Made by a program: the position numbers and the translations under genes | Shown here: piece by piece, positions 1 through 33,438 of the stretch | Numbering within the stretch: the stretch's first letter is position 1 | How the letters are laid out: every line of letters begins with the position of its first letter | Notes under the pieces: generated by a model | Told to the model about the DNA's origin: nothing | What the model saw: only the letters and a program-made list of their open reading frames with translations | The model's database searches: none | Source of the DNA: an archaeon | GTDB taxonomy: Archaea > EX4484-52 > B79-G9 | Reading direction: 5' to 3' | Assembly: GCA_013139905.1 (NCBI GenBank) | Contig: WSZW01000008.1 | Location: 1-33,438, forward strand | DNA: 33,438 nucleotides

Positions 1-1302
1 CAGGCAGTGACCAACGCAACAGTTAATATTTATAATGCCACCTGGTCAGATACTATCACATCGTCATCAACTGGTTTTTATCTATTTGAAGAGCTTACAA
101 ACGGCTCTTATACAGTCAATGCCACAAAAACAGATTATCAAGACTCAGCCGAATATCCAGCAGATACAAACAACGGATCATGGCTAACCCAGAACATCCT
201 AATGTATGGCATCTATGACCTTACTATAAGAGCCCAAGACTCCTCCACAGATGGATACTTATCAACATTCTCAGTAGACTACGGTGGAGTTATATCTTCC
301 ACTACAAACGGATCAATCACATATTCGGGGTTAACCTATGGGTTATATACATTCAGTGTATCTGCAACTGGGTACTACTCAGACAGCGAAGATATTTTAG
401 TAGATTCAACCAAGACCGAAACAATACAACTAACGCAAACAGACAGCGTATATTATACACCACATTATGTGAAATTTGTTGTATGGGGGCCATTAGGATA
501 TTATGAAGGTGTAGATGTAAGTGTTTATGAATATGGCAGCTCAACTACAAAGTATACTGGTGTTACTGGTAATGATGGTGCGGTTACATTCCGATTATAC
601 GAAACACAAAGGTACACCATTACATTCATTGACGCAGTTCAAGGTATAGATAGAGAAATGGTATTATACCCAAAGGATGAAAAATATTTAATATTTGTTG
701 CTTCAACAGGATCATGGTCAACATATGATGAACCGGTAGATGACGTTATAGGAATTGATGTATCCACCGAGATAATCAATTCAACACACTCTTATGTCAA
801 TGTGAGTTACACTGATACCATGTCAGAAACTACAGCAGCAATAGTATACCTTAATCAAACAAACAGTTCAGATCCATACAACCAAACAGTAATAGACTCT
901 CAGTCAGGATATACAAATAATTGGACTCACAGCTTTATAGTAAGCGACTACGAAGGCGAAAGTTACTTTGTACATGTGGTTGCTACTCATACCACCTATG
1001 GAACTGTTGATCAAACCTATGCGGTGCAGTTCGATGATGATATTGGATTGCCCGGAATCCCAGACAAAGTGTGGTTGTATGTTTCAATCTTAATCATGAT
1101 GTTTACCGCTGGCATGTTTGGAGCATCCACTGCAACAGAAGGTGCGGCGATTATATGTGTGGAAGGGTGGGTTTTCCTGTTCTTTGGGTGGTTTTCAAGT
1201 ATCGACAACAACGGTATAATTGCTGTCGGATTGGGCTTTGCAACGGTTGTGGCTATAATCGCAAATATAAATAAGTTTTCAAAGAAGGAGGGGCATGAAT
1301 AA
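1..1302 (+). CDS. Surface glycoprotein, 5'-truncated at window edge; CarboxypepD_reg/Ig-like beta-sandwich repeats plus C-terminal multi-helix membrane anchor
   Basis: The frame is open from nt 1. Repeated segments such as NATVNIYNATWSD..STGFYLFEELTNGSYTVNATKTDY and TGYYSDSEDILVD are present, with many N-x-S/T sequons. Three hydrophobic helices lie at the C-terminus. Confidence 0.7.
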   Translation, partial: QAVTNATVNIYNATWSDTITSSSTGFYLFEELTNGSYTVNATKTDYQDSAEYPADTNNGSWLTQNILMYGIYDLTIRAQDSSTDGYLSTFSVDYGGVISSTTNGSITYSGLTYGLYTFSVSATGYYSDSEDILVDSTKTETIQLTQTDSVYYTPHYVKFVVWGPLGYYEGVDVSVYEYGSSTTKYTGVTGNDGAVTFRLYETQRYTITFIDAVQGIDREMVLYPKDEKYLIFVASTGSWSTYDEPVDDVIGIDVSTEIINSTHSYVNVSYTDTMSETTAAIVYLNQTNSSDPYNQTVIDSQSGYTNNWTHSFIVSDYEGESYFVHVVATHTTYGTVDQTYAVQFDDDIGLPGIPDKVWLYVSILIMMFTAGMFGASTATEGAAIICVEGWVFLFFGWFSSIDNNGIIAVGLGFATVVAIIANINKFSKKEGHE

Positions 1303-1697
1303 TGAAAATATGGGGATTTATACTTGCAATATTTATTTTCAGTTTGCTTAGTTCCACCATGAACGAAATGGGAATTATGACCGTTCATGAAGTTGATGAT
1401 TTTGATGCTGATGCAATGAATAATCAATCTGCTTCAATAAAAGAAGTCATTACCGATGATTCAGAATCATCTATATTAGAAAAGGCAAGAGAAGGTTTTG
1501 GGCTTGATCTAGTATTTATCGCTATAAAAATGTTTGCAGTGCTATTTGAAGCATTAAAAATGACCGCACTGGTATACTTCCCGTTGGTTAAATTTGGAGT
1601 GCCAGCACCATTGGCATTGATGTTACAAACAATAGTCACTTTCATGGAAATGATATTTATCTTCCAAGTATGGCGTAGATTCAAAATGGAGAATTGA
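1302..1697 (+). CDS. Small membrane protein (N-terminal signal/TM, C-terminal hydrophobic helices)
   Basis: GGAGGGG Shine-Dalgarno lies upstream. The ATG overlaps the upstream stop (TAATG). Hydrophobic segments are present at both ends. Confidence 0.6.
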   Translation: MKIWGFILAIFIFSLLSSTMNEMGIMTVHEVDDFDADAMNNQSASIKEVITDDSESSILEKAREGFGLDLVFIAIKMFAVLFEALKMTALVYFPLVKFGVPAPLALMLQTIVTFMEMIFIFQVWRRFKMEN

Positions 1698-1699
1698 AT

Positions 1700-2392
1700 A
1701 TGAAACACTTAAAATTATCGTTTATCAATTTTGGAATACTGTTCTTACTTATAGCTGGTTGTGTGGTTGTAGATGGGGCCCCGGATATCACTACATATAC
1801 CAATTCAGTTGATACTAACAATATGTATCCTGTAGTAGGCCACGGATCAAGTATTACGTTCTATGCTACAGCCAATGAGACAATCATTACATGGGCCTGG
1901 CATGTGGATACTATAGACCAGTCACACAACTATGACAACCTATCCTATGCCTGGACATCCAAAGGATACAAGAATGTCACAGCCACAGCCACAAATGCCA
2001 ACGGTACATCTTTACCGATAACCTGGAATCCATACGTTAAGATGGAAATGGCAGGTGCCGGAGATACAATAAGCAATATGGATGAAACAGGATATGATAA
2101 TCTTATGTTGGGTCTTGAGGGGGATTCACCAGACTTTGAAGTTATGCTGTGGGGAATTACCGAACCATATCAGGTAGTCGTAGGCAATATGTTTTTTGCA
2201 ATCCTTTTCGGTATTCCTATGTTAATGTTTTATCTCAGACAGGGATCGTTAATCATCCCTTCAATGTTTGGGATTATAATGGGTACGGTGCTGTTTGCAT
2301 TCTTCCCTGCATCTTTCGCAGCGACAGCATCAGCAATCATAGTTATGTCAATACTGGCAGTGTTCTATACATTCTATAAGGAACGGCGATAA
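1700..2392 (+). CDS. Secreted PKD-like domain protein with C-terminal multi-TM anchor
   Basis: ATG 1700 follows GGAGA; the track start at 1694 is TTG. A signal-like N-terminus is present. ITFYATANETIITWAWHVD..YAWTSKGYKNVTATATNANGTS resembles a PKD fold. The C-terminus is hydrophobic. Confidence 0.6.
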   Translation: MKHLKLSFINFGILFLLIAGCVVVDGAPDITTYTNSVDTNNMYPVVGHGSSITFYATANETIITWAWHVDTIDQSHNYDNLSYAWTSKGYKNVTATATNANGTSLPITWNPYVKMEMAGAGDTISNMDETGYDNLMLGLEGDSPDFEVMLWGITEPYQVVVGNMFFAILFGIPMLMFYLRQGSLIIPSMFGIIMGTVLFAFFPASFAATASAIIVMSILAVFYTFYKERR

Positions 2393-2393
2393 C

Positions 2394-2543
2394 ATGGTAA
2401 AAAGAAAAAAAACAAATAAAGCACCAAGACTAAGAATAGATTTGACTATCTATTTTCATGGCAAGTCAATTCTAAAATATAGAAAAATTACACTTAATAG
2501 AGCAAAGAAGATGTTGAAGGATATCAATAAAAAATTCAATTAA
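2394..2543 (+). CDS. Small basic protein (49 aa)
   Basis: ORF read by eye (MVKRKKTNKAPRLRIDL...). It lies below the track cutoff and has a weak RBS. Confidence 0.35.
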   Translation: MVKRKKTNKAPRLRIDLTIYFHGKSILKYRKITLNRAKKMLKDINKKFN

Positions 2544-2764
2544 AGAATCGTTTATATCTATCCACAACCATCTATCTATCTGCTGCCTTGTGCAAGTGTC
2601 AACCTCTAAAGTTGCACTTTTAAGTTGATTATTGGTAGTAGATCACCGGGGGTTTGTAAGTCCAATGAGCATAACCCAGACAATTTTTATATATTTTTAA
2701 TTCAATAAAGTATTTGTCCATATATTTTCATTTAGTTATAGGTTTTAAACTCTGTGGATGAAAT

Positions 2765-2780
2765 GTAAAGGCATATATAG
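2765..2780 (+). promoter_or_regulatory. BRE/TATA-like promoter for recombinase gene (leaderless geometry)
   Basis: GTAAAG-GCATATATAG is centred about 28 nt upstream of ATG 2804. There is no SD. Confidence 0.45.
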
Positions 2781-2803
2781 TATTTACACATACTCTGTGT
2801 CTT

Positions 2804-3409
2804 ATGGAATACTCACATAAATTGGAACTTTTTGCGTATTGTCGTGAATCTGTTGATCTGAAAACAGGAATAGAAATTCAAAAGGAATCTATTCAAAGAT
2901 ATTGTGATGCATATGAGATCACAATTCAAAAATGGTTCATTGATAATGATGCAAGTGCTTACAAGTATAGACCGAACTTTGAAAAAATGTGGAACTCACT
3001 TGATGGATGTGATGGGGTAATTGTAAAAGACCTTTCACGTTTTGGTAGGAGTGATGCAGATATGTTGGCTAAGTTCAATGAAATGAAAGATAGTGGTAAA
3101 CGGCTGATCCTTATCAAAGAAAACATTGATTCATCCACTCCGGAGACTGAATTTTTCTTAAAGATACTGGCATTGTTTGCGGACCGGGAAGCAACTACCA
3201 TAAGAGAGCGGTTGACTGCTGGAAGGGCATATGCAAAGATTCATGGGACAAAGTCAGGTAAACCCATGCACAGACCAGCAAAGAAAATCAACTGGGAGAA
3301 GTTCGATGAAATGAGGGGGAAAGGAATTTCAGTAATTAATATTGCCAAGATGATGGGGATAAGCCAAAGTAAATTATATCATGATATCAAGATAAGACCA
3401 AAGCAATAA
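2804..3409 (+). CDS. Small serine recombinase (resolvase/invertase family) with C-terminal HTH
   Basis: It aligns by eye along the whole length to gamma-delta resolvase. Matches include LFAYCRES (catalytic Ser), VIVKDLSRFGRSDADM, ILALFADREATTIRERLTAGRAYAK and the HTH ISVINIAKMMGISQSKLYHDI. Confidence 0.9.
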   Translation: MEYSHKLELFAYCRESVDLKTGIEIQKESIQRYCDAYEITIQKWFIDNDASAYKYRPNFEKMWNSLDGCDGVIVKDLSRFGRSDADMLAKFNEMKDSGKRLILIKENIDSSTPETEFFLKILALFADREATTIRERLTAGRAYAKIHGTKSGKPMHRPAKKINWEKFDEMRGKGISVINIAKMMGISQSKLYHDIKIRPKQ

Positions 3410-3451
3410 TTCAGAGGTGAATTAAAAGATACATGAAAATGAGGTGGAGAA

Positions 3452-3568
3452 ATGACGGCATATATATGTTACTGTGAAGAATGCCACAAGAAATTTATAA
3501 GTGGATTCTTAAACAATACAATGTGTTTGCCGTGTAGGCTTAAACAGAAGGATGAAAGAAATGAATGA
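3452..3568 (+). CDS. 38-aa zinc-ribbon mini-protein
   Basis: GAGGTGGAGA SD lies upstream. CYCEEC...CLPC cysteine pairs are present. The ORF ends 3 nt before R1. Confidence 0.5.
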   Translation: MTAYICYCEECHKKFISGFLNNTMCLPCRLKQKDERNE

Positions 3569-3571
3569 AAT

Positions 3572-3669
3572 TAGCTCAAGTCACCAGTGGCACTCAGACT
3601 CGCTCTATAGAGCGGCCTGGTGCTACTAAAACACCCGCATGAATGCGGGAGCATGGCTGAGATGATGCA
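3572..3669 (+). repeat. Structured cassette-boundary repeat R1 (5' arm A, partial; core alpha; 3' arm A)
   Basis: TAGCTCAAGTCAC arm. AGTGGCAC-CAG..CTG-GTGC-ACT stem enclosing CGCTC-TATA-GAGCG. CCCGCA-TGAA-TGCGGG hairpin. GCATGGCTGAGATGATGCA arm. Confidence 0.85.
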
Positions 3670-3713
3670 AAAATATAAGTATGACTAAATTAAATTGTGT
3701 AGTGTGATTAATC

Positions 3714-3914
3714 ATGACCAGAAAATACACAACAAAAAAAGACCGTGTGAGAAATATAAACGGAATTGTTTTTAAAGAGTCGCAGGGCAACCTCACAAAG
3801 AAAAAAGCAAGACAAATTGCAGCAACGTGGAATATGAAGGGACGAAAAGCAAGAGTGCTTCCTAGTAAATGGCCCATACAGCACACTTGGTCGGTGTTTA
3901 TAGAAAAGAAGTAA
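3714..3914 (+). CDS. Small basic protein (66 aa)
   Basis: GTGTGAT SD-like motif lies before the ATG. An A/T-rich TATA-like tract follows directly after R1. A T8 run follows the ORF. Confidence 0.6.
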   Translation: MTRKYTTKKDRVRNINGIVFKESQGNLTKKKARQIAATWNMKGRKARVLPSKWPIQHTWSVFIEKK

Positions 3915-3920
3915 TACAAT

Positions 3921-3938
3921 ATTTATTTTATTTTTTTT
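3921..3938 (+). terminator. Oligo-T tract (archaeal terminator-like)
   Basis: ATTTATTTTATTTTTTTT lies immediately after the stop of 3714..3914. Confidence 0.45.
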
Positions 3939-3942
3939 AGTG

Positions 3943-4033
3943 TTGCATTGGTGTTAGCTCAAGTCACGGGCGCCAGCGGCGGACCGCCCAACCCCTGCTT
4001 AGAAAGCAGGGGCATGACTAAGATTGACCCCTG
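3943..4033 (+). repeat. Repeat R2 (5' arm A; GC-rich core delta; 3' arm B)
   Basis: TTGCATTGGTGTTAGCTCAAGTCAC arm. GGGCG..CGCCC stem. CCCCTGCT-TAGAA-AGCAGGGG hairpin. Ends CATGACTAAGATTGACCCCTG. Confidence 0.85.
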
Positions 4034-4110
4034 CTTTTAATATTCTCTTTTTTATAATGGTTGTGTTGTAAACCGACAAGTTTAAGTAAGTTTAAGGCGT
4101 ATTATTAACT

Positions 4111-4245
4111 ATGAAGTGTAAGGCTTTGAAATCAAGTAATGAAGGACGGAGAGTTGAATGCCAAGCAGTTGATACAAACAAATGTAAAAAAACAAGAGGA
4201 CAATTTAATGTAACACAATATTGTTGGTGTATCAAGGAGGAATGA
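4111..4245 (+). CDS. 44-aa Cys-rich mini-protein
   Basis: ORF read by eye (MKCKALKSS...YCWCIKEE). Its stop overlaps the AGGAGG SD of the next gene. Confidence 0.4.
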   Translation: MKCKALKSSNEGRRVECQAVDTNKCKKTRGQFNVTQYCWCIKEE

Positions 4246-4248
4246 ATA

Positions 4249-4422
4249 ATGAAATGTAAAAAAATAGATTGTGATGAATGTGGTATAAACATCACTGATA
4301 GAGTCTACTATGCACAAGGATATACTTATAATTGTTGTTCTCATGGGTGTCTGGCACGGATAATGTTGAATGTTCAGGTATCGACAATTCAAGCAAGATT
4401 TGATTATTTGAATGAGGATTAA
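4249..4422 (+). CDS. 57-aa zinc-binding mini-protein (TRASH/MYM-like Cys spacing)
   Basis: AGGAGG SD lies upstream. CDEC-x19-CC-x3-C pattern (CDECGINITDRVYYAQGYTYNCCSHGC). Confidence 0.5.
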   Translation: MKCKKIDCDECGINITDRVYYAQGYTYNCCSHGCLARIMLNVQVSTIQARFDYLNED

Positions 4423-4425
4423 ACT

Positions 4426-4617
4426 ATGAAAAACTGGATTGATAACTTAGGGTTTGTACTGGTTTTTGTCGTGTATGCAATCGGTGCAGCATATACTGGT
4501 GTTATTTCTTATGGGATTGTGAGATTGGTATTTGGGGGGATGGGTATTTTATCTTTGATTTTTGCCATTCTTTTAATGAAAGATATGTTACTAAAAACCG
4601 AGGGGTCGGTATCTTAG
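4426..4617 (+). CDS. Small two-helix membrane protein (63 aa)
   Basis: GAGGATTAAACT lies before the ATG. Two hydrophobic helices are present. The C-terminal codons (EGSVS*) lie inside the R3 5' arm. Confidence 0.6.
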   Translation: MKNWIDNLGFVLVFVVYAIGAAYTGVISYGIVRLVFGGMGILSLIFAILLMKDMLLKTEGSVS

Positions 4618-4718
4618 AGTAGATGATGAGTCACTTGCACGTCCCTGACTCGTCCATAGGACGGCCAGGGCGAGCAAAAACACCCGGATGAATCCGGGAG
4701 CATGGCTAAGATGATGCA
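4600..4718 (+). repeat. Repeat R3 (5' arm B; core beta; 3' arm A)
   Basis: GAGGGGTCGGTATCTTAGAGTAGATGATGAGTCAC arm. TTGC-CG-CCCTG..CAGGG-CG-GCAA stem enclosing CGTCC-ATA-GGACG. CCCGGA-TGAA-TCCGGG hairpin. GCATGGCTAAGATGATGCA arm. Confidence 0.9.
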
Positions 4719-4860
4719 AAAAGTATTTAATACAATAAACACTGTTTTTATATGAGTGATTTTTTATGTCTAAAATTGTTCATGTAAAAGCACATACAAG
4801 AAAAGATCCAAAAACCGCAATTGCCTGGATAGTCGGATACGATATGAAGAAGGAATAATA

Positions 4861-5343
4861 ATGGATAAGAAAATAGCATTATTGGCAGTGTTTCTGCTTA
4901 TTGGCGTCGCATCAGCGGCGATATTGACAGAATATTTCAGAGATGAGCGAACCGTAGAAGTAACACCGTGGATGTCATTCGATGTAAATAATGACCCACG
5001 AGATACCACATATGGGCTCACTCAACTATATGATTATATCAATATCACTAGTCATAAGAAGTATTCTACGACATGTGAGATTGATACCGAGATATGGTTC
5101 AATGGGGAAGAACTAATCGATACAGAAGGCATCAAAGTCGATTATAGTGTAGAATCTGGAAGCGGTGCACTAATCACTCCATCTGATAATAATAACAATG
5201 GTCTTCCTGAAGCTGCAGTGTTTGGCACCCAGGACGCAGATGGAATATATACCATCAGACGGAATATCAACATCAATGAGGATCTGATTCCAGGAACATA
5301 CCGGATAGTCACTATATTAGTGCCGTATCAGGGAAATTCTTGA
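4861..5343 (+). CDS. Secreted/membrane-anchored protein (160 aa) with N-terminal signal-anchor
   Basis: GAAGGAATAATA lies before the ATG. N-terminus MDKKIALLAVFLLIGVASAAIL. No recognisable family. Confidence 0.7.
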   Translation: MDKKIALLAVFLLIGVASAAILTEYFRDERTVEVTPWMSFDVNNDPRDTTYGLTQLYDYINITSHKKYSTTCEIDTEIWFNGEELIDTEGIKVDYSVESGSGALITPSDNNNNGLPEAAVFGTQDADGIYTIRRNININEDLIPGTYRIVTILVPYQGNS

Positions 5344-5382
5344 GTAGGAAACATAATTATTCGCTATGGCTAAATTGTTACA

Positions 5383-5490
5383 AAGTGCTAGCTCTCAGGT
5401 CACTTGCACAAACCTCACACGTTCTGCGGAACGGCGATGTTGAGCAAAAACACCCATCTAAAGATGGGATGCATGACTAAAATGGTGGAT
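5383..5490 (+). repeat. Repeat R4 (5' arm A, degenerate; core gamma; 3' arm A, degenerate)
   Basis: AAGTGCTAGCTCTCAGGTCAC arm. TTGC..AACCTC..GTTC-TGCG-GAAC..GATGTT..GCAA stem. CCCATC-TAAA-GATGGG hairpin. GCATGACTAAAATGGTGGAT arm. Confidence 0.8.
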
Positions 5491-5649
5491 GAAATGATTA
5501 ATATAAAAGATGAAATGAAACATGTAAAAATTGAAGAAGGACAGATATGGCGTAAACAAGGACCATATGACTGGTTAAAGATTGAAAGAGTTGTTGATCC
5601 TAACTATCCTAGATATGTTGGTGGTGTGTTTTGCAACCATATTATGTAG
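5482..5649 (+). CDS. Small protein (about 55 aa); start uncertain (5473/5482/5494)
   Basis: The track ORF 5404..5649 begins inside R4. The in-frame ATGs at the R4 3' arm are more plausible starts. Confidence 0.5.
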   Translation: MVDEMINIKDEMKHVKIEEGQIWRKQGPYDWLKIERVVDPNYPRYVGGVFCNHIM

Positions 5650-5765
5650 ATATACTAGATGAAATATGTAGTTTCTGTGGTGGGCCGTTGATGACAACCA
5701 CGTTGAATGAAGACACATCCGAATGTATTAATTGTAAAGCCAAATTTGAAATAGAAGATTGCTAA
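5631..5765 (+). CDS. 44-aa zinc-ribbon mini-protein, TTG start
   Basis: CSFC...CINC pairs are present. The frame opens at 5613. TTG 5631 follows a GGTGGTG SD-like motif. It overlaps the preceding ORF by 19 nt. Confidence 0.4.
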   Translation: MQPYYVDILDEICSFCGGPLMTTTLNEDTSECINCKAKFEIEDC

Positions 5766-5767
5766 CG

Positions 5768-5888
5768 TTGCATGGGTGTTGGCTCAAGTCACGGGCGCCG
5801 GTCCGAATGCGAGAATCCCGCATGACAAGCGCCCAACTCCCCACAGCGCTTCGCTAACGTGGGGAGCATGACGACGGAGATGATGCAT
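5768..5888 (+). repeat. Repeat R5 (5' arm A variant; core epsilon; 3' arm A)
   Basis: TTGCATGGGTGTTGGCTCAAGTCAC arm. GGGCGC..GCGCCC stem enclosing ATGCG-AGAATCC-CGCAT. CTCCCCAC..GTGGGGAG hairpin. CATGACGACGGAGATGATGCAT arm. Confidence 0.85.
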
Positions 5889-6074
5889 ATGGCAAGAACA
5901 CAAAGAAGTAAAAAACGTCGGCAGCAAATAAGAGAATTTAGAAAGGAAAATAATATTACGAACTGCAAGCGCTGTGGTGAACCACTTGGAATGACTTCAC
6001 ATAATTTTCTATGTTCAAAGTGTTGGAATATTCAAGAAAACTTCCCTAAATTCGATAGGCCAAAAACAATATAA
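5889..6074 (+). CDS. Basic zinc-ribbon protein (about 61 aa); alternative in-frame ATGs at 5880/5883 inside R5
   Basis: MARTQRSKKRRQQ..., then CKRCGEPLGMTSHNFLCSKC. The track start 5859 lies inside the repeat. Confidence 0.6.
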   Translation: MARTQRSKKRRQQIREFRKENNITNCKRCGEPLGMTSHNFLCSKCWNIQENFPKFDRPKTI

Positions 6075-6082
6075 AAAGCGAG

Positions 6083-6379
6083 GTGAAAATATTGGATGAA
6101 ATATTGTTAATATCTGCATATAATGAAATTATAAAAAAGCAACCACTTTCACGAATGGGTTATGTTGATATGCATAACTTGTATTCAGAAATTAGAAATA
6201 AAAAAGGAATAACATTACAACTATTTAAAGAATGGATGGTTGAATTTTTCAATAAATATAATTTAAATGGATTTGAATTTGCAAGAGCAACGATAGCAAG
6301 AACAGAAGTTAAACGATATTCGTTTATTATTGACAATAATGTATATTATTATATGGTAAAAAGGATGCATAGGTGCTAG
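6083..6379 (+). CDS. Hypothetical protein (about 95-98 aa); TTG 6092 is the likelier start
   Basis: GTG 6083 is part of the GAGGTGA SD. The ORF terminates on the second TAG of the R6 5' arm (..MHRC*). Confidence 0.6.
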   Translation: MKILDEILLISAYNEIIKKQPLSRMGYVDMHNLYSEIRNKKGITLQLFKEWMVEFFNKYNLNGFEFARATIARTEVKRYSFIIDNNVYYYMVKRMHRC

Positions 6380-6474
6380 CTCAAGTCACTTGCACAGCGC
6401 TGACACGATCAGAGGTCGGCCAGCCTGAGCAAAAACTCCCGGATGAATCCGAGAGCATGGATAAGATGATGCAT
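6364..6474 (+). repeat. Repeat R6 (5' arm A; beta-like unique core; 3' arm A)
   Basis: GATGCATAGGTGCTAGCTCAAGTCAC arm. TTGC-CAG-GCTG..CAGC-CTG-GCAA stem with inner CGATC-AGA-GGTCG (U.G wobble). CTCCCGGA-TGAA-TCCGAGAG hairpin. GCATGGATAAGATGATGCAT arm. Confidence 0.9.
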
Positions 6475-6476
6475 AA

Positions 6477-6710
6477 ATGACACGAACAAGAAGAATATAC
6501 AATAATCCAAACTTAAAGAAAACCCCCCGGTCACATATAGACGAGGGTGAATATATTCCAAGAGGCATACCATTTACACGAAGAAGCTGGATATGTATGG
6601 GGATGTGTCGCGGATGTAGAGACCCAGAAAAGGATCCGCGAGCAATTCGTAATAAAATGAAATCGCAATTTAAATTTCAATTGATGTATGAAAAGGAAAT
6701 GATAGTATGA
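6477..6710 (+). CDS. Small basic protein (77 aa)
   Basis: The ATG is 3 nt after the end of R6, with no SD. The protein is Arg/Lys-rich and contains CMGMCRGC. Confidence 0.6.
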   Translation: MTRTRRIYNNPNLKKTPRSHIDEGEYIPRGIPFTRRSWICMGMCRGCRDPEKDPRAIRNKMKSQFKFQLMYEKEMIV

Positions 6711-6814
6711 ATAATTATGAATTGGCTGTGGCGGTAGATGTTGTACTGCTCATTATAGGTTTGGTGTTATTATACAAATCTATGAAAGATAGACAAAGTG
6801 GGCAAGCGGAGTGA
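6707..6814 (+). CDS. 35-aa single-TM mini-protein
   Basis: ATGA start/stop overlap with the upstream ORF. Hydrophobic core AVAVDVVLLIIGLVLLY. Confidence 0.4.
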   Translation: MNNYELAVAVDVVLLIIGLVLLYKSMKDRQSGQAE

Positions 6815-6821
6815 AAGTTAT

Positions 6822-7013
6822 ATGAAAGAATATATATTGAAACTTGAAAATTCATTGGGTAATGGTATAGTTGCCACGTTTGTAAAAGTAAAAGACTTGA
6901 TAAAACACACGGAAGACAATCCACCACAACGAAAATACCATTATTATATGGTAGTCAAAGAAACCACTGAGACAAGAGTTGATATGAAAGCGATAAAACA
7001 ATTTTATTCGTGA
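6822..7013 (+). CDS. Small protein (63 aa)
   Basis: GGAGTGA SD lies before ATG 6822; the track GTG 6798 is less likely. The stop TGA is the first triplet of the R7 5' arm. Confidence 0.55.
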   Translation: MKEYILKLENSLGNGIVATFVKVKDLIKHTEDNPPQRKYHYYMVVKETTETRVDMKAIKQFYS

Positions 7014-7126
7014 TGCATAGGTGCTAGCTTAAGTCACTTGCGCAAACCTTACTCATTCTGCGGAATGGCAAGGTTGAGCAAAAACTCACGGGCTCAAAGC
7101 CCGAAGCATGAACGGAGATGATGCAT
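7012..7126 (+). repeat. Repeat R7 (5' arm A; core gamma; 3' arm A)
   Basis: GATGCATAGGTGCTAGCTTAAGTCAC arm. TTGC..AACCTT..ATTC-TGCG-GAAT..AAGGTT..GCAA stem. CGGGCT-CAA-AGCCCG hairpin. GCATGAACGGAGATGATGCAT arm. Confidence 0.9.
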
Positions 7127-7128
7127 GA

Positions 7129-7332
7129 ATGAACAATGAAAAATACCACTGTGAAGATTGTGAACAATTTATAAACAAAGGGAAGATGCACGATGAAAAT
7201 GAATCAGAGTTTATGAAAGAAATACATCGTGAATGGGGTGAGTGTAGAGACAGAGCAGAAGTTCATGCCAAAGCACCCATATGTGAAACGTTTGTAAAAC
7301 GAAAGTCATTAAAGGGTTTGTTCTTTAGATAA
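7129..7332 (+). CDS. Small Cys-containing protein (67 aa)
   Basis: The ATG is 3 nt after R7. HCEDCEQF...ECRD...PIC. Confidence 0.6.
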   Translation: MNNEKYHCEDCEQFINKGKMHDENESEFMKEIHREWGECRDRAEVHAKAPICETFVKRKSLKGLFFR

Positions 7333-7341
7333 TGATGACAC

Positions 7342-7456
7342 GATGCATAGGTGCTAGCTCTCAGTCACTTGCAGCAACCTGACACGCTCTACGGAGCGGC
7401 CAGGTGCAGCAAAAACACCCATCTGAAGATGGGATGCATGAACGGAATGAACCCCT
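7342..7456 (+). repeat. Repeat R8 (5' arm A; beta-like unique core; 3' arm B-like)
   Basis: GATGCATAGGTGCTAGCTCTCAGTCAC arm. TTGC-GCA-CCTG..CAGG-TGC-GCAA stem enclosing CGCTC-TACG-GAGCG. CCCATC-TGAA-GATGGG hairpin. GCATGAACGGAATGAACCCCT arm. Confidence 0.85.
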
Positions 7457-7483
7457 TAAATAATAAATTGATAAGGTGATGAA

Positions 7484-8236
7484 ATGATTGATAATATGAC
7501 CCCAACGAAAGAACAGAAGAAAGAATTTATAGTAAAGGCACTTGGAATTGCAGGATTCACAGAAAAGGAAAACTACCAATGGCTGTATACCCAAGAACAC
7601 GGTATGAAAACTGTTGTAGTGAACTTAAACGAATGGCCCGTTAAGCCATATTTCAACGTTAGTGGTAAGAAGATTACAGAGGACGATGAACATGCAACGT
7701 TGAAGAAGGTAAGAACCATCATTAATGAGGCGGAGGGTGGCCAGATGCCTTCGAGGACAGAGGCTGACATTGTTGTGAACGTTGGTACGAAAGATACATC
7801 TGCTGATGATATAGATGCACCAGAGCATAAGAAGTATGCACAGGTCGAGACACCAGACCAGCCAGACGATGCGCCTACACAAACACATAAAACAATGACT
7901 CATGAAGAAGCAATGGCATTACCAAAACAACAGTTTATAGATAGATGCAAAGCATGGTTGGATGAATTCAATGACGGCAACCAACTAAACATAGATGGTC
8001 CCACAAAATGTCCTATTCATGCCTGGGTAATGCATAACCACCAAGCATGTTGCAAAGATTTAGTTGGTGGTATAACAAATTGTGAGATCTGCGGCCAGCC
8101 GATGTGCCCAGATTGTTCAAACCACGGAGTAACTCAACTCTCGAGAGTAACCGGGTACATTCAAGATGTCGCTGGATTTAATGCAGGAAAAAAGCAAGAG
8201 TTGGCCGACCGCAAAAAACACGATACATTTAGGTAA
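7484..8236 (+). CDS. 250-aa protein with C-terminal NrdD-type zinc-ribbon plus glycyl-radical domain; N-terminal 170 aa unknown
   Basis: GGTGA SD lies upstream. The C-terminus CEICGQPMCPDCSNHGVTQLSRVTGYIQDVAGFNAGKKQELADRKKH matches the E. coli NrdD tail RRVCGYLGSPDARPFNAGKQEEVKRRVKH. Confidence 0.75.
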   Translation: MIDNMTPTKEQKKEFIVKALGIAGFTEKENYQWLYTQEHGMKTVVVNLNEWPVKPYFNVSGKKITEDDEHATLKKVRTIINEAEGGQMPSRTEADIVVNVGTKDTSADDIDAPEHKKYAQVETPDQPDDAPTQTHKTMTHEEAMALPKQQFIDRCKAWLDEFNDGNQLNIDGPTKCPIHAWVMHNHQACCKDLVGGITNCEICGQPMCPDCSNHGVTQLSRVTGYIQDVAGFNAGKKQELADRKKHDTFR

Positions 8237-8250
8237 ATTTAGTTAATAAT

Positions 8251-8270
8251 GATGACTGGGATTGACCCCT
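8251..8270 (+). repeat. Orphan 3' arm B relic (no core)
   Basis: GATGACTGGGATTGACCCCT matches CATGACTAAGATTGACCCCT of R2/R10. It lies 7 nt upstream of the truncated 5' arm of R9. Confidence 0.55.
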
Positions 8271-8277
8271 TTATATG

Positions 8278-8379
8278 AGCCGTAGATTAGTCACTAGTGG
8301 CACTCAGACTCGCTCAGTAGAGCGGCCTGGTGCTACTAAAACACCCGCATGAATGCGGGAGCATGGATAAGATGATGCA
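8278..8379 (+). repeat. Repeat R9 (5' arm B, truncated; core alpha; 3' arm A)
   Basis: GAGCCGTAGATTAGTCAC arm. The core is nearly identical to R1 and R14. GCATGGATAAGATGATGCA arm. Confidence 0.9.
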
Positions 8380-8424
8380 AAAATATTTATTTAATAAAAA
8401 CAAACAATAAAGATGTGATATATC

Positions 8425-8622
8425 ATGCCAAAAGGAAGAAACACAATGGATTTTATGGTTTCATTTAGACAACCTAACATGCCAGGTAAAAGCAAATATA
8501 GAATTCAAGCATATTCAAAATCTGATGCATTGAAACGGGCAAAAGCAAGATGGCCGTCATCTGGAGAATTTGAAGTATTGTATGGAGTGAAAACGGTTCG
8601 TGGAAAATCTGTCAAATTTTAA
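8425..8622 (+). CDS. Small basic protein (65 aa)
   Basis: A TATA-like AAATATTTATTTAAT tract follows R9. GATGTGAT SD-like motif lies before the ATG. Confidence 0.6.
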   Translation: MPKGRNTMDFMVSFRQPNMPGKSKYRIQAYSKSDALKRAKARWPSSGEFEVLYGVKTVRGKSVKF

Positions 8623-8639
8623 TTTTTGTTCGCCGATGG

Positions 8640-8750
8640 TTGCATAGGAGTTGGCTCAAGTCAGGGGCGCCGGTCCGAATGCGAGAATCCCGCATGACAA
8701 GCGCCCAACTCTCCCTTAGAAAGGGAGAGCATGACTAAGATTGACCCCTG
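8640..8750 (+). repeat. Repeat R10 (5' arm A variant; core epsilon; 3' arm B)
   Basis: TTGCATAGGAGTTGGCTCAAGTCA arm. The GGGCGC..GCGCCC stem is identical to R5. CTCTCCCT-TAGAA-AGGGAGAG hairpin. CATGACTAAGATTGACCCCTG arm. Confidence 0.9.
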
Positions 8751-8760
8751 TCTTTTTTTA
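8751..8760 (+). terminator. Oligo-T tract after R10
   Basis: TCTTTTTTTA lies directly after the 3' arm B. Confidence 0.35.
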
Positions 8761-8809
8761 AATAGAAATCCTTAAATAGAATAACTTACTTACTTAGTAT
8801 GGTGATATT

Positions 8810-9016
8810 GTGAAAATACAAATTCAAGTATTAAACCGCATCGATGAATTGACTTGTGAAATGGAAGATACAAAACATTCCATGGATAATGGTGGGACAA
8901 ACTTATTTTTTTACATGGAACATAAAAGAAAGTTGTTAGAGCAAGCAACCGAAATAAAACATCTATGTTGGGTAATAGATGAAGAAGTACCAAAACATAT
9001 TTTAGCCTTGTTATGA
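8810..9016 (+). CDS. Small protein (68 aa), GTG start
   Basis: GGTGA SD lies 4 nt upstream of GTG 8810. Confidence 0.55.
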   Translation: MKIQIQVLNRIDELTCEMEDTKHSMDNGGTNLFFYMEHKRKLLEQATEIKHLCWVIDEEVPKHILALL

Positions 9017-9020
9017 GGTT

Positions 9021-9221
9021 ATGAAAATGAAAAATCTTAATGAGAAATTTACTGATGGGGAATATGCAGAATTGATGAGATTGAAGAACTTTATTGGTTT
9101 GCCTTGGCATGATCTATTATTGCAGATATTCAGAGAAGGTGAAAAGACCGTTATAAAAATGTTGGTTGCGGAGGGACACACCAAAGAAGAGATTGAAGAA
9201 ATGTTTAATGAGAGGAATTGA
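9021..9221 (+). CDS. Small protein (66 aa)
   Basis: TGAGGTT lies before the ATG. It is closely packed with its neighbours. Confidence 0.55.
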   Translation: MKMKNLNEKFTDGEYAELMRLKNFIGLPWHDLLLQIFREGEKTVIKMLVAEGHTKEEIEEMFNERN

Positions 9222-9224
9222 AAG

Positions 9225-9380
9225 ATGACAGTTGTAGTGTGTGATAAAAAGGACTGTGCTCACTATGAGAATGGCATCTGTGAAATGGAACAGATATACT
9301 TTGAATTGATAAATGATGTACTTACGTGTGTAGATGATACTGAGTTTATTGAGGGGTCTGATCACAGAGCCGATGAATAG
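9225..9380 (+). CDS. 51-aa Cys-containing mini-protein
   Basis: GAGAGG lies before the ATG. VCDKKDCAHYENGIC. The last 9 codons (EGSDHRADE*) lie inside the R11 5' arm B. Confidence 0.5.
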   Translation: MTVVVCDKKDCAHYENGICEMEQIYFELINDVLTCVDDTEFIEGSDHRADE

Positions 9381-9469
9381 TCACTTGCGCGTCCCTGACT
9401 CGTCCACAGGACGGCCAGGGCGAGCAAAAACACCCGGATGAATCCGGGAGCATGGATAAGAAGACACAT
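9351..9469 (+). repeat. Repeat R11 (5' arm B; core beta; 3' arm A, degenerate)
   Basis: GAGGGGTCTGATCACAGAGCCGATGAATAGTCAC arm. The core is almost identical to R3 and R15. GCATGGATAAGAAGACACAT arm. Confidence 0.9.
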
Positions 9470-9489
9470 GAAAAGAGGCGAATAAATAA

Positions 9490-9678
9490 ATGAATGTAAG
9501 AATGTGGATATACACACATGTGGTGTGGGTATGGATGGTTTTGGCATGTGTTGTTGCTTATAATTTAGATAACATACCGATGATTTATGAATATTTTGAG
9601 GTTTTCGCAGGATTATATATTGCAGGATGTTTAATACTTTTCAGGGTTCAATCAAAAGACAACAATGTGGTGAAATAA
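9490..9678 (+). CDS. Small two-helix membrane protein (62 aa)
   Basis: AGAGGCGA lies before the ATG. Two hydrophobic helices are present. Confidence 0.55.
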   Translation: MNVRMWIYTHVVWVWMVLACVVAYNLDNIPMIYEYFEVFAGLYIAGCLILFRVQSKDNNVVK

Positions 9679-9852
9679 ATGGTAACTAAATTAGGTAAAT
9701 TTGAACTTAATACAAAGAAATGGAGAATAGAAAATGGATTAACAGGATCAGAGTGGAAAATATTTGTTGAGAATAGAGGCAATATTTTAGTAGTGGTTGT
9801 TGTTCTTGTTTCGATTGCATTTTTCATTCTTGGTTATACGTGTCCATTTTAG
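9679..9852 (+). CDS. 57-aa protein with C-terminal TM helix
   Basis: ORF read by eye (MVTKLGKFELNTKKW...ILVVVVVLVSIAFFILGY). The ATG is adjacent to the upstream stop. Confidence 0.45.
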   Translation: MVTKLGKFELNTKKWRIENGLTGSEWKIFVENRGNILVVVVVLVSIAFFILGYTCPF

Positions 9853-9874
9853 TGTGTGTGTAGATGATACTATG

Positions 9875-9943
9875 GATGCATAGGTGTTGGCTAGAAGTCA
9901 ACCGCACCCGGCTACAAGCAGGATGCATGCGGGAATGATGCAT
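9875..9943 (+). repeat. Repeat R12 (short form: 5' arm A; single composite hairpin; 3' arm A)
   Basis: GATGCATAGGTGTTGGCTAGAAGTCAA arm. CCGCA[CCGGCT-ACA-AGCAGG]ATGCATGCGG hairpin. GAATGATGCAT arm. Confidence 0.7.
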
Positions 9944-10210
9944 AAAAATGAGGTGAATAAATTGAAAAGTAAAGAAGAGATTGTTTTAACTGAAATAAAA
10001 GGGGCAAATGATATTGACAGTCCAATTTGGTTTACAAAAATAGTTGAAAATCTAGATGGTGTGTTGTCTAGAAGTGAAGTTGGAATAGCAATTGACAGAT
10101 TAAGTGATTTGGGTTATATAAAAGGAAGATATGGTGAAGTTAGAAAAGGATGGAGTGGATATAAATATCATATTACAGACATTGGTGAATCGTTATTTAA
10201 GATGCGCTAA
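9938..10210 (+). CDS. Winged-helix-like small DNA-binding protein; start uncertain (ATG 9935/9938 in R12, or TTG 9962 after GAGGTGA)
   Basis: The track ORF starts at 9884 inside R12. LSRSEVGIAIDRLSDLGYIKGRYGEV..YKYHITDIGESL resembles a wHTH wing. Confidence 0.5.
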   Translation: MHKNEVNKLKSKEEIVLTEIKGANDIDSPIWFTKIVENLDGVLSRSEVGIAIDRLSDLGYIKGRYGEVRKGWSGYKYHITDIGESLFKMR

Positions 10211-10211
10211 C

Positions 10212-10302
10212 GATGCATAGGTGCTAGCTATAAGTCAAGGGCGCCAGCGGCGGACCGCCCAACTCCCTGCTAGAAGCAGGGAGCATGACTAAGTTTGACC
10301 CA
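10212..10302 (+). repeat. Repeat R13 (5' arm A; core delta; 3' arm B)
   Basis: GATGCATAGGTGCTAGCTATAAGTCAA arm. The GGGCG..CGCCC stem is identical to R2. CTCCCTGC-TAGAA-GCAGGGAG hairpin. CATGACTAAGTTTGACCCA arm. Confidence 0.9.
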
Positions 10303-10331
10303 TTGAATGAATAAATAAAGAGAGTGAATAT

Positions 10332-10517
10332 ATGACAAGCCCAGAACAAATACTCGCTATCGGAATTGAACGATTGGCAATGATGCGCGAAATGGCGAAA
10401 ATTATCATAAATGCAGAAACCAAAGAAGATATCCTTTTTATTTTAAAAACAATGGAAGAACAACTGGATGAAGGAATTACTGAAATTGATGTGTTGTGCA
10501 AACAAATGGGAGAATAA
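10332..10517 (+). CDS. Small acidic helical protein (61 aa)
   Basis: GAGAGTGA SD lies before the ATG. Confidence 0.55.
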   Translation: MTSPEQILAIGIERLAMMREMAKIIINAETKEDILFILKTMEEQLDEGITEIDVLCKQMGE

Positions 10518-10522
10518 TAAAT

Positions 10523-10837
10523 ATGCAAGTCGGAACAAAGGAGATCCCGGACGAATTGTTTTATAGATATCTGCGATTAATCAAAGCGACTGAACGAAGC
10601 AGTGAACGATACAACTATGATTTTGATAAGGAACGAGAGGCCGTTCATGATGAAATTATACATCATGTCAATCTCTTACCACACATGAAAGAATATAGAG
10701 AATTTCAAAGCCATCTACAAGATTTGTGTGAAGATATGTTGCCATCAAGATTTCCGCCATCGCAGATACCTATAACAATAAATCCCCCAAATAGTGGTTT
10801 GATGTCTAATAGAGGGGTCGGATCACAGAGCCGATAG
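10523..10837 (+). CDS. Hypothetical protein (about 104 aa)
   Basis: ATG 10523 follows the upstream stop; the track start 10496 overlaps the previous ORF. The C-terminal codons (RGVGSQSR*) lie inside the R14 5' arm B. Confidence 0.55.
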   Translation: MQVGTKEIPDELFYRYLRLIKATERSSERYNYDFDKEREAVHDEIIHHVNLLPHMKEYREFQSHLQDLCEDMLPSRFPPSQIPITINPPNSGLMSNRGVGSQSR

Positions 10838-10931
10838 ATAGTCACTAGTGGCCATCAGACTCGCTCTATAGAGCGGCCTGGTGCTACTAAAACTCCCGCA
10901 TGAATGCGGGAGCATGACTAAAATGATGCAT
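10812..10931 (+). repeat. Repeat R14 (5' arm B; core alpha; 3' arm A)
   Basis: GAGGGGTCGGATCACAGAGCCGATAGATAGTCAC arm. Core as in R1 and R9. GCATGACTAAAATGATGCAT arm. Confidence 0.9.
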
Positions 10932-10984
10932 GAAAAGGAAGTGGGATATATGAAAGTAATTTATGTTGAAAGGTGAGATAGTAA

Positions 10985-11095
10985 ATGATTAAAAGTACAG
11001 ATCCATATAAAAATACTGGAGCAATACATACTGATCCAGAGAATGATAAGTATTTATATGAATTACAAAAAAATAAAAGTAAAAGAGGTGAATAA
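10985..11095 (+). CDS. 36-aa mini-protein
   Basis: AAGGTGAGA SD lies before the ATG. ORF read by eye (MIKSTDPYKNTG...). Confidence 0.4.
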   Translation: MIKSTDPYKNTGAIHTDPENDKYLYELQKNKSKRGE

Positions 11096-11099
11096 ATAA

Positions 11100-11282
11100 A
11101 TGGAAAACATAATCAAAAAGGTAAGAGTATTTGAGTCAAAATCAAATTACCACAACGGTGAAGATATCGGCTCTGGGTTTGCAGTGATTGTAGATCCACT
11201 ACTAACAACCGGACACCAGAAATGGCAAGTTGCACAGGCGATAAGGTATGCATTAGAGAATTTGGTATTAGAGGATGAATAA
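11100..11282 (+). CDS. Small protein (60 aa)
   Basis: AGAGGTGA SD lies before the ATG. Confidence 0.55.
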   Translation: MENIIKKVRVFESKSNYHNGEDIGSGFAVIVDPLLTTGHQKWQVAQAIRYALENLVLEDE

Positions 11283-11309
11283 TGACAAAGCAAAGGAGAT
11301 GAAAAGAAT

Positions 11310-11426
11310 ATGTTCTGTCGTCATGAATGGATAAAAGTAGGTGGTCCACAAAGAGCTGGACCCGGACAATTCAGTCAACATTTTAGATGTGTTAAATGTA
11401 ACAAAACAAAAAGACTGGTTGATTAA
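11310..11426 (+). CDS. 38-aa zinc-finger-like mini-protein
   Basis: AAGGAGATGA SD lies upstream. FCRHEW...RCVKCN. Confidence 0.45.
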   Translation: MFCRHEWIKVGGPQRAGPGQFSQHFRCVKCNKTKRLVD

Positions 11427-11428
11427 CA

Positions 11429-11539
11429 ATGCATAGGTGCTAGCACGAAGTCACTTGCGCGTCCCTGACTCGTCCACAGGACGGCCAGGGCGAGCAAAAA
11501 CTCCCGGCTGAAGCAGGGAGCATGGTTAAACTGATGCAT
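11429..11539 (+). repeat. Repeat R15 (5' arm A; core beta; hybrid P3; 3' arm A)
   Basis: ATGCATAGGTGCTAGCACGAAGTCAC arm. Beta stem identical to R11. CTCCCGGC-TGAA-GCAGGGAG hairpin. GCATGGTTAAACTGATGCAT arm. Confidence 0.9.
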
Positions 11540-11714
11540 AAAAGCAGTTGCACGAAACAAAGCACTGTTTGCAAATGCTATATGGTCCGTATCAAATCCT
11601 TTGTTGGTGGGATATAACTATTATAATGGAATGATTGAACAATCTATCATGTTCGCTGTTTTTACATTGGTGGCAGGGTATGGGGTATATAATTTAAAAA
11701 TTAAAGCGGAGTGA
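11535..11714 (+). pseudogene. N-terminally truncated paralogue of the 15084..15320 membrane protein, abutting R15
   Basis: The frame is open from 11535 with no ATG/GTG/TTG until mid-ORF. NAIWSVSNPLLVGYNYYNGMIEQSIMFAVFTLVAGYGVYNLKIK aligns to NVLWLISNPAMSVYNYNINEFEMAGMFGVYSMIAVYGVYNLKLK. Confidence 0.5.
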
Positions 11715-11719
11715 AAGCA

Positions 11720-11869
11720 ATGACAGATACTATGGACTTACTAACAATCAATACTTGTGATTTGAATGAATTAAAAGTTGATTTGGACGGAGATTTTTAT
11801 ATGTCCATATCAGATCGTGTAGGATTTGTGACCGACTTTATTGAACTGGTAGATAAATATAGAATATGA
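11720..11869 (+). CDS. 49-aa acidic mini-protein
   Basis: GGAGTGA SD lies upstream, the same context as at 6806. The stop TGA is the first triplet of R16. Confidence 0.45.
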   Translation: MTDTMDLLTINTCDLNELKVDLDGDFYMSISDRVGFVTDFIELVDKYRI

Positions 11870-11924
11870 TGCATAGGTGCTACAACGAAGTCAACTACCA
11901 TGCCTTAAAAGGCATGGCATCATC
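11868..11924 (+). repeat. Repeat R16 (terminal short form: 5' arm A then terminator-like hairpin)
   Basis: GATGCATAGGTGCTACAACGAAGTCAAC, then CCATGCC-TTAAAA-GGCATGG and GCATCATC, which is the inverted GATGATGC. Confidence 0.65.
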
Positions 11925-11938
11925 TAATTTCTTTTTTT
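11898..11938 (+). terminator. Hairpin plus T7 run closing the cassette array
   Basis: CCATGCC/GGCATGG stem (11898-11917) is followed by TTTCTTTTTTT. Confidence 0.5.
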
Positions 11939-11982
11939 CCGGTGGTTTTTGGTTGTGGTGTGGGGTGTGGTTTTTAAGTGGA

Positions 11983-11996
11983 AAGTTATATATAGT
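11983..11996 (+). promoter_or_regulatory. BRE/TATA-like promoter of the replication module
   Basis: GAAAG-TTATATATAG lies about 29 nt upstream of ATG 12020. Confidence 0.45.
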
Positions 11997-12019
11997 TTAA
12001 CATCTATTTAACTTATATT

Positions 12020-12163
12020 ATGTTATTGGAAACTAAAATCCATAAAATCGGCGGATCACATATGTTGGTGATACCAGGCCCAATGGTTGAATATTTTAAA
12101 ATCAAACCAGGAAAATGTAAAATCGAAGACACAGACGAAAACGAAGCACGGCTGGTTTTTTGA
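12020..12163 (+). CDS. AbrB/SpoVT-like (swapped-hairpin) small DNA-binding protein, 47 aa
   Basis: ORF read by eye: MLLETKIHKIGGSHMLVIPGPMVEYFKIKPGKCKIE.... The KIGGS..V.IP signature is typical of AbrB/MazE-fold regulators. Confidence 0.6.
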   Translation: MLLETKIHKIGGSHMLVIPGPMVEYFKIKPGKCKIEDTDENEARLVF

Positions 12164-12265
12164 GAGTGGTGAAGTTGATGTTTGTAAAAGGAACACCCCG
12201 CTGGCAGGCAGGGCATAAAAGAGATTCGATAGAACCAGTACTTAGATTGTTTTTATTTTATTTAA

Positions 12266-14137
12266 ATGTTTTGTGGTGATATCACAGTGACTAAATCTAT
12301 GAATCCTAAAGTATTATGCCGTTTTGCTTGTGAAAGATATGAAAATGATTGTATATATAATGCAATAGACACATCCACAATATTTGATAATAAAAACAAT
12401 GGTATTAATTGTGATAATATAATTTTAAATAAACATTATGGTATAGATATTCCAAATTCATATAAAATATTGAATGATAAAAATGAACTTGGAACGTTTC
12501 AATATATTAAAAAAATAAACATTAAAACAAATGAAGTTGATGAGGACTATAATATAATTTGTTATCAACCAACGTGGTTAAACAATTCTTTTGTTGACCA
12601 CCTTACAAAACTTCATTATATGGAATTGTGTTACATGTATCGTGGTAGTGTGATAATTCAAATTGTGAGTCAAAAAGATATACTCACAACAACAGGATTA
12701 AAAATACTTACTGCTGCTGGATTGAATGTTCCAGAAAGTAAAATGAGAAATCTTGCCGACTATTATGCTACATATATATCAGAGTCGTCCACACTTGAAG
12801 AGATGGAAATATTTTCTCGGTTCGGTTGGTCTATGGATGTGATGAAATTCACCATTGGTGATAATTCTGTGTCAGAAGATGATATACAAAAAACATATCT
12901 AACACAGGACATCGCAACAGAAACGATTGATGCGCTTTCGCCGGTTGGAAGTTCTGCGGGGTGGATGGATGTTACTAAAGGTTTATTACAACATGATAAT
13001 GTTAGATTTACATGTTATGCGGTGGTAGCGTCACTTTTGTTAAAGGTGTTGGGTGGTGCATCATTCGTTGTTGAATTGGTAGGTGATACCAGCACTGGTA
13101 AAACAATTGCTGCACAGTTGGCTATGTCGATATTTGGGAATCCACAAAAACTTAAATTAGCAACCAGTGCCACAAAGGTATTTATCGAGAGAACTTGCAC
13201 CACATGTTGTGACTTACCTATATTTTTAGATGAAACAAGTATGATGCAATCAGAGATATTGACTGAAATAAGTTATATGGTAGCTAATGAAAGGAGCCGA
13301 GGGCGTGGTAAAAAGGAAGGTGGAGTAGAAGCCGTGTCTACTTGGAAAACTGTATTACTCACAACCGGTGAAGTTCCTTTATTGAGTTCTGGTAGCTTAG
13401 GTGGTCAGGATGTAAGAACTGTTTCATTGTACGGTGGAATAGGTGTATACGATCCTGAAAATGTTGACTTGTTTAGAGAGAAAATGGAAGAAAATTGTGG
13501 AACCATTGCACCACTGCTTATTCAGAAAATATTGAAATATAAAGATGATTTGGAAGGTTTTTATATAAATATAAGAGATGATTTAAAAGAATATAGTAAA
13601 GCAGATAAAACCGGAGTAATAGGTAGAGTGGTTGATACGTATGCTTTAATTTCATTGGCAGGATTTGTATTTGAATCTGTTATAGAAGATTTAGGGTATG
13701 ATACTAAAGATGCTTTTGAATTAGTAGAAAATAAGTTCAATGATAAAATTACACAATCTGATGGTAGCCTTCCGGAAAGGGCATTTTTAATAATAACTGA
13801 TTGGATTATAGAAAATAAAAAGAATTTTTGTAATGATAAAGAAGGATATGCAGGTGATAGATATGACCTTTATGGTAATATGTCTATGGAATTTCCGGAC
13901 AACGAAGCACCATATGATTATGTGGATATTATACCTCAGCGGTTCTATGAAGTTATGGATAATAAACTTAATCACCCAGGAATTTCAAAACGAATTTTAA
14001 GAGATTGGCAGGGAAGTGGTAAAATAATTGTTGATAAAAACGGTAAAAACACCATCTTGGCAACAATTAAAAGCGGAACCAAACAGACACGAGTTATAAG
14101 GGTGAAACTTCCTTTGCCTATTGGTGGGGTAAATTAA
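12266..14137 (+). CDS. Replication protein: unknown N-terminal domain plus superfamily-3 helicase (DUF927/D5-like)
   Basis: Walker A VGDTSTGKT, Walker B LPIFLDETS, motif C VLLTTGE, and SIFGNP as in DUF927 helicases. ATG 12299 is the alternative start if the transcript is leaderless from the TTTTATTTTATTTAAA tract. Confidence 0.8.
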   Translation: MFCGDITVTKSMNPKVLCRFACERYENDCIYNAIDTSTIFDNKNNGINCDNIILNKHYGIDIPNSYKILNDKNELGTFQYIKKINIKTNEVDEDYNIICYQPTWLNNSFVDHLTKLHYMELCYMYRGSVIIQIVSQKDILTTTGLKILTAAGLNVPESKMRNLADYYATYISESSTLEEMEIFSRFGWSMDVMKFTIGDNSVSEDDIQKTYLTQDIATETIDALSPVGSSAGWMDVTKGLLQHDNVRFTCYAVVASLLLKVLGGASFVVELVGDTSTGKTIAAQLAMSIFGNPQKLKLATSATKVFIERTCTTCCDLPIFLDETSMMQSEILTEISYMVANERSRGRGKKEGGVEAVSTWKTVLLTTGEVPLLSSGSLGGQDVRTVSLYGGIGVYDPENVDLFREKMEENCGTIAPLLIQKILKYKDDLEGFYINIRDDLKEYSKADKTGVIGRVVDTYALISLAGFVFESVIEDLGYDTKDAFELVENKFNDKITQSDGSLPERAFLIITDWIIENKKNFCNDKEGYAGDRYDLYGNMSMEFPDNEAPYDYVDIIPQRFYEVMDNKLNHPGISKRILRDWQGSGKIIVDKNGKNTILATIKSGTKQTRVIRVKLPLPIGGVN

Positions 14138-14144
14138 ATGCTAC

Positions 14145-14447
14145 TAAACACCTATAAATTCAACAACAGTAGACACTATATATCCGTAAGGTGTTTAATG
14201 GTGTTTAATGGTGTTTACCATATAATCACTATCAGTACACTTAATATACTATATACTAAACACCTAAACACCTATATTAGGGGTTCACATGTGAGAAATA
14301 TACATATAAAAACAAATGGATTTAATATTCCTCTATATATAGTATGTCTAAAAAAGGTGTTTAGGTGTTTAGTAAGCCTACTGATATCGAAACCACTAAA
14401 CACCACTAAACACCTTGTGCCTTCCGTTGCTGATTCAAAGGTGTTTA
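14145..14447. repeat. Putative replication origin: 11 copies of the 8-mer GGTGTTTA/TAAACACC in alternating orientation around an A/T-rich centre
   Basis: TAAACACC at 14145, 14257, 14265, 14397, 14407. GGTGTTTA at 14190, 14200, 14210, 14356, 14364, 14440. A/T-rich 14281-14355. It lies directly downstream of the helicase gene. Confidence 0.65.
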
Positions 14448-14472
14448 ACGATTTAGACAGTATAGGGGGGAT

Positions 14473-14943
14473 GTGATTTTGTCATTAAATACGATCATAA
14501 ATAACTCATTGAACGCGAGGAAAACCACAAAACTACCTATTAATGAGCCACAATATGAATTAATAACTTTAATTCGTAATGAATTTCAAAAAGACTTTAT
14601 TAAAAAATTATATCCTAATCCTATTTGGACCAATAGAGTATACTGGAATGTCATAGGTAGAATCCAAGACGAACCTGAAGATTTCCAACTTGATAATATC
14701 ATCAAAGGTATGGATCAATATCTCGAAGACAATAACATGTGTGTAACTCAAAGAGACTTACTAAAGTTCATACGTGAATCTATAATCACACACCAAATCG
14801 AAGGCAAGACAAAGATAGAGGATGTATCTGCACATGCAACAGAGAACGGAGTTGCAGTAGACCGATTCAACGAAGCAATCAAGCACATGAAAGCAGACGG
14901 AAGTATTTTCGAACCGGATGAAGGATTTTATAGGTGTATATAG
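14473..14943 (+). CDS. Hypothetical protein (156 aa), GTG start
   Basis: GGGGGG lies before GTG 14473. No recognisable motifs. Confidence 0.55.
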   Translation: MILSLNTIINNSLNARKTTKLPINEPQYELITLIRNEFQKDFIKKLYPNPIWTNRVYWNVIGRIQDEPEDFQLDNIIKGMDQYLEDNNMCVTQRDLLKFIRESIITHQIEGKTKIEDVSAHATENGVAVDRFNEAIKHMKADGSIFEPDEGFYRCI

Positions 14944-14953
14944 GTGAATCAAT

Positions 14954-15073
14954 ATGAAACAACAAGAAACATGTCAGAATTGTGGACGACCAATAAACTC
15001 GTATAGGGTATTGATTAGGAATACTGTGTGGGGTTGCCGGGCATGCAACAAAGATATCGAATCACATGGATAG
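14954..15073 (+). CDS. 39-aa zinc-ribbon mini-protein
   Basis: TAGGTGAATCAATATG context is identical to the next gene. CQNC...CRAC. Confidence 0.5.
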   Translation: MKQQETCQNCGRPINSYRVLIRNTVWGCRACNKDIESHG

Positions 15074-15083
15074 GTGAATCAAT

Positions 15084-15320
15084 ATGATGATACTAATTCT
15101 TACATTAATAGCGATCACAGGTGCGATTACTGTCGCGCTTGGGAAACCACTTGCAGCAAATGTGTTGTGGCTGATATCTAATCCAGCCATGTCAGTATAT
15201 AATTACAACATCAACGAGTTTGAAATGGCAGGAATGTTTGGAGTATACTCGATGATTGCAGTTTATGGAGTATACAATCTAAAATTGAAATTTATTATGG
15301 AAAAAAGGAGTTCACAATGA
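15084..15320 (+). CDS. Small three-helix membrane protein (78 aa); full-length paralogue of the 11535..11714 fragment
   Basis: TAGGTGAATCAATATG context. The protein is hydrophobic throughout. Confidence 0.65.
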   Translation: MMILILTLIAITGAITVALGKPLAANVLWLISNPAMSVYNYNINEFEMAGMFGVYSMIAVYGVYNLKLKFIMEKRSSQ

Positions 15321-15487
15321 TTAAAACACTAAGCCACATGACACAATACCAACGAATCGCAGCCAAGCAGAAAGTAGTCCGACTAACCAGGATCAACGAA
15401 TATTATAAAGAAAATCACGACTCCAGCATAAACCAAGCAGTAAAATACACACCACCAGACTATCGGAGTATCATGTTCGTGGGGTAA
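15317..15487 (+). CDS. 56-aa protein
   Basis: ATGA overlap with the upstream stop. AGGAG lies 8 nt upstream. Confidence 0.45.
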   Translation: MIKTLSHMTQYQRIAAKQKVVRLTRINEYYKENHDSSINQAVKYTPPDYRSIMFVG

Positions 15488-15704
15488 GGCGTGGACGGTA
15501 TGACTTCCTGCCGGAATAGTGTCATGTATCGCATAGACAACCACCACTGCGATAATATGGGTGAAGACTGGTATAGCTGCCTATGAGTTATAATTTGCAG
15601 CAGACTGGCTTAGAATAGACAAGTAGAATATTATACTTTTTCACTAAACCGATACTACTATCACAATACATTTTAATAGTTGAAAATATTAGTAATTTCG
15701 AAGC

Positions 15705-15718
15705 GTAAAGTATATAAT
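15705..15718 (+). promoter_or_regulatory. BRE/TATA-like promoter (leaderless geometry)
   Basis: CGTAAAG-TATATAAT lies about 27 nt upstream of ATG 15741. Confidence 0.45.
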
Positions 15719-15740
15719 CATTAACAACATTAATAACAAT

Positions 15741-15884
15741 ATGGCAGTTAAATATATTCCAGATGAACTAATCGCTGAAATCGTGAATAATGGTTATGAT
15801 GTGCAGAGCTTCATTCGTGAGGCAATTGAAGAGAAGTTGGCTGGTGGATCTACTGAGATTACAAGCAACGCATCATTAGTCTAG
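15741..15884 (+). CDS. Ribbon-helix-helix (CopG-like) mini-protein, 47 aa
   Basis: MAVKYIPDELIAEIVNNGYDVQSFIREAIEEKL shows a beta-strand/helix/helix pattern. Confidence 0.5.
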   Translation: MAVKYIPDELIAEIVNNGYDVQSFIREAIEEKLAGGSTEITSNASLV

Positions 15885-15903
15885 CAATTGAGATGTTTGA
15901 GGA

Positions 15904-16116
15904 ATGAACATGACTGAATATCTAGTATTCCCACTACCGCCTGGATTTGTAAAAGTCGAAGCATCAAATGTAAACGCGGCAAGAAACAAGTATCGCAGAG
16001 CTATGCCAGAAATGAACGAAGATGAACTTATCATTGTTCCTTCATTGTTCGCACAAAAAACATTTATTGATATCATATTGCCGTTGTGGAAATGTAATAT
16101 TGGGGCGATTGAATGA
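15904..16116 (+). CDS. Hypothetical protein (70 aa)
   Basis: GAGGA lies before the ATG. No motifs. Confidence 0.5.
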   Translation: MNMTEYLVFPLPPGFVKVEASNVNAARNKYRRAMPEMNEDELIIVPSLFAQKTFIDIILPLWKCNIGAIE

Positions 16117-16188
16117 CCACCGGCGAAGACATCAGATGGACTAGCACTGAAACTGGTGAATTACAAAATTGATGGAGATGTTTAAATT

Positions 16189-16866
16189 ATGGATATTATA
16201 GGATTCTTAAAGGGGCTGGTAAGCAGCAACGATAAAAAGCAGTTTGTATTCAGCAATATATATAACCAAATGTATATAATAATGTCAAGAAGATATAAGA
16301 CCATGGGGTCTGAGAACGCAATATATAATCTGGATAAATATTTCTACCTTGTAGATCAGGCAATCAATGAATATGATTACTCTGACATTCGTGAGGCTGA
16401 TATTGTGCTGGATATCGGCGCATGTGTGGGTGGATTCTCGCTAGAAGTTAATTCAAAAGTAACACATGTTTATGCTGTTGAGCCAATGTTTTGTGATCTG
16501 CTGTATGCAAATATCAAATTGAATAAGGCCAGCAATGTTACTGTTTTTGAGTGTGCACTAGGTGAATCGAATACCACGCAGCATATCAGTTTTGTTGATA
16601 AGACTAGTGATGTGGCAGGTAAGTCTTTGTCTGAGATAATATTGATGTGTGGCGGCCACGTAGATGTACTGAAAACCGATTGTGAGGGTGGTGAGTGGCA
16701 TATAAAACCACACGAACTCGAAGGTATTCGTAGAATTGAAGCGGAAATACATTCGTTTAACGGCGAACACCTGGACGATTTTAAGACGATGCTACAGGAA
16801 ACGGGGTATAATGTATATGTTAAGAATAGAAGTAAGACTACAATGTTACTGAGTGCAAGGAAATAA
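16189..16866 (+). CDS. FkbM-family SAM-dependent methyltransferase
   Basis: SAM motif I VLDIGACVGGFSLE, then VYAVEP, NIKLN...NVTVFECALG, and VDVLKTDCEGGEW, the FkbM-type DxEGxE motif. Confidence 0.75.
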   Translation: MDIIGFLKGLVSSNDKKQFVFSNIYNQMYIIMSRRYKTMGSENAIYNLDKYFYLVDQAINEYDYSDIREADIVLDIGACVGGFSLEVNSKVTHVYAVEPMFCDLLYANIKLNKASNVTVFECALGESNTTQHISFVDKTSDVAGKSLSEIILMCGGHVDVLKTDCEGGEWHIKPHELEGIRRIEAEIHSFNGEHLDDFKTMLQETGYNVYVKNRSKTTMLLSARK

Positions 16867-16867
16867 A

Positions 16868-17191
16868 ATGAAACAATATAAAATAGATAATGGGCGGTGT
16901 GGTGGTTTTATACAAATGGTTGTGCAAAGCATGTTCATTATTTCTTTTTTTACATTTGTTAACACATCTTTGATGGCATACCAATCTATATTTTATAAAT
17001 ATGTTTCATTTTATTTATATGTAATTTTAATATTTGGGTTTATTGTGTTTTGGGTATATGTATATTATTCTGTACTATACCCATCAATTATAATTTTCAT
17101 AAATCGACAAGCATATGAACATAAAAATCTAATAAAGGCCGACATATTGCTTTTACGTGAACAGCTTGATAGAATTGAAAGTAAATTATAA
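16868..17191 (+). CDS. Membrane protein (107 aa) with C-terminal coiled-coil tail
   Basis: ATG 16868 lies just after the methyltransferase stop. Three hydrophobic helices are present. Confidence 0.6.
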   Translation: MKQYKIDNGRCGGFIQMVVQSMFIISFFTFVNTSLMAYQSIFYKYVSFYLYVILIFGFIVFWVYVYYSVLYPSIIIFINRQAYEHKNLIKADILLLREQLDRIESKL

Positions 17192-17203
17192 TTCACAAAT
17201 AAA

Positions 17204-17359
17204 ATGAAATATAATAAAATCGTGTTATTTATATTGCTATTCATAATTACTGCACCAATCCACGAAGGGTTTCATGTGCTTGTTGCAAACCATATTTATC
17301 ACGCAAATACTGTTAGGCCATTCACTAACAGTCAACGAATTATTTATGTTTTGAGGTAA
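17204..17359 (+). CDS. 51-aa membrane mini-protein carrying an HExxH motif
   Basis: ORF read by eye: MKYNKIVLFILLFIITAPIHEGFHVLVANHIYH.... HEGFH follows directly after a TM helix. Confidence 0.35.
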   Translation: MKYNKIVLFILLFIITAPIHEGFHVLVANHIYHANTVRPFTNSQRIIYVLR

Positions 17360-17483
17360 ATTCAAACCGAACTTGAATTAGTACGAGTTCACTGTATTGA
17401 GTTAAAAAAAGTTATAATGTTTCAAATTGAAGATTATAAAACCCACCAATAATAATTTATATTGTAAACCCAAATATACCACA

Positions 17484-20400
17484 ATGAAAATTAAAACAAA
17501 TGTGTTTTTATTTTTAGTGGTATGTGTTTTATTTTTACCAATCACATCCGCTGAAAATCCATATCTTAATCCAATGGTAACTACCCATGAACTTGTAGCG
17601 GAAAAGACATTCAACGGATTTACAACATCTTGGTATTATAGCCCTGGGCTAACCAACCAAGAATACATAATTGCTATCCAGAACTTGGAGGATGTGAACC
17701 GTGAAACGGATATAAGCTCACTCTTTTCAGAAACAAACTTTGGAATTGACGACCTTTCTAACATACACTTCTCAGAATATAAGAATGTTTCATACACTTA
17801 CCTCGTAAACCATTACTACGAAGTGGAGCATTCTGAATGGAACGAGGCTAATCAAACCTGGAATAATTGGACTGAGCAGGTTTATTCCCACAACACAACC
17901 GAGACTGCCGTAAAGCCAGATTGGAAAGCCTGTAAAATGAACACGTTTTCTCAGGGTGCAAATGACCGGAAAGAAGATTACGGTGATATGCTAATCCCTA
18001 AATTTACTTCAAAAGATAAAGGTGACGGAACCATTGACGGCACAAAGATATTCCGGCTTACTTTTGATACCCCGATAATCAACAGTGGTGCGGGTTACGG
18101 TAGCAGTGGTCGTGTGGCATTAACATTGGATAACATCGAGCACTGCCCCTATTGGAACACATCATTTTCAAGTAGAATTCCAATTACAATTACAACAAAC
18201 GGCACGTCTACTCCATCAAATAATCAAGTCCGACTTAACATTTCTTATGAATCAGAAATGCAGGCAGACTTTGATGATATAAGATTCACAAATTCATCCG
18301 ATGGTGAAATAGCATACTGGATTGAATCAAAAGCCAATTTATCTTATGCTAATGTTTGGGTCAATTTATCTGATGTAATTACCGACCCCGGGAGTGATAC
18401 AATATGGATGTATTATGGCAATCCTGAATTAAGTGATGGCAGTGATGAAGGCAATACATTTATAGAAAGTTTTACAGGTAGTTCCACAGGATGGACTGAG
18501 GTTGATGATGGATCAGACATAGCGTTTGCAAATGACAGGCTAGAATTTACGAATCTACCTAGAAATGTTGACGGGTATGTATATAAATCATTTGCAAGAG
18601 CAAGTGATAATTTAACACTTGAATATGCATGGAATATTACTTCAAATAATGCTGGGCAAATTATATTTTTACCATCAATATCAAATAGTGTAGATGATTT
18701 ACGAAACCAACAAAATCATTATAGTACAGGACGCATTGTTAATGCTAATATAGCTTCCACTATAGAAATATCAGATTCGGGTTATGTAGGGAATAGTGTT
18801 GCTTTTACACCAAATACTACATATTATAATGTAGTGACACGAGTCGGTAATACAATTACCACAAAAATATACACTGATGCTGCAAAGACAAACTTATTGG
18901 ACACAAGCACAATAACTCAAGCAACAATTCCATCATTATCATATTTATTTCTGATGTCATCTTATAATTCTGGTGATCCCAATCTTATATCAGGATGGAT
19001 TGATAATATGATTGTTAGGGAGTATATTGCTGATGAACCAACATTAACATATGGATCATCACAGTATTACACCGATTCTCTCCACTATAACACAACTTCT
19101 CCATACAACCACACAATCGAATCAGATGGTACAATAACAGCAAACCGTAGTATAATTTCTGCAGATGATACTAATGATACGGCGTTAAGCACAGGTACTT
19201 CATACCTCATAATCAATGTTTTTGATAATGAAGCAAACATAGTTCGCAACTTCACATTTACTGGTGACAACTTAGATTGGTATCAAGCTGCTAATTTATC
19301 AGGAAGTTACGACTTAAAGAATAGTACAGGAATAATTGAGACACAAACAAACGGTAATTTCACCACGAATTTAACCGCTGGAACATATTGGATTGAAAAA
19401 ACAGGCATTTCAATTTCATTGGTATCATTCACACCATCACCACTTTACACAAATTATAGTGGTGAATCAACAATAAGTTATATAGTTGAATCGTACTACC
19501 CGTTAAATCTTTCAAGTCTTGCATTTTTACATGGTGTAAATTATACCATTACAGGTGACATGCATAACTATATTAGTGTTCCATATAATGATATATCAGA
19601 TGGTTATTATAAAGCACCTGATCGGAATGTAACCCCATATTTATCATGGGAATTCAACGATACTATTTCTGGTGGGAATGTGTGGCAATGGGGTGGAGGA
19701 GATAACAATTCATCGTGGATTACAAATACTCCAATTAATGCTACTCATACATGGATTAATATCACAAGGATGGTACCACAATCGCTTTCAAATGCATATT
19801 TCATTGACGATGAAGCTTTATATAATGCACCAATGACCGGTTTTGAAATTAATAGACAACAAGGATTGATTTTAAAAGGATGGGATCTTGAGCAGATTAG
19901 AAACCGAAATAATAATTATTTCGTAAGTTTATTTTTTGATACTTCCTTTGAAAGTTCAATGCCAGCTTATCCCGTTGAAATTGGGTATTGTAACGATAGT
20001 TATGATCCTGCTGTGGATGATATAGACACTTGCACAGACTGTATAAAATTTGGTGAATGGAATGGAACTCGCTGGGTTAACCATTCGTGGGATCCAAGTG
20101 TTAATGCGTCTTATGCTTCTCCACTTGTAATAAACGCTTCACATTTTACAGACCCCTCACCAGACGACATAGCTTATATCTGGCTGCGATCTTATGCACA
20201 TTCAAGTAAATCATTTGTACTTAATGCAACGGATTATGATCCTGGATTAACTAATATCACGTTTGCTGATACACAAAGTATGTGGACATACAATGAACTC
20301 AATGGCGTTACCACTCCAGTGGCATACACGCCATCGTATTTTGCAATGTTCACAAGGGACTATGAAGAATTCCTCCATCATCTTTACATTGCTGATAATC

Positions 20401-22403
20401 AAGGGCTGTGGGGTCATTCAGAAATATTTAATGAGTCCATTGGTATTTCTTCTGTTCCTGTTTCGGCTGTAAGTTTTGAACATTTTAATGTTACATGTAA
20501 TGAAGATTACATTGAAGATACATTGATGGATGCAACATATGATGATGGTTCTATTTTGGTTAATATCTTCTGCCCCGCTGATCCAGATGGTGGCACAGTC
20601 TCACACAATTTGACATTGCATTATGCGTTAAATCAATCACTCGTTGCTGTGATTAATGACACCTTTACAACTACAGGCAACGAGTATGTTGACATAAACT
20701 TTACAACAACACCACATTATTCAACAAGTGACTTTTATACCCTTAGATGTGTAAGCACTGATGATGAAAATGATGTTGCCACTAAGTGGCTTATATCAGA
20801 CTTTACACTAGATGCAGATGGCAACCAGGGATGGGTAGTAGATGATGCTTTGTTGTTCTGGGGAATGAACGATATCCCAACACTCTATGCAACTGTAGCA
20901 AACGATTCATTGATTTCGTACAATGCAGACAATGATATTTACACAATGCATATTCCTTTTTTCAAGTCAAAATCAAACGACACGTTTTATTTCAATGAGA
21001 CTGTCCATCTTGAATCGTTGAACAATGAAAATGTTTCATATTTTAGACACAGCGGTGAAACAATATTTGACTATGCAACAATCAACGCATGGAATACCAC
21101 CACAGACACAGCCGCACTAATTACCGATGAATACCGTGGATATGTATATTCACATTTTCATGTATGTGGAAATATAACAAACAGTGATATTTCATACTTA
21201 GGTAGTGATTTATATCGAAACGAAGGATTAAACTTTATTGACAATCCTCATGATTATTTAATATTTAACACCACCCTTTCACACAATGCAGAAGGTCTAA
21301 TCATGGAATATTGTTCGAACATGAATATTTCACAATGCACAATAATTGATAATGTGAATGTTGGTCTTGGAATTTATTTCAGCAACGACACCATAGTTTC
21401 CAACAATGTTATAGATTCAAATGGTGGCCGTGGAATCACCATGTATGAAGCAAACAAAAATATAATCAGTTACAACGATATCATAAACAGTGGGATACAT
21501 GGAGTACATTACTGGTCAAATTCACAGAACAATTCCTGTACAGGAAATGACATATCTGAAAGTGCATTGTATGATTATTATCTGTCTTCATCAAGCCTTG
21601 GTAACTACATCATTGACCCGGCATCTGCCACGGATCGAATAAGAGTCACAAGTACATCAAGTGTCAATATAGAGAACACAGACAATGCGGCATTTTCAGA
21701 AGACAGCTTAAATACTTCATATGCATATCTTACTAATTTTTCGATGTATGTATCTGGGGCGTCCCAGACATTTGACATAACCCAATATGATATGACTATT
21801 GTACCAAGCAATGATAATCTTTCAATACAGAATTTTGAATGGGGCAACACAATACAATTCAATGCAGAATCGAGCATTGGAGTGAATCAAACTTGGTTTA
21901 ATATTACTAGTGTACGATGGAAAAATGAACATATTTCAATCTTCGTGGATGAATTACCATACAATGTATCTTATGCAGATGATAACGGAACACTGACATA
22001 TAATTATTCGGTTAGTATTGGAGATAACTTTTTTGAGTTTGTACTTACAATACCACCATCACCGGTTCCAGTAAGTTTATATATATTCATGGGTGTGTTG
22101 CTGTTTGTATTCTGTGGGGCATCATTTATACTGGCAGGGATTCCAAGCATATTCACATCAATATTAAGCATAATGTTTTCGTTTATTATGTCTAAGATCG
22201 CAGTCAATGGATCATTAGTTCAAAACATTGGTGGTATTAGCAGCACTGGTACAGTTATCCAGGGCGTAACCAGAATTGAAATTCCAGCACTATCTTACAT
22301 TTTGATATTTGTTGGAATATTTATGACAGTTATCTTGGTTATTCAAGTACTGCGTGAAATTAAATTTAGAGAATCCCAAGATATAATTGAACTGGATTTG
22401 TGA
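17484..22403 (+). CDS. Giant (about 1640 aa) secreted N-glycoprotein: DUF2341/LamG-like region, right-handed beta-helix (PbH1) repeats, C-terminal 3-helix membrane anchor; likely adhesin or receptor-binding spike
   Basis: Signal peptide MKIKTNVFLFLVVCVLFLPITSA. DUF2341-like DFDDIRFTNSSDGEIAYWIE..ANVWVNL..IWMYYGN. PbH1-like NNVIDSNGGRGITMYEANKNIISYNDIINSGIHGVHY. Very many N-x-S/T sequons. The track TTG start 17427 is less likely. Confidence 0.85.
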   Translation: MKIKTNVFLFLVVCVLFLPITSAENPYLNPMVTTHELVAEKTFNGFTTSWYYSPGLTNQEYIIAIQNLEDVNRETDISSLFSETNFGIDDLSNIHFSEYKNVSYTYLVNHYYEVEHSEWNEANQTWNNWTEQVYSHNTTETAVKPDWKACKMNTFSQGANDRKEDYGDMLIPKFTSKDKGDGTIDGTKIFRLTFDTPIINSGAGYGSSGRVALTLDNIEHCPYWNTSFSSRIPITITTNGTSTPSNNQVRLNISYESEMQADFDDIRFTNSSDGEIAYWIESKANLSYANVWVNLSDVITDPGSDTIWMYYGNPELSDGSDEGNTFIESFTGSSTGWTEVDDGSDIAFANDRLEFTNLPRNVDGYVYKSFARASDNLTLEYAWNITSNNAGQIIFLPSISNSVDDLRNQQNHYSTGRIVNANIASTIEISDSGYVGNSVAFTPNTTYYNVVTRVGNTITTKIYTDAAKTNLLDTSTITQATIPSLSYLFLMSSYNSGDPNLISGWIDNMIVREYIADEPTLTYGSSQYYTDSLHYNTTSPYNHTIESDGTITANRSIISADDTNDTALSTGTSYLIINVFDNEANIVRNFTFTGDNLDWYQAANLSGSYDLKNSTGIIETQTNGNFTTNLTAGTYWIEKTGISISLVSFTPSPLYTNYSGESTISYIVESYYPLNLSSLAFLHGVNYTITGDMHNYISVPYNDISDGYYKAPDRNVTPYLSWEFNDTISGGNVWQWGGGDNNSSWITNTPINATHTWINITRMVPQSLSNAYFIDDEALYNAPMTGFEINRQQGLILKGWDLEQIRNRNNNYFVSLFFDTSFESSMPAYPVEIGYCNDSYDPAVDDIDTCTDCIKFGEWNGTRWVNHSWDPSVNASYASPLVINASHFTDPSPDDIAYIWLRSYAHSSKSFVLNATDYDPGLTNITFADTQSMWTYNELNGVTTPVAYTPSYFAMFTRDYEEFLHHLYIADNQGLWGHSEIFNESIGISSVPVSAVSFEHFNVTCNEDYIEDTLMDATYDDGSILVNIFCPADPDGGTVSHNLTLHYALNQSLVAVINDTFTTTGNEYVDINFTTTPHYSTSDFYTLRCVSTDDENDVATKWLISDFTLDADGNQGWVVDDALLFWGMNDIPTLYATVANDSLISYNADNDIYTMHIPFFKSKSNDTFYFNETVHLESLNNENVSYFRHSGETIFDYATINAWNTTTDTAALITDEYRGYVYSHFHVCGNITNSDISYLGSDLYRNEGLNFIDNPHDYLIFNTTLSHNAEGLIMEYCSNMNISQCTIIDNVNVGLGIYFSNDTIVSNNVIDSNGGRGITMYEANKNIISYNDIINSGIHGVHYWSNSQNNSCTGNDISESALYDYYLSSSSLGNYIIDPASATDRIRVTSTSSVNIENTDNAAFSEDSLNTSYAYLTNFSMYVSGASQTFDITQYDMTIVPSNDNLSIQNFEWGNTIQFNAESSIGVNQTWFNITSVRWKNEHISIFVDELPYNVSYADDNGTLTYNYSVSIGDNFFEFVLTIPPSPVPVSLYIFMGVLLFVFCGASFILAGIPSIFTSILSIMFSFIMSKIAVNGSLVQNIGGISSTGTVIQGVTRIEIPALSYILIFVGIFMTVILVIQVLREIKFRESQDIIELDL

Positions 22404-22412
22404 GGATTAAAA

Positions 22413-22763
22413 ATGTCAGTTTACATACCAATTGGATTATTTATCTGTCTTGTATCTGTGATGGTTATCCTTGTGTTTGCAGGGATAAAGACCACTGGAA
22501 TTCTATCAATATTTTCATCTCTTTTGAGCATAATGTTGGCCTTTATAAATTCAAAGATTGTAGTTAATGGTACTTTAGTTCAGAATATCGGTGGCATTGA
22601 TGGATATGACAATATTATACAAGGTGTCACACCTATAGAAATACCTGCGCTATCATATATTTTTATGTTTATAGGTTTATTCATGGTTGTGGTGTTGGCT
22701 GTCCAAGTATTAAGAGAAATCAAATTTAGAGAATCTCAAGATACAATCGAAATTGATTTATAG
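22413..22763 (+). CDS. Stand-alone copy of the giant protein's C-terminal 3-helix membrane-anchor module (116 aa)
   Basis: TGAGGATT SD lies upstream. About two-thirds of residues are identical to the last 116 aa of 17484..22403 (..NGTLVQNIGGI..IQGVTPIEIPALSYI..VQVLREIKFRESQDTIEIDL). Confidence 0.8.
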   Translation: MSVYIPIGLFICLVSVMVILVFAGIKTTGILSIFSSLLSIMLAFINSKIVVNGTLVQNIGGIDGYDNIIQGVTPIEIPALSYIFMFIGLFMVVVLAVQVLREIKFRESQDTIEIDL

Positions 22764-22764
22764 A

Positions 22765-22777
22765 AAATGATATATAC
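22765..22777 (+). promoter_or_regulatory. TATA-like promoter (leaderless geometry)
   Basis: AAAATGATATATAC lies about 26 nt upstream of ATG 22799. Confidence 0.4.
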
Positions 22778-22798
22778 AGTTAAAACCAATTTATTACT

Positions 22799-23050
22799 AT
22801 GACTGCTGGTATGAATAAAGTTTTGACTTTGGCTTTGATTATCGGAATGCTAATGGCCGGTACAATCTTTTTTCAGGGCGCCGTAAGTGCGACGGATGAA
22901 AATATTGATATGAGCGGTTCAGATTATGAAGGTGTGCACAACACATCTACAATAGTTAGCATCCAGTCACTTTCTATGATGAATATTATCATGTTAATTG
23001 TTGCGGTTATGGGTGTGGTTGTAGCAATCAAAGCCTTCAGCAACGTTTAA
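22799..23050 (+). CDS. Small two-helix membrane protein (83 aa), capsid/envelope-protein-like
   Basis: N- and C-terminal hydrophobic helices. The C-terminal ..VVAIKAFSNV resembles the tails of 23141.. and 23855... Confidence 0.6.
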   Translation: MTAGMNKVLTLALIIGMLMAGTIFFQGAVSATDENIDMSGSDYEGVHNTSTIVSIQSLSMMNIIMLIVAVMGVVVAIKAFSNV

Positions 23051-23140
23051 GTAACACATAAATACTTTTAAATTAAATATACTCAACATGATAGAATTTG
23101 TATTTTGATCTATCTTTGATTTAGAGGAGGTGAAAAACAC

Positions 23141-23734
23141 ATGGTAAACGCTAAAATGGTTGTAGTTATTACTGTTGCTGCACTTGTTATTCTGGTTCTG
23201 CTTGCCGTCGCTCCTATGATTGGCAGTACCATTGATGATGTATCGAATATCCAAGACAATGTACAAGCAACTGGAACTCTAACATTTACTGGCGCATCTG
23301 CTGTAAATAACATTGTGAATATTAGTACCGAAACGTACACATTTACTAACGGGACTGGCGGTGCATTTAATGTTGATGTTGGTTCTGATGCCGGAAATGC
23401 AACATATTCTAATAGTCAGTTGGTTGCTGAGATAACTGCCAACAGCACACTGGTTACAGCTGTAGATAATACGGATGATTCTCTGACTGTAACATCTGTA
23501 CTATCCGGTACTGCTGGTAACGCATACGGTACGACTGATAACCTCACGAACGCCGCATGGGGTGCAACAACCTTAACTGGCGGAATAGATGGATCTGATT
23601 GGAACAGCAATGCAAACTCAGATTTGAATAGTCCTGCACAGTCATGGATAACATTTGTTGGTTTGATTGTTCTTGCGTTCTTGGCTGTTATAATCGGTCT
23701 TGTAATCAGAGCATTCAAAGGCATGGGTGAATGA
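23141..23734 (+). CDS. Two-helix virion protein paralogue with a T/S/N/G/A-rich central insertion (197 aa)
   Basis: GGAGGTGA SD lies upstream. The N-terminal helix MVNAKMVVVITVAALVILVLLAVAPMIGSTI and C-terminal helix SWITFVGLIVLAFLAVIIGLVIRAFKGMGE nearly match the next gene. Confidence 0.8.
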   Translation: MVNAKMVVVITVAALVILVLLAVAPMIGSTIDDVSNIQDNVQATGTLTFTGASAVNNIVNISTETYTFTNGTGGAFNVDVGSDAGNATYSNSQLVAEITANSTLVTAVDNTDDSLTVTSVLSGTAGNAYGTTDNLTNAAWGATTLTGGIDGSDWNSNANSDLNSPAQSWITFVGLIVLAFLAVIIGLVIRAFKGMGE

Positions 23735-23751
23735 TACCAAATTTCACCCAA

Positions 23752-23763
23752 TTTTCTTTTTTT
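23752..23763 (+). terminator. Oligo-T tract
   Basis: TTTTCTTTTTTT lies 18 nt after the stop of 23141..23734. Confidence 0.4.
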
Positions 23764-23764
23764 C

Positions 23765-23780
23765 AAAAACCTTTAAATAG
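23765..23780 (+). promoter_or_regulatory. Canonical-looking archaeal BRE/TATA (AAAAACCTTTAAATAG)
   Basis: It lies upstream of 23855..24124, which has a leader with a GGAGGTGA SD. Confidence 0.5.
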
Positions 23781-23854
23781 TTTTAATTTCAATTATAGAT
23801 TATGATAGAAACCCATACTTTATCTATCTCCATTTTACGGGAGGTGAAAAACAC

Positions 23855-24124
23855 ATGGTAAACGCTAAAACTGTAGTAAGCTTAACCATCGCCGCTGTTG
23901 TTATTATTGTTCTTTTGGCTGTTGCTCCTATGATTGGATCAACTATTGAAGAAACTTATACCGTAACCGACACTTCAACTGACGGATGGAATAGAGCAAA
24001 CAACACAGATCTGACATCTCCTGCAGACTCATGGATAACTTTTGTAGGCTTGATTGTCCTGGCATTCCTTGCAGTGATCATAGGAATTGTCATCAAGGCA
24101 TTCGCCGGAATGGGTGAGAAATAA
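23855..24124 (+). CDS. Putative major capsid/virion protein: 89 aa, two hydrophobic helices (as in spindle-shaped/pleomorphic archaeal virus MCPs)
   Basis: Strong GGAGGTGA SD. The size and two-helix topology match fusellovirus/His1-type MCPs. It is a tandem paralogue of 23141... Confidence 0.7.
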   Translation: MVNAKTVVSLTIAAVVIIVLLAVAPMIGSTIEETYTVTDTSTDGWNRANNTDLTSPADSWITFVGLIVLAFLAVIIGIVIKAFAGMGEK

Positions 24125-24142
24125 CCACTTCTGTATTGACAG

Positions 24143-24164
24143 GTGGGTGATTAATTTCACCCAC
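24143..24164 (+). terminator. 8-bp hairpin after capsid-like gene
   Basis: GTGGGTGA-TTAATT-TCACCCAC. Confidence 0.4.
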
Positions 24165-24264
24165 TTAAACACCTTCTATTTTCACATGGTTTTTTAACAA
24201 TAGTATATTTGCTATATTTGAACATATAGTTTTCTATGATTTATAGATATTTCTATGAGTTCAA

Positions 24265-24278
24265 TACTTTTATATACT
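24265..24278 (+). promoter_or_regulatory. TATA-like promoter of the 24.3-27.5 kb operon (leaderless geometry)
   Basis: ACTTTTATATACT lies about 25 nt upstream of ATG 24299. Confidence 0.45.
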
Positions 24279-24298
24279 ATCAAGTAAAATATAATACT

Positions 24299-24526
24299 AT
24301 GACTGAATTTAGAGGGGTTACAATTACAGACGACCATCAACAATTTCTAAAAGAAAACAACATCAATTTATCTACCTTTGTACAAAACTCAATAGATCAT
24401 GCCAGATGTAAACACATTGTGACACTTAGACCAGACCAACAGAAATGGATTGAATCGCGTCACACAAACATTAATTTATTGCTTATGGATGCTATTGATG
24501 CGGAGATGAAGAACAATGGACGATGA
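24299..24526 (+). CDS. Tandem ribbon-helix-helix protein (75 aa)
   Basis: Two internal repeats: GVTITDDHQQFLKENNINLSTFVQNSIDH and IVTLRPDQQKWIESRHTNINLLLMDAIDA. The track start 24236 lies upstream of the TATA. Confidence 0.55.
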   Translation: MTEFRGVTITDDHQQFLKENNINLSTFVQNSIDHARCKHIVTLRPDQQKWIESRHTNINLLLMDAIDAEMKNNGR

Positions 24527-25058
24527 AGATTATGAGCCAGAAGAACCAGAAACGATAGATGATGATGGTTATGACGATGCCCCGGAAACATCATCATATT
24601 TCAATTCATCGTTTGAACGACCCGATTTACAGAATGCCCACCGGTTAAGATCAACCCCCTTTAAAGAAGAGGCGAAACAATGTATAGCAACCGGCAATTT
24701 GTACCCACGAACAAAACGGGCATTGAATGTGTTTATTAATCAGTATCTATCTGAAATGTCTTTGCTGTCAAATTATCGAGATGAAAATATAGCACTGTTA
24801 GATTTTGATATTGCTATGATACGAATGGTCCCAAATTATTATCCTTCTGATAGAAAAAACCCATTGTTATCACACATTGAAGAGCAGTTAAGATCACATG
24901 TAAAATCAATATTTACTAGATCAACAGGCCAAGACAGGGAAAGGTTACTTAACATGAAACAAACAGTGGAAACCAGGAATGTTAAAAGCATGGATGATGT
25001 AGGTAGAATAAAAGTCAATGCACCGAAAAGAAAAAGTTTACTGGATGGAGTGATTTAA
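24516..25058 (+). CDS. Hypothetical protein with acidic N-terminus (180 aa)
   Basis: Overlapping start/stop with neighbouring genes. DDEDYEPEEPETIDDDGYDD. Confidence 0.6.
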   Translation: MDDEDYEPEEPETIDDDGYDDAPETSSYFNSSFERPDLQNAHRLRSTPFKEEAKQCIATGNLYPRTKRALNVFINQYLSEMSLLSNYRDENIALLDFDIAMIRMVPNYYPSDRKNPLLSHIEEQLRSHVKSIFTRSTGQDRERLLNMKQTVETRNVKSMDDVGRIKVNAPKRKSLLDGVI

Positions 25059-25886
25059 ATGGAAATATTATTGAATTTAAATATATTAATCGGATTGGGT
25101 GTGGCATTTTTAATCCTTGCTTTAATTTCATATTTTGGAATAAACTTTTACTTAACTGTAAAAAAGCAAGCACCTTCAATCCTTGTGTTCCGAAAAGCTT
25201 ATAAAGAAAACAAACCCGTGATTGAAATAGAAGATGGTGCTGGCAATGTTACACATTTTGTTGGGGTAAAAGATAAAAAATGGGATGTAGAATTTAACAA
25301 AAAAGACTTTGGGTTGAAGATTGATCCTATGTATTCTACGATATCGCCTAGCGAGAGATTACCAAAAGGAGTTCCATTATATCGCTATAGAATTAACCTA
25401 CACTTTCCTGTTGATGCCAGAGGGGCACATGGACTGATTACGCTAATTCATCACATCCGTACAACCCAGGAGTATGAAATACTCAACAATATCAAAGACG
25501 ATATGACATTGATAGAACTTATTGATATGGATGCTGATGATTTGGGTGAGTCGTTGGTCATGAAAATGAAAGAGTATGATCCCAACTTTGATGAAGACGA
25601 AAACGGCAACCAAGTAATTGATATGGTTGATGCAATAGAAGCAGTGAAAAATGAATTGCCATCACTCAAAATCAAATCTGAACGGCTATCCATATCCGAT
25701 GCACTGAAATACATTCCAACAGCATTTACATCTCAGGACCTTAACAAAGTGTTGCAGATGGTTGAATTTAGAGCAAAGCAAGAAAGTGGTTTTGAATCTA
25801 AAATCATGACTTATGCCATTGGTGGTGCAATTGTGATTGCTACGTTTGGATTGATGATATATGTGTTGAATGGCCAAGGGATATGA
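25059..25886 (+). CDS. Membrane protein (275 aa) with N- and C-terminal TM helices
   Basis: The ATG abuts the upstream stop. Hydrophobic termini are present. Confidence 0.65.
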   Translation: MEILLNLNILIGLGVAFLILALISYFGINFYLTVKKQAPSILVFRKAYKENKPVIEIEDGAGNVTHFVGVKDKKWDVEFNKKDFGLKIDPMYSTISPSERLPKGVPLYRYRINLHFPVDARGAHGLITLIHHIRTTQEYEILNNIKDDMTLIELIDMDADDLGESLVMKMKEYDPNFDEDENGNQVIDMVDAIEAVKNELPSLKIKSERLSISDALKYIPTAFTSQDLNKVLQMVEFRAKQESGFESKIMTYAIGGAIVIATFGLMIYVLNGQGI

Positions 25887-26230
25887 TCAACGACAGACCA
25901 GACAAGTTTCAACGCACCCCAATGAAGGAGGCCATAGAACGCATATACTTGGAAGCAACCACTGTAAGCAACTCACTACGCAACATATTGATGTGTAGGT
26001 GTCCTGGAGCGAAAGAGATTGAGTATAGAAAGTTCAATACAGCCTTTGGATATTTGTTCGATATCACCCATCACAAAAAAGACCTAAATAAAGAGTTAAT
26101 AAATAGATGTCAAAAATGGTCTTTGACGCCACGGTCAACAGCATCAAAAAATAATATAATTGGTGGATTGAAATTGTACGATGAGTATGTTGCAGAACTA
26201 TTTCGATTGAAGGTGTTAACATATGATTGA
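25883..26230 (+). CDS. Hypothetical protein (115 aa)
   Basis: ATGA overlap with the upstream gene. Confidence 0.6.
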   Translation: MINDRPDKFQRTPMKEAIERIYLEATTVSNSLRNILMCRCPGAKEIEYRKFNTAFGYLFDITHHKKDLNKELINRCQKWSLTPRSTASKNNIIGGLKLYDEYVAELFRLKVLTYD

Positions 26231-26591
26231 AAATATTTTAGAATTATCATTGCCGCAGGAAGATGCGGATATGTCATTCAAAGCAACATTGTTTTATTAC
26301 TATCGTATGATGGCAAATGTTGTTATTGATGCCAAAGGTGCCGATGACTATAGAATTGAAATGCTGACTAAACTGGCAATTGCTTCTATACCGGGGGAAG
26401 AATACCGAGAAGAAATGGAAAAATATATGAATGGAATAATTGATGAAAAACTTGCAGAAATGAACTCCCCCTCCACAGATGAAACAAACCGAATAAGGGT
26501 AGATGCGTGCATGAAAGCAATGGGGTGTGTAAGTGATTATCTTGATAAATTTGAAGGATTGACACATCGACTGGAAGTGAATTTAGAATGA
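26223..26591 (+). CDS. Hypothetical helical protein (122 aa)
   Basis: Overlapping starts/stops with both neighbours. Confidence 0.6.
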   Translation: MIENILELSLPQEDADMSFKATLFYYYRMMANVVIDAKGADDYRIEMLTKLAIASIPGEEYREEMEKYMNGIIDEKLAEMNSPSTDETNRIRVDACMKAMGCVSDYLDKFEGLTHRLEVNLE

Positions 26592-27484
26592 GTTTCTCAT
26601 TATCAAAACACTTCGCAGAAACCATCACAAGTGATTTTAACCAACATGTGTCTATGGTTACGGTCGGGCACACTGGGTCGGGTAAAAGCAATGCGAATTT
26701 GAGATTGGGTTATAATGTTGCGTGTGAAGTAGCTAAAATCAAAGGTGGTAAATGGCAGGATTATTTCAACATAGATCACATTGCCATAATCACAAGAGAA
26801 GAGATAATGCGTGTGATGCAAGTCAATAGAAAATACTCTGTTATTTTACTGGATGATATAGGAGTTGGAATGTCAGCACGTAACTGGAATAAAGAAGAGA
26901 ATAAACTATTGAATGAAATCATACAGACATTTAGAACTGACAACACGTGTTTGCTGTTAACACTTCCAGACACGTTCATGTTGGATAAGATCCCTAGACA
27001 CCTAAGCCATTGGTTTTGTGAAATGGACACATCAATCTTCGAAAAGAACGTATCAATTGCTAAAGTATTTCAATTGATGAATCAGCCACGGTCGGGTAAA
27101 ATGTTTTATAAGTATCCACGAACCGCCGGACATGCAAAATCTATTCGAACTATATTTAGAATGGCACCGGACGAGATACGAATTCCATATGAAGAAAAAC
27201 GCACACAGATTGCCAAGGAACTTAAAGACGATAGAATGGGAGCATATCAAAATTTAATGGATAAGTATGAAGCTGAGAAAAATGGTGACGTGATATTATC
27301 TAAAAAAGAATTGAAGAAACAAGACTCAATAAACAAATCAATTCAAGTGTTAGAATTGATAAAGGATAAACAATCACAAGGTATAAAAATAACTCAGGTG
27401 AAAGCATGTGGTGTGATTGGAATTTCACCAAGTACTTTTAGTGATTATAAGTATGATCTTGATAAAGAAGGGGTGTTAAGTTAA
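26588..27484 (+). CDS. P-loop NTPase with C-terminal HTH (morphogenesis/packaging- or replication-type viral ATPase)
   Basis: Walker A GHTGSGKS. Walker B SVILLDDIG. C-terminal VKACGVIGISPSTFSDY is HTH-like. Confidence 0.75.
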   Translation: MSFSLSKHFAETITSDFNQHVSMVTVGHTGSGKSNANLRLGYNVACEVAKIKGGKWQDYFNIDHIAIITREEIMRVMQVNRKYSVILLDDIGVGMSARNWNKEENKLLNEIIQTFRTDNTCLLLTLPDTFMLDKIPRHLSHWFCEMDTSIFEKNVSIAKVFQLMNQPRSGKMFYKYPRTAGHAKSIRTIFRMAPDEIRIPYEEKRTQIAKELKDDRMGAYQNLMDKYEAEKNGDVILSKKELKKQDSINKSIQVLELIKDKQSQGIKITQVKACGVIGISPSTFSDYKYDLDKEGVLS

Positions 27485-27635
27485 ACGGAACGAGGTTAAA
27501 CCACCGATATAGTATAATCAACCACGCCATCAAGAATATCGAAAATTTTGATTGAATGCGCTAACCTAAGCGACATTACGGTGATAAAATAAGAAATAGA
27601 TAGTAAAGTATACTGCAAAACAATGGAGAAAACAA

Positions 27636-27926
27636 ATGAATGATGAAACATACATAACCTGGCACAAATCAACCGGTAAGTTTGGGGTAGATATGGGATT
27701 CATGTCTAAGATGGAAGCCACTGAACTTTTCAAACAACTCAAAGATCAAAGTATTTCCCGTGATGAAGCTGTTGCTCTTATATGTAACAGTGATCTTGAT
27801 GATATCGAAAAGGTGGTTGTGGCTGTGAATATCGGTGAATGGAATAATGCACACACACCGTGGTATAGTAAAGTAAAAAAGTATTTTGCTGAGAGGTTAA
27901 GATATGAAACAACACACACTAAGTAA
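27636..27926 (+). CDS. Hypothetical protein (96 aa)
   Basis: GGAGA lies before the ATG. Confidence 0.55.
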   Translation: MNDETYITWHKSTGKFGVDMGFMSKMEATELFKQLKDQSISRDEAVALICNSDLDDIEKVVVAVNIGEWNNAHTPWYSKVKKYFAERLRYETTHTK

Positions 27927-28065
27927 AATAGCGGATGGTATATTATTGGCAGGAATGGGCTTGGTTATAGTAGTGTTCATTTACGGATCGTTTTTTATGA
28001 CTTAATGAACACAACAAATTTATATTACTTAAGCACATTTACTTAACTATAATCTGGTAATTATC

Positions 28066-28326
28066 ATGGTAGCTTATGGATCATTCATCGTGCTTTTGTT
28101 TATAGTGATGGCAGGGATACTAACCATTGTATTTGCGCCGATGGTCAACCAGACAACCGAGATAGTAAACGATGAGATATCGGATGGTGAAATGTCCACT
28201 ACGTATGTTATGTGGTTTAATCTAATTGTAGGGTTTGCCAAGGCTATTCCGATATTTGCATTGATTGGTGTTACCGGATGGGCAATCGTGAGAGCTTTAG
28301 AAAAACGCAATTCAGAGGGAGTATAA
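28066..28326 (+). CDS. Two-helix membrane protein (86 aa)
   Basis: Hydrophobic helices lie at both ends. Confidence 0.6.
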   Translation: MVAYGSFIVLLFIVMAGILTIVFAPMVNQTTEIVNDEISDGEMSTTYVMWFNLIVGFAKAIPIFALIGVTGWAIVRALEKRNSEGV

Positions 28327-28327
28327 A

Positions 28328-28654
28328 ATGTCACAACCACGATCACTATTAAACGGGTTTTTAATAATGTTTGTAGGCATTGCCATATCATTGATGTTAA
28401 TAGCGACTGTGGGACAACTTGGCGACAAAGCCATAACTATCCTGGCCGACATTGGTATGTTCGCCGTCAGTGCGGATTGGGCCGAAAGCATTAGTTCAGT
28501 TTATACATTCCAAAGTTTTCTATTCTTTTTGTGTGCGCTCCCTGCAATAAGTGGGGTAGTTATATTCATTCTATCGGCTGTTCGGAGACAAAGGTTTGAT
28601 GTTGAAGTAGAACCACAGCAGGATTTCACGGCACAGTATGAAGGTGGTTTGTAA
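28328..28654 (+). CDS. Multi-helix membrane protein (108 aa)
   Basis: GAGGGAG SD lies upstream. Three hydrophobic helices are present. Confidence 0.6.
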   Translation: MSQPRSLLNGFLIMFVGIAISLMLIATVGQLGDKAITILADIGMFAVSADWAESISSVYTFQSFLFFLCALPAISGVVIFILSAVRRQRFDVEVEPQQDFTAQYEGGL

Positions 28655-30763
28655 ATGGCAGTAACAGATATTAGGGATATATATCGTGGTCCTGGCACAG
28701 GCCCAGGTGCTCCAGTTAGTCCTATTAGAGAACATGTTGAAAAAAGGACGTATGATAAACCAAAAGTAACTCGTGGTCGAGATCCAAGAGCAAGAATCAG
28801 AATAAAGCGACGCGTAGTCACTTCAATAAAACAATTACCCACGTCTAAACAGGTGTTGTTTGTAAAAAGAGAAGCTACTCGGGTACATCAAGAAATTAAA
28901 AAACAAACACGTAAAATCCCAACACTTCAAGACATTGGTATGGCGGGATACAAGTATGGTAAAGCACACCCCAATTCTGCCAGATTGATATATAACGCAC
29001 TTGATGCACAGGCCAAGATCATCCGAAAGATTGTTCCAAAGGAAGCGGGGATTCCAGTCGGAAAAGCAATGTTTGCATTTTCAGATGGTGCAATAAAAGG
29101 CATTAGAAACGAACCGGTTAAAACACTGGCATTCTTTGCATTGCCAGGGGTTGCCGGAGTAGCTATAAAAGGAGCAAGATACATTCCTATTGCAAGCAAA
29201 ATGGTTAAATCAGAAAAGGCCATGAAAGCCGCCTCACATATATTTAATTTGGCATATACTCATAATGTTTTCACACGGGTAAATGCTCCCGTGCTTGGTT
29301 CGTATAAAGACGGCAAGACCACAGAAACACGTGAAACCTTACCTGATGGTTCTATAAGAGTAACTACAAAAACCGAACAGATCCCAGTAATGCGAAAACC
29401 AACATTAAGCGAAAAATCTGAACGGCTGGGTTATATATTTTCAACCGAAGCAGCCCCCATAGTGGGTGGTGCAAAGGTAGCATCTAGTATAAGCAAAGTT
29501 AAATTTGATAAACTAAGCCGAACCGCAAAACCAACAATTAAAACCACCTTTGAAACCATCGGTAAAGTCACAAAAGCCAAAGCACAAACATTGAAAACAA
29601 AAGCAAGCGCATCAAAAAATAGATTTAATCAAATTAGAAAACAAAAACTGCCTTCAAAACAAGTACGATTATTCAAAAAAATAAGATCTAAAGAGGTGGA
29701 GTTAATCTTTGAGTCAAATCCATCTAAAAGAACAAAACTAGGAAACGAATTAAAATCATTGAATCGGCAGATACAAAAGGAAGTATCGAAATCTGAATCA
29801 GTAATTAGTCTTAAACTTCAAAATAAAAGAGTTGAATTGTTAAAAACCACAAGTGTATCAAAGACAAGAACAATAAAAAAAGAAATATCACTATTAGAAA
29901 AACAATTATATAAATCCAGAACACCGACCTTGAATCGTATTTTAAATGCTCATAGAAAATTCCTAGCAGATGAAACTGGAACGTTATTACCAGAAATGAA
30001 ACCAGTTGTAATACCAATACCAAAAAAAGCAAAAGTTCAAACTGTAACAACACAAGAGCATATAAAACCACTCACGGAACAGCTAAATAAGATACAGGTT
30101 GCTACAAAAATAAATCTTGATATTAAGCCAAAAAAGGTAACAAAATTATCAACCGTTTCTGATCTACCTAGTGGAACTATAAAGATTAGCACAATTGAAT
30201 CACAATTAAAAGTACAAGCAAAGATGCCAGGACCACTTATAAAACAAGTGAGATCAATTAAAACAGATATAAAAAAGTTTAATTTGGTGACTTCTGAGGT
30301 AAAAACAAGCGTGGTTAAGTTAAACAAGATGAAAAACGAAGTTAAAGGACTAAAAGGCAAATCTAAACAGTTATTATCTAACAGGATAAGAGCATTTGAA
30401 AGAGTTATAAACAATCAATATAAAAACAGAGAAAAGATATCAATTAGAATAATTAGAAACATTAAAACATACAAAGCATCTAAAGTTTATAAAGAATATT
30501 TAGCGTCGGTTAAACCAGCCATCAAACAAAAAGTGGTTACGAAACCAAAGGTAATAACAAAAATAAAAGTAGTTACTAAACCGAAAGTTAAACCAAAACC
30601 CAAACCTAAAGTTAAACCGGTGCCAGTTCCTAAAATACTACCTGTACGTGTTCCTATAAAACGAAAAGTAAAACCAAAAAAGAAAAAGAAAATGACTAGC
30701 GCACAGTATAGAGACTGGTTTGTAAATAACGAAATTCCAACACTAAAATCATTGTATGGATGA
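28655..30763 (+). CDS. 702-aa lysine-rich coiled-coil protein with hydrophobic N-terminal region and C-terminal KP-repeat tail
   Basis: The long ORF abuts the upstream stop. The tail reads KPKVITKIKVVTKPKVKPKPKPKVKPVPVPKILPVRVPIKRKVKPKKKKK. Confidence 0.75.
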   Translation: MAVTDIRDIYRGPGTGPGAPVSPIREHVEKRTYDKPKVTRGRDPRARIRIKRRVVTSIKQLPTSKQVLFVKREATRVHQEIKKQTRKIPTLQDIGMAGYKYGKAHPNSARLIYNALDAQAKIIRKIVPKEAGIPVGKAMFAFSDGAIKGIRNEPVKTLAFFALPGVAGVAIKGARYIPIASKMVKSEKAMKAASHIFNLAYTHNVFTRVNAPVLGSYKDGKTTETRETLPDGSIRVTTKTEQIPVMRKPTLSEKSERLGYIFSTEAAPIVGGAKVASSISKVKFDKLSRTAKPTIKTTFETIGKVTKAKAQTLKTKASASKNRFNQIRKQKLPSKQVRLFKKIRSKEVELIFESNPSKRTKLGNELKSLNRQIQKEVSKSESVISLKLQNKRVELLKTTSVSKTRTIKKEISLLEKQLYKSRTPTLNRILNAHRKFLADETGTLLPEMKPVVIPIPKKAKVQTVTTQEHIKPLTEQLNKIQVATKINLDIKPKKVTKLSTVSDLPSGTIKISTIESQLKVQAKMPGPLIKQVRSIKTDIKKFNLVTSEVKTSVVKLNKMKNEVKGLKGKSKQLLSNRIRAFERVINNQYKNREKISIRIIRNIKTYKASKVYKEYLASVKPAIKQKVVTKPKVITKIKVVTKPKVKPKPKPKVKPVPVPKILPVRVPIKRKVKPKKKKKMTSAQYRDWFVNNEIPTLKSLYG

Positions 30764-30776
30764 GGATGTGATATTA

Positions 30777-30929
30777 ATGGTTAAGAGAACAAAAAGACTT
30801 AGCAAGTATTATGTAACTACTAAACTTTCAACTAAATCAAGACAGTTAGATCATGACGATGCAAAAATGCTGAGAACAGCCATAAAGATGAGAAATCCAA
30901 AGGCCGTTGTTAATATTACCAGGGCCTAA
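30777..30929 (+). CDS. 50-aa basic mini-protein
   Basis: GAGGATGTGAT SD lies upstream. ORF read by eye (MVKRTKRLSKYYV...). Confidence 0.4.
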   Translation: MVKRTKRLSKYYVTTKLSTKSRQLDHDDAKMLRTAIKMRNPKAVVNITRA

Positions 30930-30933
30930 TATC

Positions 30934-31161
30934 ATGGCTAAAAAGTTCATCAAAAAGGCAGCCTTGAAGAAAGGAGCATTAAGTAGACAACTTGGAATAC
31001 CTGAAAAAGATAATATACCATCCACTCTGCTTGAGAAGATCCGTAAAACTGAGATTGGTAAAATATGTAAAAATCCCACAAAGTCGGGCAGGCAAGAGAT
31101 CAAAGTCACAAAAAAGCTAAAAAATCGAGCGGTCTTAGCACTTACAATGAAACGCTTCTGA
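30934..31161 (+). CDS. Small basic protein (75 aa)
   Basis: ATG 30934 (MAKKFIKKAALKKGALSRQLGIPEKD...). The track TTG start 30907 overlaps the previous ORF. Confidence 0.55.
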   Translation: MAKKFIKKAALKKGALSRQLGIPEKDNIPSTLLEKIRKTEIGKICKNPTKSGRQEIKVTKKLKNRAVLALTMKRF

Positions 31162-31215
31162 ATCGTGCGCCGAACATATGGGGTATTTGTGCTTAAAACA
31201 TAGCTTGGCACATAG

Positions 31216-31548
31216 TCACATTAATCCCGTGTGTTGAAACATATTTTGTCCGGTGAATATTGAACATATGTTGCTTACAGTAGCAGTAATTCCATAACCG
31301 ATAACTACAATTTTAATAATGTTCCACGCAAAGTTATAATTGGTGATTAGTTTTGTCCTGCAATACCAAGCCCATAATATGAACAGCAATTTTACAATGA
31401 AAAGTAAGTATATGCCATTCTCGAAGTTTAGGATCAAGGCAGGAACTGTACTCGATTCATAACCTCCAGATTGTATGGCATAATATGTGGTTGTAGTATC
31501 ACCAACCACATAAAACAGAAACATAAAAAAAATATCTTTTGTAATCAT
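31216..31548 (-). CDS. Multi-helix membrane protein (110 aa)
   Basis: Four hydrophobic helices are present. It follows 31552..31692 with a 3-nt gap. Confidence 0.6.
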   Translation of the reverse strand: MITKDIFFMFLFYVVGDTTTTYYAIQSGGYESSTVPALILNFENGIYLLFIVKLLFILWAWYCRTKLITNYNFAWNIIKIVVIGYGITATVSNICSIFTGQNMFQHTGLM

Positions 31549-31551
31549 AGA

Positions 31552-31692
31552 TTAAAAAAGCCCATAAAACCTAAAAATTAAATATGTGATGCCACAACCA
31601 AATAGAACCGCCCATGCACCACATTCATATTCGTTCATATAAAACTTATGATTTTTTGATACACCATATAACGTGTCTGTTTTTCGCATCAT
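31552..31692 (-). CDS. 46-aa mini-protein with C-terminal TM helix
   Basis: ORF read by eye (MMRKTDTLYGVSKNHKFYMNEYECGAWAVLFGCGITYLIFRFYGLF). Confidence 0.35.
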   Translation of the reverse strand: MMRKTDTLYGVSKNHKFYMNEYECGAWAVLFGCGITYLIFRFYGLF

Positions 31693-31755
31693 CTCTTCGC
31701 CTTAACGATCTGTTCCTTTTACCGATTGTTCCAAATGCCATGTAATATCACCGAC

Positions 31756-31968
31756 TCATACATATGTATCAAAACAGACGCCTTTGGTTTTGTTTTTAGG
31801 TACAATACCAATAATATCTCTGAGTTCAGCAATCTCTTTGTTTTCAATGGTTGTTTTTTTCCTTGAATATTTGAATGGCTCATTCAGTGTATTATCTATA
31901 CGAGCAATCAAGTCTTCGTAATACTCAATCCGTTCTTCAAGTGTATCCAGTCGTTCTAATATACTCAT
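31756..31968 (-). CDS. Small coiled-coil protein (70 aa)
   Basis: ATGA-type overlap with the upstream gene. Confidence 0.5.
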   Translation of the reverse strand: MSILERLDTLEERIEYYEDLIARIDNTLNEPFKYSRKKTTIENKEIAELRDIIGIVPKNKTKGVCFDTYV

Positions 31969-32156
31969 TTTATACCACCTGTGGTTTTCTTATATGGGCA
32001 TCCGTTGCAAGTATACGGCATAGTATTTAAGATTACATGTGATGCACCTGGCAAGGCACACACCCCGGCTGCAATATTCATAAACGAATATTCAAATACT
32101 TCATTACATCTCTGCTTTTTCCACCTGTTGAGCCAGTGGTTTTTATTGTCTGCCAT
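31965..32156 (-). CDS. Small Cys-rich protein (63 aa)
   Basis: RCNEV...CALPG...CNGCPYKK. Confidence 0.5.
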   Translation of the reverse strand: MADNKNHWLNRWKKQRCNEVFEYSFMNIAAGVCALPGASHVILNTMPYTCNGCPYKKTTGGIK

Positions 32157-32259
32157 TTCATGCCACCATGCCCATTACAGCACCAATAACCAACCATGTG
32201 CCCATACTAAACGAAACCCACACCGTTAACCCCTGCTGTGGTGTCATTCTTATATTCAT

Positions 32260-32382
32260 TTACATCCCCACCTCTAACAACACACCTTCAAGCTCATTCG
32301 GATCGTATGCATGTACGATTTTATCTATAAGTATTTCGGCCTGTTCAAACAGTTCTTCATTTGTCAGTTGTTTATAGTTCAT
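32260..32382 (-). CDS. 40-aa acidic mini-protein
   Basis: AAGGTGAAATGAA SD lies before the ATG. Translated codon by codon by eye (MNYKQLTNEELFEQAEILIDKIVHAYDPNELEGVLLEVGM). Confidence 0.4.
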   Translation of the reverse strand: MNYKQLTNEELFEQAEILIDKIVHAYDPNELEGVLLEVGM

Positions 32383-32509
32383 TTCATTTCACCTTTTTTT
32401 TACCAATTGTTGTCCAATTAGATTTACCCCGGTGACAGCCGGAGGATAAGAAACTGTCGTCGTGGGCTCTAAGGAATTAGTGGGGCTGTAGTAGCCCGGT
32501 TAATCGCGA

Positions 32510-32647
32510 TTACTCTTTGATTTGCACCTCGTTCTGGATGGTCATCTTTCTACATTCTTTACAAATCCATCTCTGGACTTTACCGGATGCTCTATAATCC
32601 CATCCAGCCTTTACCATCTTTTCGGATTGACAGTGTTTACATTTCAT
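32510..32647 (-). CDS. 45-aa zinc-ribbon protein resembling the N-terminal Zn-ribbon of IS1/IS1595-type transposases
   Basis: MKCKHCQSEKMVKAGWDYRASGKVQRWICKECRKM. A TATA lies about 28 nt upstream. Confidence 0.5.
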   Translation of the reverse strand: MKCKHCQSEKMVKAGWDYRASGKVQRWICKECRKMTIQNEVQIKE

Positions 32648-32670
32648 CAACTTATATAAGGTATGTAAGG

Positions 32671-32686
32671 TATATAATACTTTCGC
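32671..32686 (-). promoter_or_regulatory. BRE/TATA-like promoter for the minus-strand genes
   Basis: The minus strand reads GCGAAA-GTATTATATA, about 28 nt upstream of ATG 32647. Confidence 0.4.
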
Positions 32687-32740
32687 TTAAATCCAATACT
32701 ATAAAAAACTATTTATGATATTATCAACACATAATATACA

Positions 32741-33438
32741 ATGACAATTTTACGATACTTTTTATTTATAGCTGTATTATTATTTTTAGTTTTACCGGTG
32801 AGTGCATTTGAAGATACATTCCAGGATTATCCCAGTGGTGATTATTCAGATGAATGGTATACCGATGAATATGTAACTCCAGGACATGGATTAGATGTGT
32901 ATCATGATATATTCACAAATGGTGGAACATATTCACGTTGTTTTAGGATTGGAGTAGATAACGACCCGTGGAGTAGTTCAGAGTTTGTCCAGCTTTGGCA
33001 TTATACTCCTAGTGTTAGTAATTACTGGGCTGCAAATTTTAGATATTTACATACATATTCAAATGCTGCCGGTGATAAAGAACAACAGAAGCTAAATGTG
33101 TATTTTTATGATATAGATGGGTATCAGCTATTTTATCATAGTTTTATCACTAGTAACACAACGTTCCAATATGCTCCAAACTATGGATCGTCTGGTTTGT
33201 TTGAGTGGTTAAGAGATTCAGGTTCTAACCAAGTTACTTTAAGGGTGAATGGTGTAGATCAAGGCGTAGTTGGTTCTGCATCAAAACAAATGGCATATAT
33301 TTCATTTCGGATAGATCATGGATATGTAGCCACCGGTGATGATCAAACATCGTGGATGTATATTGATGACGTAACATCTGGTGGTAATATAGTTGGTATA
33401 GGAACAGAATCAACAACACATACAGTAACAGAGGCGTT
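32741..33438 (+). CDS. Secreted protein, 3'-truncated at window edge
   Basis: Not in the ORF track because it has no stop. ATG 32741, signal peptide MTILRYFLFIAVLLFLVLPVSA, and the frame stays open to the last base. Confidence 0.65.
   Translation, partial: MTILRYFLFIAVLLFLVLPVSAFEDTFQDYPSGDYSDEWYTDEYVTPGHGLDVYHDIFTNGGTYSRCFRIGVDNDPWSSSEFVQLWHYTPSVSNYWAANFRYLHTYSNAAGDKEQQKLNVYFYDIDGYQLFYHSFITSNTTFQYAPNYGSSGLFEWLRDSGSNQVTLRVNGVDQGVVGSASKQMAYISFRIDHGYVATGDDQTSWMYIDDVTSGGNIVGIGTESTTHTVTEA

Follow-up and report, generated by a model that had tools for sequence, protein, structure and literature searches.

A folded repeat separating accessory-gene slots in an archaeal virus-like element from cold-seep sediment

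Small genes of one archaeal locus are parted, again and again, by copies of the same structured sequence. What kind of element is this repeat, and does it act as a site in DNA or as a part of a transcript? We report here that the folded repeat separating these gene slots is a previously undescribed one, carried by an archaeal virus-like element from cold-seep sediment. Its role is put forward tentatively: most likely, it is a transcribed punctuation and insulation element.

A repeat array between small genes

Repeat finding, a profile HMM trained on the 16 window copies and a covariance model alike recovered exactly 16 copies on the + strand of the window, the whole 33.4-kb stretch of DNA that was analysed. 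These copies, R1 to R16, start at about 3572, 3943, 4600, 5377, 5768, 6364, 7012, 7342, 8258, 8640, 9351, 9875, 10212, 10812, 11429 and 11868, with nhmmer E-values of 1e-31 to 5e-3. No further copy lies elsewhere in the window and none on the - strand, as the original prediction had held, and the number of chance matches expected for the 24-nt arm pattern is zero. About 15 slots of small accessory genes are parted by the repeats, which take up the stop-to-start gaps between genes. Relative to the stop codon of the preceding ORF, copies begin anywhere from 36 nt upstream to 27 nt downstream, and the next ORF starts 3-78 nt past the end of the copy. The GC content of the units is 46-65%. All 40 covariance-model matches in six arrays lie on the sense strand of the adjoining genes, and an invertible-segment system (Hin/Gin/shufflon) was rejected because all slots share this co-orientation too.

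The flanks of the array are as had been predicted. A gene for a small serine recombinase of the resolvase/invertase type (2804..3409, + strand; Pfam PF00239, E = 4.4e-28) lies on the 5' side. On the 3' side, a hairpin and a T7 run (11897-11938, + strand) are followed by the replication module, which starts with a gene for a DUF927/Cch-HTH primase-helicase (12266..14137, + strand; Pfam PF06048, E = 4e-45); the homologues of the latter include one recorded as '[archaeon]'. Likewise, the repeat matches no described RNA family. Rfam gave no match at gathering thresholds over the whole window and none of relevance at E <= 10 between 3400 and 12300, and annotated phages and plasmids contained no match to the repeat. 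ARAGORN, run with tRNA-like punctuation in mind, reported no genes.

Each unit consists of three parts. The 5' arm begins with box X, continues with AGGUGCUAGC and closes on an invariant AAGUCA; the core is a three-way junction with two variable hairpins, hpA and hpB; and the 3' arm begins with an invariant GCAUG (GCAUGAC-UAAGAU) and ends with box X'. Both AAGUCA and GCAUG are unvaried over about 55 copies, which, together with the strict sense orientation of the units, indicates selection. The single-stranded nucleotides of the three-way junction (strands C / AAAAC / GAGCA) are invariant as well. As expected of a structured cis-acting RNA, hpA and hpB are real helices kept by compensatory substitutions. 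Both sides changed in 20 of the 28 modelled pairs, 91.5% of the alignment cells are paired against 24-41% in a control with the partners slid, and none of 500 shuffles reached the observed covariation. In the same analysis, P1 (AGUCA/UGAC) had no compensatory changes. The core is therefore structured, as claimed earlier, but as two hairpins on a three-way junction and not as a single hairpin.

Conservation of the arms, also claimed earlier, holds for AAGUCA and GCAUG but not throughout. A divergent (type-B) 5' arm, GAGGGGTC..., is present in R3, R11 and R14, and a divergent 3' arm, ...TTGACCCC, in R2, R10 and R13. Hybrid units with A/B or B/A arms are common, and units combine their 5' arm type, core allele and 3' arm type in different ways, the points of exchange being the invariant junctions AGTCAC and GCATGAC. 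R1 lacks the first half of its 5' arm and R16 the 3' arm. Some 3' arms contain a GGAG Shine-Dalgarno sequence or adjoin a start codon.

Complementarity across gene slots

The new finding, absent from the first description of the locus, is complementarity of boxes across each slot: box X' of unit n is complementary to box X of unit n+1 and not to X of unit n. Over 44 adjacent pairs in 8 arrays, the X'(n)/X(n+1) duplex energy lies at z = -5.25 against permuted partners (0 of 100,000 permutations), whereas complementarity of X and X' within a single unit gives no signal (z = +0.36). About 80% of the slots are matched across, and the rule is broken in about 20%. At least seven box pairs covary; those listed are AUGCAU/AUGCAU, AUGCAA/UUGCAU, GACCCC/GGGGUC and GCACAUG/CAUGUGC, together with the rare pairs AUGCAC/GUGCAU, AACCCAU/AUGGGUU, GGCACA/UGUGCC and GCGCAC/GUGCGC, sighted once or twice each, which match across the slot only. 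Moreover, the first unit of an array lacks X (window R1) or is just a 3' half (E0 of array L039, and L004), and the last is a 5' half-unit with a hairpin and T-run behind it (window R16 and arrays L001, L010 and L009). Such half-units are predicted if the brackets formed in place, and with the across-unit pairing they indicate that the arms serve as brackets round each gene slot. When all adjacent arm pairs were cofolded, type-A brackets formed 5-bp and 6-8-bp helices parted by 6-nt and about 13-nt strands, and type-B brackets contained two bulges, both on one strand. By inspection, none of these cofolds contained an archaeal bulge-helix-bulge site (two 3-nt bulges on opposite strands of a 4-bp helix).

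The rule can be followed along the + strand of the window. In R1 (3572..3670), box X and the GGUG portion of the 5' arm are missing and AAGUCAC is retained; the copy has an alpha2 core and an X' of AUGCAA that runs into a BRE/TATA-like AAAAATATAAG. This box pairs with UUGCAU, the X of R2 (3943..4033), which has a beta1 core and a type-B 3' arm with GACCCCU as X'. The type-B 5' arm of R3 (4600..4719; X = AGGGGUC, then AUCUUA) forms a duplex of -17 to -23 kcal/mol with the 3' arm of R2. Inside this bracket lie a putative terminator and promoter (4034..4110, + strand) with T4 and T6 runs and the TATA-like AAGTTTAAG, present twice in tandem; by inspection, these boxes stand about 27 nt 5' of the ATG at 4111, which suggests a leaderless transcript. 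The region is kept in L009 with 89.5% identity. R3 has an alpha1 core and X' = AUGCAA, and R4 (5377..5491) a degenerate 5' arm, an alpha3 core and X' = GGUGGAU. In R5 (5768..5888), X = UUGCAU precedes a beta2 core with a long hpB, and a GGAG Shine-Dalgarno sequence lies in the 3' arm, whose X' = AUGCAU stands immediately before the next ATG. The canonical R6 (6364..6474) has A/A arms and an alpha4 core; the preceding ORF stops at a UAG within its 5' arm, and the next ATG is 3 nt past the copy. R7 (7012..7126) combines A/A arms with an alpha3-like core, and R8 (7342..7457) an A-type 5' arm with an alpha3 core and a 3' arm ending in GAACCCCUU.

R9 (8258..8380) is the sole clear exception to the rule within the window. 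In its atypical 5' flank, GAUUGACCCCUUU is joined to a type-B 5' arm of which just the distal half is present, ahead of an alpha2 core and X' = AUGCAA. The latter pairs with the UUGCAU of R10 (8640..8750), a unit with a beta2 core and a type-B 3' arm, followed by a T7 run and TATA-like boxes at 8753-8809. The X' of R10 in turn pairs at -17 kcal/mol with the type-B 5' arm of R11 (9351..9470; alpha1 core, X' = GACACAU). R12 (9875..9943) is a short form without hpA and has A/A arms. R13 (10212..10305) has an A-type 5' arm, a beta1 core and a type-B 3' arm (GACCCA), whose X' pairs at -13 kcal/mol with the type-B 5' arm of R14 (10812..10931; alpha2 core, A-type 3' arm). R15 (11429..11539) has A/A arms and an alpha1 core. 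Finally, the terminal half-copy R16 (11868..11938) comprises X, the 5' arm and AAGUCAA, lacks GCAUG, and includes the terminator hairpin ACCAUGCC/GGCAUGG.

Promoter and terminator signals, called by inspection, complicate the brackets. No TATA-like box lies inside a unit; such boxes occur outside, 3' of some X' boxes. In type-B slots, a T6-T9 run comes after X', as does a putative promoter, a TATA-like box that precedes a leaderless start by about 27 nt. In the AUGCAA variant, X' overlaps the BRE/TATA-like sequence, and in two slots a T8 run lies 5' of X. Thus, in several slots X' sits 5' of what appears to be the slot's own promoter, and these brackets are the best matched. Since transcripts from slot promoters would lack one or both boxes, an RNA bracket would form in read-through transcripts only.

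Relatives, gene turnover and the cassette question

The repeat is restricted to about 8 metagenomic contigs, from cold seeps among other sources, and a covariance-model search found it absent from related elements with homologous recombinase or primase genes. Slot contents are almost wholly different from array to array and highly polymorphic among related arrays, as would be anticipated for an integron-like layout. An integron-like DNA cassette platform is nevertheless possible rather than likely. The units would then be folded single-stranded DNA recombination sites, and slots would leave the array as circles and be inserted again. X/X' would correspond to the R boxes of attC and AGTCA/TGACT to its L boxes; the unpaired central spacer would have its counterpart in the asymmetric internal loop, and the variable terminal structure in hpA with hpB. 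Crossover would take place at a fixed point, between the 3' arm and X' or between AAGTCA and C. The slot-edge complementarity would be the footprint of a circular intermediate, as with integron cassettes.

The resemblance is considerable. Integron attC (59-be/VCR) sites are likewise co-oriented, folded and variable, lie between small, mostly unknown genes, and have the same order of outer box pair, unpaired spacer, inner box pair and variable terminal structure. The edge of an integron cassette complements its downstream site, and the bracket rule is identical: the box at the 5' edge of a slot is the complement of the box that opens the unit downstream of that slot. Furthermore, X' and X flank whole putative transcription units in the best-matched brackets, which fits a DNA role better than an RNA role. 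Reassortment of arm types and core alleles at fixed junctions is also compatible with cassette exchange, as is a recombinase gene at the head of the array in two of the three arrays with that flank visible, divergently oriented in L010 like intI.

However, the defining parts of an integron are missing. No Phage_integrase domain was found by Pfam among ORFs of at least 90 aa and slot ORFs, only the serine Resolvase, and the window has no tyrosine or HUH enzyme and no attI; RYYYAAC/GTTRRRY core sites are also lacking: GTTRRRY occurs about as often as chance predicts (76 times, against an expected 72 +/- 8) and away from unit borders. On both enzyme and boxes the original prediction was right, but the serine recombinase was not borne out as a specific partner of the array. 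Serine recombinases act on double-stranded sites, homologues with 64-74% identity sit in repeat-free relatives, and the L004 array has no recombinase within 9 kb upstream. Judged by these comparisons, the enzyme of the window is probably the element's own integrase or invertase and not a dedicated partner of the repeat. In addition, hybrid A/B units are unable to fold as closed sites within the array, the final slot is always closed by a truncated unit, and variation lies in the outer boxes and invariance in the inner ones, whereas in attC it is the other way round.

The pattern of turnover also differs from that of an integron. The gene set inside the same type-B bracket differs among the window, L009 and L039, so the bracket belongs to the slot and not to a mobile gene; as it stays while genes change, slots are not cassettes carried along with their flanks. 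In the few array comparisons available, homology between the window and L009 or L039 breaks off within slots or at ordinary gene borders, and gene exchange is not limited to site borders. Of the integron-like layout, the boundary rule across slots is observed, but site-bounded movement with fixed breakpoints was not seen in these comparisons. One 950-bp operon has a different place and the opposite orientation in L039 compared with the window, and units do not bound it. Between arrays whose primase proteins share about 60% identity, core alleles reach 87-100% identity, which indicates sequence-level constraint, or exchange, beyond structure alone.

A selfish or neutral repeat family, made up of non-autonomous MITE-, BOX- or ERIC-like repeats or of PeSL-like patches promoting homologous recombination, is quite unlikely. 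Matched flanks would then be a by-product of moving arm-gene-arm blocks among once arm-uniform arrays. The modular A, variable B and C build recalls pneumococcal BOX elements, discrete core alleles are common to different viruses, distribution is patchy among relatives with homologous backbone genes, and mosaicism is extensive. BOX, ERIC and Correia elements are also transcribed intergenic repeats of about 100 nt with conserved ends and a variable middle. They are scattered round the chromosome and close via their own terminal inverted repeats, whereas the units here are arrayed, co-oriented with genes and paired with the neighbouring unit. Ancestral closure within the unit predicts a significant X/X' match, but pairing there is not above chance, and rare box variants match across the slot only. 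The units have no target-site duplications, surrounding terminal inverted repeats or transposase, and the signs of selection noted above also argue against neutrality. The PeSL-flanked hyperplastic regions of T4-type phages are similar in that short conserved modules flank small, highly variable ORFs beside replication or early genes, with gene content shuffled among relatives. A PeSL consists of an early promoter and one stem-loop; the units here contain no promoter and are GC-rich three-way junctions with covarying helices and across-slot complementarity.

Proposed punctuation of a transcript

Under the preferred reading, transcript punctuation, the unit would be a cis-acting structured module of single-stranded nucleic acid, most likely carried on the sense RNA of a long operon of accessory genes in an archaeal virus or plasmid-like element. 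The 3' arm of one unit would pair with the 5' arm of the next, looping out each gene slot from a stem, and junctions and bracket stems would give every slot defined, protected ends. The folded units may form a common recognition site for an RNA-binding protein or endonuclease, host or viral; no nuclease for such processing was identified in the analysis. In this way, transcripts of unrelated accessory genes would be processed and stabilised, and their translation controlled together. Additionally, the conserved units could act as homology patches, letting genes swap in and out. Gene co-orientation, the Shine-Dalgarno sequences and start codons of the 3' arms and the terminal terminator point to an RNA role at least as much as to a DNA recombination site. 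On this reading, it would be RNA that folds, brackets would form in place, and the role would be one of processing or regulation.

The layout recalls rRNA operons as well as integrons, and is a member of neither. In rRNA operons, pairing flanks loop out each part of a long transcript (16S and 23S rRNA), with structured spacers in between as here, and archaeal pre-rRNA processing stems are cleaved, then circularised. The RNase III sites of phage T7 are repeated intercistronic hairpins on a polycistronic viral transcript, and as there, the units could define or protect mRNA ends; to our knowledge, RNase III is generally absent from archaea. Unlike in both systems, the looped-out parts here code for proteins, the stems are short (5 bp and 6-8 bp, with a 6 x 13-nt loop), bulge-helix-bulge sites are missing, and some slots have an apparent promoter and terminator of their own within the bracket.

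Excision and circularisation of slot RNA, whereby a new self-cleaving motif centred on AAGUCA/GCAUGA or a host endonuclease would cut at the conserved junctions and ends held by the bracket stem would be ligated (e.g. by RtcB) into circular or end-paired mRNAs, draws on the likeness to pre-rRNA stems, the invariant junction nucleotides and the invariant GUC-containing motifs next to helices, but is improbable, as Rfam ribozymes gave no match even at E <= 10, the junction strands are by inspection unlike hammerhead, hairpin, twister and pistol cores, the bracket loops of 6 nt and 13 nt do not form a 3-4-3 bulge-helix-bulge, and slot promoters and terminators raise the same problem as for punctuation. 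The adjacency signal was alike on both strands (z = -4.4 and -4.7), and the apparent extra stability of the minus strand was mostly an effect of composition.

A structured repeat between accessory genes

The array of 16 structured repeats put forward in the original prediction is borne out, with exact-seed repeat finding, direct reading, a profile HMM and a covariance model in agreement. All 16 copies (units R1 to R16) lie on the + strand between 3572 and 11938; an HMM built from them and the covariance model found no copy elsewhere in the window, and the number of chance matches expected for the 24-nt arm pattern is zero. Units start from up to 36 nt before to up to 27 nt past the stop codon of the upstream ORF, and the next ORF starts 3-78 nt after the unit end. 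Thus, the units occupy the whole intergenic space. The predicted surroundings were also recovered, namely a recombinase gene of the Resolvase family (2804-3409) before the array, and a terminator and the replication module after it, represented by a hairpin with a T7 run (11897-11938) and a DUF927/Cch primase-helicase gene (12266-14137).

Each unit consists of a 5' arm, a core of two hairpins (hpA and hpB) linked through AAAAC, and a 3' arm. The arms fall into sequence classes. The type A 5' arm reads GAUGCAU-AGGUGCUAGCNN-AAGUCA and its type B counterpart GAGGGGUC-GGAUCACAGAGCCGAUAGAU-AGUCA, while the type A 3' arm reads GAGCAUGAC-UAAGAU-GAUGCAU and the type B 3' arm has the terminal sequence UGACCCCUG. 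AAGUCA and GCAUG are invariant or almost so across the units. A single copy folds into a three-way junction made of an AGUCA/UGACU helix, hpA and hpB. The two hairpins are strongly supported as helices by compensatory change: in a MAFFT alignment of 23 long copies, both sides are altered in 16 of 28 pairs and 89% of cells pair, compared with 31-41% in slid controls, and in a covariance-model alignment of 40 copies from six arrays the values are 20 of 28 and 91.5%, compared with 24-41%. The AGUCA/UGAC helix shows one-sided changes only. Moreover, hpA occurs as discrete alleles (alpha1-4, beta1-2, or none) and the same ones are seen in different arrays, which indicates that the units are modular. 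Inspection showed no covariation between GGUG of the 5' arm and CACC of the linker, so that a tertiary contact between the two was rejected, and minus-strand coding through the units is ruled out by 1-nt indels between alleles and by the pattern of compensatory substitutions.

The element belongs to none of the families tested. Rfam searches were empty at gathering thresholds and, when relaxed to E <= 10, gave no relevant match, ARAGORN found no tRNA, and BLAST against 50,697 phage and archaeal virus records (INPHARED) and 72,556 plasmids (PLSDB) returned no match. Literature searches by topic and by sequence string did not find the repeat described. A hairpin ribozyme was considered since AGAAGUCAACC in R12 and AAACAC after hpA look like the sTRSV ribozyme; it is ruled out by the negative Rfam result, by an hpA without a loop-B-like internal loop and by the confinement of the likeness to a few copies. 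On inspection, the G.A pairs, CUGA, CUGAUGA and ACA-pocket features needed for hammerhead, kink-turn, C/D-box or H/ACA arm readings are unconserved, and the arm pairs differ in geometry from a bulge-helix-bulge motif. The element is a genuine, modular and previously undescribed family of structured intergenic elements of archaeal mobile elements, and the bracketed slots that it delimits house accessory genes. There is a real but small chance that it is categorically new; the closest systems in logic are the processing stems of rRNA operons and the boundaries of integron cassettes.

The element is rare, with a patchy distribution. By pattern scans and look-ups of gene context it was identified in three IMG/VR contigs (L001, L003 and L004) and in one 1-kb metagenome contig (L029), and three more arrays (L009, L010 and L039) were reached via primase or recombinase homologues. 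Beyond the three IMG/VR contigs and the 1-kb contig, DNA-pattern and protein-based scans of IMG/VR and scans of GTDB genomes and JGI metagenomes gave chance matches only. Several of the repeat-bearing contigs derive from South China Sea cold-seep metagenomes (PMC9357000). Contigs assembled from short reads are interrupted within the arrays. The backbone looks archaeal, judging from one primase homologue named '[archaeon]', GINS51 and MCM genes in relatives, and TATA-like promoter boxes noted on inspection. About 15 related contigs with a homologous primase (41-63% identity) or recombinase (64-74% identity) contain zero copies as checked by nhmmer (E <= 1), the covariance model over 340 kb and repeat finding. 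The original prediction was to fall if relatives lacked the repeats and kept the same genes in the same order; repeat-free relatives do exist, but their accessory genes differ.

Complementary boxes across gene slots

A new finding of this analysis is that the box closing the 3' arm of one unit (X') and the box opening the 5' arm of the next (X) are matched across the intervening gene slot, forming a bracket. A type B 3' arm (...GACCCC) never shares a unit with a type B 5' arm (GGGGUC...); in the window it is followed across the slot by the type B 5' arm of the next unit in three of three cases. The box pair AUGCAA/UUGCAU occurs twice in the window as well. The other arrays carry further pairs: AACCCAU/AUGGGUU and AUGCAC/GUGCAU in L004, GGCACA/UGUGCC in L003, GCACAUG/CAUGUGC (twice) and AGAUCCCU/AGGGGUCU in L010, GCGCAC/GUGCGC in L029, and GCACAU/AUGUGC, ACCCAU/GUGGGU and GACCCC/GGGGUC in L039.

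For each two adjacent units, RNAduplex gave the energy of pairing the distal 3' arm of the first with the proximal 5' arm of the second, and these values were compared with those of permuted partners. The signal was significant with 29 pairs (p = 0.00045) and 34 pairs (z = -4.27), and with 44 pairs from eight arrays it reached z = -5.25, with none of 100,000 permutations as strong as observed; the control of boxes within a unit gave z = +0.36. Sorting by box type yielded 16 A-A, five B-B (plus two variants), seven C-C and one D, with three clear mismatches. Additionally, arrays begin with a unit without X (window R1) or with a 3' half-unit alone (L004, and E0 in L039, which overlaps the end of the recombinase gene), and they always close with a 5' half-unit, behind which lie a hairpin and a T-run (window R16, L001, L010 and L009). 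The matched boxes, together with the half-units at the array ends, indicate that the arms act pairwise around a slot.

The sole clear breaker of the rule in the window is the slot between R8 and R9, which is flanked not by complementary boxes but by direct repeats, GAATGAACCCCTTAAAT and GGATTGACCCCTTTATAT (7449-7465 and 8258-8276); this slot may be the trace of a recent insertion. The gene in this slot (7484-8236) has a C-terminus matching the NrdD glycyl-radical domain of anaerobic ribonucleotide reductase (Pfam E = 2.9e-11), and its product is reminiscent of a 'spare part' protein; the IMG/VR contig L030, of another virus, has a 117-aa homologue (77% identity) on its own, with no repeat. In L039, two complete units enclose an almost empty slot (14067-14150) of about 85 nt, which is AT-rich and has no ORF of at least 30 aa, so units can persist without a gene in between.

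Readings of the boundary rule

A reading in which the two arms of a slot pair in place, as RNA or single-stranded DNA, with the slot looped out as by rRNA processing stems, fits both the half-units that stand at the array ends and the way in which brackets persist as properties of slots. Several features count for RNA: sense orientation is strict in all arrays, upstream ORFs have their stop codons in the 5' arm, the 3' arm contains or adjoins Shine-Dalgarno sequences and start codons, and the terminal hpB-like hairpin with its T-run is terminator-like. Other features, however, count against a purely RNA role. Behind type B X' boxes come T6-T9 runs and TATA-like boxes, about 27 nt ahead of starts that seem to be leaderless (at 4034-4110 and 8753-8809 of the window, L039 14815-14864, L004 from 10587 on; the window and L009 share this arrangement as a conserved one), the AUGCAA-variant X' overlaps a BRE/TATA-like AAAAATATAAG, and a T8 run precedes X in two slots. 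If these putative promoter and terminator signals work, the best-matched brackets would lie outside the transcript of their own slot, and pairing would occur only in read-through RNA or in DNA. The minus strand has a fold advantage of 3.9 kcal/mol, which is mostly compositional as shuffled sequences already give 2.5; the excess of G.U over A.C counts in the strand comparison is modest, and the bracket signal is equal on both strands.

The best-supported mechanism, held tentatively as possible rather than probable, is a transcribed module of punctuation and insulation. The junctions and bracket stems would define, protect or expose the ends and start regions of each slot and would offer one shared handle by which slots are processed or controlled coordinately, and the conserved units would double as recombination patches.

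It is rather unlikely that archaeal viruses have evolved an integron logic independently from other parts. Here, excision and rejoining of a slot, together with its matched half-sites, would pass through a folded single-stranded intermediate (DNA circles, or circular or end-paired RNAs). An enzyme other than a tyrosine integrase, or a ribozyme, would cut at the invariant AAGUCA/GCAUGA junctions, and the covariation across slots would be a footprint left by the intermediate. Integron cassettes obey the same boundary rule, as the first bases of a cassette once belonged to its own attC, and the rule might likewise be the footprint of circular intermediates from integron-like excision. This is weakened and considered unlikely, since hybrid units are unable to close within the array, the terminal unit is truncated in every case, one type B bracket encloses different genes in the window, L009 and L039, and homology breaks off within slots or at ordinary gene borders. 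The match of L009 to window 3980-4264 (89.5%) gives way to divergence beyond it, and L039 has the homologues of window 10978-11285 and of the segment from 7483 onward fused with no unit between. A selfish-repeat origin of the element is quite improbable, and RNA circularisation very much so. Matched arms as a by-product of arm-gene-arm blocks moving between arrays of formerly uniform arms are disfavoured: matching within units is no higher than chance, some 80% of slots have matched boxes, and the rare variants pair up across slots only. DNA inversion of the shufflon kind is ruled out by the co-orientation of every slot.

The recombinase gene adjoins the array head in the window, and the L039 array has at its head a homologue with about 87% DNA identity. 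The head of L010 has a distant, divergently oriented resolvase (29% identity) and that of L004 structural genes in its place, while homologues with 64-74% identity stand beside ordinary small genes in repeat-free relatives. The simplest reading is that recombinase and array both sit in a variable accessory region and are mechanistically independent. Homologous slot proteins among five arrays amount to one pair, and the genes shared by the window and its close relative L039 have different neighbourhoods. By contrast, arrays whose primases share about 60% identity have core alleles that are 87-100% identical.

To our knowledge, very little has been established about how archaeal viruses arrange, express and exchange their numerous small accessory genes. 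The element family offers a concrete handle on these genes, as a conserved three-way-junction module lies between nearly all of them. Furthermore, matched half-sites around each slot are not known as a boundary rule outside integron cassettes and the processing stems of rRNA. Were the system to act on RNA, it would be the first described punctuation or insulation system of archaeal viral operons and a ready-made part for archaeal polycistronic expression; were it to act on DNA, it would be a second, independent invention of a gene-cassette platform.

Further features of the window and its relatives

A small-gene operon of 950 bp, 83% identical between the window (31764-32709, - strand) and L039 (10704-11625, + strand), is relocated and inverted between these close relatives and is not bounded by repeat units. 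In the window it is divergent from the structural genes, and in L039 it directly follows the first half-unit of the array, in array orientation. It includes a conserved non-coding stretch of about 100 nt (window ~32420-32515, - strand; L039 ~10905-11000), which has inverted repeats rich in GC and a CCUCC loop like an anti-Shine-Dalgarno sequence. The two contigs differ there in an apparently compensatory way, and the stretch may be a second structured RNA.

The window record is circularly permuted, and 32735-33438 joins 1-1302: a gene on the + strand, which starts at ~32735 with a signal-peptide-like sequence, extends past the end into a 431-aa ORF (7-1302) with a CarboxypepD_reg domain. Several long direct repeats of 100-145 nt, spaced by 360, 387 and 714 nt, occur at 22137-24130, at and beyond the 3' end of the gene for a 1658-aa DUF2341/beta-helix protein, and suggest repeated domains or duplicated small genes. 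L006, a related element with a homologous primase, has a 36-nt periodic repeat TGGTTCACA...GGGTTTCA (7493-7771 and 9229-9327) in six tandem copies and one distant copy, which may be an iteron array or a coding repeat. Finally, a 96-aa ORF of the window (27636-27926) matches the Imm3 immunity-protein family at cut-off level (Pfam E = 1.4e-5).

Follow-up and report, generated by a model that had tools for sequence, protein, structure and literature searches.

A possible integron-like array of gene cassettes separated by folded repeats in an archaeal, putatively virus- or plasmid-like element

In a stretch of archaeal DNA of 33,438 nucleotides (the window), small gene cassettes, about 15 in all, form an array in which folded repeats of 70-130 bases stand between neighbours. 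With a probability that we put at roughly 0.55, this is an integron-like cassette array that is marked by structure, undergoes exchange at the motif AGTCA and is carried by a virus- or plasmid-like element; the best explanation for its setting is the accessory region of an archaeal element of this kind. The array resembles an integron yet has neither the integron enzyme nor integron-type sites, and the relatives point to gain and loss exactly at AGTCA. The cassette cargo is of accessory type and includes three different DNA methyltransferases and a C-terminal domain of NrdD.

The repeats have a modular anatomy, their hairpins covary and hybrid copies occur in ordered pairs. All 16 repeats (R1 to R16, spanning 3556-11925 of the window) are intergenic and on the + strand, each located after a stop codon and before the next Shine-Dalgarno sequence or start codon, with the neighbouring genes co-oriented. 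Since they lie on the sense strand of these genes, the repeats are certainly present in RNA too. From 5' to 3', a repeat consists of a 5' arm, (A)GTCA, a core built from one hairpin or two (P2, P3), GCATG and a 3' arm, with GTCA and GCATG invariant around the covarying hairpins. As an earlier note on this DNA had stated, GTCA is found in 16 of 16 copies, as AGTCA in 15; R4 has GGTCA. The core types are few and discrete (alpha, beta, beta' and GC-rich). Seventeen base pairs were changed on both sides, and the covariation score was 0.404, compared with 0.139 in shuffles (0 of 500 reached 0.404) and at most 0.062 when pairing partners were slid; in addition, + strand G.U pairs are seen both in P1 and in stems. 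Only about six independent genomes carry the repeat family, which matched no Rfam family, even at E<=1, and nothing in the literature.

Over the 16 repeats we could confirm two arm classes. A arms (ATGCAT class) read GATGCATAGGTGCTAGCT..AAGTCA on the 5' side and GCATGnnTAAGATGATGCAT on the 3' side, and B arms (GGGGTC/GACCCC class) read GAGGGGTCGGATCACAGAGCCGAT..AGTCA and GCATGACTAAGATTGACCCCTG; as claimed before, none of the 16 copies in the window is B/B. A/A copies are R5 (5767..5889), R6 (6364..6475, beta-like core), R7 (7012..7127, beta'-like core), the short R12 (9875..9943, single-hairpin core) and R15 (11428..11540, beta core), with R5 being A/A despite its GC-rich core, an exception already recorded. 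Three clean pairs are formed by R2 (3943..4034) and R3 (4600..4720), R10 (8639..8751) and R11 (9350..9470), and R13 (10213..10303) and R14 (10811..10931). In line with the earlier description, the leading members R2, R10 and R13 all join an A 5' arm and a GC-rich core to a B 3' arm (GTTTGACCCA in R13), and the trailing members R3, R11 and R14 join a B 5' arm to beta, beta and alpha cores, as found in R15 and R1, and to an A 3' arm (degenerate in R11). The pairs enclose three B-type cassettes on the + strand: 4035..4599, bounded by GACCCCTGCTTTT and AAAAACCGAGGGGTC, with small ORFs at 4111-4245, 4249-4422 and 4426-4617; 8752..9349, with ORFs at 8810-9016, 9021-9221 and 9225-9380 and, after the B 3' arm, a T-run and a TATA-like stretch; and 10304..10810, with ORFs at 10332-10517 and about 10523-10837.

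Every clean B 3' arm is followed by a repeat that opens with a B 5' arm, and the chance of three such pairs among 15 intervals is 1/C(15,3), or 1/455. The corresponding duplexes are predicted at -17.5 (R2 x R3), -17.1 (R10 x R11) and -13.3 kcal/mol (R13 x R14), against an arm-duplex background of about -7 to -9 kcal/mol. Of the four pairs originally proposed, R8/R9 proved irregular, and its arms do not pair. R8 (7343..7457) has an A 5' arm, a beta' core and a B-like 3' arm (GAATGAACCCCTT), and R9 (8250..8380) shows on its 5' side a B-3'-arm-like remnant (GATGACTGGGATTGACCCC) and an inner B 5' arm (GAGCCGTAGATTAGTCA), followed by an alpha core and an A 3' arm; its 5' arm carries GATTGACCCC, in the sense of a B 3' arm rather than as the complement of one, and the duplex of -7.0 kcal/mol equals background. 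The irregular cassette in between (7458..8249, + strand) encodes a 250-aa protein with a C-terminus that matches the glycyl-radical end of NrdD (residues 197-246, Pfam NRDD 2.9e-11). R4 (5363..5492) is irregular as well: on its 5' side a remnant resembling a 3' arm is joined to the inner half of an A 5' arm, then GGTCA, and its 3' arm is AAAATGGTGGAT. Closure of A-type repeats by AUGCAU, as previously suggested, is weak (-7 to -9 kcal/mol, about background), and the pairing is not strict in relatives, where a B 5' arm is preceded by an A/A repeat (L001, L002) or the array ends in a partnerless B-3'-like arm (L023). A 63-kb relative (L158) has a B-like pair, AACCCAT:ATGGGTT, with two compensatory changes relative to GACCCC:GGGGTC.

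Both ends of the array are atypical. R1 (3556..3672) has a non-A 'platform' 5' arm, an alpha core and an A 3' arm (ATGCAA variant), a layout that recurs in the first repeat of L016 and L031. R16 (11866..11925) consists of an A 5' arm, AGTCA and a unique hairpin closed by GATGATGC:GCATCATC, then a T-run, and R16-like layouts also stand at the array ends of L002 and L023. First repeats without an A 5' arm and last repeats with a unique 3' part are expected from serial insertion into one ancestral site.

Breakpoints among the relatives agree with the proposed exchange at the junction of 5' arm and core. L016 (518-4093) and L031 (81-3656) are 99.9% identical over 3577 bp, and the identity stops exactly after AAGTCA; L023 and L031, both from metagenome Ga0114919, are 100% identical over 96 nt to AAGTCA and then diverge. 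Beyond this motif, L016 and L023 continue with a beta core and an A 3' arm, whereas L031 continues with a GC core and a B 3' arm. The 5' arm at the L023/L031 junction is unique, so that misassembly at a repeat does not account for the junction; the two contigs represent a polymorphism of the occupied/empty type, and its left breakpoint falls where the junction was predicted. Owing to the contig ends, only this left breakpoint of the L031 event is visible, and neither a fully documented empty/occupied pair nor a B/B site or circle junction was found in the window or its relatives. Moreover, R1-R2 and R9-R10 share 95% identity that starts exactly at AGTCAC, and in four genomes the 5' arm in front of identical alpha and beta cores can be of the A, B or platform kind. 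The 5' arm travels with the upstream gene: in L031 as in L176, a related odd 5' arm (GGATGCG..AAGTCA) has stayed with a 181-aa gene. Gene order is variable, and this gene and a 193-aa gene have exchanged places between L031 and L177. However, R5 and R10 share the 5' arm and P2 across AGTCA (95% over 76 nt) and differ in P3 and the 3' arm, and L158b and L158c have a common core with different 3' arms, so AGTCA is not the sole mosaic junction.

We propose that the repeats may act as folded junction elements between mobile gene cassettes, and that the heritable unit would comprise core, 3' arm, ORF(s) and 5' arm, gained or lost through breakage and joining at AGTCA. Exchange at this motif would make every array repeat a hybrid, with the 5' arm contributed by the upstream cassette and the core and 3' arm by the downstream one. 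The ends of one cassette would be mutually complementary inverted repeats, ATGCAT/ATGCAT in most and GACCCC/GGGGTC in a second class, and a B-class cassette within an A-class array would give flanking repeats of the order A/B ... B/A. The intermediate would presumably be a circular or single-stranded cassette bearing a B/B site, probably recognised by its structure. If so, a longer L031-type contig should return to the L016 sequence via a B 5' arm, AGTCA and CTTGCACAAACCTGAC. The serine recombinase next to the array is an unlikely enzyme for such exchange; another candidate is a structure-specific enzyme that the host would supply, of either the HUH/Y1 or the tyrosine type. The window encodes no tyrosine, HUH or other structure-specific recombinase.

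The serine recombinase, a resolvase/invertase-type protein of 201 aa (2804..3409, + strand; Pfam Resolvase 4.4e-28; PHROG DNA invertase) with Gin invertase and gamma-delta/Tn3 resolvase as its best solved relatives, was put forward in the earlier note as the array enzyme, and an integrase that joins a circular B/B site to a resident A/A site at GTCA would make it so. No other recombinase was found in the window, its gene precedes R1 by 150 nt and shares the orientation of R1, and L031 also encodes a serine recombinase on its array contig. We nevertheless consider this quite improbable: the L031 gene is 4.6 kb away in the opposite orientation, in L014 the recombinase has a terminal-type 5' arm, inverted, directly at its 3' end, position and orientation relative to arrays vary among relatives, and homologues of 64-74% identity in array-less relatives (L005-L013, L015) indicate that the recombinase is not tied to arrays. 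Small serine recombinases act on dyad-symmetric duplex sites of about 28-34 bp, but no universal site of this kind was seen around AGTCA when the repeat sequences were read directly; the common junction is only (A/T)AGTCA(C/A), a partial palindrome (GCTCAAGTCACTTGCGC) is by inspection confined to beta-type repeats, and the array is not flanked by paired sites, either inverted or direct. Alternatively, the B cassettes could be non-autonomous, transposon-like cargo units with terminal inverted repeats TGACT..GACCCC / GGGGTC..AGTCA and 5'-TG...CA-3' ends, moved in trans by an enzyme such as a Y1 transposase of the IS200/IS605 type. Transposases of this type recognise hairpins, and they insert without target duplication on the 3' side of a fixed target of 4-5 nt, in keeping with covarying inverted-repeat ends and with insertion directly 3' of the invariant pentanucleotide AGTCA, beside hairpins and without duplication, and a related virus (L177-L179) carries an IS200-type Y1 transposase gene adjoining a GAGGGGTCGG motif. 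Still, we regard these units as highly unlikely to be transposons, since neither the window nor any array-bearing relative locus examined has a Y1/HUH gene, IS200/IS605 elements are not known to have terminal inverted repeats, the difference between L016 and L031 takes in the core as well as the stretch between the inverted repeats, and A-type cassettes share the architecture and would require the same explanation.

It is also possible, if somewhat doubtful, that the repeats function mainly as RNA, as folded intercistronic modules of a polycistronic transcript for processing, stability or insulation. The arms would then pair in RNA, with the B arms of A/B...B/A pairs joining across the cassette and looping it out, and DNA mosaicism would arise secondarily, when dispersed repeats recombine or templates are switched among them, as with PeSL. 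The sense-strand placement of 16/16 copies between co-oriented genes, the strong hairpin covariation and the + strand G.U pairs all favour this idea, as do cross-cassette B duplexes of -13 to -23 kcal/mol, including a compensatory variant, and mosaic junctions at several helix boundaries besides AGTCA; moreover, phages offer a precedent both for mini-circles and for ORF shuffling that is mediated by repeats (PMC2839356). Against it stand the lack of an Rfam match and a 26-nt A 5' arm that is kept in sequence, beyond structure alone, across divergent genomes. In addition, AAGTCA is all that the L023/L031 breakpoint shares with other repeats, too little for homologous exchange, and B cassettes appear by eye to have their own promoter-like T-run/TATA stretch past the B 3' arm, so their transcripts would miss one strand of the proposed helix. 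Finally, the outer stem of hybrid A/B and B/A repeats cannot form locally, yet these hybrids persist.

Among known systems, pdif/Xer modules of Acinetobacter plasmids and composite SCC islands likewise consist of accessory-gene modules bounded by recombination sites of alternating orientation or type, and the combination of a serine recombinase with a DUF927 (Cch) helicase in SCC elements is a further likeness, but their sites are short duplexes (28 bp dif-like, or attB/ISS) without folded repeats, and their enzymes are XerCD or large serine recombinases. IS200/IS605 elements and non-autonomous PATEs, which are common in archaea, share hairpin-marked ends, single-strand intermediates (presumed for our array) and an insertion that duplicates no target and takes place 3' of a fixed motif of 4-5 nt; they differ in depending on a Y1 transposase that is absent here, in their ends, as noted above, and in not building ordered arrays of cargo cassettes. 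PeSL, the mobile regulatory cassettes of T4-type phages for which mini-circles were demonstrated experimentally (PMC2839356, PMC4122927), are also dispersed intergenic stem-loop repeats in a viral hyperplastic region that flank small ORFans and mediate modular shuffling. However, PeSL combine promoter and terminator and recombine by homology, whereas the repeats described here have no promoter, a hairpin with a + strand T-run occurs in R16 only, internal repeats having no predicted + strand terminator, and invariant junction motifs are present, with one breakpoint sharing only 6 nt. Integrons with attC arrays have been reported in Archaea (PMC9668308) and phages (PMC9892861), and similar to these, our array is composed of co-oriented, mostly small accessory ORFs, its separators are imperfect inverted repeats of the 57-141-nt class with structure conserved more than sequence, exchange at a short invariant motif inside the repeat would make array repeats two-cassette hybrids, and the first and last sites are atypical. 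In contrast to integrons, it has no IntI-type tyrosine recombinase, no RYYYAAC/GTTRRRY core sites at the repeat ends and no fixed position of its only recombinase relative to the array. Moreover, the core is a conserved two-hairpin module of few discrete types, and the proposed crossover point is where the 5' arm ends on its inner side, at a three-way junction, such that integration would split the stem and give rise to two 'compatibility' classes of arms.

The AT-rich window (G+C about 36%) resembles an archaeal virus or plasmid and codes for a DUF927/Cch primase-helicase (12266-14137), a single small serine recombinase (2804-3409), adhesin-like giant proteins and a DnaA/STAND-like ATPase; its relatives are catalogued in IMG/VR as viral contigs, an NCBI primase 69% identical to its own bears the label "[archaeon]", and a search of deposited phages returned no close relative. 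All 16 intergenic repeats (R1-R16) lie on the plus strand and span 3556-11925, every copy lying after the stop codon of a small ORF and ahead of the next ORF's ribosome-binding site, and each follows the order 5' arm, (A)GTCA, core, GCATG, 3' arm. As the earlier note had described, the arms fall into two classes, A (5' GATGCATAGGTGCTAGCT..AAGTCA, 3' GCATGnnTAAGATGATGCAT) and B (5' GAGGGGTCGGATCACAGAGCCGAT..AGTCA, 3' GCATGACTAAGATTGACCCCTG), and none of the 16 window copies is B/B. R2, R10 and R13 join an A 5' arm to a B 3' arm (A/B) around a GC-rich core; the B/A copies are R3 and R11, each with a beta core, and R14, with an alpha core, and these two cores recur in R15 and R1. First repeats (R1 and L016a, the latter in a metagenome contig) lack an A 5' arm, and in the last repeats (R16 and those of the related contigs L002 and L023) the A 5' arm is fused to a unique hairpin and a T-run, a layout expected from serial insertion into one ancestral site. 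Directly 3' of the array, a G/T-rich stretch (GGTGGTTTTTGGTTGTGGTGTGGGGTGTGG ... TAGTTTAACATATATT; 11925-12010 in the window, 1900-2010 in the related contig L001) is kept in both elements and precedes a small conserved ORF and the primase; its role could be that of an origin or a regulatory region.

Pattern scans of sequence collections recovered the relatives. Two IMG/VR contigs (L001, L002), a 63-kb IMG/VR contig (L158) and the sediment-type metagenome contigs L016, L023, L024 and L031 carry the repeat family and, with the window, are its only carriers in the scanned collections. No GTDB representative genome has the repeats, about 120 loci from one loose scan pattern were discarded as chance matches, other strains of the window were found only as fragmented contigs from the same run (SRR10375098), and the searchable literature yielded no paper on such arrays or their motifs. 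In L176 and L177 the family is present in diverged form, with arms ATGCGCA/TGGCGCAT and AAGTGAC where the family has AAGTCAC. The L176 repeats (9505-9600, 9810-9905 and 10548-10577; 5' arm GGATGCGCAGGAACGAGTATCGAAGTGAC, 3' arm TGGCGCATG) share the plan with a different core and flank homologues of the window cassette gene 6477-6710 (68% amino acid identity) and of an L031 gene for 181 amino acids, so the phenomenon is broader than the A/B family. In addition, the metagenome contig L017 (Ga0255424_1607) contains CRISPR arrays (1580-3810) with the 37-nt repeat GTTTCAATCCTTGTTTTAGTGGAAGGTACTCTGCAAC, and one spacer (about 1693-1727; CTAACGATGCATAGGTGCTAGCTCTAAGTCACGGGCG) corresponds to the conserved A 5' arm together with the beginning of a GC-type core. 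The A 5' arm is thus a CRISPR target in an environmental array, which implies that a host targets these repeats and makes the L017 CRISPR repeat a lead to host identity. Clusters resembling tRNA 3' halves, in which acceptor-like ends come after T-arm-like GGTTCGAATCC/GGGTTCAAGTCCC, are found immediately upstream of the L031 array (3240-3720, minus strand) and after the L001 array (1080-1140 and 1720-1770); ARAGORN calls no tRNA there, and the clusters could be tRNA-like elements or what is left of attachment sites.

The fold of single copies is a three-way junction made up of P1 (AGUCA paired with UGRYU), a long hairpin P2 and a short hairpin P3; an outer AUGCAU stem is predicted in some copies. 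This fold is real: 17 base pairs vary on both sides among 17 alpha/beta-type copies from four genomes, and the covariation score of 0.404 compares with 0.139 in shuffles (0 of 500 reached 0.404) and at most 0.062 with the partners slid. One side of P1 and of the A-type outer stem never varies, so neither helix shows covariation. In 27 of 31 copies the minus-strand fold is more stable by 4 kcal/mol, with the variable stem positions balanced; this advantage is due to three invariant A.C juxtapositions, and wobble asymmetry, which reduces to the same three positions, was dropped as an indicator of the folded strand. Rfam 15, self-cleaving ribozymes included, gave no match at gathering score across the whole window and none even at E<=1 over 3400-12100. 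ARAGORN found no tRNA or tRNA-like element. By inspection the repeats have no hammerhead core and neither a canonical K-turn nor a C/D box arrangement, and the arms do not show bulge-helix-bulge geometry. On the minus strand of alpha/beta-type repeats the P3 hairpin is followed by TGTTTTTGCT, and these P3 sites (3634-3660, 4683-4710, 5453-5480, 6435-6466, 7089-7115, 7418-7445, 8344-8370 and 9433-9460) account for 8 of the 11 terminator-like sites predicted within 2500-12300; they could block antisense transcription into the array, or may be incidental.

The earlier note had described four strict A/B...B/A pairs, and three of them (R2/R3, R10/R11 and R13/R14) are borne out, with a B 3' arm in the first repeat of each and a B 5' arm in the second; the anatomy of the array and these three pairs are confirmed. 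By our own calculation the chance of three such B pairs among 15 intervals is 1/455, and duplexes between the two arms around a cassette have energies of -17.5, -17.1 and -13.3 kcal/mol, compared with about -7 to -9 for the background. The fourth pair falls away, as the R8 x R9 duplex is no better than background. The 5' side of R9 consists of GATTGACCCC, in the sense of a B 3' arm, and then the inner part only of a B 5' arm, and R4 has a like layout, with a remnant 3' arm fused to an inner 5' arm. Strictness holds for the three window pairs and breaks down outside the window, where L001 and L002 have an A/A repeat upstream of a B 5' arm and the L023 array ends in a B-3'-like arm without a partner. 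Several places resemble empty or collapsed units, namely L001:930-990 and window 5363-5400 and 8250-8292. In L001 a B 5' arm and GTCAA lead directly into ATGATGCAT, itself also the beginning of an A 5' arm, with no core and no ORF between them, and in R4 and R9 a 3'-arm-like remnant is joined to the inner half of a 5' arm. These seemingly collapsed units suggest deletions between the arms of a single cassette.

Breakpoints among the relatives, when mapped against AGTCA, bear on the further claim that such cassettes integrated at GTCA as B/B circles. L016 is 99.9% identical to L031 over 3577 bp and L023, from the same metagenome as L031 (Ga0114919), is 100% identical to it for 96 nt, and in both comparisons identity ends exactly after the AAGTCA of one repeat; past this point L016 and L023 have a beta core and an A 3' arm, whereas L031 has a GC-rich core and a B 3' arm before the contig ends. 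The 5' arm at this breakpoint is unusual (GGATGCGTATGTATGGAATTTGAAAGTCA), and the junction is therefore common to other repeats over 6 nt only, which excludes both an assembly join at a repeat and simple homologous exchange as the source of the L023/L031 junction. The left junction of L031 is the one predicted for a B-class unit inserted at AGTCA. Elsewhere too, similarity between R1-R2 and R9-R10 starts at AGTCAC, and near-identical alpha and beta cores stand behind A, B or platform 5' arms (the last being the non-A arm of R1) in the window, L002 and L158. In L176 the 181-aa gene of L031 is still followed by a related odd 5' arm, as it should be if 5' arms are part of the upstream cassette, and gene order differs between L031 and L177. 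The B-like pair of L158 has AACCCAT:ATGGGTT in place of GACCCC:GGGGTC, both changes being compensatory. AGTCA is a recurrent junction. It is not the sole mosaic point, since R5 and R10 share a 5' arm and P2 (95% over 76 nt) and differ from P3 onward, and L158b and L158c have the same core with 3' arms of class A and B, so that gene conversion or exchange takes place at other helix boundaries too. An independent population polymorphism and the recurrent junctions thus support the DNA-level reading, in which cassettes of a second arm class are integrated at AGTCA into an A-class array; no B/B site or circle junction was seen in the window or its relatives.

Which enzyme might act at these junctions is a separate matter, and the earlier candidate, the protein encoded at 2804..3409, is not upheld. 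It is a resolvase/invertase-type protein whose best solved relatives are Gin and the gamma-delta/Tn3 resolvase, and homologues of 64-74% identity occur in ten loci of related elements, none of which has the repeats, so the array and the recombinase are not linked through these homologues. Its position and orientation shift as well: the L031 homologue lies 4.6 kb from the array in opposite orientation. In the related locus L014 (8190-8230), an inverted terminal-type A 5' arm (reverse complement GTTGCATCGGTGCTACACGAAGTAAAC; compare R16) abuts the 3' end of a 74% identical recombinase, so that the array there seems to face the gene from the opposite side; the idea that the array is the invertible segment of a Gin-like invertase was rejected, as it has no flanking inverted sites. 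Small serine recombinases act on res, gix or hix sites, duplexes of about 28-34 bp with dyad symmetry around a 2-bp crossover that are the same in both partners. No such site was found at the junctions, nor a site pair flanking the array; all junctions have only (A/T)AGTCA(C/A) in common, too short for a normal resolvase/invertase site, and by inspection a partial palindrome is confined to beta-type copies. A Pfam scan of 66 window ORFs returned the serine recombinase as the only recombinase and no phage-integrase family match, and neither the window nor the array-bearing loci hold a tyrosine recombinase or HUH enzyme. The only IS200-type Y1 transposase found belongs to the diverged relative L177-L179, and its gene (134 amino acids; L177:6280-6880, also in L178 and L179) directly follows TTGAGGGGTCGGG, with which a B-type 5' arm begins, and a GAACCCC motif; this adjacency may be coincidence or a hint that B arms and IS200/IS605 ends are connected. 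Since covarying hairpins adjoin an invariant pentanucleotide, the enzyme may be structure-specific.

We give a probability of about 40% to the reading that the array belongs to an undescribed cassette-capture system of archaeal viruses or plasmids, in which folded three-way-junction sites would be cut and joined at the invariant AGTCA by an enzyme other than IntI (serine, HUH or host-encoded). With the proposed crossover inside a stem, integration would split each site and so give rise to compatibility classes of arms (A, B and the variants in L158 and L176). The predicted circle would join B 5' arm-AGTCA to GC core-B 3' arm, for cassette 1 (4035..4599) ...GAGGGGTCGGTATCTTAGAGTAGATGATGAGTCA to CGGGCGCCAGCGG..., and a predicted empty site would read, for example, ...GTTGCATTGGTGTTAGCTCAAGTCA joined to CTTGCACGTCCCTGAC.... 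Beyond its contig end, the L031 allele would comprise the cassette ORF(s), a B 5' arm and AGTCA followed by CTTGCACAAACCTGACACGATCGG, the L016/L023 sequence. Such a system would assemble anti-restriction and other accessory genes into viral arrays. Three relatives carry methyltransferase cassettes of three types, C5, N6_Mtase and MT-A70 (L031:737-1453 and L002:5972-6452, minus strand; L158:9885-10470, plus strand), which have the look of anti-restriction cargo; in L002 the gene begins with the ATG of a 3'-arm ATGCAT and ends at a TAG inside the next 5' arm. If the reading is right, archaeal viruses have a route for swapping methyltransferases and other counter-defence genes. Another cassette (window 7484-8236) encodes a 250-aa protein whose C-terminal 50 residues match the extreme C-terminus of NrdD, the anaerobic ribonucleotide reductase (Pfam NRDD, 2.9e-11), with an RVTGY-type glycyl-radical motif; the protein is possibly a spare-part glycyl-radical domain, and the L158 core region contains a homologue of its N-terminal part.

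A serious rival to cassette capture is that the repeats act at the RNA level and that shuffling is repeat-mediated, by analogy with the PeSL cassettes of T4-type phages (PMC2839356). As in PeSL, the repeats here bound insertions, deletions and replacements between close genomes (L016/L023 vs L031). PeSL, however, carries a strong promoter and a terminator stem-loop inside the repeat, whereas our repeats have no promoter-like AT-rich block and terminator-like matches on the minus strand only, in a scan for bacterial-type signals that is a weak test for an archaeal host. IS200/IS605 elements and PATEs insert 3' of a fixed tetra- or pentanucleotide without target duplication and have subterminal hairpins; the left junction after AAGTCA, the only side visible, fits this mode, whereas the B 5'-arm hairpins are weak and variable and the Y1 (HUH) transposase that these elements have in the element or genome is missing from the window and the array-bearing loci. 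A MITE-like origin would leave the whole repeat present or absent, with target duplication, in otherwise collinear genomes; the one close pair compared, L016/L023 vs L031, differs by a swap of core and 3' arm and not by a whole repeat.

Nothing like the array turned up in Rfam or the searchable literature, and to our knowledge integrons are the sole well-understood system that builds promoterless accessory-gene arrays via folded recombination sites. Integrons rely on one tyrosine-recombinase family, and an IntI-type enzyme adjoins the array; the window has none. Like attC, the repeats are imperfect inverted repeats of conserved structure and similar length (70-135 nt here, 57-141 nt for attC), but attC ends in R'' RYYYAAC and R' GTTRRRY with the crossover in R' (between G and TT), whereas the ends here are ATGCAT or GGGGTC/GACCCC, the breakpoint follows AGTCA, and by inspection a partial YTAAC precedes only 6-7 copies. 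The bottom-strand fold of attC has extrahelical bases; the minus-strand advantage here comes down to the A.C juxtapositions. The array works like an integron yet lacks an integron's defining features, having neither IntI nor RYYYAAC/GTTRRRY ends and a different crossover position. If cassette capture is the right reading, an IntI-less array with different sites and a different crossover position would mean that cassette capture evolved more than once.

Follow-up and report, generated by a model that had tools for sequence, protein, structure and literature searches.

The stretch of DNA analysed here, referred to as the window (33,438 nucleotides), belongs as a whole to a mobile element or virus, and almost every gene in it lies on the + strand. 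Its landmarks are a serine recombinase, a region of small open reading frames (ORFs), a primase-helicase and a large adhesin-like protein (Table 1). The host of the element is very probably archaeal, since relatives of the primase carry the label "archaeon" and archaeal GINS domains (Gins51_C) occur among their neighbours; the window also contains a weak match to the archaeal MCM winged-helix domain. Single-protein searches of viral contigs returned no relatives of the resolvase or the primase, a phage collection held only distant relatives of the primase, and a look-up of a 250-aa cassette protein gave no record.

Within the small-ORF region a repeat is present in 16 copies at 3570-11938, all on the + strand and each placed between small + strand ORFs, and it forms every gene-to-gene junction in this 8.4-kb array of ORFans. 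The flagged stretch, 111 bases at 6364-6474, is copy R6. The pattern of 5' arm plus AGTCA occurs nine times, compared with 0.07 occurrences expected by chance. A covariance model built from the copies recovered 25 full-length copies (E ≤ 1e-19) in seven loci, the window and six others, while neither the opposite strand nor nine related, array-less loci gave a match. The repeat is found on different backbones, namely primase-type elements and larger viral contigs, and is missing from the related elements L189, L163, L187 and L197-L202. A scan for the pattern of one arm variant (type 2, see below) gave chance matches in coding sequence only (L193, L194).

The copies are modular. They follow the order 5' arm, a near-invariant AGTCA, an optional hairpin P2, an A-rich linker, a second, universal hairpin P3, an invariant GCATG and a 3' end, with an overall length of 70-120 nt and a distance from AGTCA to GCATG of 28-79 nt. 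The 5' arm has the form ATGCAT-AGGTGCTAGCT or the variant form beginning AGGGGTC, and the 3' end finishes in ATGATGCAT or in the variants GACCCCT and GCACATG. Long copies carry P2, four copies in the window (R2, R5, R10, R13) have a P2 based on GGGCGCC, and short copies such as R12, among others, lack it altogether. In 41 of 42 copies GCATG is immediately preceded by P3, whose mean energy is -9.1 kcal/mol vs -3.2 kcal/mol for shuffled sequences. The 5' arms overlap the ends of the upstream ORFs in differing frames and provide their stop codons, and the 3' ends sit 2-45 nt (in many copies 2-15 nt) upstream of the next start codon; the ORF after R6, e.g., begins at 6477. A PYLIS-like readthrough after the UAG in the arm was rejected because the frames meet further stops immediately, and a role of the 3' end as a Shine-Dalgarno sequence would apply to some copies only. 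First copies of arrays have no arm, and three arrays (those of the window, L166 and L010) share the same ending, a truncated copy made of the 5' arm, AGTCA or AGTAA, a hairpin and a T-run.

Table 1. Landmarks of the window, copies of the repeat and parts of copy R6 (positions in the window).
Feature	Position	Strand	Description
Serine recombinase (Resolvase, PF00239)	2804-3409	+	Just 5' of the array; candidate partner, not a demonstrated one
Small-ORF region			8.4 kb; carries the repeat array
Primase-helicase	12266-14137		DUF927/Cch type
Adhesin-like protein			1658 aa; landmark
R1	3570-3669	+	Long type, first copy; 5' arm cut down to TAGCTCA
R2	3942-4032	+	GGGCGCC-type core; type 2 3' end, CTAAGAT 4018-4024 and GACCCCT 4026-4032
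R3	4600-4718	+	Long type; type 2 5' arm, AGGGGTC 4601-4607 and ATCTTAG 4611-4617, complementary to R2 3' end
R4	5386-5491	+	Long type; GGTCA replaces AGTCA; arm and 3' end degenerate
R5	5767-5888	+	GGGCGCC-type core with inner hairpin; 3' end GGAGATGATGCAT
R6	6364-6474	+	Long copy, parts listed below
R6 5' arm	6364-6381	+	GATGCATAGGTGCTAGCT; contains TAG stop 6377-6379 of upstream ORF 6083-6379
R6 AGTCA (near-invariant) + C	6384-6389	+	Proposed module joint; 5' strand of the unsupported P1
R6 hairpin P2	6390-6432	+	Stem segments TTGC/GCAA, CAG/CTG, GCTG/CAGC
R6 P2 conserved internal loop	6403-6405, 6419-6420		ACA vs GC
R6 P2 tip	6406-6418		CGATC-AGA-GGTCG
R6 A-rich linker	6433-6437	+	AAACT after GCAA; on the minus strand, T-run following the P3 hairpin
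R6 hairpin P3	6438-6453	+	CCCGGA-TGAA-TCCGAG; C.A mismatch 6439/6452
R6 invariant GCATG and 3' end	6455-6474	+	3' end GATAAGATGATGCAT
R7	7012-7126	+	Long type
R8	7342-7457	+	Long type; 3' end GAACCCCTT
R9	8251-8379	+	Long type; preceded by a gene-less relic (8251-8288), ATGACTGGGATTGACCCCT (type 2 3' end) joined to GAGCCGTAGATT (remainder of a type 2 arm)
R10	8639-8749	+	GGGCGCC-type core with inner hairpin; type 2 3' end GACCCCT 8743-8749, then T-run and AT-rich boxes
R11	9351-9470	+	Long type; type 2 5' arm AGGGGTC 9352-9358, complementary to R10 3' end
R12	9875-9943	+	Short type without P2: arm, AGTCAA, P3, GCATG, ATGATGCAT
R13	10212-10303	+	GGGCGCC-type core; type 2 3' end GACCCAT 10297-10303
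R14	10812-10931	+	Long type; type 2 5' arm AGGGGTC 10813-10819
R15	11428-11539	+	Long type
R16	11868-11938	+	Terminal truncated copy, array end: 5' arm, AGTCA 11889-11893, hairpin CCATGCC/GGCATGG 11898-11917, T-run 11928-11938

An earlier note on this DNA had claimed that all long copies share a multi-stem fold maintained by compensatory changes, and this proved right for P2 and P3 but found no support for P1. A first alignment (MAFFT) comprised 19 long copies, taken from the window and from three further loci, and a second one 25 copies on the covariance model. Standard pairs occupy 91.5% of the cells in the 25-copy alignment, which is fitted to the model and with which the MAFFT alignment agrees, compared with 73% for shuffled sequences and 28-42% after a shift of the partners by 1-3 columns, and 17 of the 27 pairs have changed on both sides. 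Such double changes affect 8 of 11 stem pairs and 4 of 5 tip pairs in P2 (11 bp plus the 5-bp tip) and 5 of 6 pairs in P3 (6 bp), and because about four P2 subfamilies are common to several genomes, the independent events are fewer than these cell counts suggest. RNAalifold, one of the checks that had been recommended for the aligned copies, independently predicts the P2 and P3 hairpins and does not predict P1. The asymmetric internal loop of P2 (A-C-N vs G-C), the A-rich linker and GCAUG show little or no variation in the 19 long copies, as had been described, and about 20 invariant unpaired nucleotides surround the conserved helices. The evidence for the fold is comparative, since R6 taken alone is thermodynamically unexceptional (z-score -1.67).

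P1 (AGUCA/UGRCU) behaves differently. Double changes are absent from all of its pairs, AGUCA hardly varies, its 3' strand drifts uncompensated, and pairing is lost at the two outer positions in 9 and 13 of the 25 copies. With no covariation and often only 3 bp, P1 does not establish a closed three-way junction, and the combination of an invariant AGTCA with a drifting partner fits a shared joint better than a helix. The proposed likeness of this junction to a hammerhead lapses together with P1, the more so as no Rfam match was found at E ≤ 10 on either strand of 3300-12300; the accompanying remark that the catalytic core is missing was correct, the junction strands being C, AAAC(A/U) and (A)GCA, with no trace of the core CUGANGA ... 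GAAA and its UH cleavage site. Thus the repeat resembles a hammerhead in the three helices as they had been drawn and in the similar lengths of the junction strands, and differs from it in having neither the core sequences nor a covariance-model match and in its unsupported closing helix. Rfam 15, with hammerhead, twister, twister-sister, pistol, hatchet, HDV-like, hairpin, tRNA and other models, likewise gave no match at gathering score.

A new self-cleaving ribozyme of hammerhead-like topology, cutting polycistronic RNA at each junction, is in our view extremely unlikely. The invariant unpaired nucleotides around the conserved helices, the co-oriented intercistronic position of the copies and the junction strand lengths could be read in its favour, but beyond the missing Rfam ribozyme match, the missing core and the short, non-covarying P1, the short copies dispense with P2, its conserved loop and the A-rich linker. 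Several other structural readings were dropped as well: GAUGAUGC with CUGA as a K-turn or C/D box (the boxes stand in the wrong order, and CUGA lacks conservation), a tRNA-like fold (ARAGORN finds no tRNA in the window) and a local hairpin AGGUGCU/AGUCAC (broken in the R10 variant without compensation).

The two ends of a cassette, i.e., the 3' end of one copy and the 5' arm of the next, match one another. The 3' end type of copy n predicts the 5' arm type of copy n+1, and the mean duplex energy of the 3' end is -9.7 kcal/mol with the arm of copy n+1, compared with -8.2 kcal/mol with its own arm and -7.5 kcal/mol with that of copy n+2, a preference confirmed by within-array permutation (p = 0.00035). 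In R6 the ATGCAT of the 5' arm (6365-6370) matches that of the R5 3' end (5883-5888), and the ATGCAT of its 3' end (6469-6474) matches that of the R7 arm (7013-7018). Apart from this ATGCAT/ATGCAT pair, GACCCCT is paired with AGGGGTC (type 2; R2-R3, R10-R11 and R13-R14 in the window, and L141 and L195), GCACATG with CATGTGC (type 3; L166, C3619), and L181 has the doubly compensated pairs AACCCAT with ATGGGTT and ATGCAC with GTGCAT. Among 42 cassettes, an AGGGGTC arm follows a GACCCCT end in 5 of 6 cases vs 3 of 36 otherwise (Fisher p = 3.7e-4), and the type 3 association has p = 0.015 in the same type table; the complementarity is 6-7 bp long in most cassettes, and the ends are unmatched in 14 of the 42. 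Cassettes with the same end type contain unrelated genes, and one homologous two-gene cassette (10332-10837, between R13 and R14, with homologues in L195 and L190) switches both ends together, being type 2 in the window and L195 and type 1 in L190; end matching is therefore a property of the ends and does not reflect shared descent with the gene. Both the compensatory end variants with their matched ends and the split-site logic to which they lead are new.

These ends also bear on the idea that the repeat is a selfish, non-autonomous MITE- or REP-like sequence which has spread through intergenic spaces without any service to the element. It is indeed multicopy and intergenic, only a subset of related elements has copies, and its sequence subfamilies are common to several genomes; however, every copy is strictly co-oriented with the genes, the complementarity spans a gene rather than the repeat, there are no terminal inverted repeats of its own and no target duplications, and no transposase partner was found. 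A 15-mer scan of genome contigs, incomplete and poorly specific, yielded only chance matches and no convincing chromosomal copy. We thus consider a purely selfish origin very unlikely.

Comparison of loci reveals where the repeat comes apart. L141/L149 and L160 are 100% identical through AAGTCA and then continue into unrelated cores, a breakpoint that rests on metagenome contigs, of which L160 stops 86 nt past it. L195 contains a half-element beginning at AAAAAC and another relic beginning at GCATG, and in C3619 an arm with AGTCAA is joined straight to ATGATGCAT-AGGTGCTAGCT with neither core nor gene, similar to the gene-less relic that precedes R9 in the window. The breaks in half-elements and gene-less fusions lie at AAAAC, GCATG and ATGCAT, and the same P2 modules are combined with different P3 modules and different ends. 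Reassortment of the modules thus takes place at the invariant linkers AGTCA, AAAAC, GCATG and ATGCAT. The genes that separate the copies are almost all unrelated ORFans, almost none of them common to different arrays, and none of the 10 window array ORFs tested has a Pfam match. The close relative L189, with 92% identity in the resolvase, is devoid of an array at the corresponding position.

The best explanation for these observations, which we put forward tentatively, is that the repeat is the recombination joint of a cassette array, working like an integron attC site or a phage PeSL. The block-like unit would then be the cassette, not the repeat, running from the core through the 3' end and the gene or genes to the next 5' arm and AGTCA, and cassettes and hairpin modules would be gained, lost and swapped by crossovers within the short invariant linkers. 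Given the complementarity of its two ends, a cassette that is looped out or circularised would unite arm and 3' end, and the pairing of arm with 3' end and of AGTCA with TGACT would enclose P2 and P3 in a single compact fold, similar to attC in function and to the T4 PeSL in its genomic role. As the element would be transcribed together with the genes, its hairpins probably insulate adjacent cistrons as well. What the data demonstrate are the hairpins, the complementary ends, the breakpoints between modules and the unrelated gene content of the cassettes, whereas recombination as the selected function, the enzyme, the circular intermediate and the identity of the folding strand or molecule are inferred. 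The earlier note had left three functions open, a self-cleaving RNA, a protein-recognised processing RNA and an attC-like folded recombination site; end complementarity, linker breakpoints and ORFan content shift the weight to the latter two, and nothing specific to self-cleavage has emerged.

Several points speak against a recombination joint. No recombinase is tied to the arrays: the resolvase adjoins them in the window and L166 and lies 4.6 kb off in L160, but L189 has a near-identical resolvase with no array between resolvase and primase, and the array of C3619 (an 18.5-kb contig) comes without a resolvase homologue. The substrate of serine recombinases is duplex DNA, and such an enzyme would not need the hairpins. 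Neither a tyrosine recombinase nor an HUH enzyme was found in the window, where all ORFs of at least 150 aa were scanned and only PF00239 was detected, and the boundaries of the inverted resolvase segment bear no resemblance to the arms of the element. Breakpoints at several linkers fit homologous or microhomology recombination better than a single site-specific crossover, and a role at the RNA level explains the end complementarity and the hairpins about equally well.

The main alternative is that the repeat serves as intercistronic RNA punctuation, the array being transcribed as one or a few long RNAs in which the repeat processes or stabilises the cistrons. P2 would be the 3' hairpin and P3 the 5' hairpin of neighbouring cistrons, stabilising or insulating them, a host or element endonuclease would cut the single-stranded A-rich linker or next to AGUCA, and the complementary ends would pair in the RNA and loop out the cistron, like rRNA processing stems. 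All 25 full copies, and all others, lie on the coding strand between cistrons, each cistron is spanned by the end complementarity, the hairpins are kept by compensation, and the invariant unpaired nucleotides suggest a trans-acting factor, which the occurrence of the repeat on different backbones suggests to be a host factor. The array, moreover, terminates in a hairpin and T-run, with few T-runs inside. However, the claim that the sense strand is what folds, made from U.G pairs seen on the + strand only, could not be upheld: wobble in P2 and P3 amounts to 14 G.U vs 8 A.C cells, which is not significant and does not favour the transcript strand, the C.A mismatch in P3 of R6 would read as G.U on the complementary strand, and R6 folds more stably as its minus strand (-40.1 vs -34.5 kcal/mol). 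With type 2 arms, the arm half of the end pairing lies within the upstream ORF, 8-20 nt before its stop, where ribosomes would melt it, a 6-7 bp helix is weak for closing a loop of 300-850 nt, and T-runs with AT-rich boxes after some type 2 ends (R2, R10, L181) may split the transcription units. RNA punctuation alone would also leave the linker breakpoints and the array-less close relative unexplained, and we rate it as nearly as probable as the recombination joint. The bulge-helix-bulge of the archaeal splicing endonuclease consists of two 3-nt bulges 4 bp apart, and such a site in the end pairing was rejected here because co-folds give a 1x3 internal loop or plain helices.

Known intercistronic hairpins include the RNase III sites of the early T7 region, the processing stems of rRNA operons and REP hairpins inside operons. 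The repeat is similar to RNA processing stems in that conserved sense-strand hairpins stand between cistrons and complementary flanks could loop out a long segment; in contrast to them, no bulge-helix-bulge geometry could be constructed and no long duplex is formed. RNase III is mostly absent from Archaea.

Transcription signals are unevenly distributed over the copies. On the + strand a T-run follows the terminal copy and some type 2 3' ends, few T-runs are found inside the array, and most copies have none after either hairpin. Eight long copies resemble terminators when P3 and the TGTTTTTGC after it are scored on the minus strand. The type 2 3' ends of R2, R10 and L181 are followed by T-runs and AT-rich boxes, and TATA-like boxes come after some type 2 ends. 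No AT-rich, TATA-like box is present inside the conserved element, and matches to bacterial-type promoters are at background (48 vs 39 ± 6). The repeat could be regarded as a PeSL-like terminator/promoter or insulator motif, with recombination as a passive by-product of repeated sequence. The terminator-like minus strand, the T-runs and TATA-like boxes after some type 2 ends and a reassortment at several linkers that fits homologous recombination are all consistent with such a motif, and precedents are described for T4-like phages (PMC2839356, PMC4122927), HF2 (PMC8707807) and HGTV-1 (PMC3950731). Yet the conserved element lacks a TATA-like box, most copies lack the + strand T-run, the many copies that end 2-15 nt before the next start leave no room for an archaeal promoter, and passive recombination does not explain the compensatory end changes, which together make a passive motif of this kind quite improbable.

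A more far-reaching form of the recombination joint is an integron-like gene-capture platform of archaeal viruses and plasmids, in which ORFan cassettes would carry a split multi-stem site, composed of the complementary ends, AGTCA/TGACT, P2 and P3, that is rebuilt on circularisation and recombined at AGTCA by an enzyme other than IntI, perhaps a host factor or the serine recombinase next to the array; this is a speculative and rather unlikely proposition. In a variant reading, the same pairing would take place in the RNA, and each cistron would be looped out and excised. Regions of accessory ORFans are the fastest-evolving parts of the viruses and plasmids of uncultivated archaea. A structured, conserved junction whose cassette ends match represents a concrete and testable handle on the exchange of their genes, by way of circle junctions, polymorphic breakpoints and transcript ends, and the covariance model provides a signature of sequence and structure by which metagenomes can be searched for such arrays. 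Should the attC-like reading be true, cassette capture would have been invented a second time and independently; if the RNA reading is true, the repeat would be a new archaeal intercistronic processing signal.

Among known systems, the PeSLs (promoter-early stem-loops) are close in genomic setting. PeSLs are short, conserved, intergenic stem-loop repeats that flank non-essential ORFans in hyperplastic regions, and recombination between their copies shuffles, deletes or circularises the genes in between (PMC2839356, PMC4122927, PMC3950731, PMC8707807); the position of our repeat is the same, and exchange is suggested here by the comparison of loci. In T4-type phages, PeSL-flanked ORFans give rise to mini-circles (PMC2839356, PMC4122927), a PeSL-like motif has been described in the haloarchaeal virus HGTV-1 (PMC3950731), and the intergenic repeats of halovirus HF2 carry promoters (PMC8707807). 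A PeSL, as characterised in PMC2839356, flanks ORFans in a hypervariable region and undergoes exchange between copies, and the repeat does both. It differs from the PeSLs in having no recognisable promoter box and, in most copies, no evident sense-strand terminator, in being longer (70-120 nt) with two covarying hairpins and invariant linkers, and in its covarying complementary cassette ends, which the portions of the literature examined do not report for PeSLs.

Integrons have been reported in Archaea (PMC9668308). The repeat does not qualify as a canonical attC: it lacks the inverted core sites R'' (RYYYAAC) and R' (GTTRRRY), its conserved ends being AGTCA(C/A) and GCATG(A/G) with ATGCAT-type arms and no AAC...GTT pair, and no tyrosine recombinase was found. 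It also has two hairpins, whereas attC is one long imperfect hairpin with extrahelical bases, and in place of IntI its neighbour is a serine recombinase that is inconsistently linked, with breakpoints at several linkers. Nevertheless, the arrays are alike in many respects: co-oriented, unrelated and mostly promoterless small genes are each bounded by a structured repeat of variable length, whose fold and a few nucleotides are kept while its sequence varies, and a recombinase gene adjoins the array, here in two loci. In addition, as in attC, a short invariant motif can be taken as the point at which the repeat is split, and a circular cassette would accordingly rebuild the closed, folded site.

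On the minus strand of the repeat array, the reverse complement of P3, the hairpin that precedes GCATG, is followed by TGTTTTTGC and scores as an intrinsic-terminator-like site in eight of the long copies. These predicted sites, of which three examples are given in the table below, suggest that the long copies could block antisense transcription.

Coordinates of the features discussed (in the window unless another locus is named)
Feature	Position	Strand
Minus-strand terminator-like sites (examples)	6456-6435, 4698-4683, 9448-9433	minus
Resolvase gene segment	2726-3390	
Counterpart segment in L189	2613-3277	
ORF of a tiny protein with paired CxxC motifs (example)	3452-3568	
250-aa cassette protein	7484-8236	+
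Homologue of its N-terminal half in L181	5554-5970	
Cassette gene with homologues in L199-L202	10496-10837	
Region of L199 with the TnpB-like gene and the homologue (example)	3799-5573	
47-aa ORF	12020-12163	+
Direct-repeat pairs	22137-24130	
36-nt tandem repeat	30529-30598	

A 47-aa ORF lying just 5' of the primase gene is kept in other elements (L008, 87% identity; L169/L170, 61%), whereas the array genes display no comparable conservation. The segment with the serine resolvase gene, upstream of the array, is 87.5% identical at the nucleotide level to that of the close relative L189, but the two are in opposite orientation relative to the flanking conserved genes. No obvious inverted repeats were found at the boundaries of this inverted segment, and L189 has an additional GIY-YIG ORF nearby. 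Elsewhere in the window, several direct-repeat pairs (100-145 nt, 72-75% identity, spaced 360-714 nt apart) span the end of the 1658-aa adhesin-like ORF and the small ORFs downstream, and probably represent tandemly duplicated genes or domains. A 36-nt tandem repeat (1.9 copies) lies within a 702-aa ORF.

The products of many cassette ORFs are tiny, at 39-70 aa, and contain paired CxxC motifs. None of the 10 window array ORFs tested had a Pfam match. One cassette gene has homologues directly 3' of a TnpB-like gene (Cas12f1-like_TNB) in L199-L202, elements without any copy of the repeat. The 250-aa cassette protein shares its N-terminal half with a homologue in L181. Its C-terminus matches the end of the anaerobic ribonucleotide reductase NrdD and contains both a CxxC...CxxC zinc site and RVTGY, the glycyl-radical motif. 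The protein resembles a free-standing 'spare-part' glycyl-radical domain.

Follow-up and report, generated by a model that had tools for sequence, protein, structure and literature searches.

A stand-alone NrdD-type glycyl radical domain in an archaeal mobile element as a candidate spare part for class III ribonucleotide reductase

Introduction

Oxygen destroys glycyl radical enzymes irreversibly, and to our knowledge the only repair strategy for these enzymes is a spare part, GrcA (YfiD), which serves pyruvate formate-lyase (PFL). An open reading frame on an archaeal, virus-like mobile element raises the question of whether a comparable spare part exists for class III ribonucleotide reductase (RNR), which is encoded as nrdD-nrdG in the Methanosarcinales genomes examined. 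The reading frame lies in the window (i.e., the entire 33,438-nucleotide stretch of DNA analyzed here); a first-pass annotation proposed that the C-terminal 70 or so residues of its product reproduce the zinc ribbon and glycyl radical tail of NrdD, that the catalytic barrel is absent, and that the gene is a mobile-element-encoded cassette. The same annotation knew of no described NrdD counterpart of GrcA, and we likewise found no literature on an NrdD spare part in open-access text; according to a June 2026 review, spare-part proteins are known for formate lyases only (PMC13450708).

Results

Domain layout of the gene product

The features of the locus, which include a putative promoter and Shine-Dalgarno motif upstream of the gene, are listed in Table 1. 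The protein ends in ...CEICGQPMCPDCSNHGVTQLSRVTGYIQDVAGFNAGKKQELADRKKHDTFR, identical to the C-terminus quoted in the first-pass annotation.

Table 1. Features of the stand-alone tail gene and its flanks (window coordinates)
Feature	Position	Strand	Basis or details
~103-nt structured intergenic repeat, upstream copy	7362..7465	+	covariance model R1, 93.4 bits
A/T-rich TATA-like stretch	7456-7468	+	after upstream repeat
AGGTGA Shine-Dalgarno-like motif	7474-7479	+	sequence reading
Complete ORF: N-module, linker and stand-alone NrdD-type glycyl radical domain	7484..8236	+	ATG start, 250 aa plus stop
N-terminal module, aa 1-100, predicted alpha-beta4-alpha fold	7484..7783	+	BLASTP, AF2 model
Acidic, Pro-rich linker, aa 101-135	7784..7888	+	composition, low pLDDT, alignment breaks
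Helical N-subdomain specific to the stand-alone family, aa 136-175	7889..8008	+	conserved in stand-alone family
Predicted Cys6-His zinc-binding cluster	8009..8125	+	Cys176, Cys189, Cys200, Cys203, Cys208, Cys211, His214; compact ribbon CxxC-x4-CPxC
Glycyl radical motif SRVTGY, aa 220-225	8141..8158	+	Gly224 codon at 8153-8155
C-terminal helix with NrdD-conserved N..K.QE..DR residues, aa 229-246	8168..8221	+	AF2 helix H94-111
Downstream copy of the ~103-nt structured repeat, best-scoring copy	8288..8390	+	R1, 111.2 bits

The N-terminal 170 residues had been described as apparently unrelated, which needs correction in that residues 136-175 are part of the stand-alone domain; residues 1-100 form a separate module. 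In related archaeal elements this module makes up the N-terminus of RecT/Bet, AAA_24/IstB-like ATPase and Gp3-like proteins; BLASTP alignments of 129-149 aa with the N-terminal regions of P0014, P0012, and P0005 show 52-59% identity. Its AF2 model has a pLDDT of 78.5 and its dN/dS is 0.17-0.24; the isolated module gave no PDB fold match and no PHROG match at E<=0.1, and a Pfam scan of the whole 250-aa protein placed no family over it. The linker is probably disordered, as pLDDT falls below 50 at residues 99-105 of the N-module model and alignments with relatives break at the linker.

Within the C-domain (aa 136-250), the helical N-subdomain, modeled by AF2 as helices at positions 5-9 and 13-28 (C-domain numbering), has no NrdD counterpart, the hhalign alignment with NrdD spanning the last 56 residues only. 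The radical glycine sits between strands at positions 82-84 and 91-93 of the AF2 model. A fold search with the model of the isolated C-domain, which is of moderate quality (pLDDT 68), returned no significant PDB match; a glycine finger alone is not a globular fold.

The gene is a derived fusion of a stand-alone tail domain and an adaptor-like N-terminal module; the two parts are encoded as separate genes in relatives. Homologues with 91% and 76% identity share the fused architecture, and the presence of this fusion in three independent assemblies (P0001-P0003) rules out an assembly chimera.

Similarity to the C-terminal domain of NrdD

The similarity of the C-terminus to the NrdD tail is far above chance, and it is confined to that tail. 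A significant profile match to the NrdD C-terminus, set beforehand as a check on the first-pass annotation, was obtained with Pfam PF13597 NRDD (E=2.9e-11; 43.2 bits against a gathering cutoff of 26.2), which aligned aa 197-246 with profile positions 508-562 of 562. TIGR02487 matched only over its last 41 positions (541-581 of 581; E=1.9e-12), with a score of 46.6 against an equivalog cutoff of 326, and matches to PHROG NrdD families were likewise confined to the tail. Comparison of profiles of the stand-alone family and of Methanosarcinales NrdD gave a probability of 99.6% (E=8e-25), again over the last 56-62 residues only. Residues 182-246 align with chain residues 677-738 of the Prevotella copri NrdD structure (PDB 8p23), in which the glycyl radical domain, a rigid body of high mobility, begins after residue 676 (PMC11226230); the match hence starts where the mobile domain starts. 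By the Pfam and TIGR02487 matches, the protein lacks the ten-stranded alpha/beta barrel with the active-site cysteine finger loop that defines a full-length NrdD, and no other NrdD- or NrdG-like sequence was found in the window; both the presence of the tail and the absence of the barrel were thus as initially annotated.

The S, R, V, T, G, and Y of SRVTGY are invariant between the stand-alone proteins and host NrdD tails, as are V94, N98, K101, Q103, E104, D107, and R108 (C-domain numbering), which are common to full-length NrdDs. The RVxGY loop and the helix that follows it (FN/WN-xGK-xQE-xxxR) appear as SRVTGY...FNAGKKQELADR in columns that are invariant with at least nine full-length archaeal NrdDs and with 8p23. 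A predicted four-cysteine zinc ribbon precedes the glycine loop, as annotated, in the form CEIC-x4-CPDC; the spacing is CxxC-x4-CxxC rather than the CxxC-x10-CxxC of the full-length NrdD matches, and two further invariant cysteines and one histidine lie up- or downstream of the ribbon, for a total of six invariant cysteines and one histidine. Of 100 short proteins that start with Met and carry the glycine motif, 58 have a knuckle spacing of 4, while 21 of the 25 full-length NrdD matches examined have a spacing of 10; no CxxC pair was found in the other four. Homology to the PFL-type domain of GrcA/YfiD was not found; a Pfam scan at E<=10 returned NRDD alone, with no match to PF01228 (Gly_radical), and apart from one chance match, all models recovered in an NCBIfam scan were for NrdD.

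A family of stand-alone NrdD-tail proteins

The C-domain belongs to a large and apparently undescribed family of stand-alone NrdD-tail proteins of 85-180 aa (median 119.5 aa), which is found in methanogens, ANME archaea, and their viruses and whose small proteins fall into over 100 diverged clusters. An exhaustive profile HMM search yielded 943 matches at E<=1e-3, and lengths and motifs were counted in the best 150 of these, which included 115 cluster representatives of at most 210 aa. The first-pass annotation had made its reading depend on conservation of the glycine in RVTGY, and the motif [ST]R[IVL][TV]G[YF] is indeed present in 113 of these 115 short representatives from the best 150 matches; 102 of the 115 start with Met. 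The family signature is C-x12-13-C-x10-C-x2-C-x4-CP-x-C-x2-H, followed by LSRVTGY and K-x-QE-x3-R; C41, C54, C65, C68, C73, C76, and H79 (C-domain numbering) are invariant in family alignment A1, and the window protein has all invariant columns of alignments A1 and A6. As this Cys6His signature is distinct from that of NrdD, the short family members are not gene fragments. Some members have a further zinc ribbon added at the N-terminus.

The window protein is 77% and 66% identical to viral versions of 117 aa (L008) and 119 aa (L009), respectively, and approximately 54% identical to chromosomal proteins of Methanococcoides. The C-domain is under purifying selection, with a dN/dS of 0.09-0.14 (about 0.1) at saturated dS.

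Chromosomal and viral homologues

Although the gene is carried by a mobile element, as the first-pass annotation held, the family is not peculiar to such elements. Syntenic chromosomal tail genes are present in Methanococcoides, Methanohalophilus, and Methanomicrobiales, with the gene order MarC-tail-EB_dh in three Methanococcoides species and deoxyhypusine synthase-PyrF-tail-CbiZ in two Methanomicrobiales. One Methanococcoides tail gene is divergent from a peroxiredoxin gene, with FMN reductase and MarR genes nearby, an arrangement that fits a role in oxygen stress. Cultured carriers include Methanococcoides alaskense DSM 17273, M. seepicolus, and Methanohalophilus levihalophilus.

Genomes of the host lineage encode NrdDs of 750-800 aa whose tail is intact. 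At the loci from Methanosarcinaceae (Methanococcoides, Methanomethylovorans, Methanohalophilus), the gene after nrdD encodes the radical-SAM activase NrdG. Among the genome matches listed, the closest full-length NrdD tails (62-64% identical) are from Methanosarcinales and relatives, and no full-length NrdD of Methanomicrobiales is among the best 80. Infection by MetSV co-induces host nrdD and nrdG with viral replication genes, with nrdH in a closely associated expression cluster (PMC9694453), which accords with a viral reliance on the RNR of the host.

Approximately 21 IMG/VR contigs encode short tail versions, and no NrdG-like gene was found within 6 kb of these short viral tails; for viral and genomic short tails alike, none was adjacent within 5-6 kb, with the exception of a mini-tail in viral contig L049 (IMGVR_UViG_3300031111_000001). 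As read from its sequence, L049 carries a naturally split NrdD, in which a 613-aa barrel that ends just after the zinc ribbon (profile 1-534 of 562) is followed by nrdG and then by a 54-aa glycine tail. The gene that comes after the tail gene of L008 encodes a NUMOD3-motif protein. In the GenBank phage collection the sole match was the full-length NrdD of Methanobacterium virus PhiF1, and hence no deposited isolate has a stand-alone tail. Neither an nrdD barrel nor nrdG was found in the window by tblastn, motif regex, or Pfam scans of the larger ORFs, and on the window searched the element has no RNR of its own.

Structured repeats around the gene

The description of the gene as a cassette was borne out in part, in that it is bracketed by two copies of an approximately 103-nt repeat (Table 1), which lies between most of the small genes in the region from 3.5 to 12 kb. 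The repeat has two covarying hairpins and invariant AGUCAC, AAAAC, and GCAUG; all 37 copies are on the gene strand, and covariation of an RNA-like kind is seen among 26 aligned copies. A copy also lies downstream of the stand-alone tail gene of L005, at 18570-18670. An Rfam search with the flanking repeats gave nothing at gathering score or at E<=5, an exact-pattern scan of IMG/VR gave six singletons (i.e., chance level), and a tRNA scan found none. A reading of the repeats as integron attC sites was considered and set aside; all 37 copies share one strand, the covariation is RNA-like, and the recombinase present is a small serine recombinase, with no integron integrase.

Discussion

A possible spare part acting in trans

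The protein has the structure expected of a spare part, i.e., a complete glycyl radical domain without a barrel, encoded apart from the parent enzyme. By analogy with GrcA/YfiD, we consider the chances about even that the C-terminal 115 residues are an autonomous class III RNR glycyl radical domain that acts in trans; besides this analogy, circumstantial genomic evidence points to a spare-part function. In the mechanism that we infer, the window gene may go back to small proteins of this type that form a cellular family in methanogens and methanotrophs. Host NrdG would dock on the zinc module and the SRVTGY loop and, with S-adenosylmethionine, would place the radical on Gly224; the glycine finger of the activated domain would then enter the barrel of a host NrdD in which the native C-terminal domain has been cleaved by oxygen, is unradicalized, or is displaced. 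Synthesis of dNTPs would thereby be restored or raised, a supply that the element, which has no RNR of its own, would need for replication. The N-module, joined to the tail domain in this lineage through a flexible linker, may be an adaptor that brings the protein to a shared partner in viral replication or recombination, and such a tether would physically couple host dNTP synthesis to viral DNA synthesis. More tentatively, and with odds that we put somewhat below even, all of these elements may hold together, i.e., the first spare-part protein for an enzyme other than PFL, a family of NrdG-activated trans radical domains that sustain class III RNR in methanogens and anaerobic methanotrophs, capture of this family by viruses, and its tethering here to viral replication or recombination machinery.

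Action in trans appears feasible in view of the split NrdD of L049, the mobility of the NrdD glycyl radical domain, and the precedents of GrcA and the phage T4 protein Y06I. Nevertheless, the zinc module is unlike that of NrdD (a shorter ribbon, two extra cysteines and a histidine), so that compatibility with NrdG or with the barrel is not guaranteed; oxygen damage may be rare in these hosts, which are strict anaerobes; and an intact host NrdD has its own domain, which an incoming tail would have to displace.

Alternative explanations

The free domain could instead be a decoy or regulator that binds NrdG, whether or not it receives a radical, and titrates, buffers, or redirects the activation of host NrdD without ever docking into NrdD, thereby throttling host dNTP synthesis or timing supply to the infection cycle. 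The zinc module and SRVTGY loop, which are the likeliest elements for recognition by the activase, are the most conserved parts, and the tail-bearing viral loci have no NrdG gene, which makes host NrdG the obvious partner. We nonetheless regard this explanation as unlikely, since an element without its own RNR would be hurt by a lower host dNTP supply, infection by a related archaeal virus is accompanied by induction of host nrdDG, chromosomal copies in a housekeeping context fit a self-inhibitor poorly, and residues past the glycine loop that are invariant in full-length NrdD tails are as strongly conserved as the loop itself. It is also conceivable, albeit quite unlikely, that a zinc-binding protein was recruited to a different role, for example in regulation, in binding nucleic acids, or as radical donor to an unrelated partner, with the NrdD-like tail kept for a different interaction and, in the window version, the real function residing in the N-module. 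The family's own helical N-subdomain, the two extra cysteines and histidine absent from NrdD, the extra N-terminal zinc ribbon of some members, and the joining of the N-module elsewhere to recombination proteins would all accord with such recruitment; however, the invariant residues are those of catalytic NrdD tails, including the radical glycine, and a non-radical role needs none of them.

That the domain is instead the obligate radical subunit of a two-piece enzyme, with a tail-less NrdD or another NrdD-like barrel as its partner rather than an enzyme in need of repair, seems improbable to us. The natural split in L049 (barrel, nrdG, 54-aa tail), the position of the tail as a core syntenic gene beside pyrF in Methanomicrobiales, and the lack of a full-length Methanomicrobiales NrdD among the best 80 genome matches speak for such an enzyme; yet Methanosarcinaceae genera with chromosomal tails have, in other genomes of the same genus, an intact-tail NrdD with adjacent nrdG, and the window contains no barrel gene. 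RNR genes are classic targets of homing endonucleases, and a non-functional 3' nrdD fragment, carried along through recombination or through the action of a homing endonuclease directed at the conserved nrdD end, would be in keeping with the NUMOD3-motif protein gene after the L008 tail gene and with the position of the window gene in a shuffling hot spot bounded by repeats. A pseudogene or remnant is nevertheless largely refuted, and we consider it highly improbable, given a dN/dS of about 0.1 with dS saturated, the intact ORFs and invariant glycine of over 100 diverged short representatives, a signature distinct from that of NrdD, synteny conserved across species, and a fused form in three independent assemblies.

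Significance

The window gene and its family provide a concrete and directly testable candidate for a spare part of class III RNR, which may be the first for any glycyl radical enzyme other than PFL, and the cultured carriers make the experiment feasible. If a spare-part function holds, the principle would reach DNA-precursor synthesis, would help to account for the oxygen tolerance of methanogens, and would define a new type of viral auxiliary gene, whose product is a cofactor-bearing fragment instead of an enzyme; the domain would also offer a minimal substrate for studies of NrdG.

Comparison with known systems

"Promoter-early stem-loop" (PeSL) elements are mobile regulatory cassettes of T4-type phages, and the repeats described here resemble them in that structured elements recur between genes and flank small early genes within a hyperplastic region whose gene content varies between relatives; here, however, the elements are archaeal, approximately 103 nt long, and have two covarying hairpins. 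The NrdD C-terminal domain (8p23 and Methanosarcinales NrdD) is colinear with the window protein over a stretch that starts at the first zinc knuckle and takes in the SRVTGY loop and the following helix, whereas the window protein has no ten-stranded barrel, cysteine finger loop, or ATP-cone, has a ribbon loop that is six residues shorter, and has in addition two upstream cysteines, a histidine, and a helical N-subdomain. With the split NrdD of L049, the window gene shares a glycyl radical tail encoded as a separate small ORF; unlike the window, L049 has a barrel, which keeps its zinc ribbon, clustered with nrdG, and its 54-aa tail has no zinc module.

Known spare parts include GrcA, which rescues cleaved as well as full-length inactive PFL, and Y06I, the PFL spare part of phage T4 (PMC13450708, PMC12338860). 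Like the Escherichia coli protein GrcA/YfiD and like Y06I, the window protein is small, combines a non-homologous N-terminal part with a complete C-terminal glycyl radical domain, and is encoded apart from the barrel, and both kinds of protein are found in cells and also in a virus infecting such cells; they share a proposed logic as well, i.e., activation by the activase of the parent enzyme and subsequent insertion into the damaged parent (PMC13450708). By contrast, the domain in the window is homologous to NrdD (PF13597) rather than to PFL and has a Cys6His zinc module that GrcA lacks, and its family is archaeal and archaeal-viral, with the window gene being additionally fused to a 100-aa adaptor-like module.

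The match to NrdD is confined to the tail

At the level of sequence comparison, the product of the ORF at 7484-8236 resembles the anaerobic ribonucleotide reductase NrdD with firm statistical support, and in the NrdD tail only. Pfam NRDD matched with E=2.9e-11 and 43.2 bits (gathering threshold 26.2), residues 197-246 being aligned to profile positions 508-562 of 562; the match to TIGR02487 (E=1.9e-12) was limited to the last 41 profile positions and scored far under the equivalog cutoff, PHROG NrdD families aligned by the tail only, and residues 182-246 aligned with chain positions 677-738 of Prevotella copri NrdD (PDB 8p23). The first-pass annotation, which had read an NrdD-like C-terminus lacking the catalytic barrel, is thus borne out: the last ~50 residues of the product are identical to those it quoted, the profile match is significant, and the matches in all four resources are restricted to the tail. 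As this segment is the glycyl radical domain (GRD), described for NrdD as a rigid body of high mobility (PMC11226230), the protein has a complete GRD but lacks the barrel altogether. Neither a second NrdD-like sequence nor an NrdG-like radical-SAM gene (NrdG being the activase of NrdD) was found elsewhere in the window.

A family of stand-alone tails

A profile built from eight family members was run against 1.84 billion cluster representatives and yielded 943 matches at E<=1e-3; among the best 150 of these, 115 are <=210 aa (median 119.5 aa), and 102 of the 115 start with Met. The proposed radical glycine proved to be conserved, the motif [ST]R[IVL][TV]G[YF] being retained in 113 of these 115, so that non-conservation of this residue, which would have refuted the first-pass annotation, does not apply. 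Also invariant in the family are six Cys and one His (C..C..CxxC-x4-CPxC-xxH) and, in the glycine region, the SRVTGY loop followed by a helix with K-x-QE-xxx-R. Among 100 Met-initiated short members carrying the glycine motif, 58 have a knuckle spacing of 4 residues; in 21 of the 25 full-length NrdD matches examined it is 10. Full-length NrdDs align to only the last ~40 positions of the family profile; profile-profile comparison with nine Methanosarcinales-type NrdDs (99.6% probability, E=8e-25) covered only the last 56-62 residues and found no NrdD counterpart of the family's ~60-residue helical N-subdomain. Judged by this distinct sequence signature, the tail proteins are not NrdD fragments, and the window gene, which has the family-specific subdomain and Cys pattern in common with them, is therefore a descendant of the stand-alone family and not directly of nrdD. 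Source databases label members as "oxidoreductase", "hypothetical protein" or, via the Pfam match, "anaerobic ribonucleoside-triphosphate reductase".

Set against its four nearest homologues and the fusion gene of related contig L004, the window gene gave dN/dS of 0.09-0.14 for the C-domain, with dS already at 1.4-2.0, and 0.17-0.24 for the N-terminal module. In the C-domain as modelled by AlphaFold (pLDDT 68), the glycine lies between two short strands with a long helix after it, the usual Gly-finger arrangement of glycyl radical enzymes.

Distribution in viral contigs and genomes

IMG/VR holds about 21 contigs with 100-146 aa versions of the tail; the closest (L008, 77% identical; L009, 66%) are both without the N-module. 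At L008 6470-7144, the tail gene is followed by a gene for a NUMOD3-motif protein, and because this motif is associated with homing endonucleases, the arrangement hints that such enzymes may have helped to spread tail genes. Two viral contigs carry mini tails of 76-77 aa (YSR[IV]VGY...WNEGK.QE..R) that have no zinc ribbon and no NrdD within 6 kb, and which may represent another class of stand-alone tails, simpler in build; one of them adjoins a phage tail-collar protein gene.

We also searched one genome per GTDB species and considered the best 80 loci. The 30 best are short ORFs (75-183 aa), mostly from Methanococcoides, ANME-2c and other Methanosarcinales, Methanospirillum, Methanoregula, other Methanomicrobiales and Ca. 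Alkanophaga, with a few on small contigs binned as bacteria; carriers among the best loci include the cultured M. seepicolus LLY and M. alaskense DSM 17273. The other 50 matched by the tail only, and all 15 that were checked are full-length NrdDs (650-1250 aa) from Methanoperedens, Methanosarcinales, Methanocellales and Methanothrix, with tails 62-64% identical to that of the window protein. Several short tail genes are plainly chromosomal; one, in Methanohalophilus levihalophilus, lies on a 700-kb contig, and others sit in the neighbourhoods listed in the table, where an OB-fold protein gene follows the CbiZ cluster of L079. In Methanosarcinaceae genomes, nrdD is directly followed by the radical-SAM gene nrdG.

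Coordinates of features in the window and in related loci or contigs (L-numbers)
Feature	Locus	Position	Strand	Remark
Window protein ORF	window	7484-8236	+	ATG start, 250 aa
N-module copy	window	7484-7783
N-module copy	L004	10001-10312
N-module copy	L005	10001-10309
N-module copy	L007	9989-10294
N-module copy	L009	1941-2249
Repeat, first seven copies	window	3578-3680, 3961-4046, 4628-4729, 5397-5500, 5786-5898, 6383-6484, 7031-7136	+
Repeat, other seven copies	window	7362-7465, 8288-8390, 8658-8769, 9378-9479, 10232-10318, 10839-10941, 11448-11549	+
Small serine recombinase (resolvase/invertase)	window	2804-3409	+	Pfam 98.6 bits
Small serine recombinase	L004	8943-9536
DUF927 primase-helicase with Cch HTH	window	12266-14137
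Archaeal MCM winged helix	window	14473-14943		weak match
DUF2341/beta-helix protein	window	17427-22403		1658 aa
STAND/DnaA-like ATPase	window	26588-27484
Naturally split class III RNR	L049	3018-6102		IMGVR_UViG_3300031111_000001, 114.6 kb viral contig
MarC-tail-EB_dh-radical SAM	L062/L063/L064			common to three Methanococcoides species
Deoxyhypusine synthase-PyrF-tail-CbiZ	L079	3105-6073		two Methanomicrobiales genera (with L081)
Deoxyhypusine synthase-PyrF-tail-CbiZ	L081	2865-6076
Second Methanococcoides tail paralogue	L143	6791-8381		divergent from peroxiredoxin (AhpC/1-Cys Prx); near FMN reductase and MarR regulator
Mini NrdD tail	L058	5959-6192
Mini NrdD tail	L060	5896-6126

Three-part anatomy of the fused protein

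When 5.8 billion proteins were searched, the window protein proved to consist of residues 1-100, an acidic, proline-rich linker (101-135) and residues 136-250, which belong to the small stand-alone family with the Pfam NRDD tail match. Residues 1-100 show 52-59% identity, over aligned stretches of 129-149 aa, to the N-termini of related-contig proteins whose C-terminal partners are RecT/Bet, an AAA_24/IstB-like ATPase, a Gp3-like recombination directionality factor or unknown domains. Modelled by AlphaFold as an alpha-beta4-alpha fold (pLDDT 78.5), this N-module had no match in a fold search against the PDB and no family in Pfam and PHROG scans; it resembles an adaptor or targeting domain that the related elements have in common. 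It is present once per locus in the stretches fetched.

L005 and L009 encode the N-module and the tail in separate genes 4-8 kb apart, with the N-module attached to RecT or another protein and the tail genes specifying 130 and 119 aa, respectively; the fused form is carried by the window, L004 and three homologous proteins (P0001-P0003), and DNA alignments to relatives break within the linker. An artefactual fusion was ruled out because independent assemblies carry the same fusion at 91% and 76% identity. Speculatively, the fusion suggests tethering of the tail to a partner common with the recombination proteins.

The element and its structured repeat

The genes that mark the element are tabulated above; the window has no RNR gene and no recognised head-tail hallmark genes; relatives of the element carry MCM, RecT, ERCC4 nuclease and prohead protease, and some are classed as viral in IMG/VR. 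The nearest cellular homologues and the names on related proteins point to a member of the Methanosarcinales as the likely host. In both the window and L004, the serine recombinase stands at the head of an array of small genes separated by the repeats. Downstream of the DUF2341/beta-helix gene, 22137-22759 and 23105-24130 hold direct-repeat pairs (families D4, D5, D8 and D12; 100-145 nt, 72-75% identity, spacing 360-714 nt) that are likely tandemly duplicated small genes.

A ~103-nt repeat flanks the window gene on both sides (7362-7465 and 8288-8390). A covariance model detected it 14 times in the window and 17 times in L004, with other copies in L005-L007; 37 of 37 copies lie on the gene strand. 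The repeat forms two covarying hairpins with invariant single-stranded AGUCAC, AAAAC and GCAUG. An alignment of 26 copies has 95% of its cells paired and compensatory changes in 14 of 20 pairs; none of 500 shuffles reached the observed values, and slid controls gave 29-42% pairing. An Rfam search returned no match even at E<=5, and the repeat was not found in IMG/VR beyond chance. At least two copies are followed by an A/T-rich, TATA-like stretch ahead of the next ORF start. One candidate reading of the repeat is an archaeal counterpart of the T4 PeSL terminator-promoter cassettes, which shuffle small early genes; others are an RNA processing signal or an unknown ribozyme.

Proposed role and alternatives

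By analogy with GrcA, the best-supported reading is that the C-domain would act in trans as a GRD for class III RNR. Host NrdG would radicalise Gly224, and the domain would then occupy a host NrdD barrel in place of that enzyme's own GRD, the latter having been cleaved by oxygen, left without a radical or displaced; dNTP supply would be the viral motive, because the element has no RNR. Bearing on the feasibility of trans action are the intrinsic mobility of the NrdD GRD (PMC11226230) and the existence of GrcA, which rescues both cleaved and full-length inactive pyruvate formate-lyase (PFL), of Y06I, a PFL spare part carried by phage T4 (PMC13450708), and of a naturally split RNR on L049. The L049 barrel (613 aa, NRDD profile 1-534/562) terminates just past the zinc ribbon; next come an HU-like gene, then a small ORF, then a radical-SAM gene of NrdG type, and finally an ORF of 54 aa that encodes the glycyl radical tail, ARIVGY...WNAGKKQELADR, on its own. 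During MetSV infection of Methanosarcina, host nrdD and nrdG are co-induced with the viral polymerase, nrdH falling in a closely associated expression cluster (PMC9694453).

Alternatively, the tail could act on NrdG as a decoy or regulator, serve a tail-less barrel as its obligate subunit, or be a zinc-binding protein with another role, each a rival to the trans-acting GRD. That the tail is a remnant is essentially excluded by the selection on the family and its conservation.

Comparison with known systems

GrcA/YfiD and T4 Y06I are the closest systems by function; by homology, however, the window protein is outside the GrcA/YfiD family, as Pfam Gly_radical does not match it, and is an NrdD GRD, yet without the defining NrdD barrel. 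An ANME-1 virome paper names "NrdD" among viral auxiliary genes without detail, and the GenBank phage collection holds no stand-alone NrdD tail gene. The first-pass annotation knew of no NrdD counterpart of GrcA, and our searches of the open-access literature likewise turned up no account of an NrdD GRD that stands alone; a June 2026 review gives formate lyases as the only glycyl radical enzyme class with identified spare parts, the matter being undetermined elsewhere (PMC13450708). The tail family makes the question left open by that review directly testable in cultured organisms.
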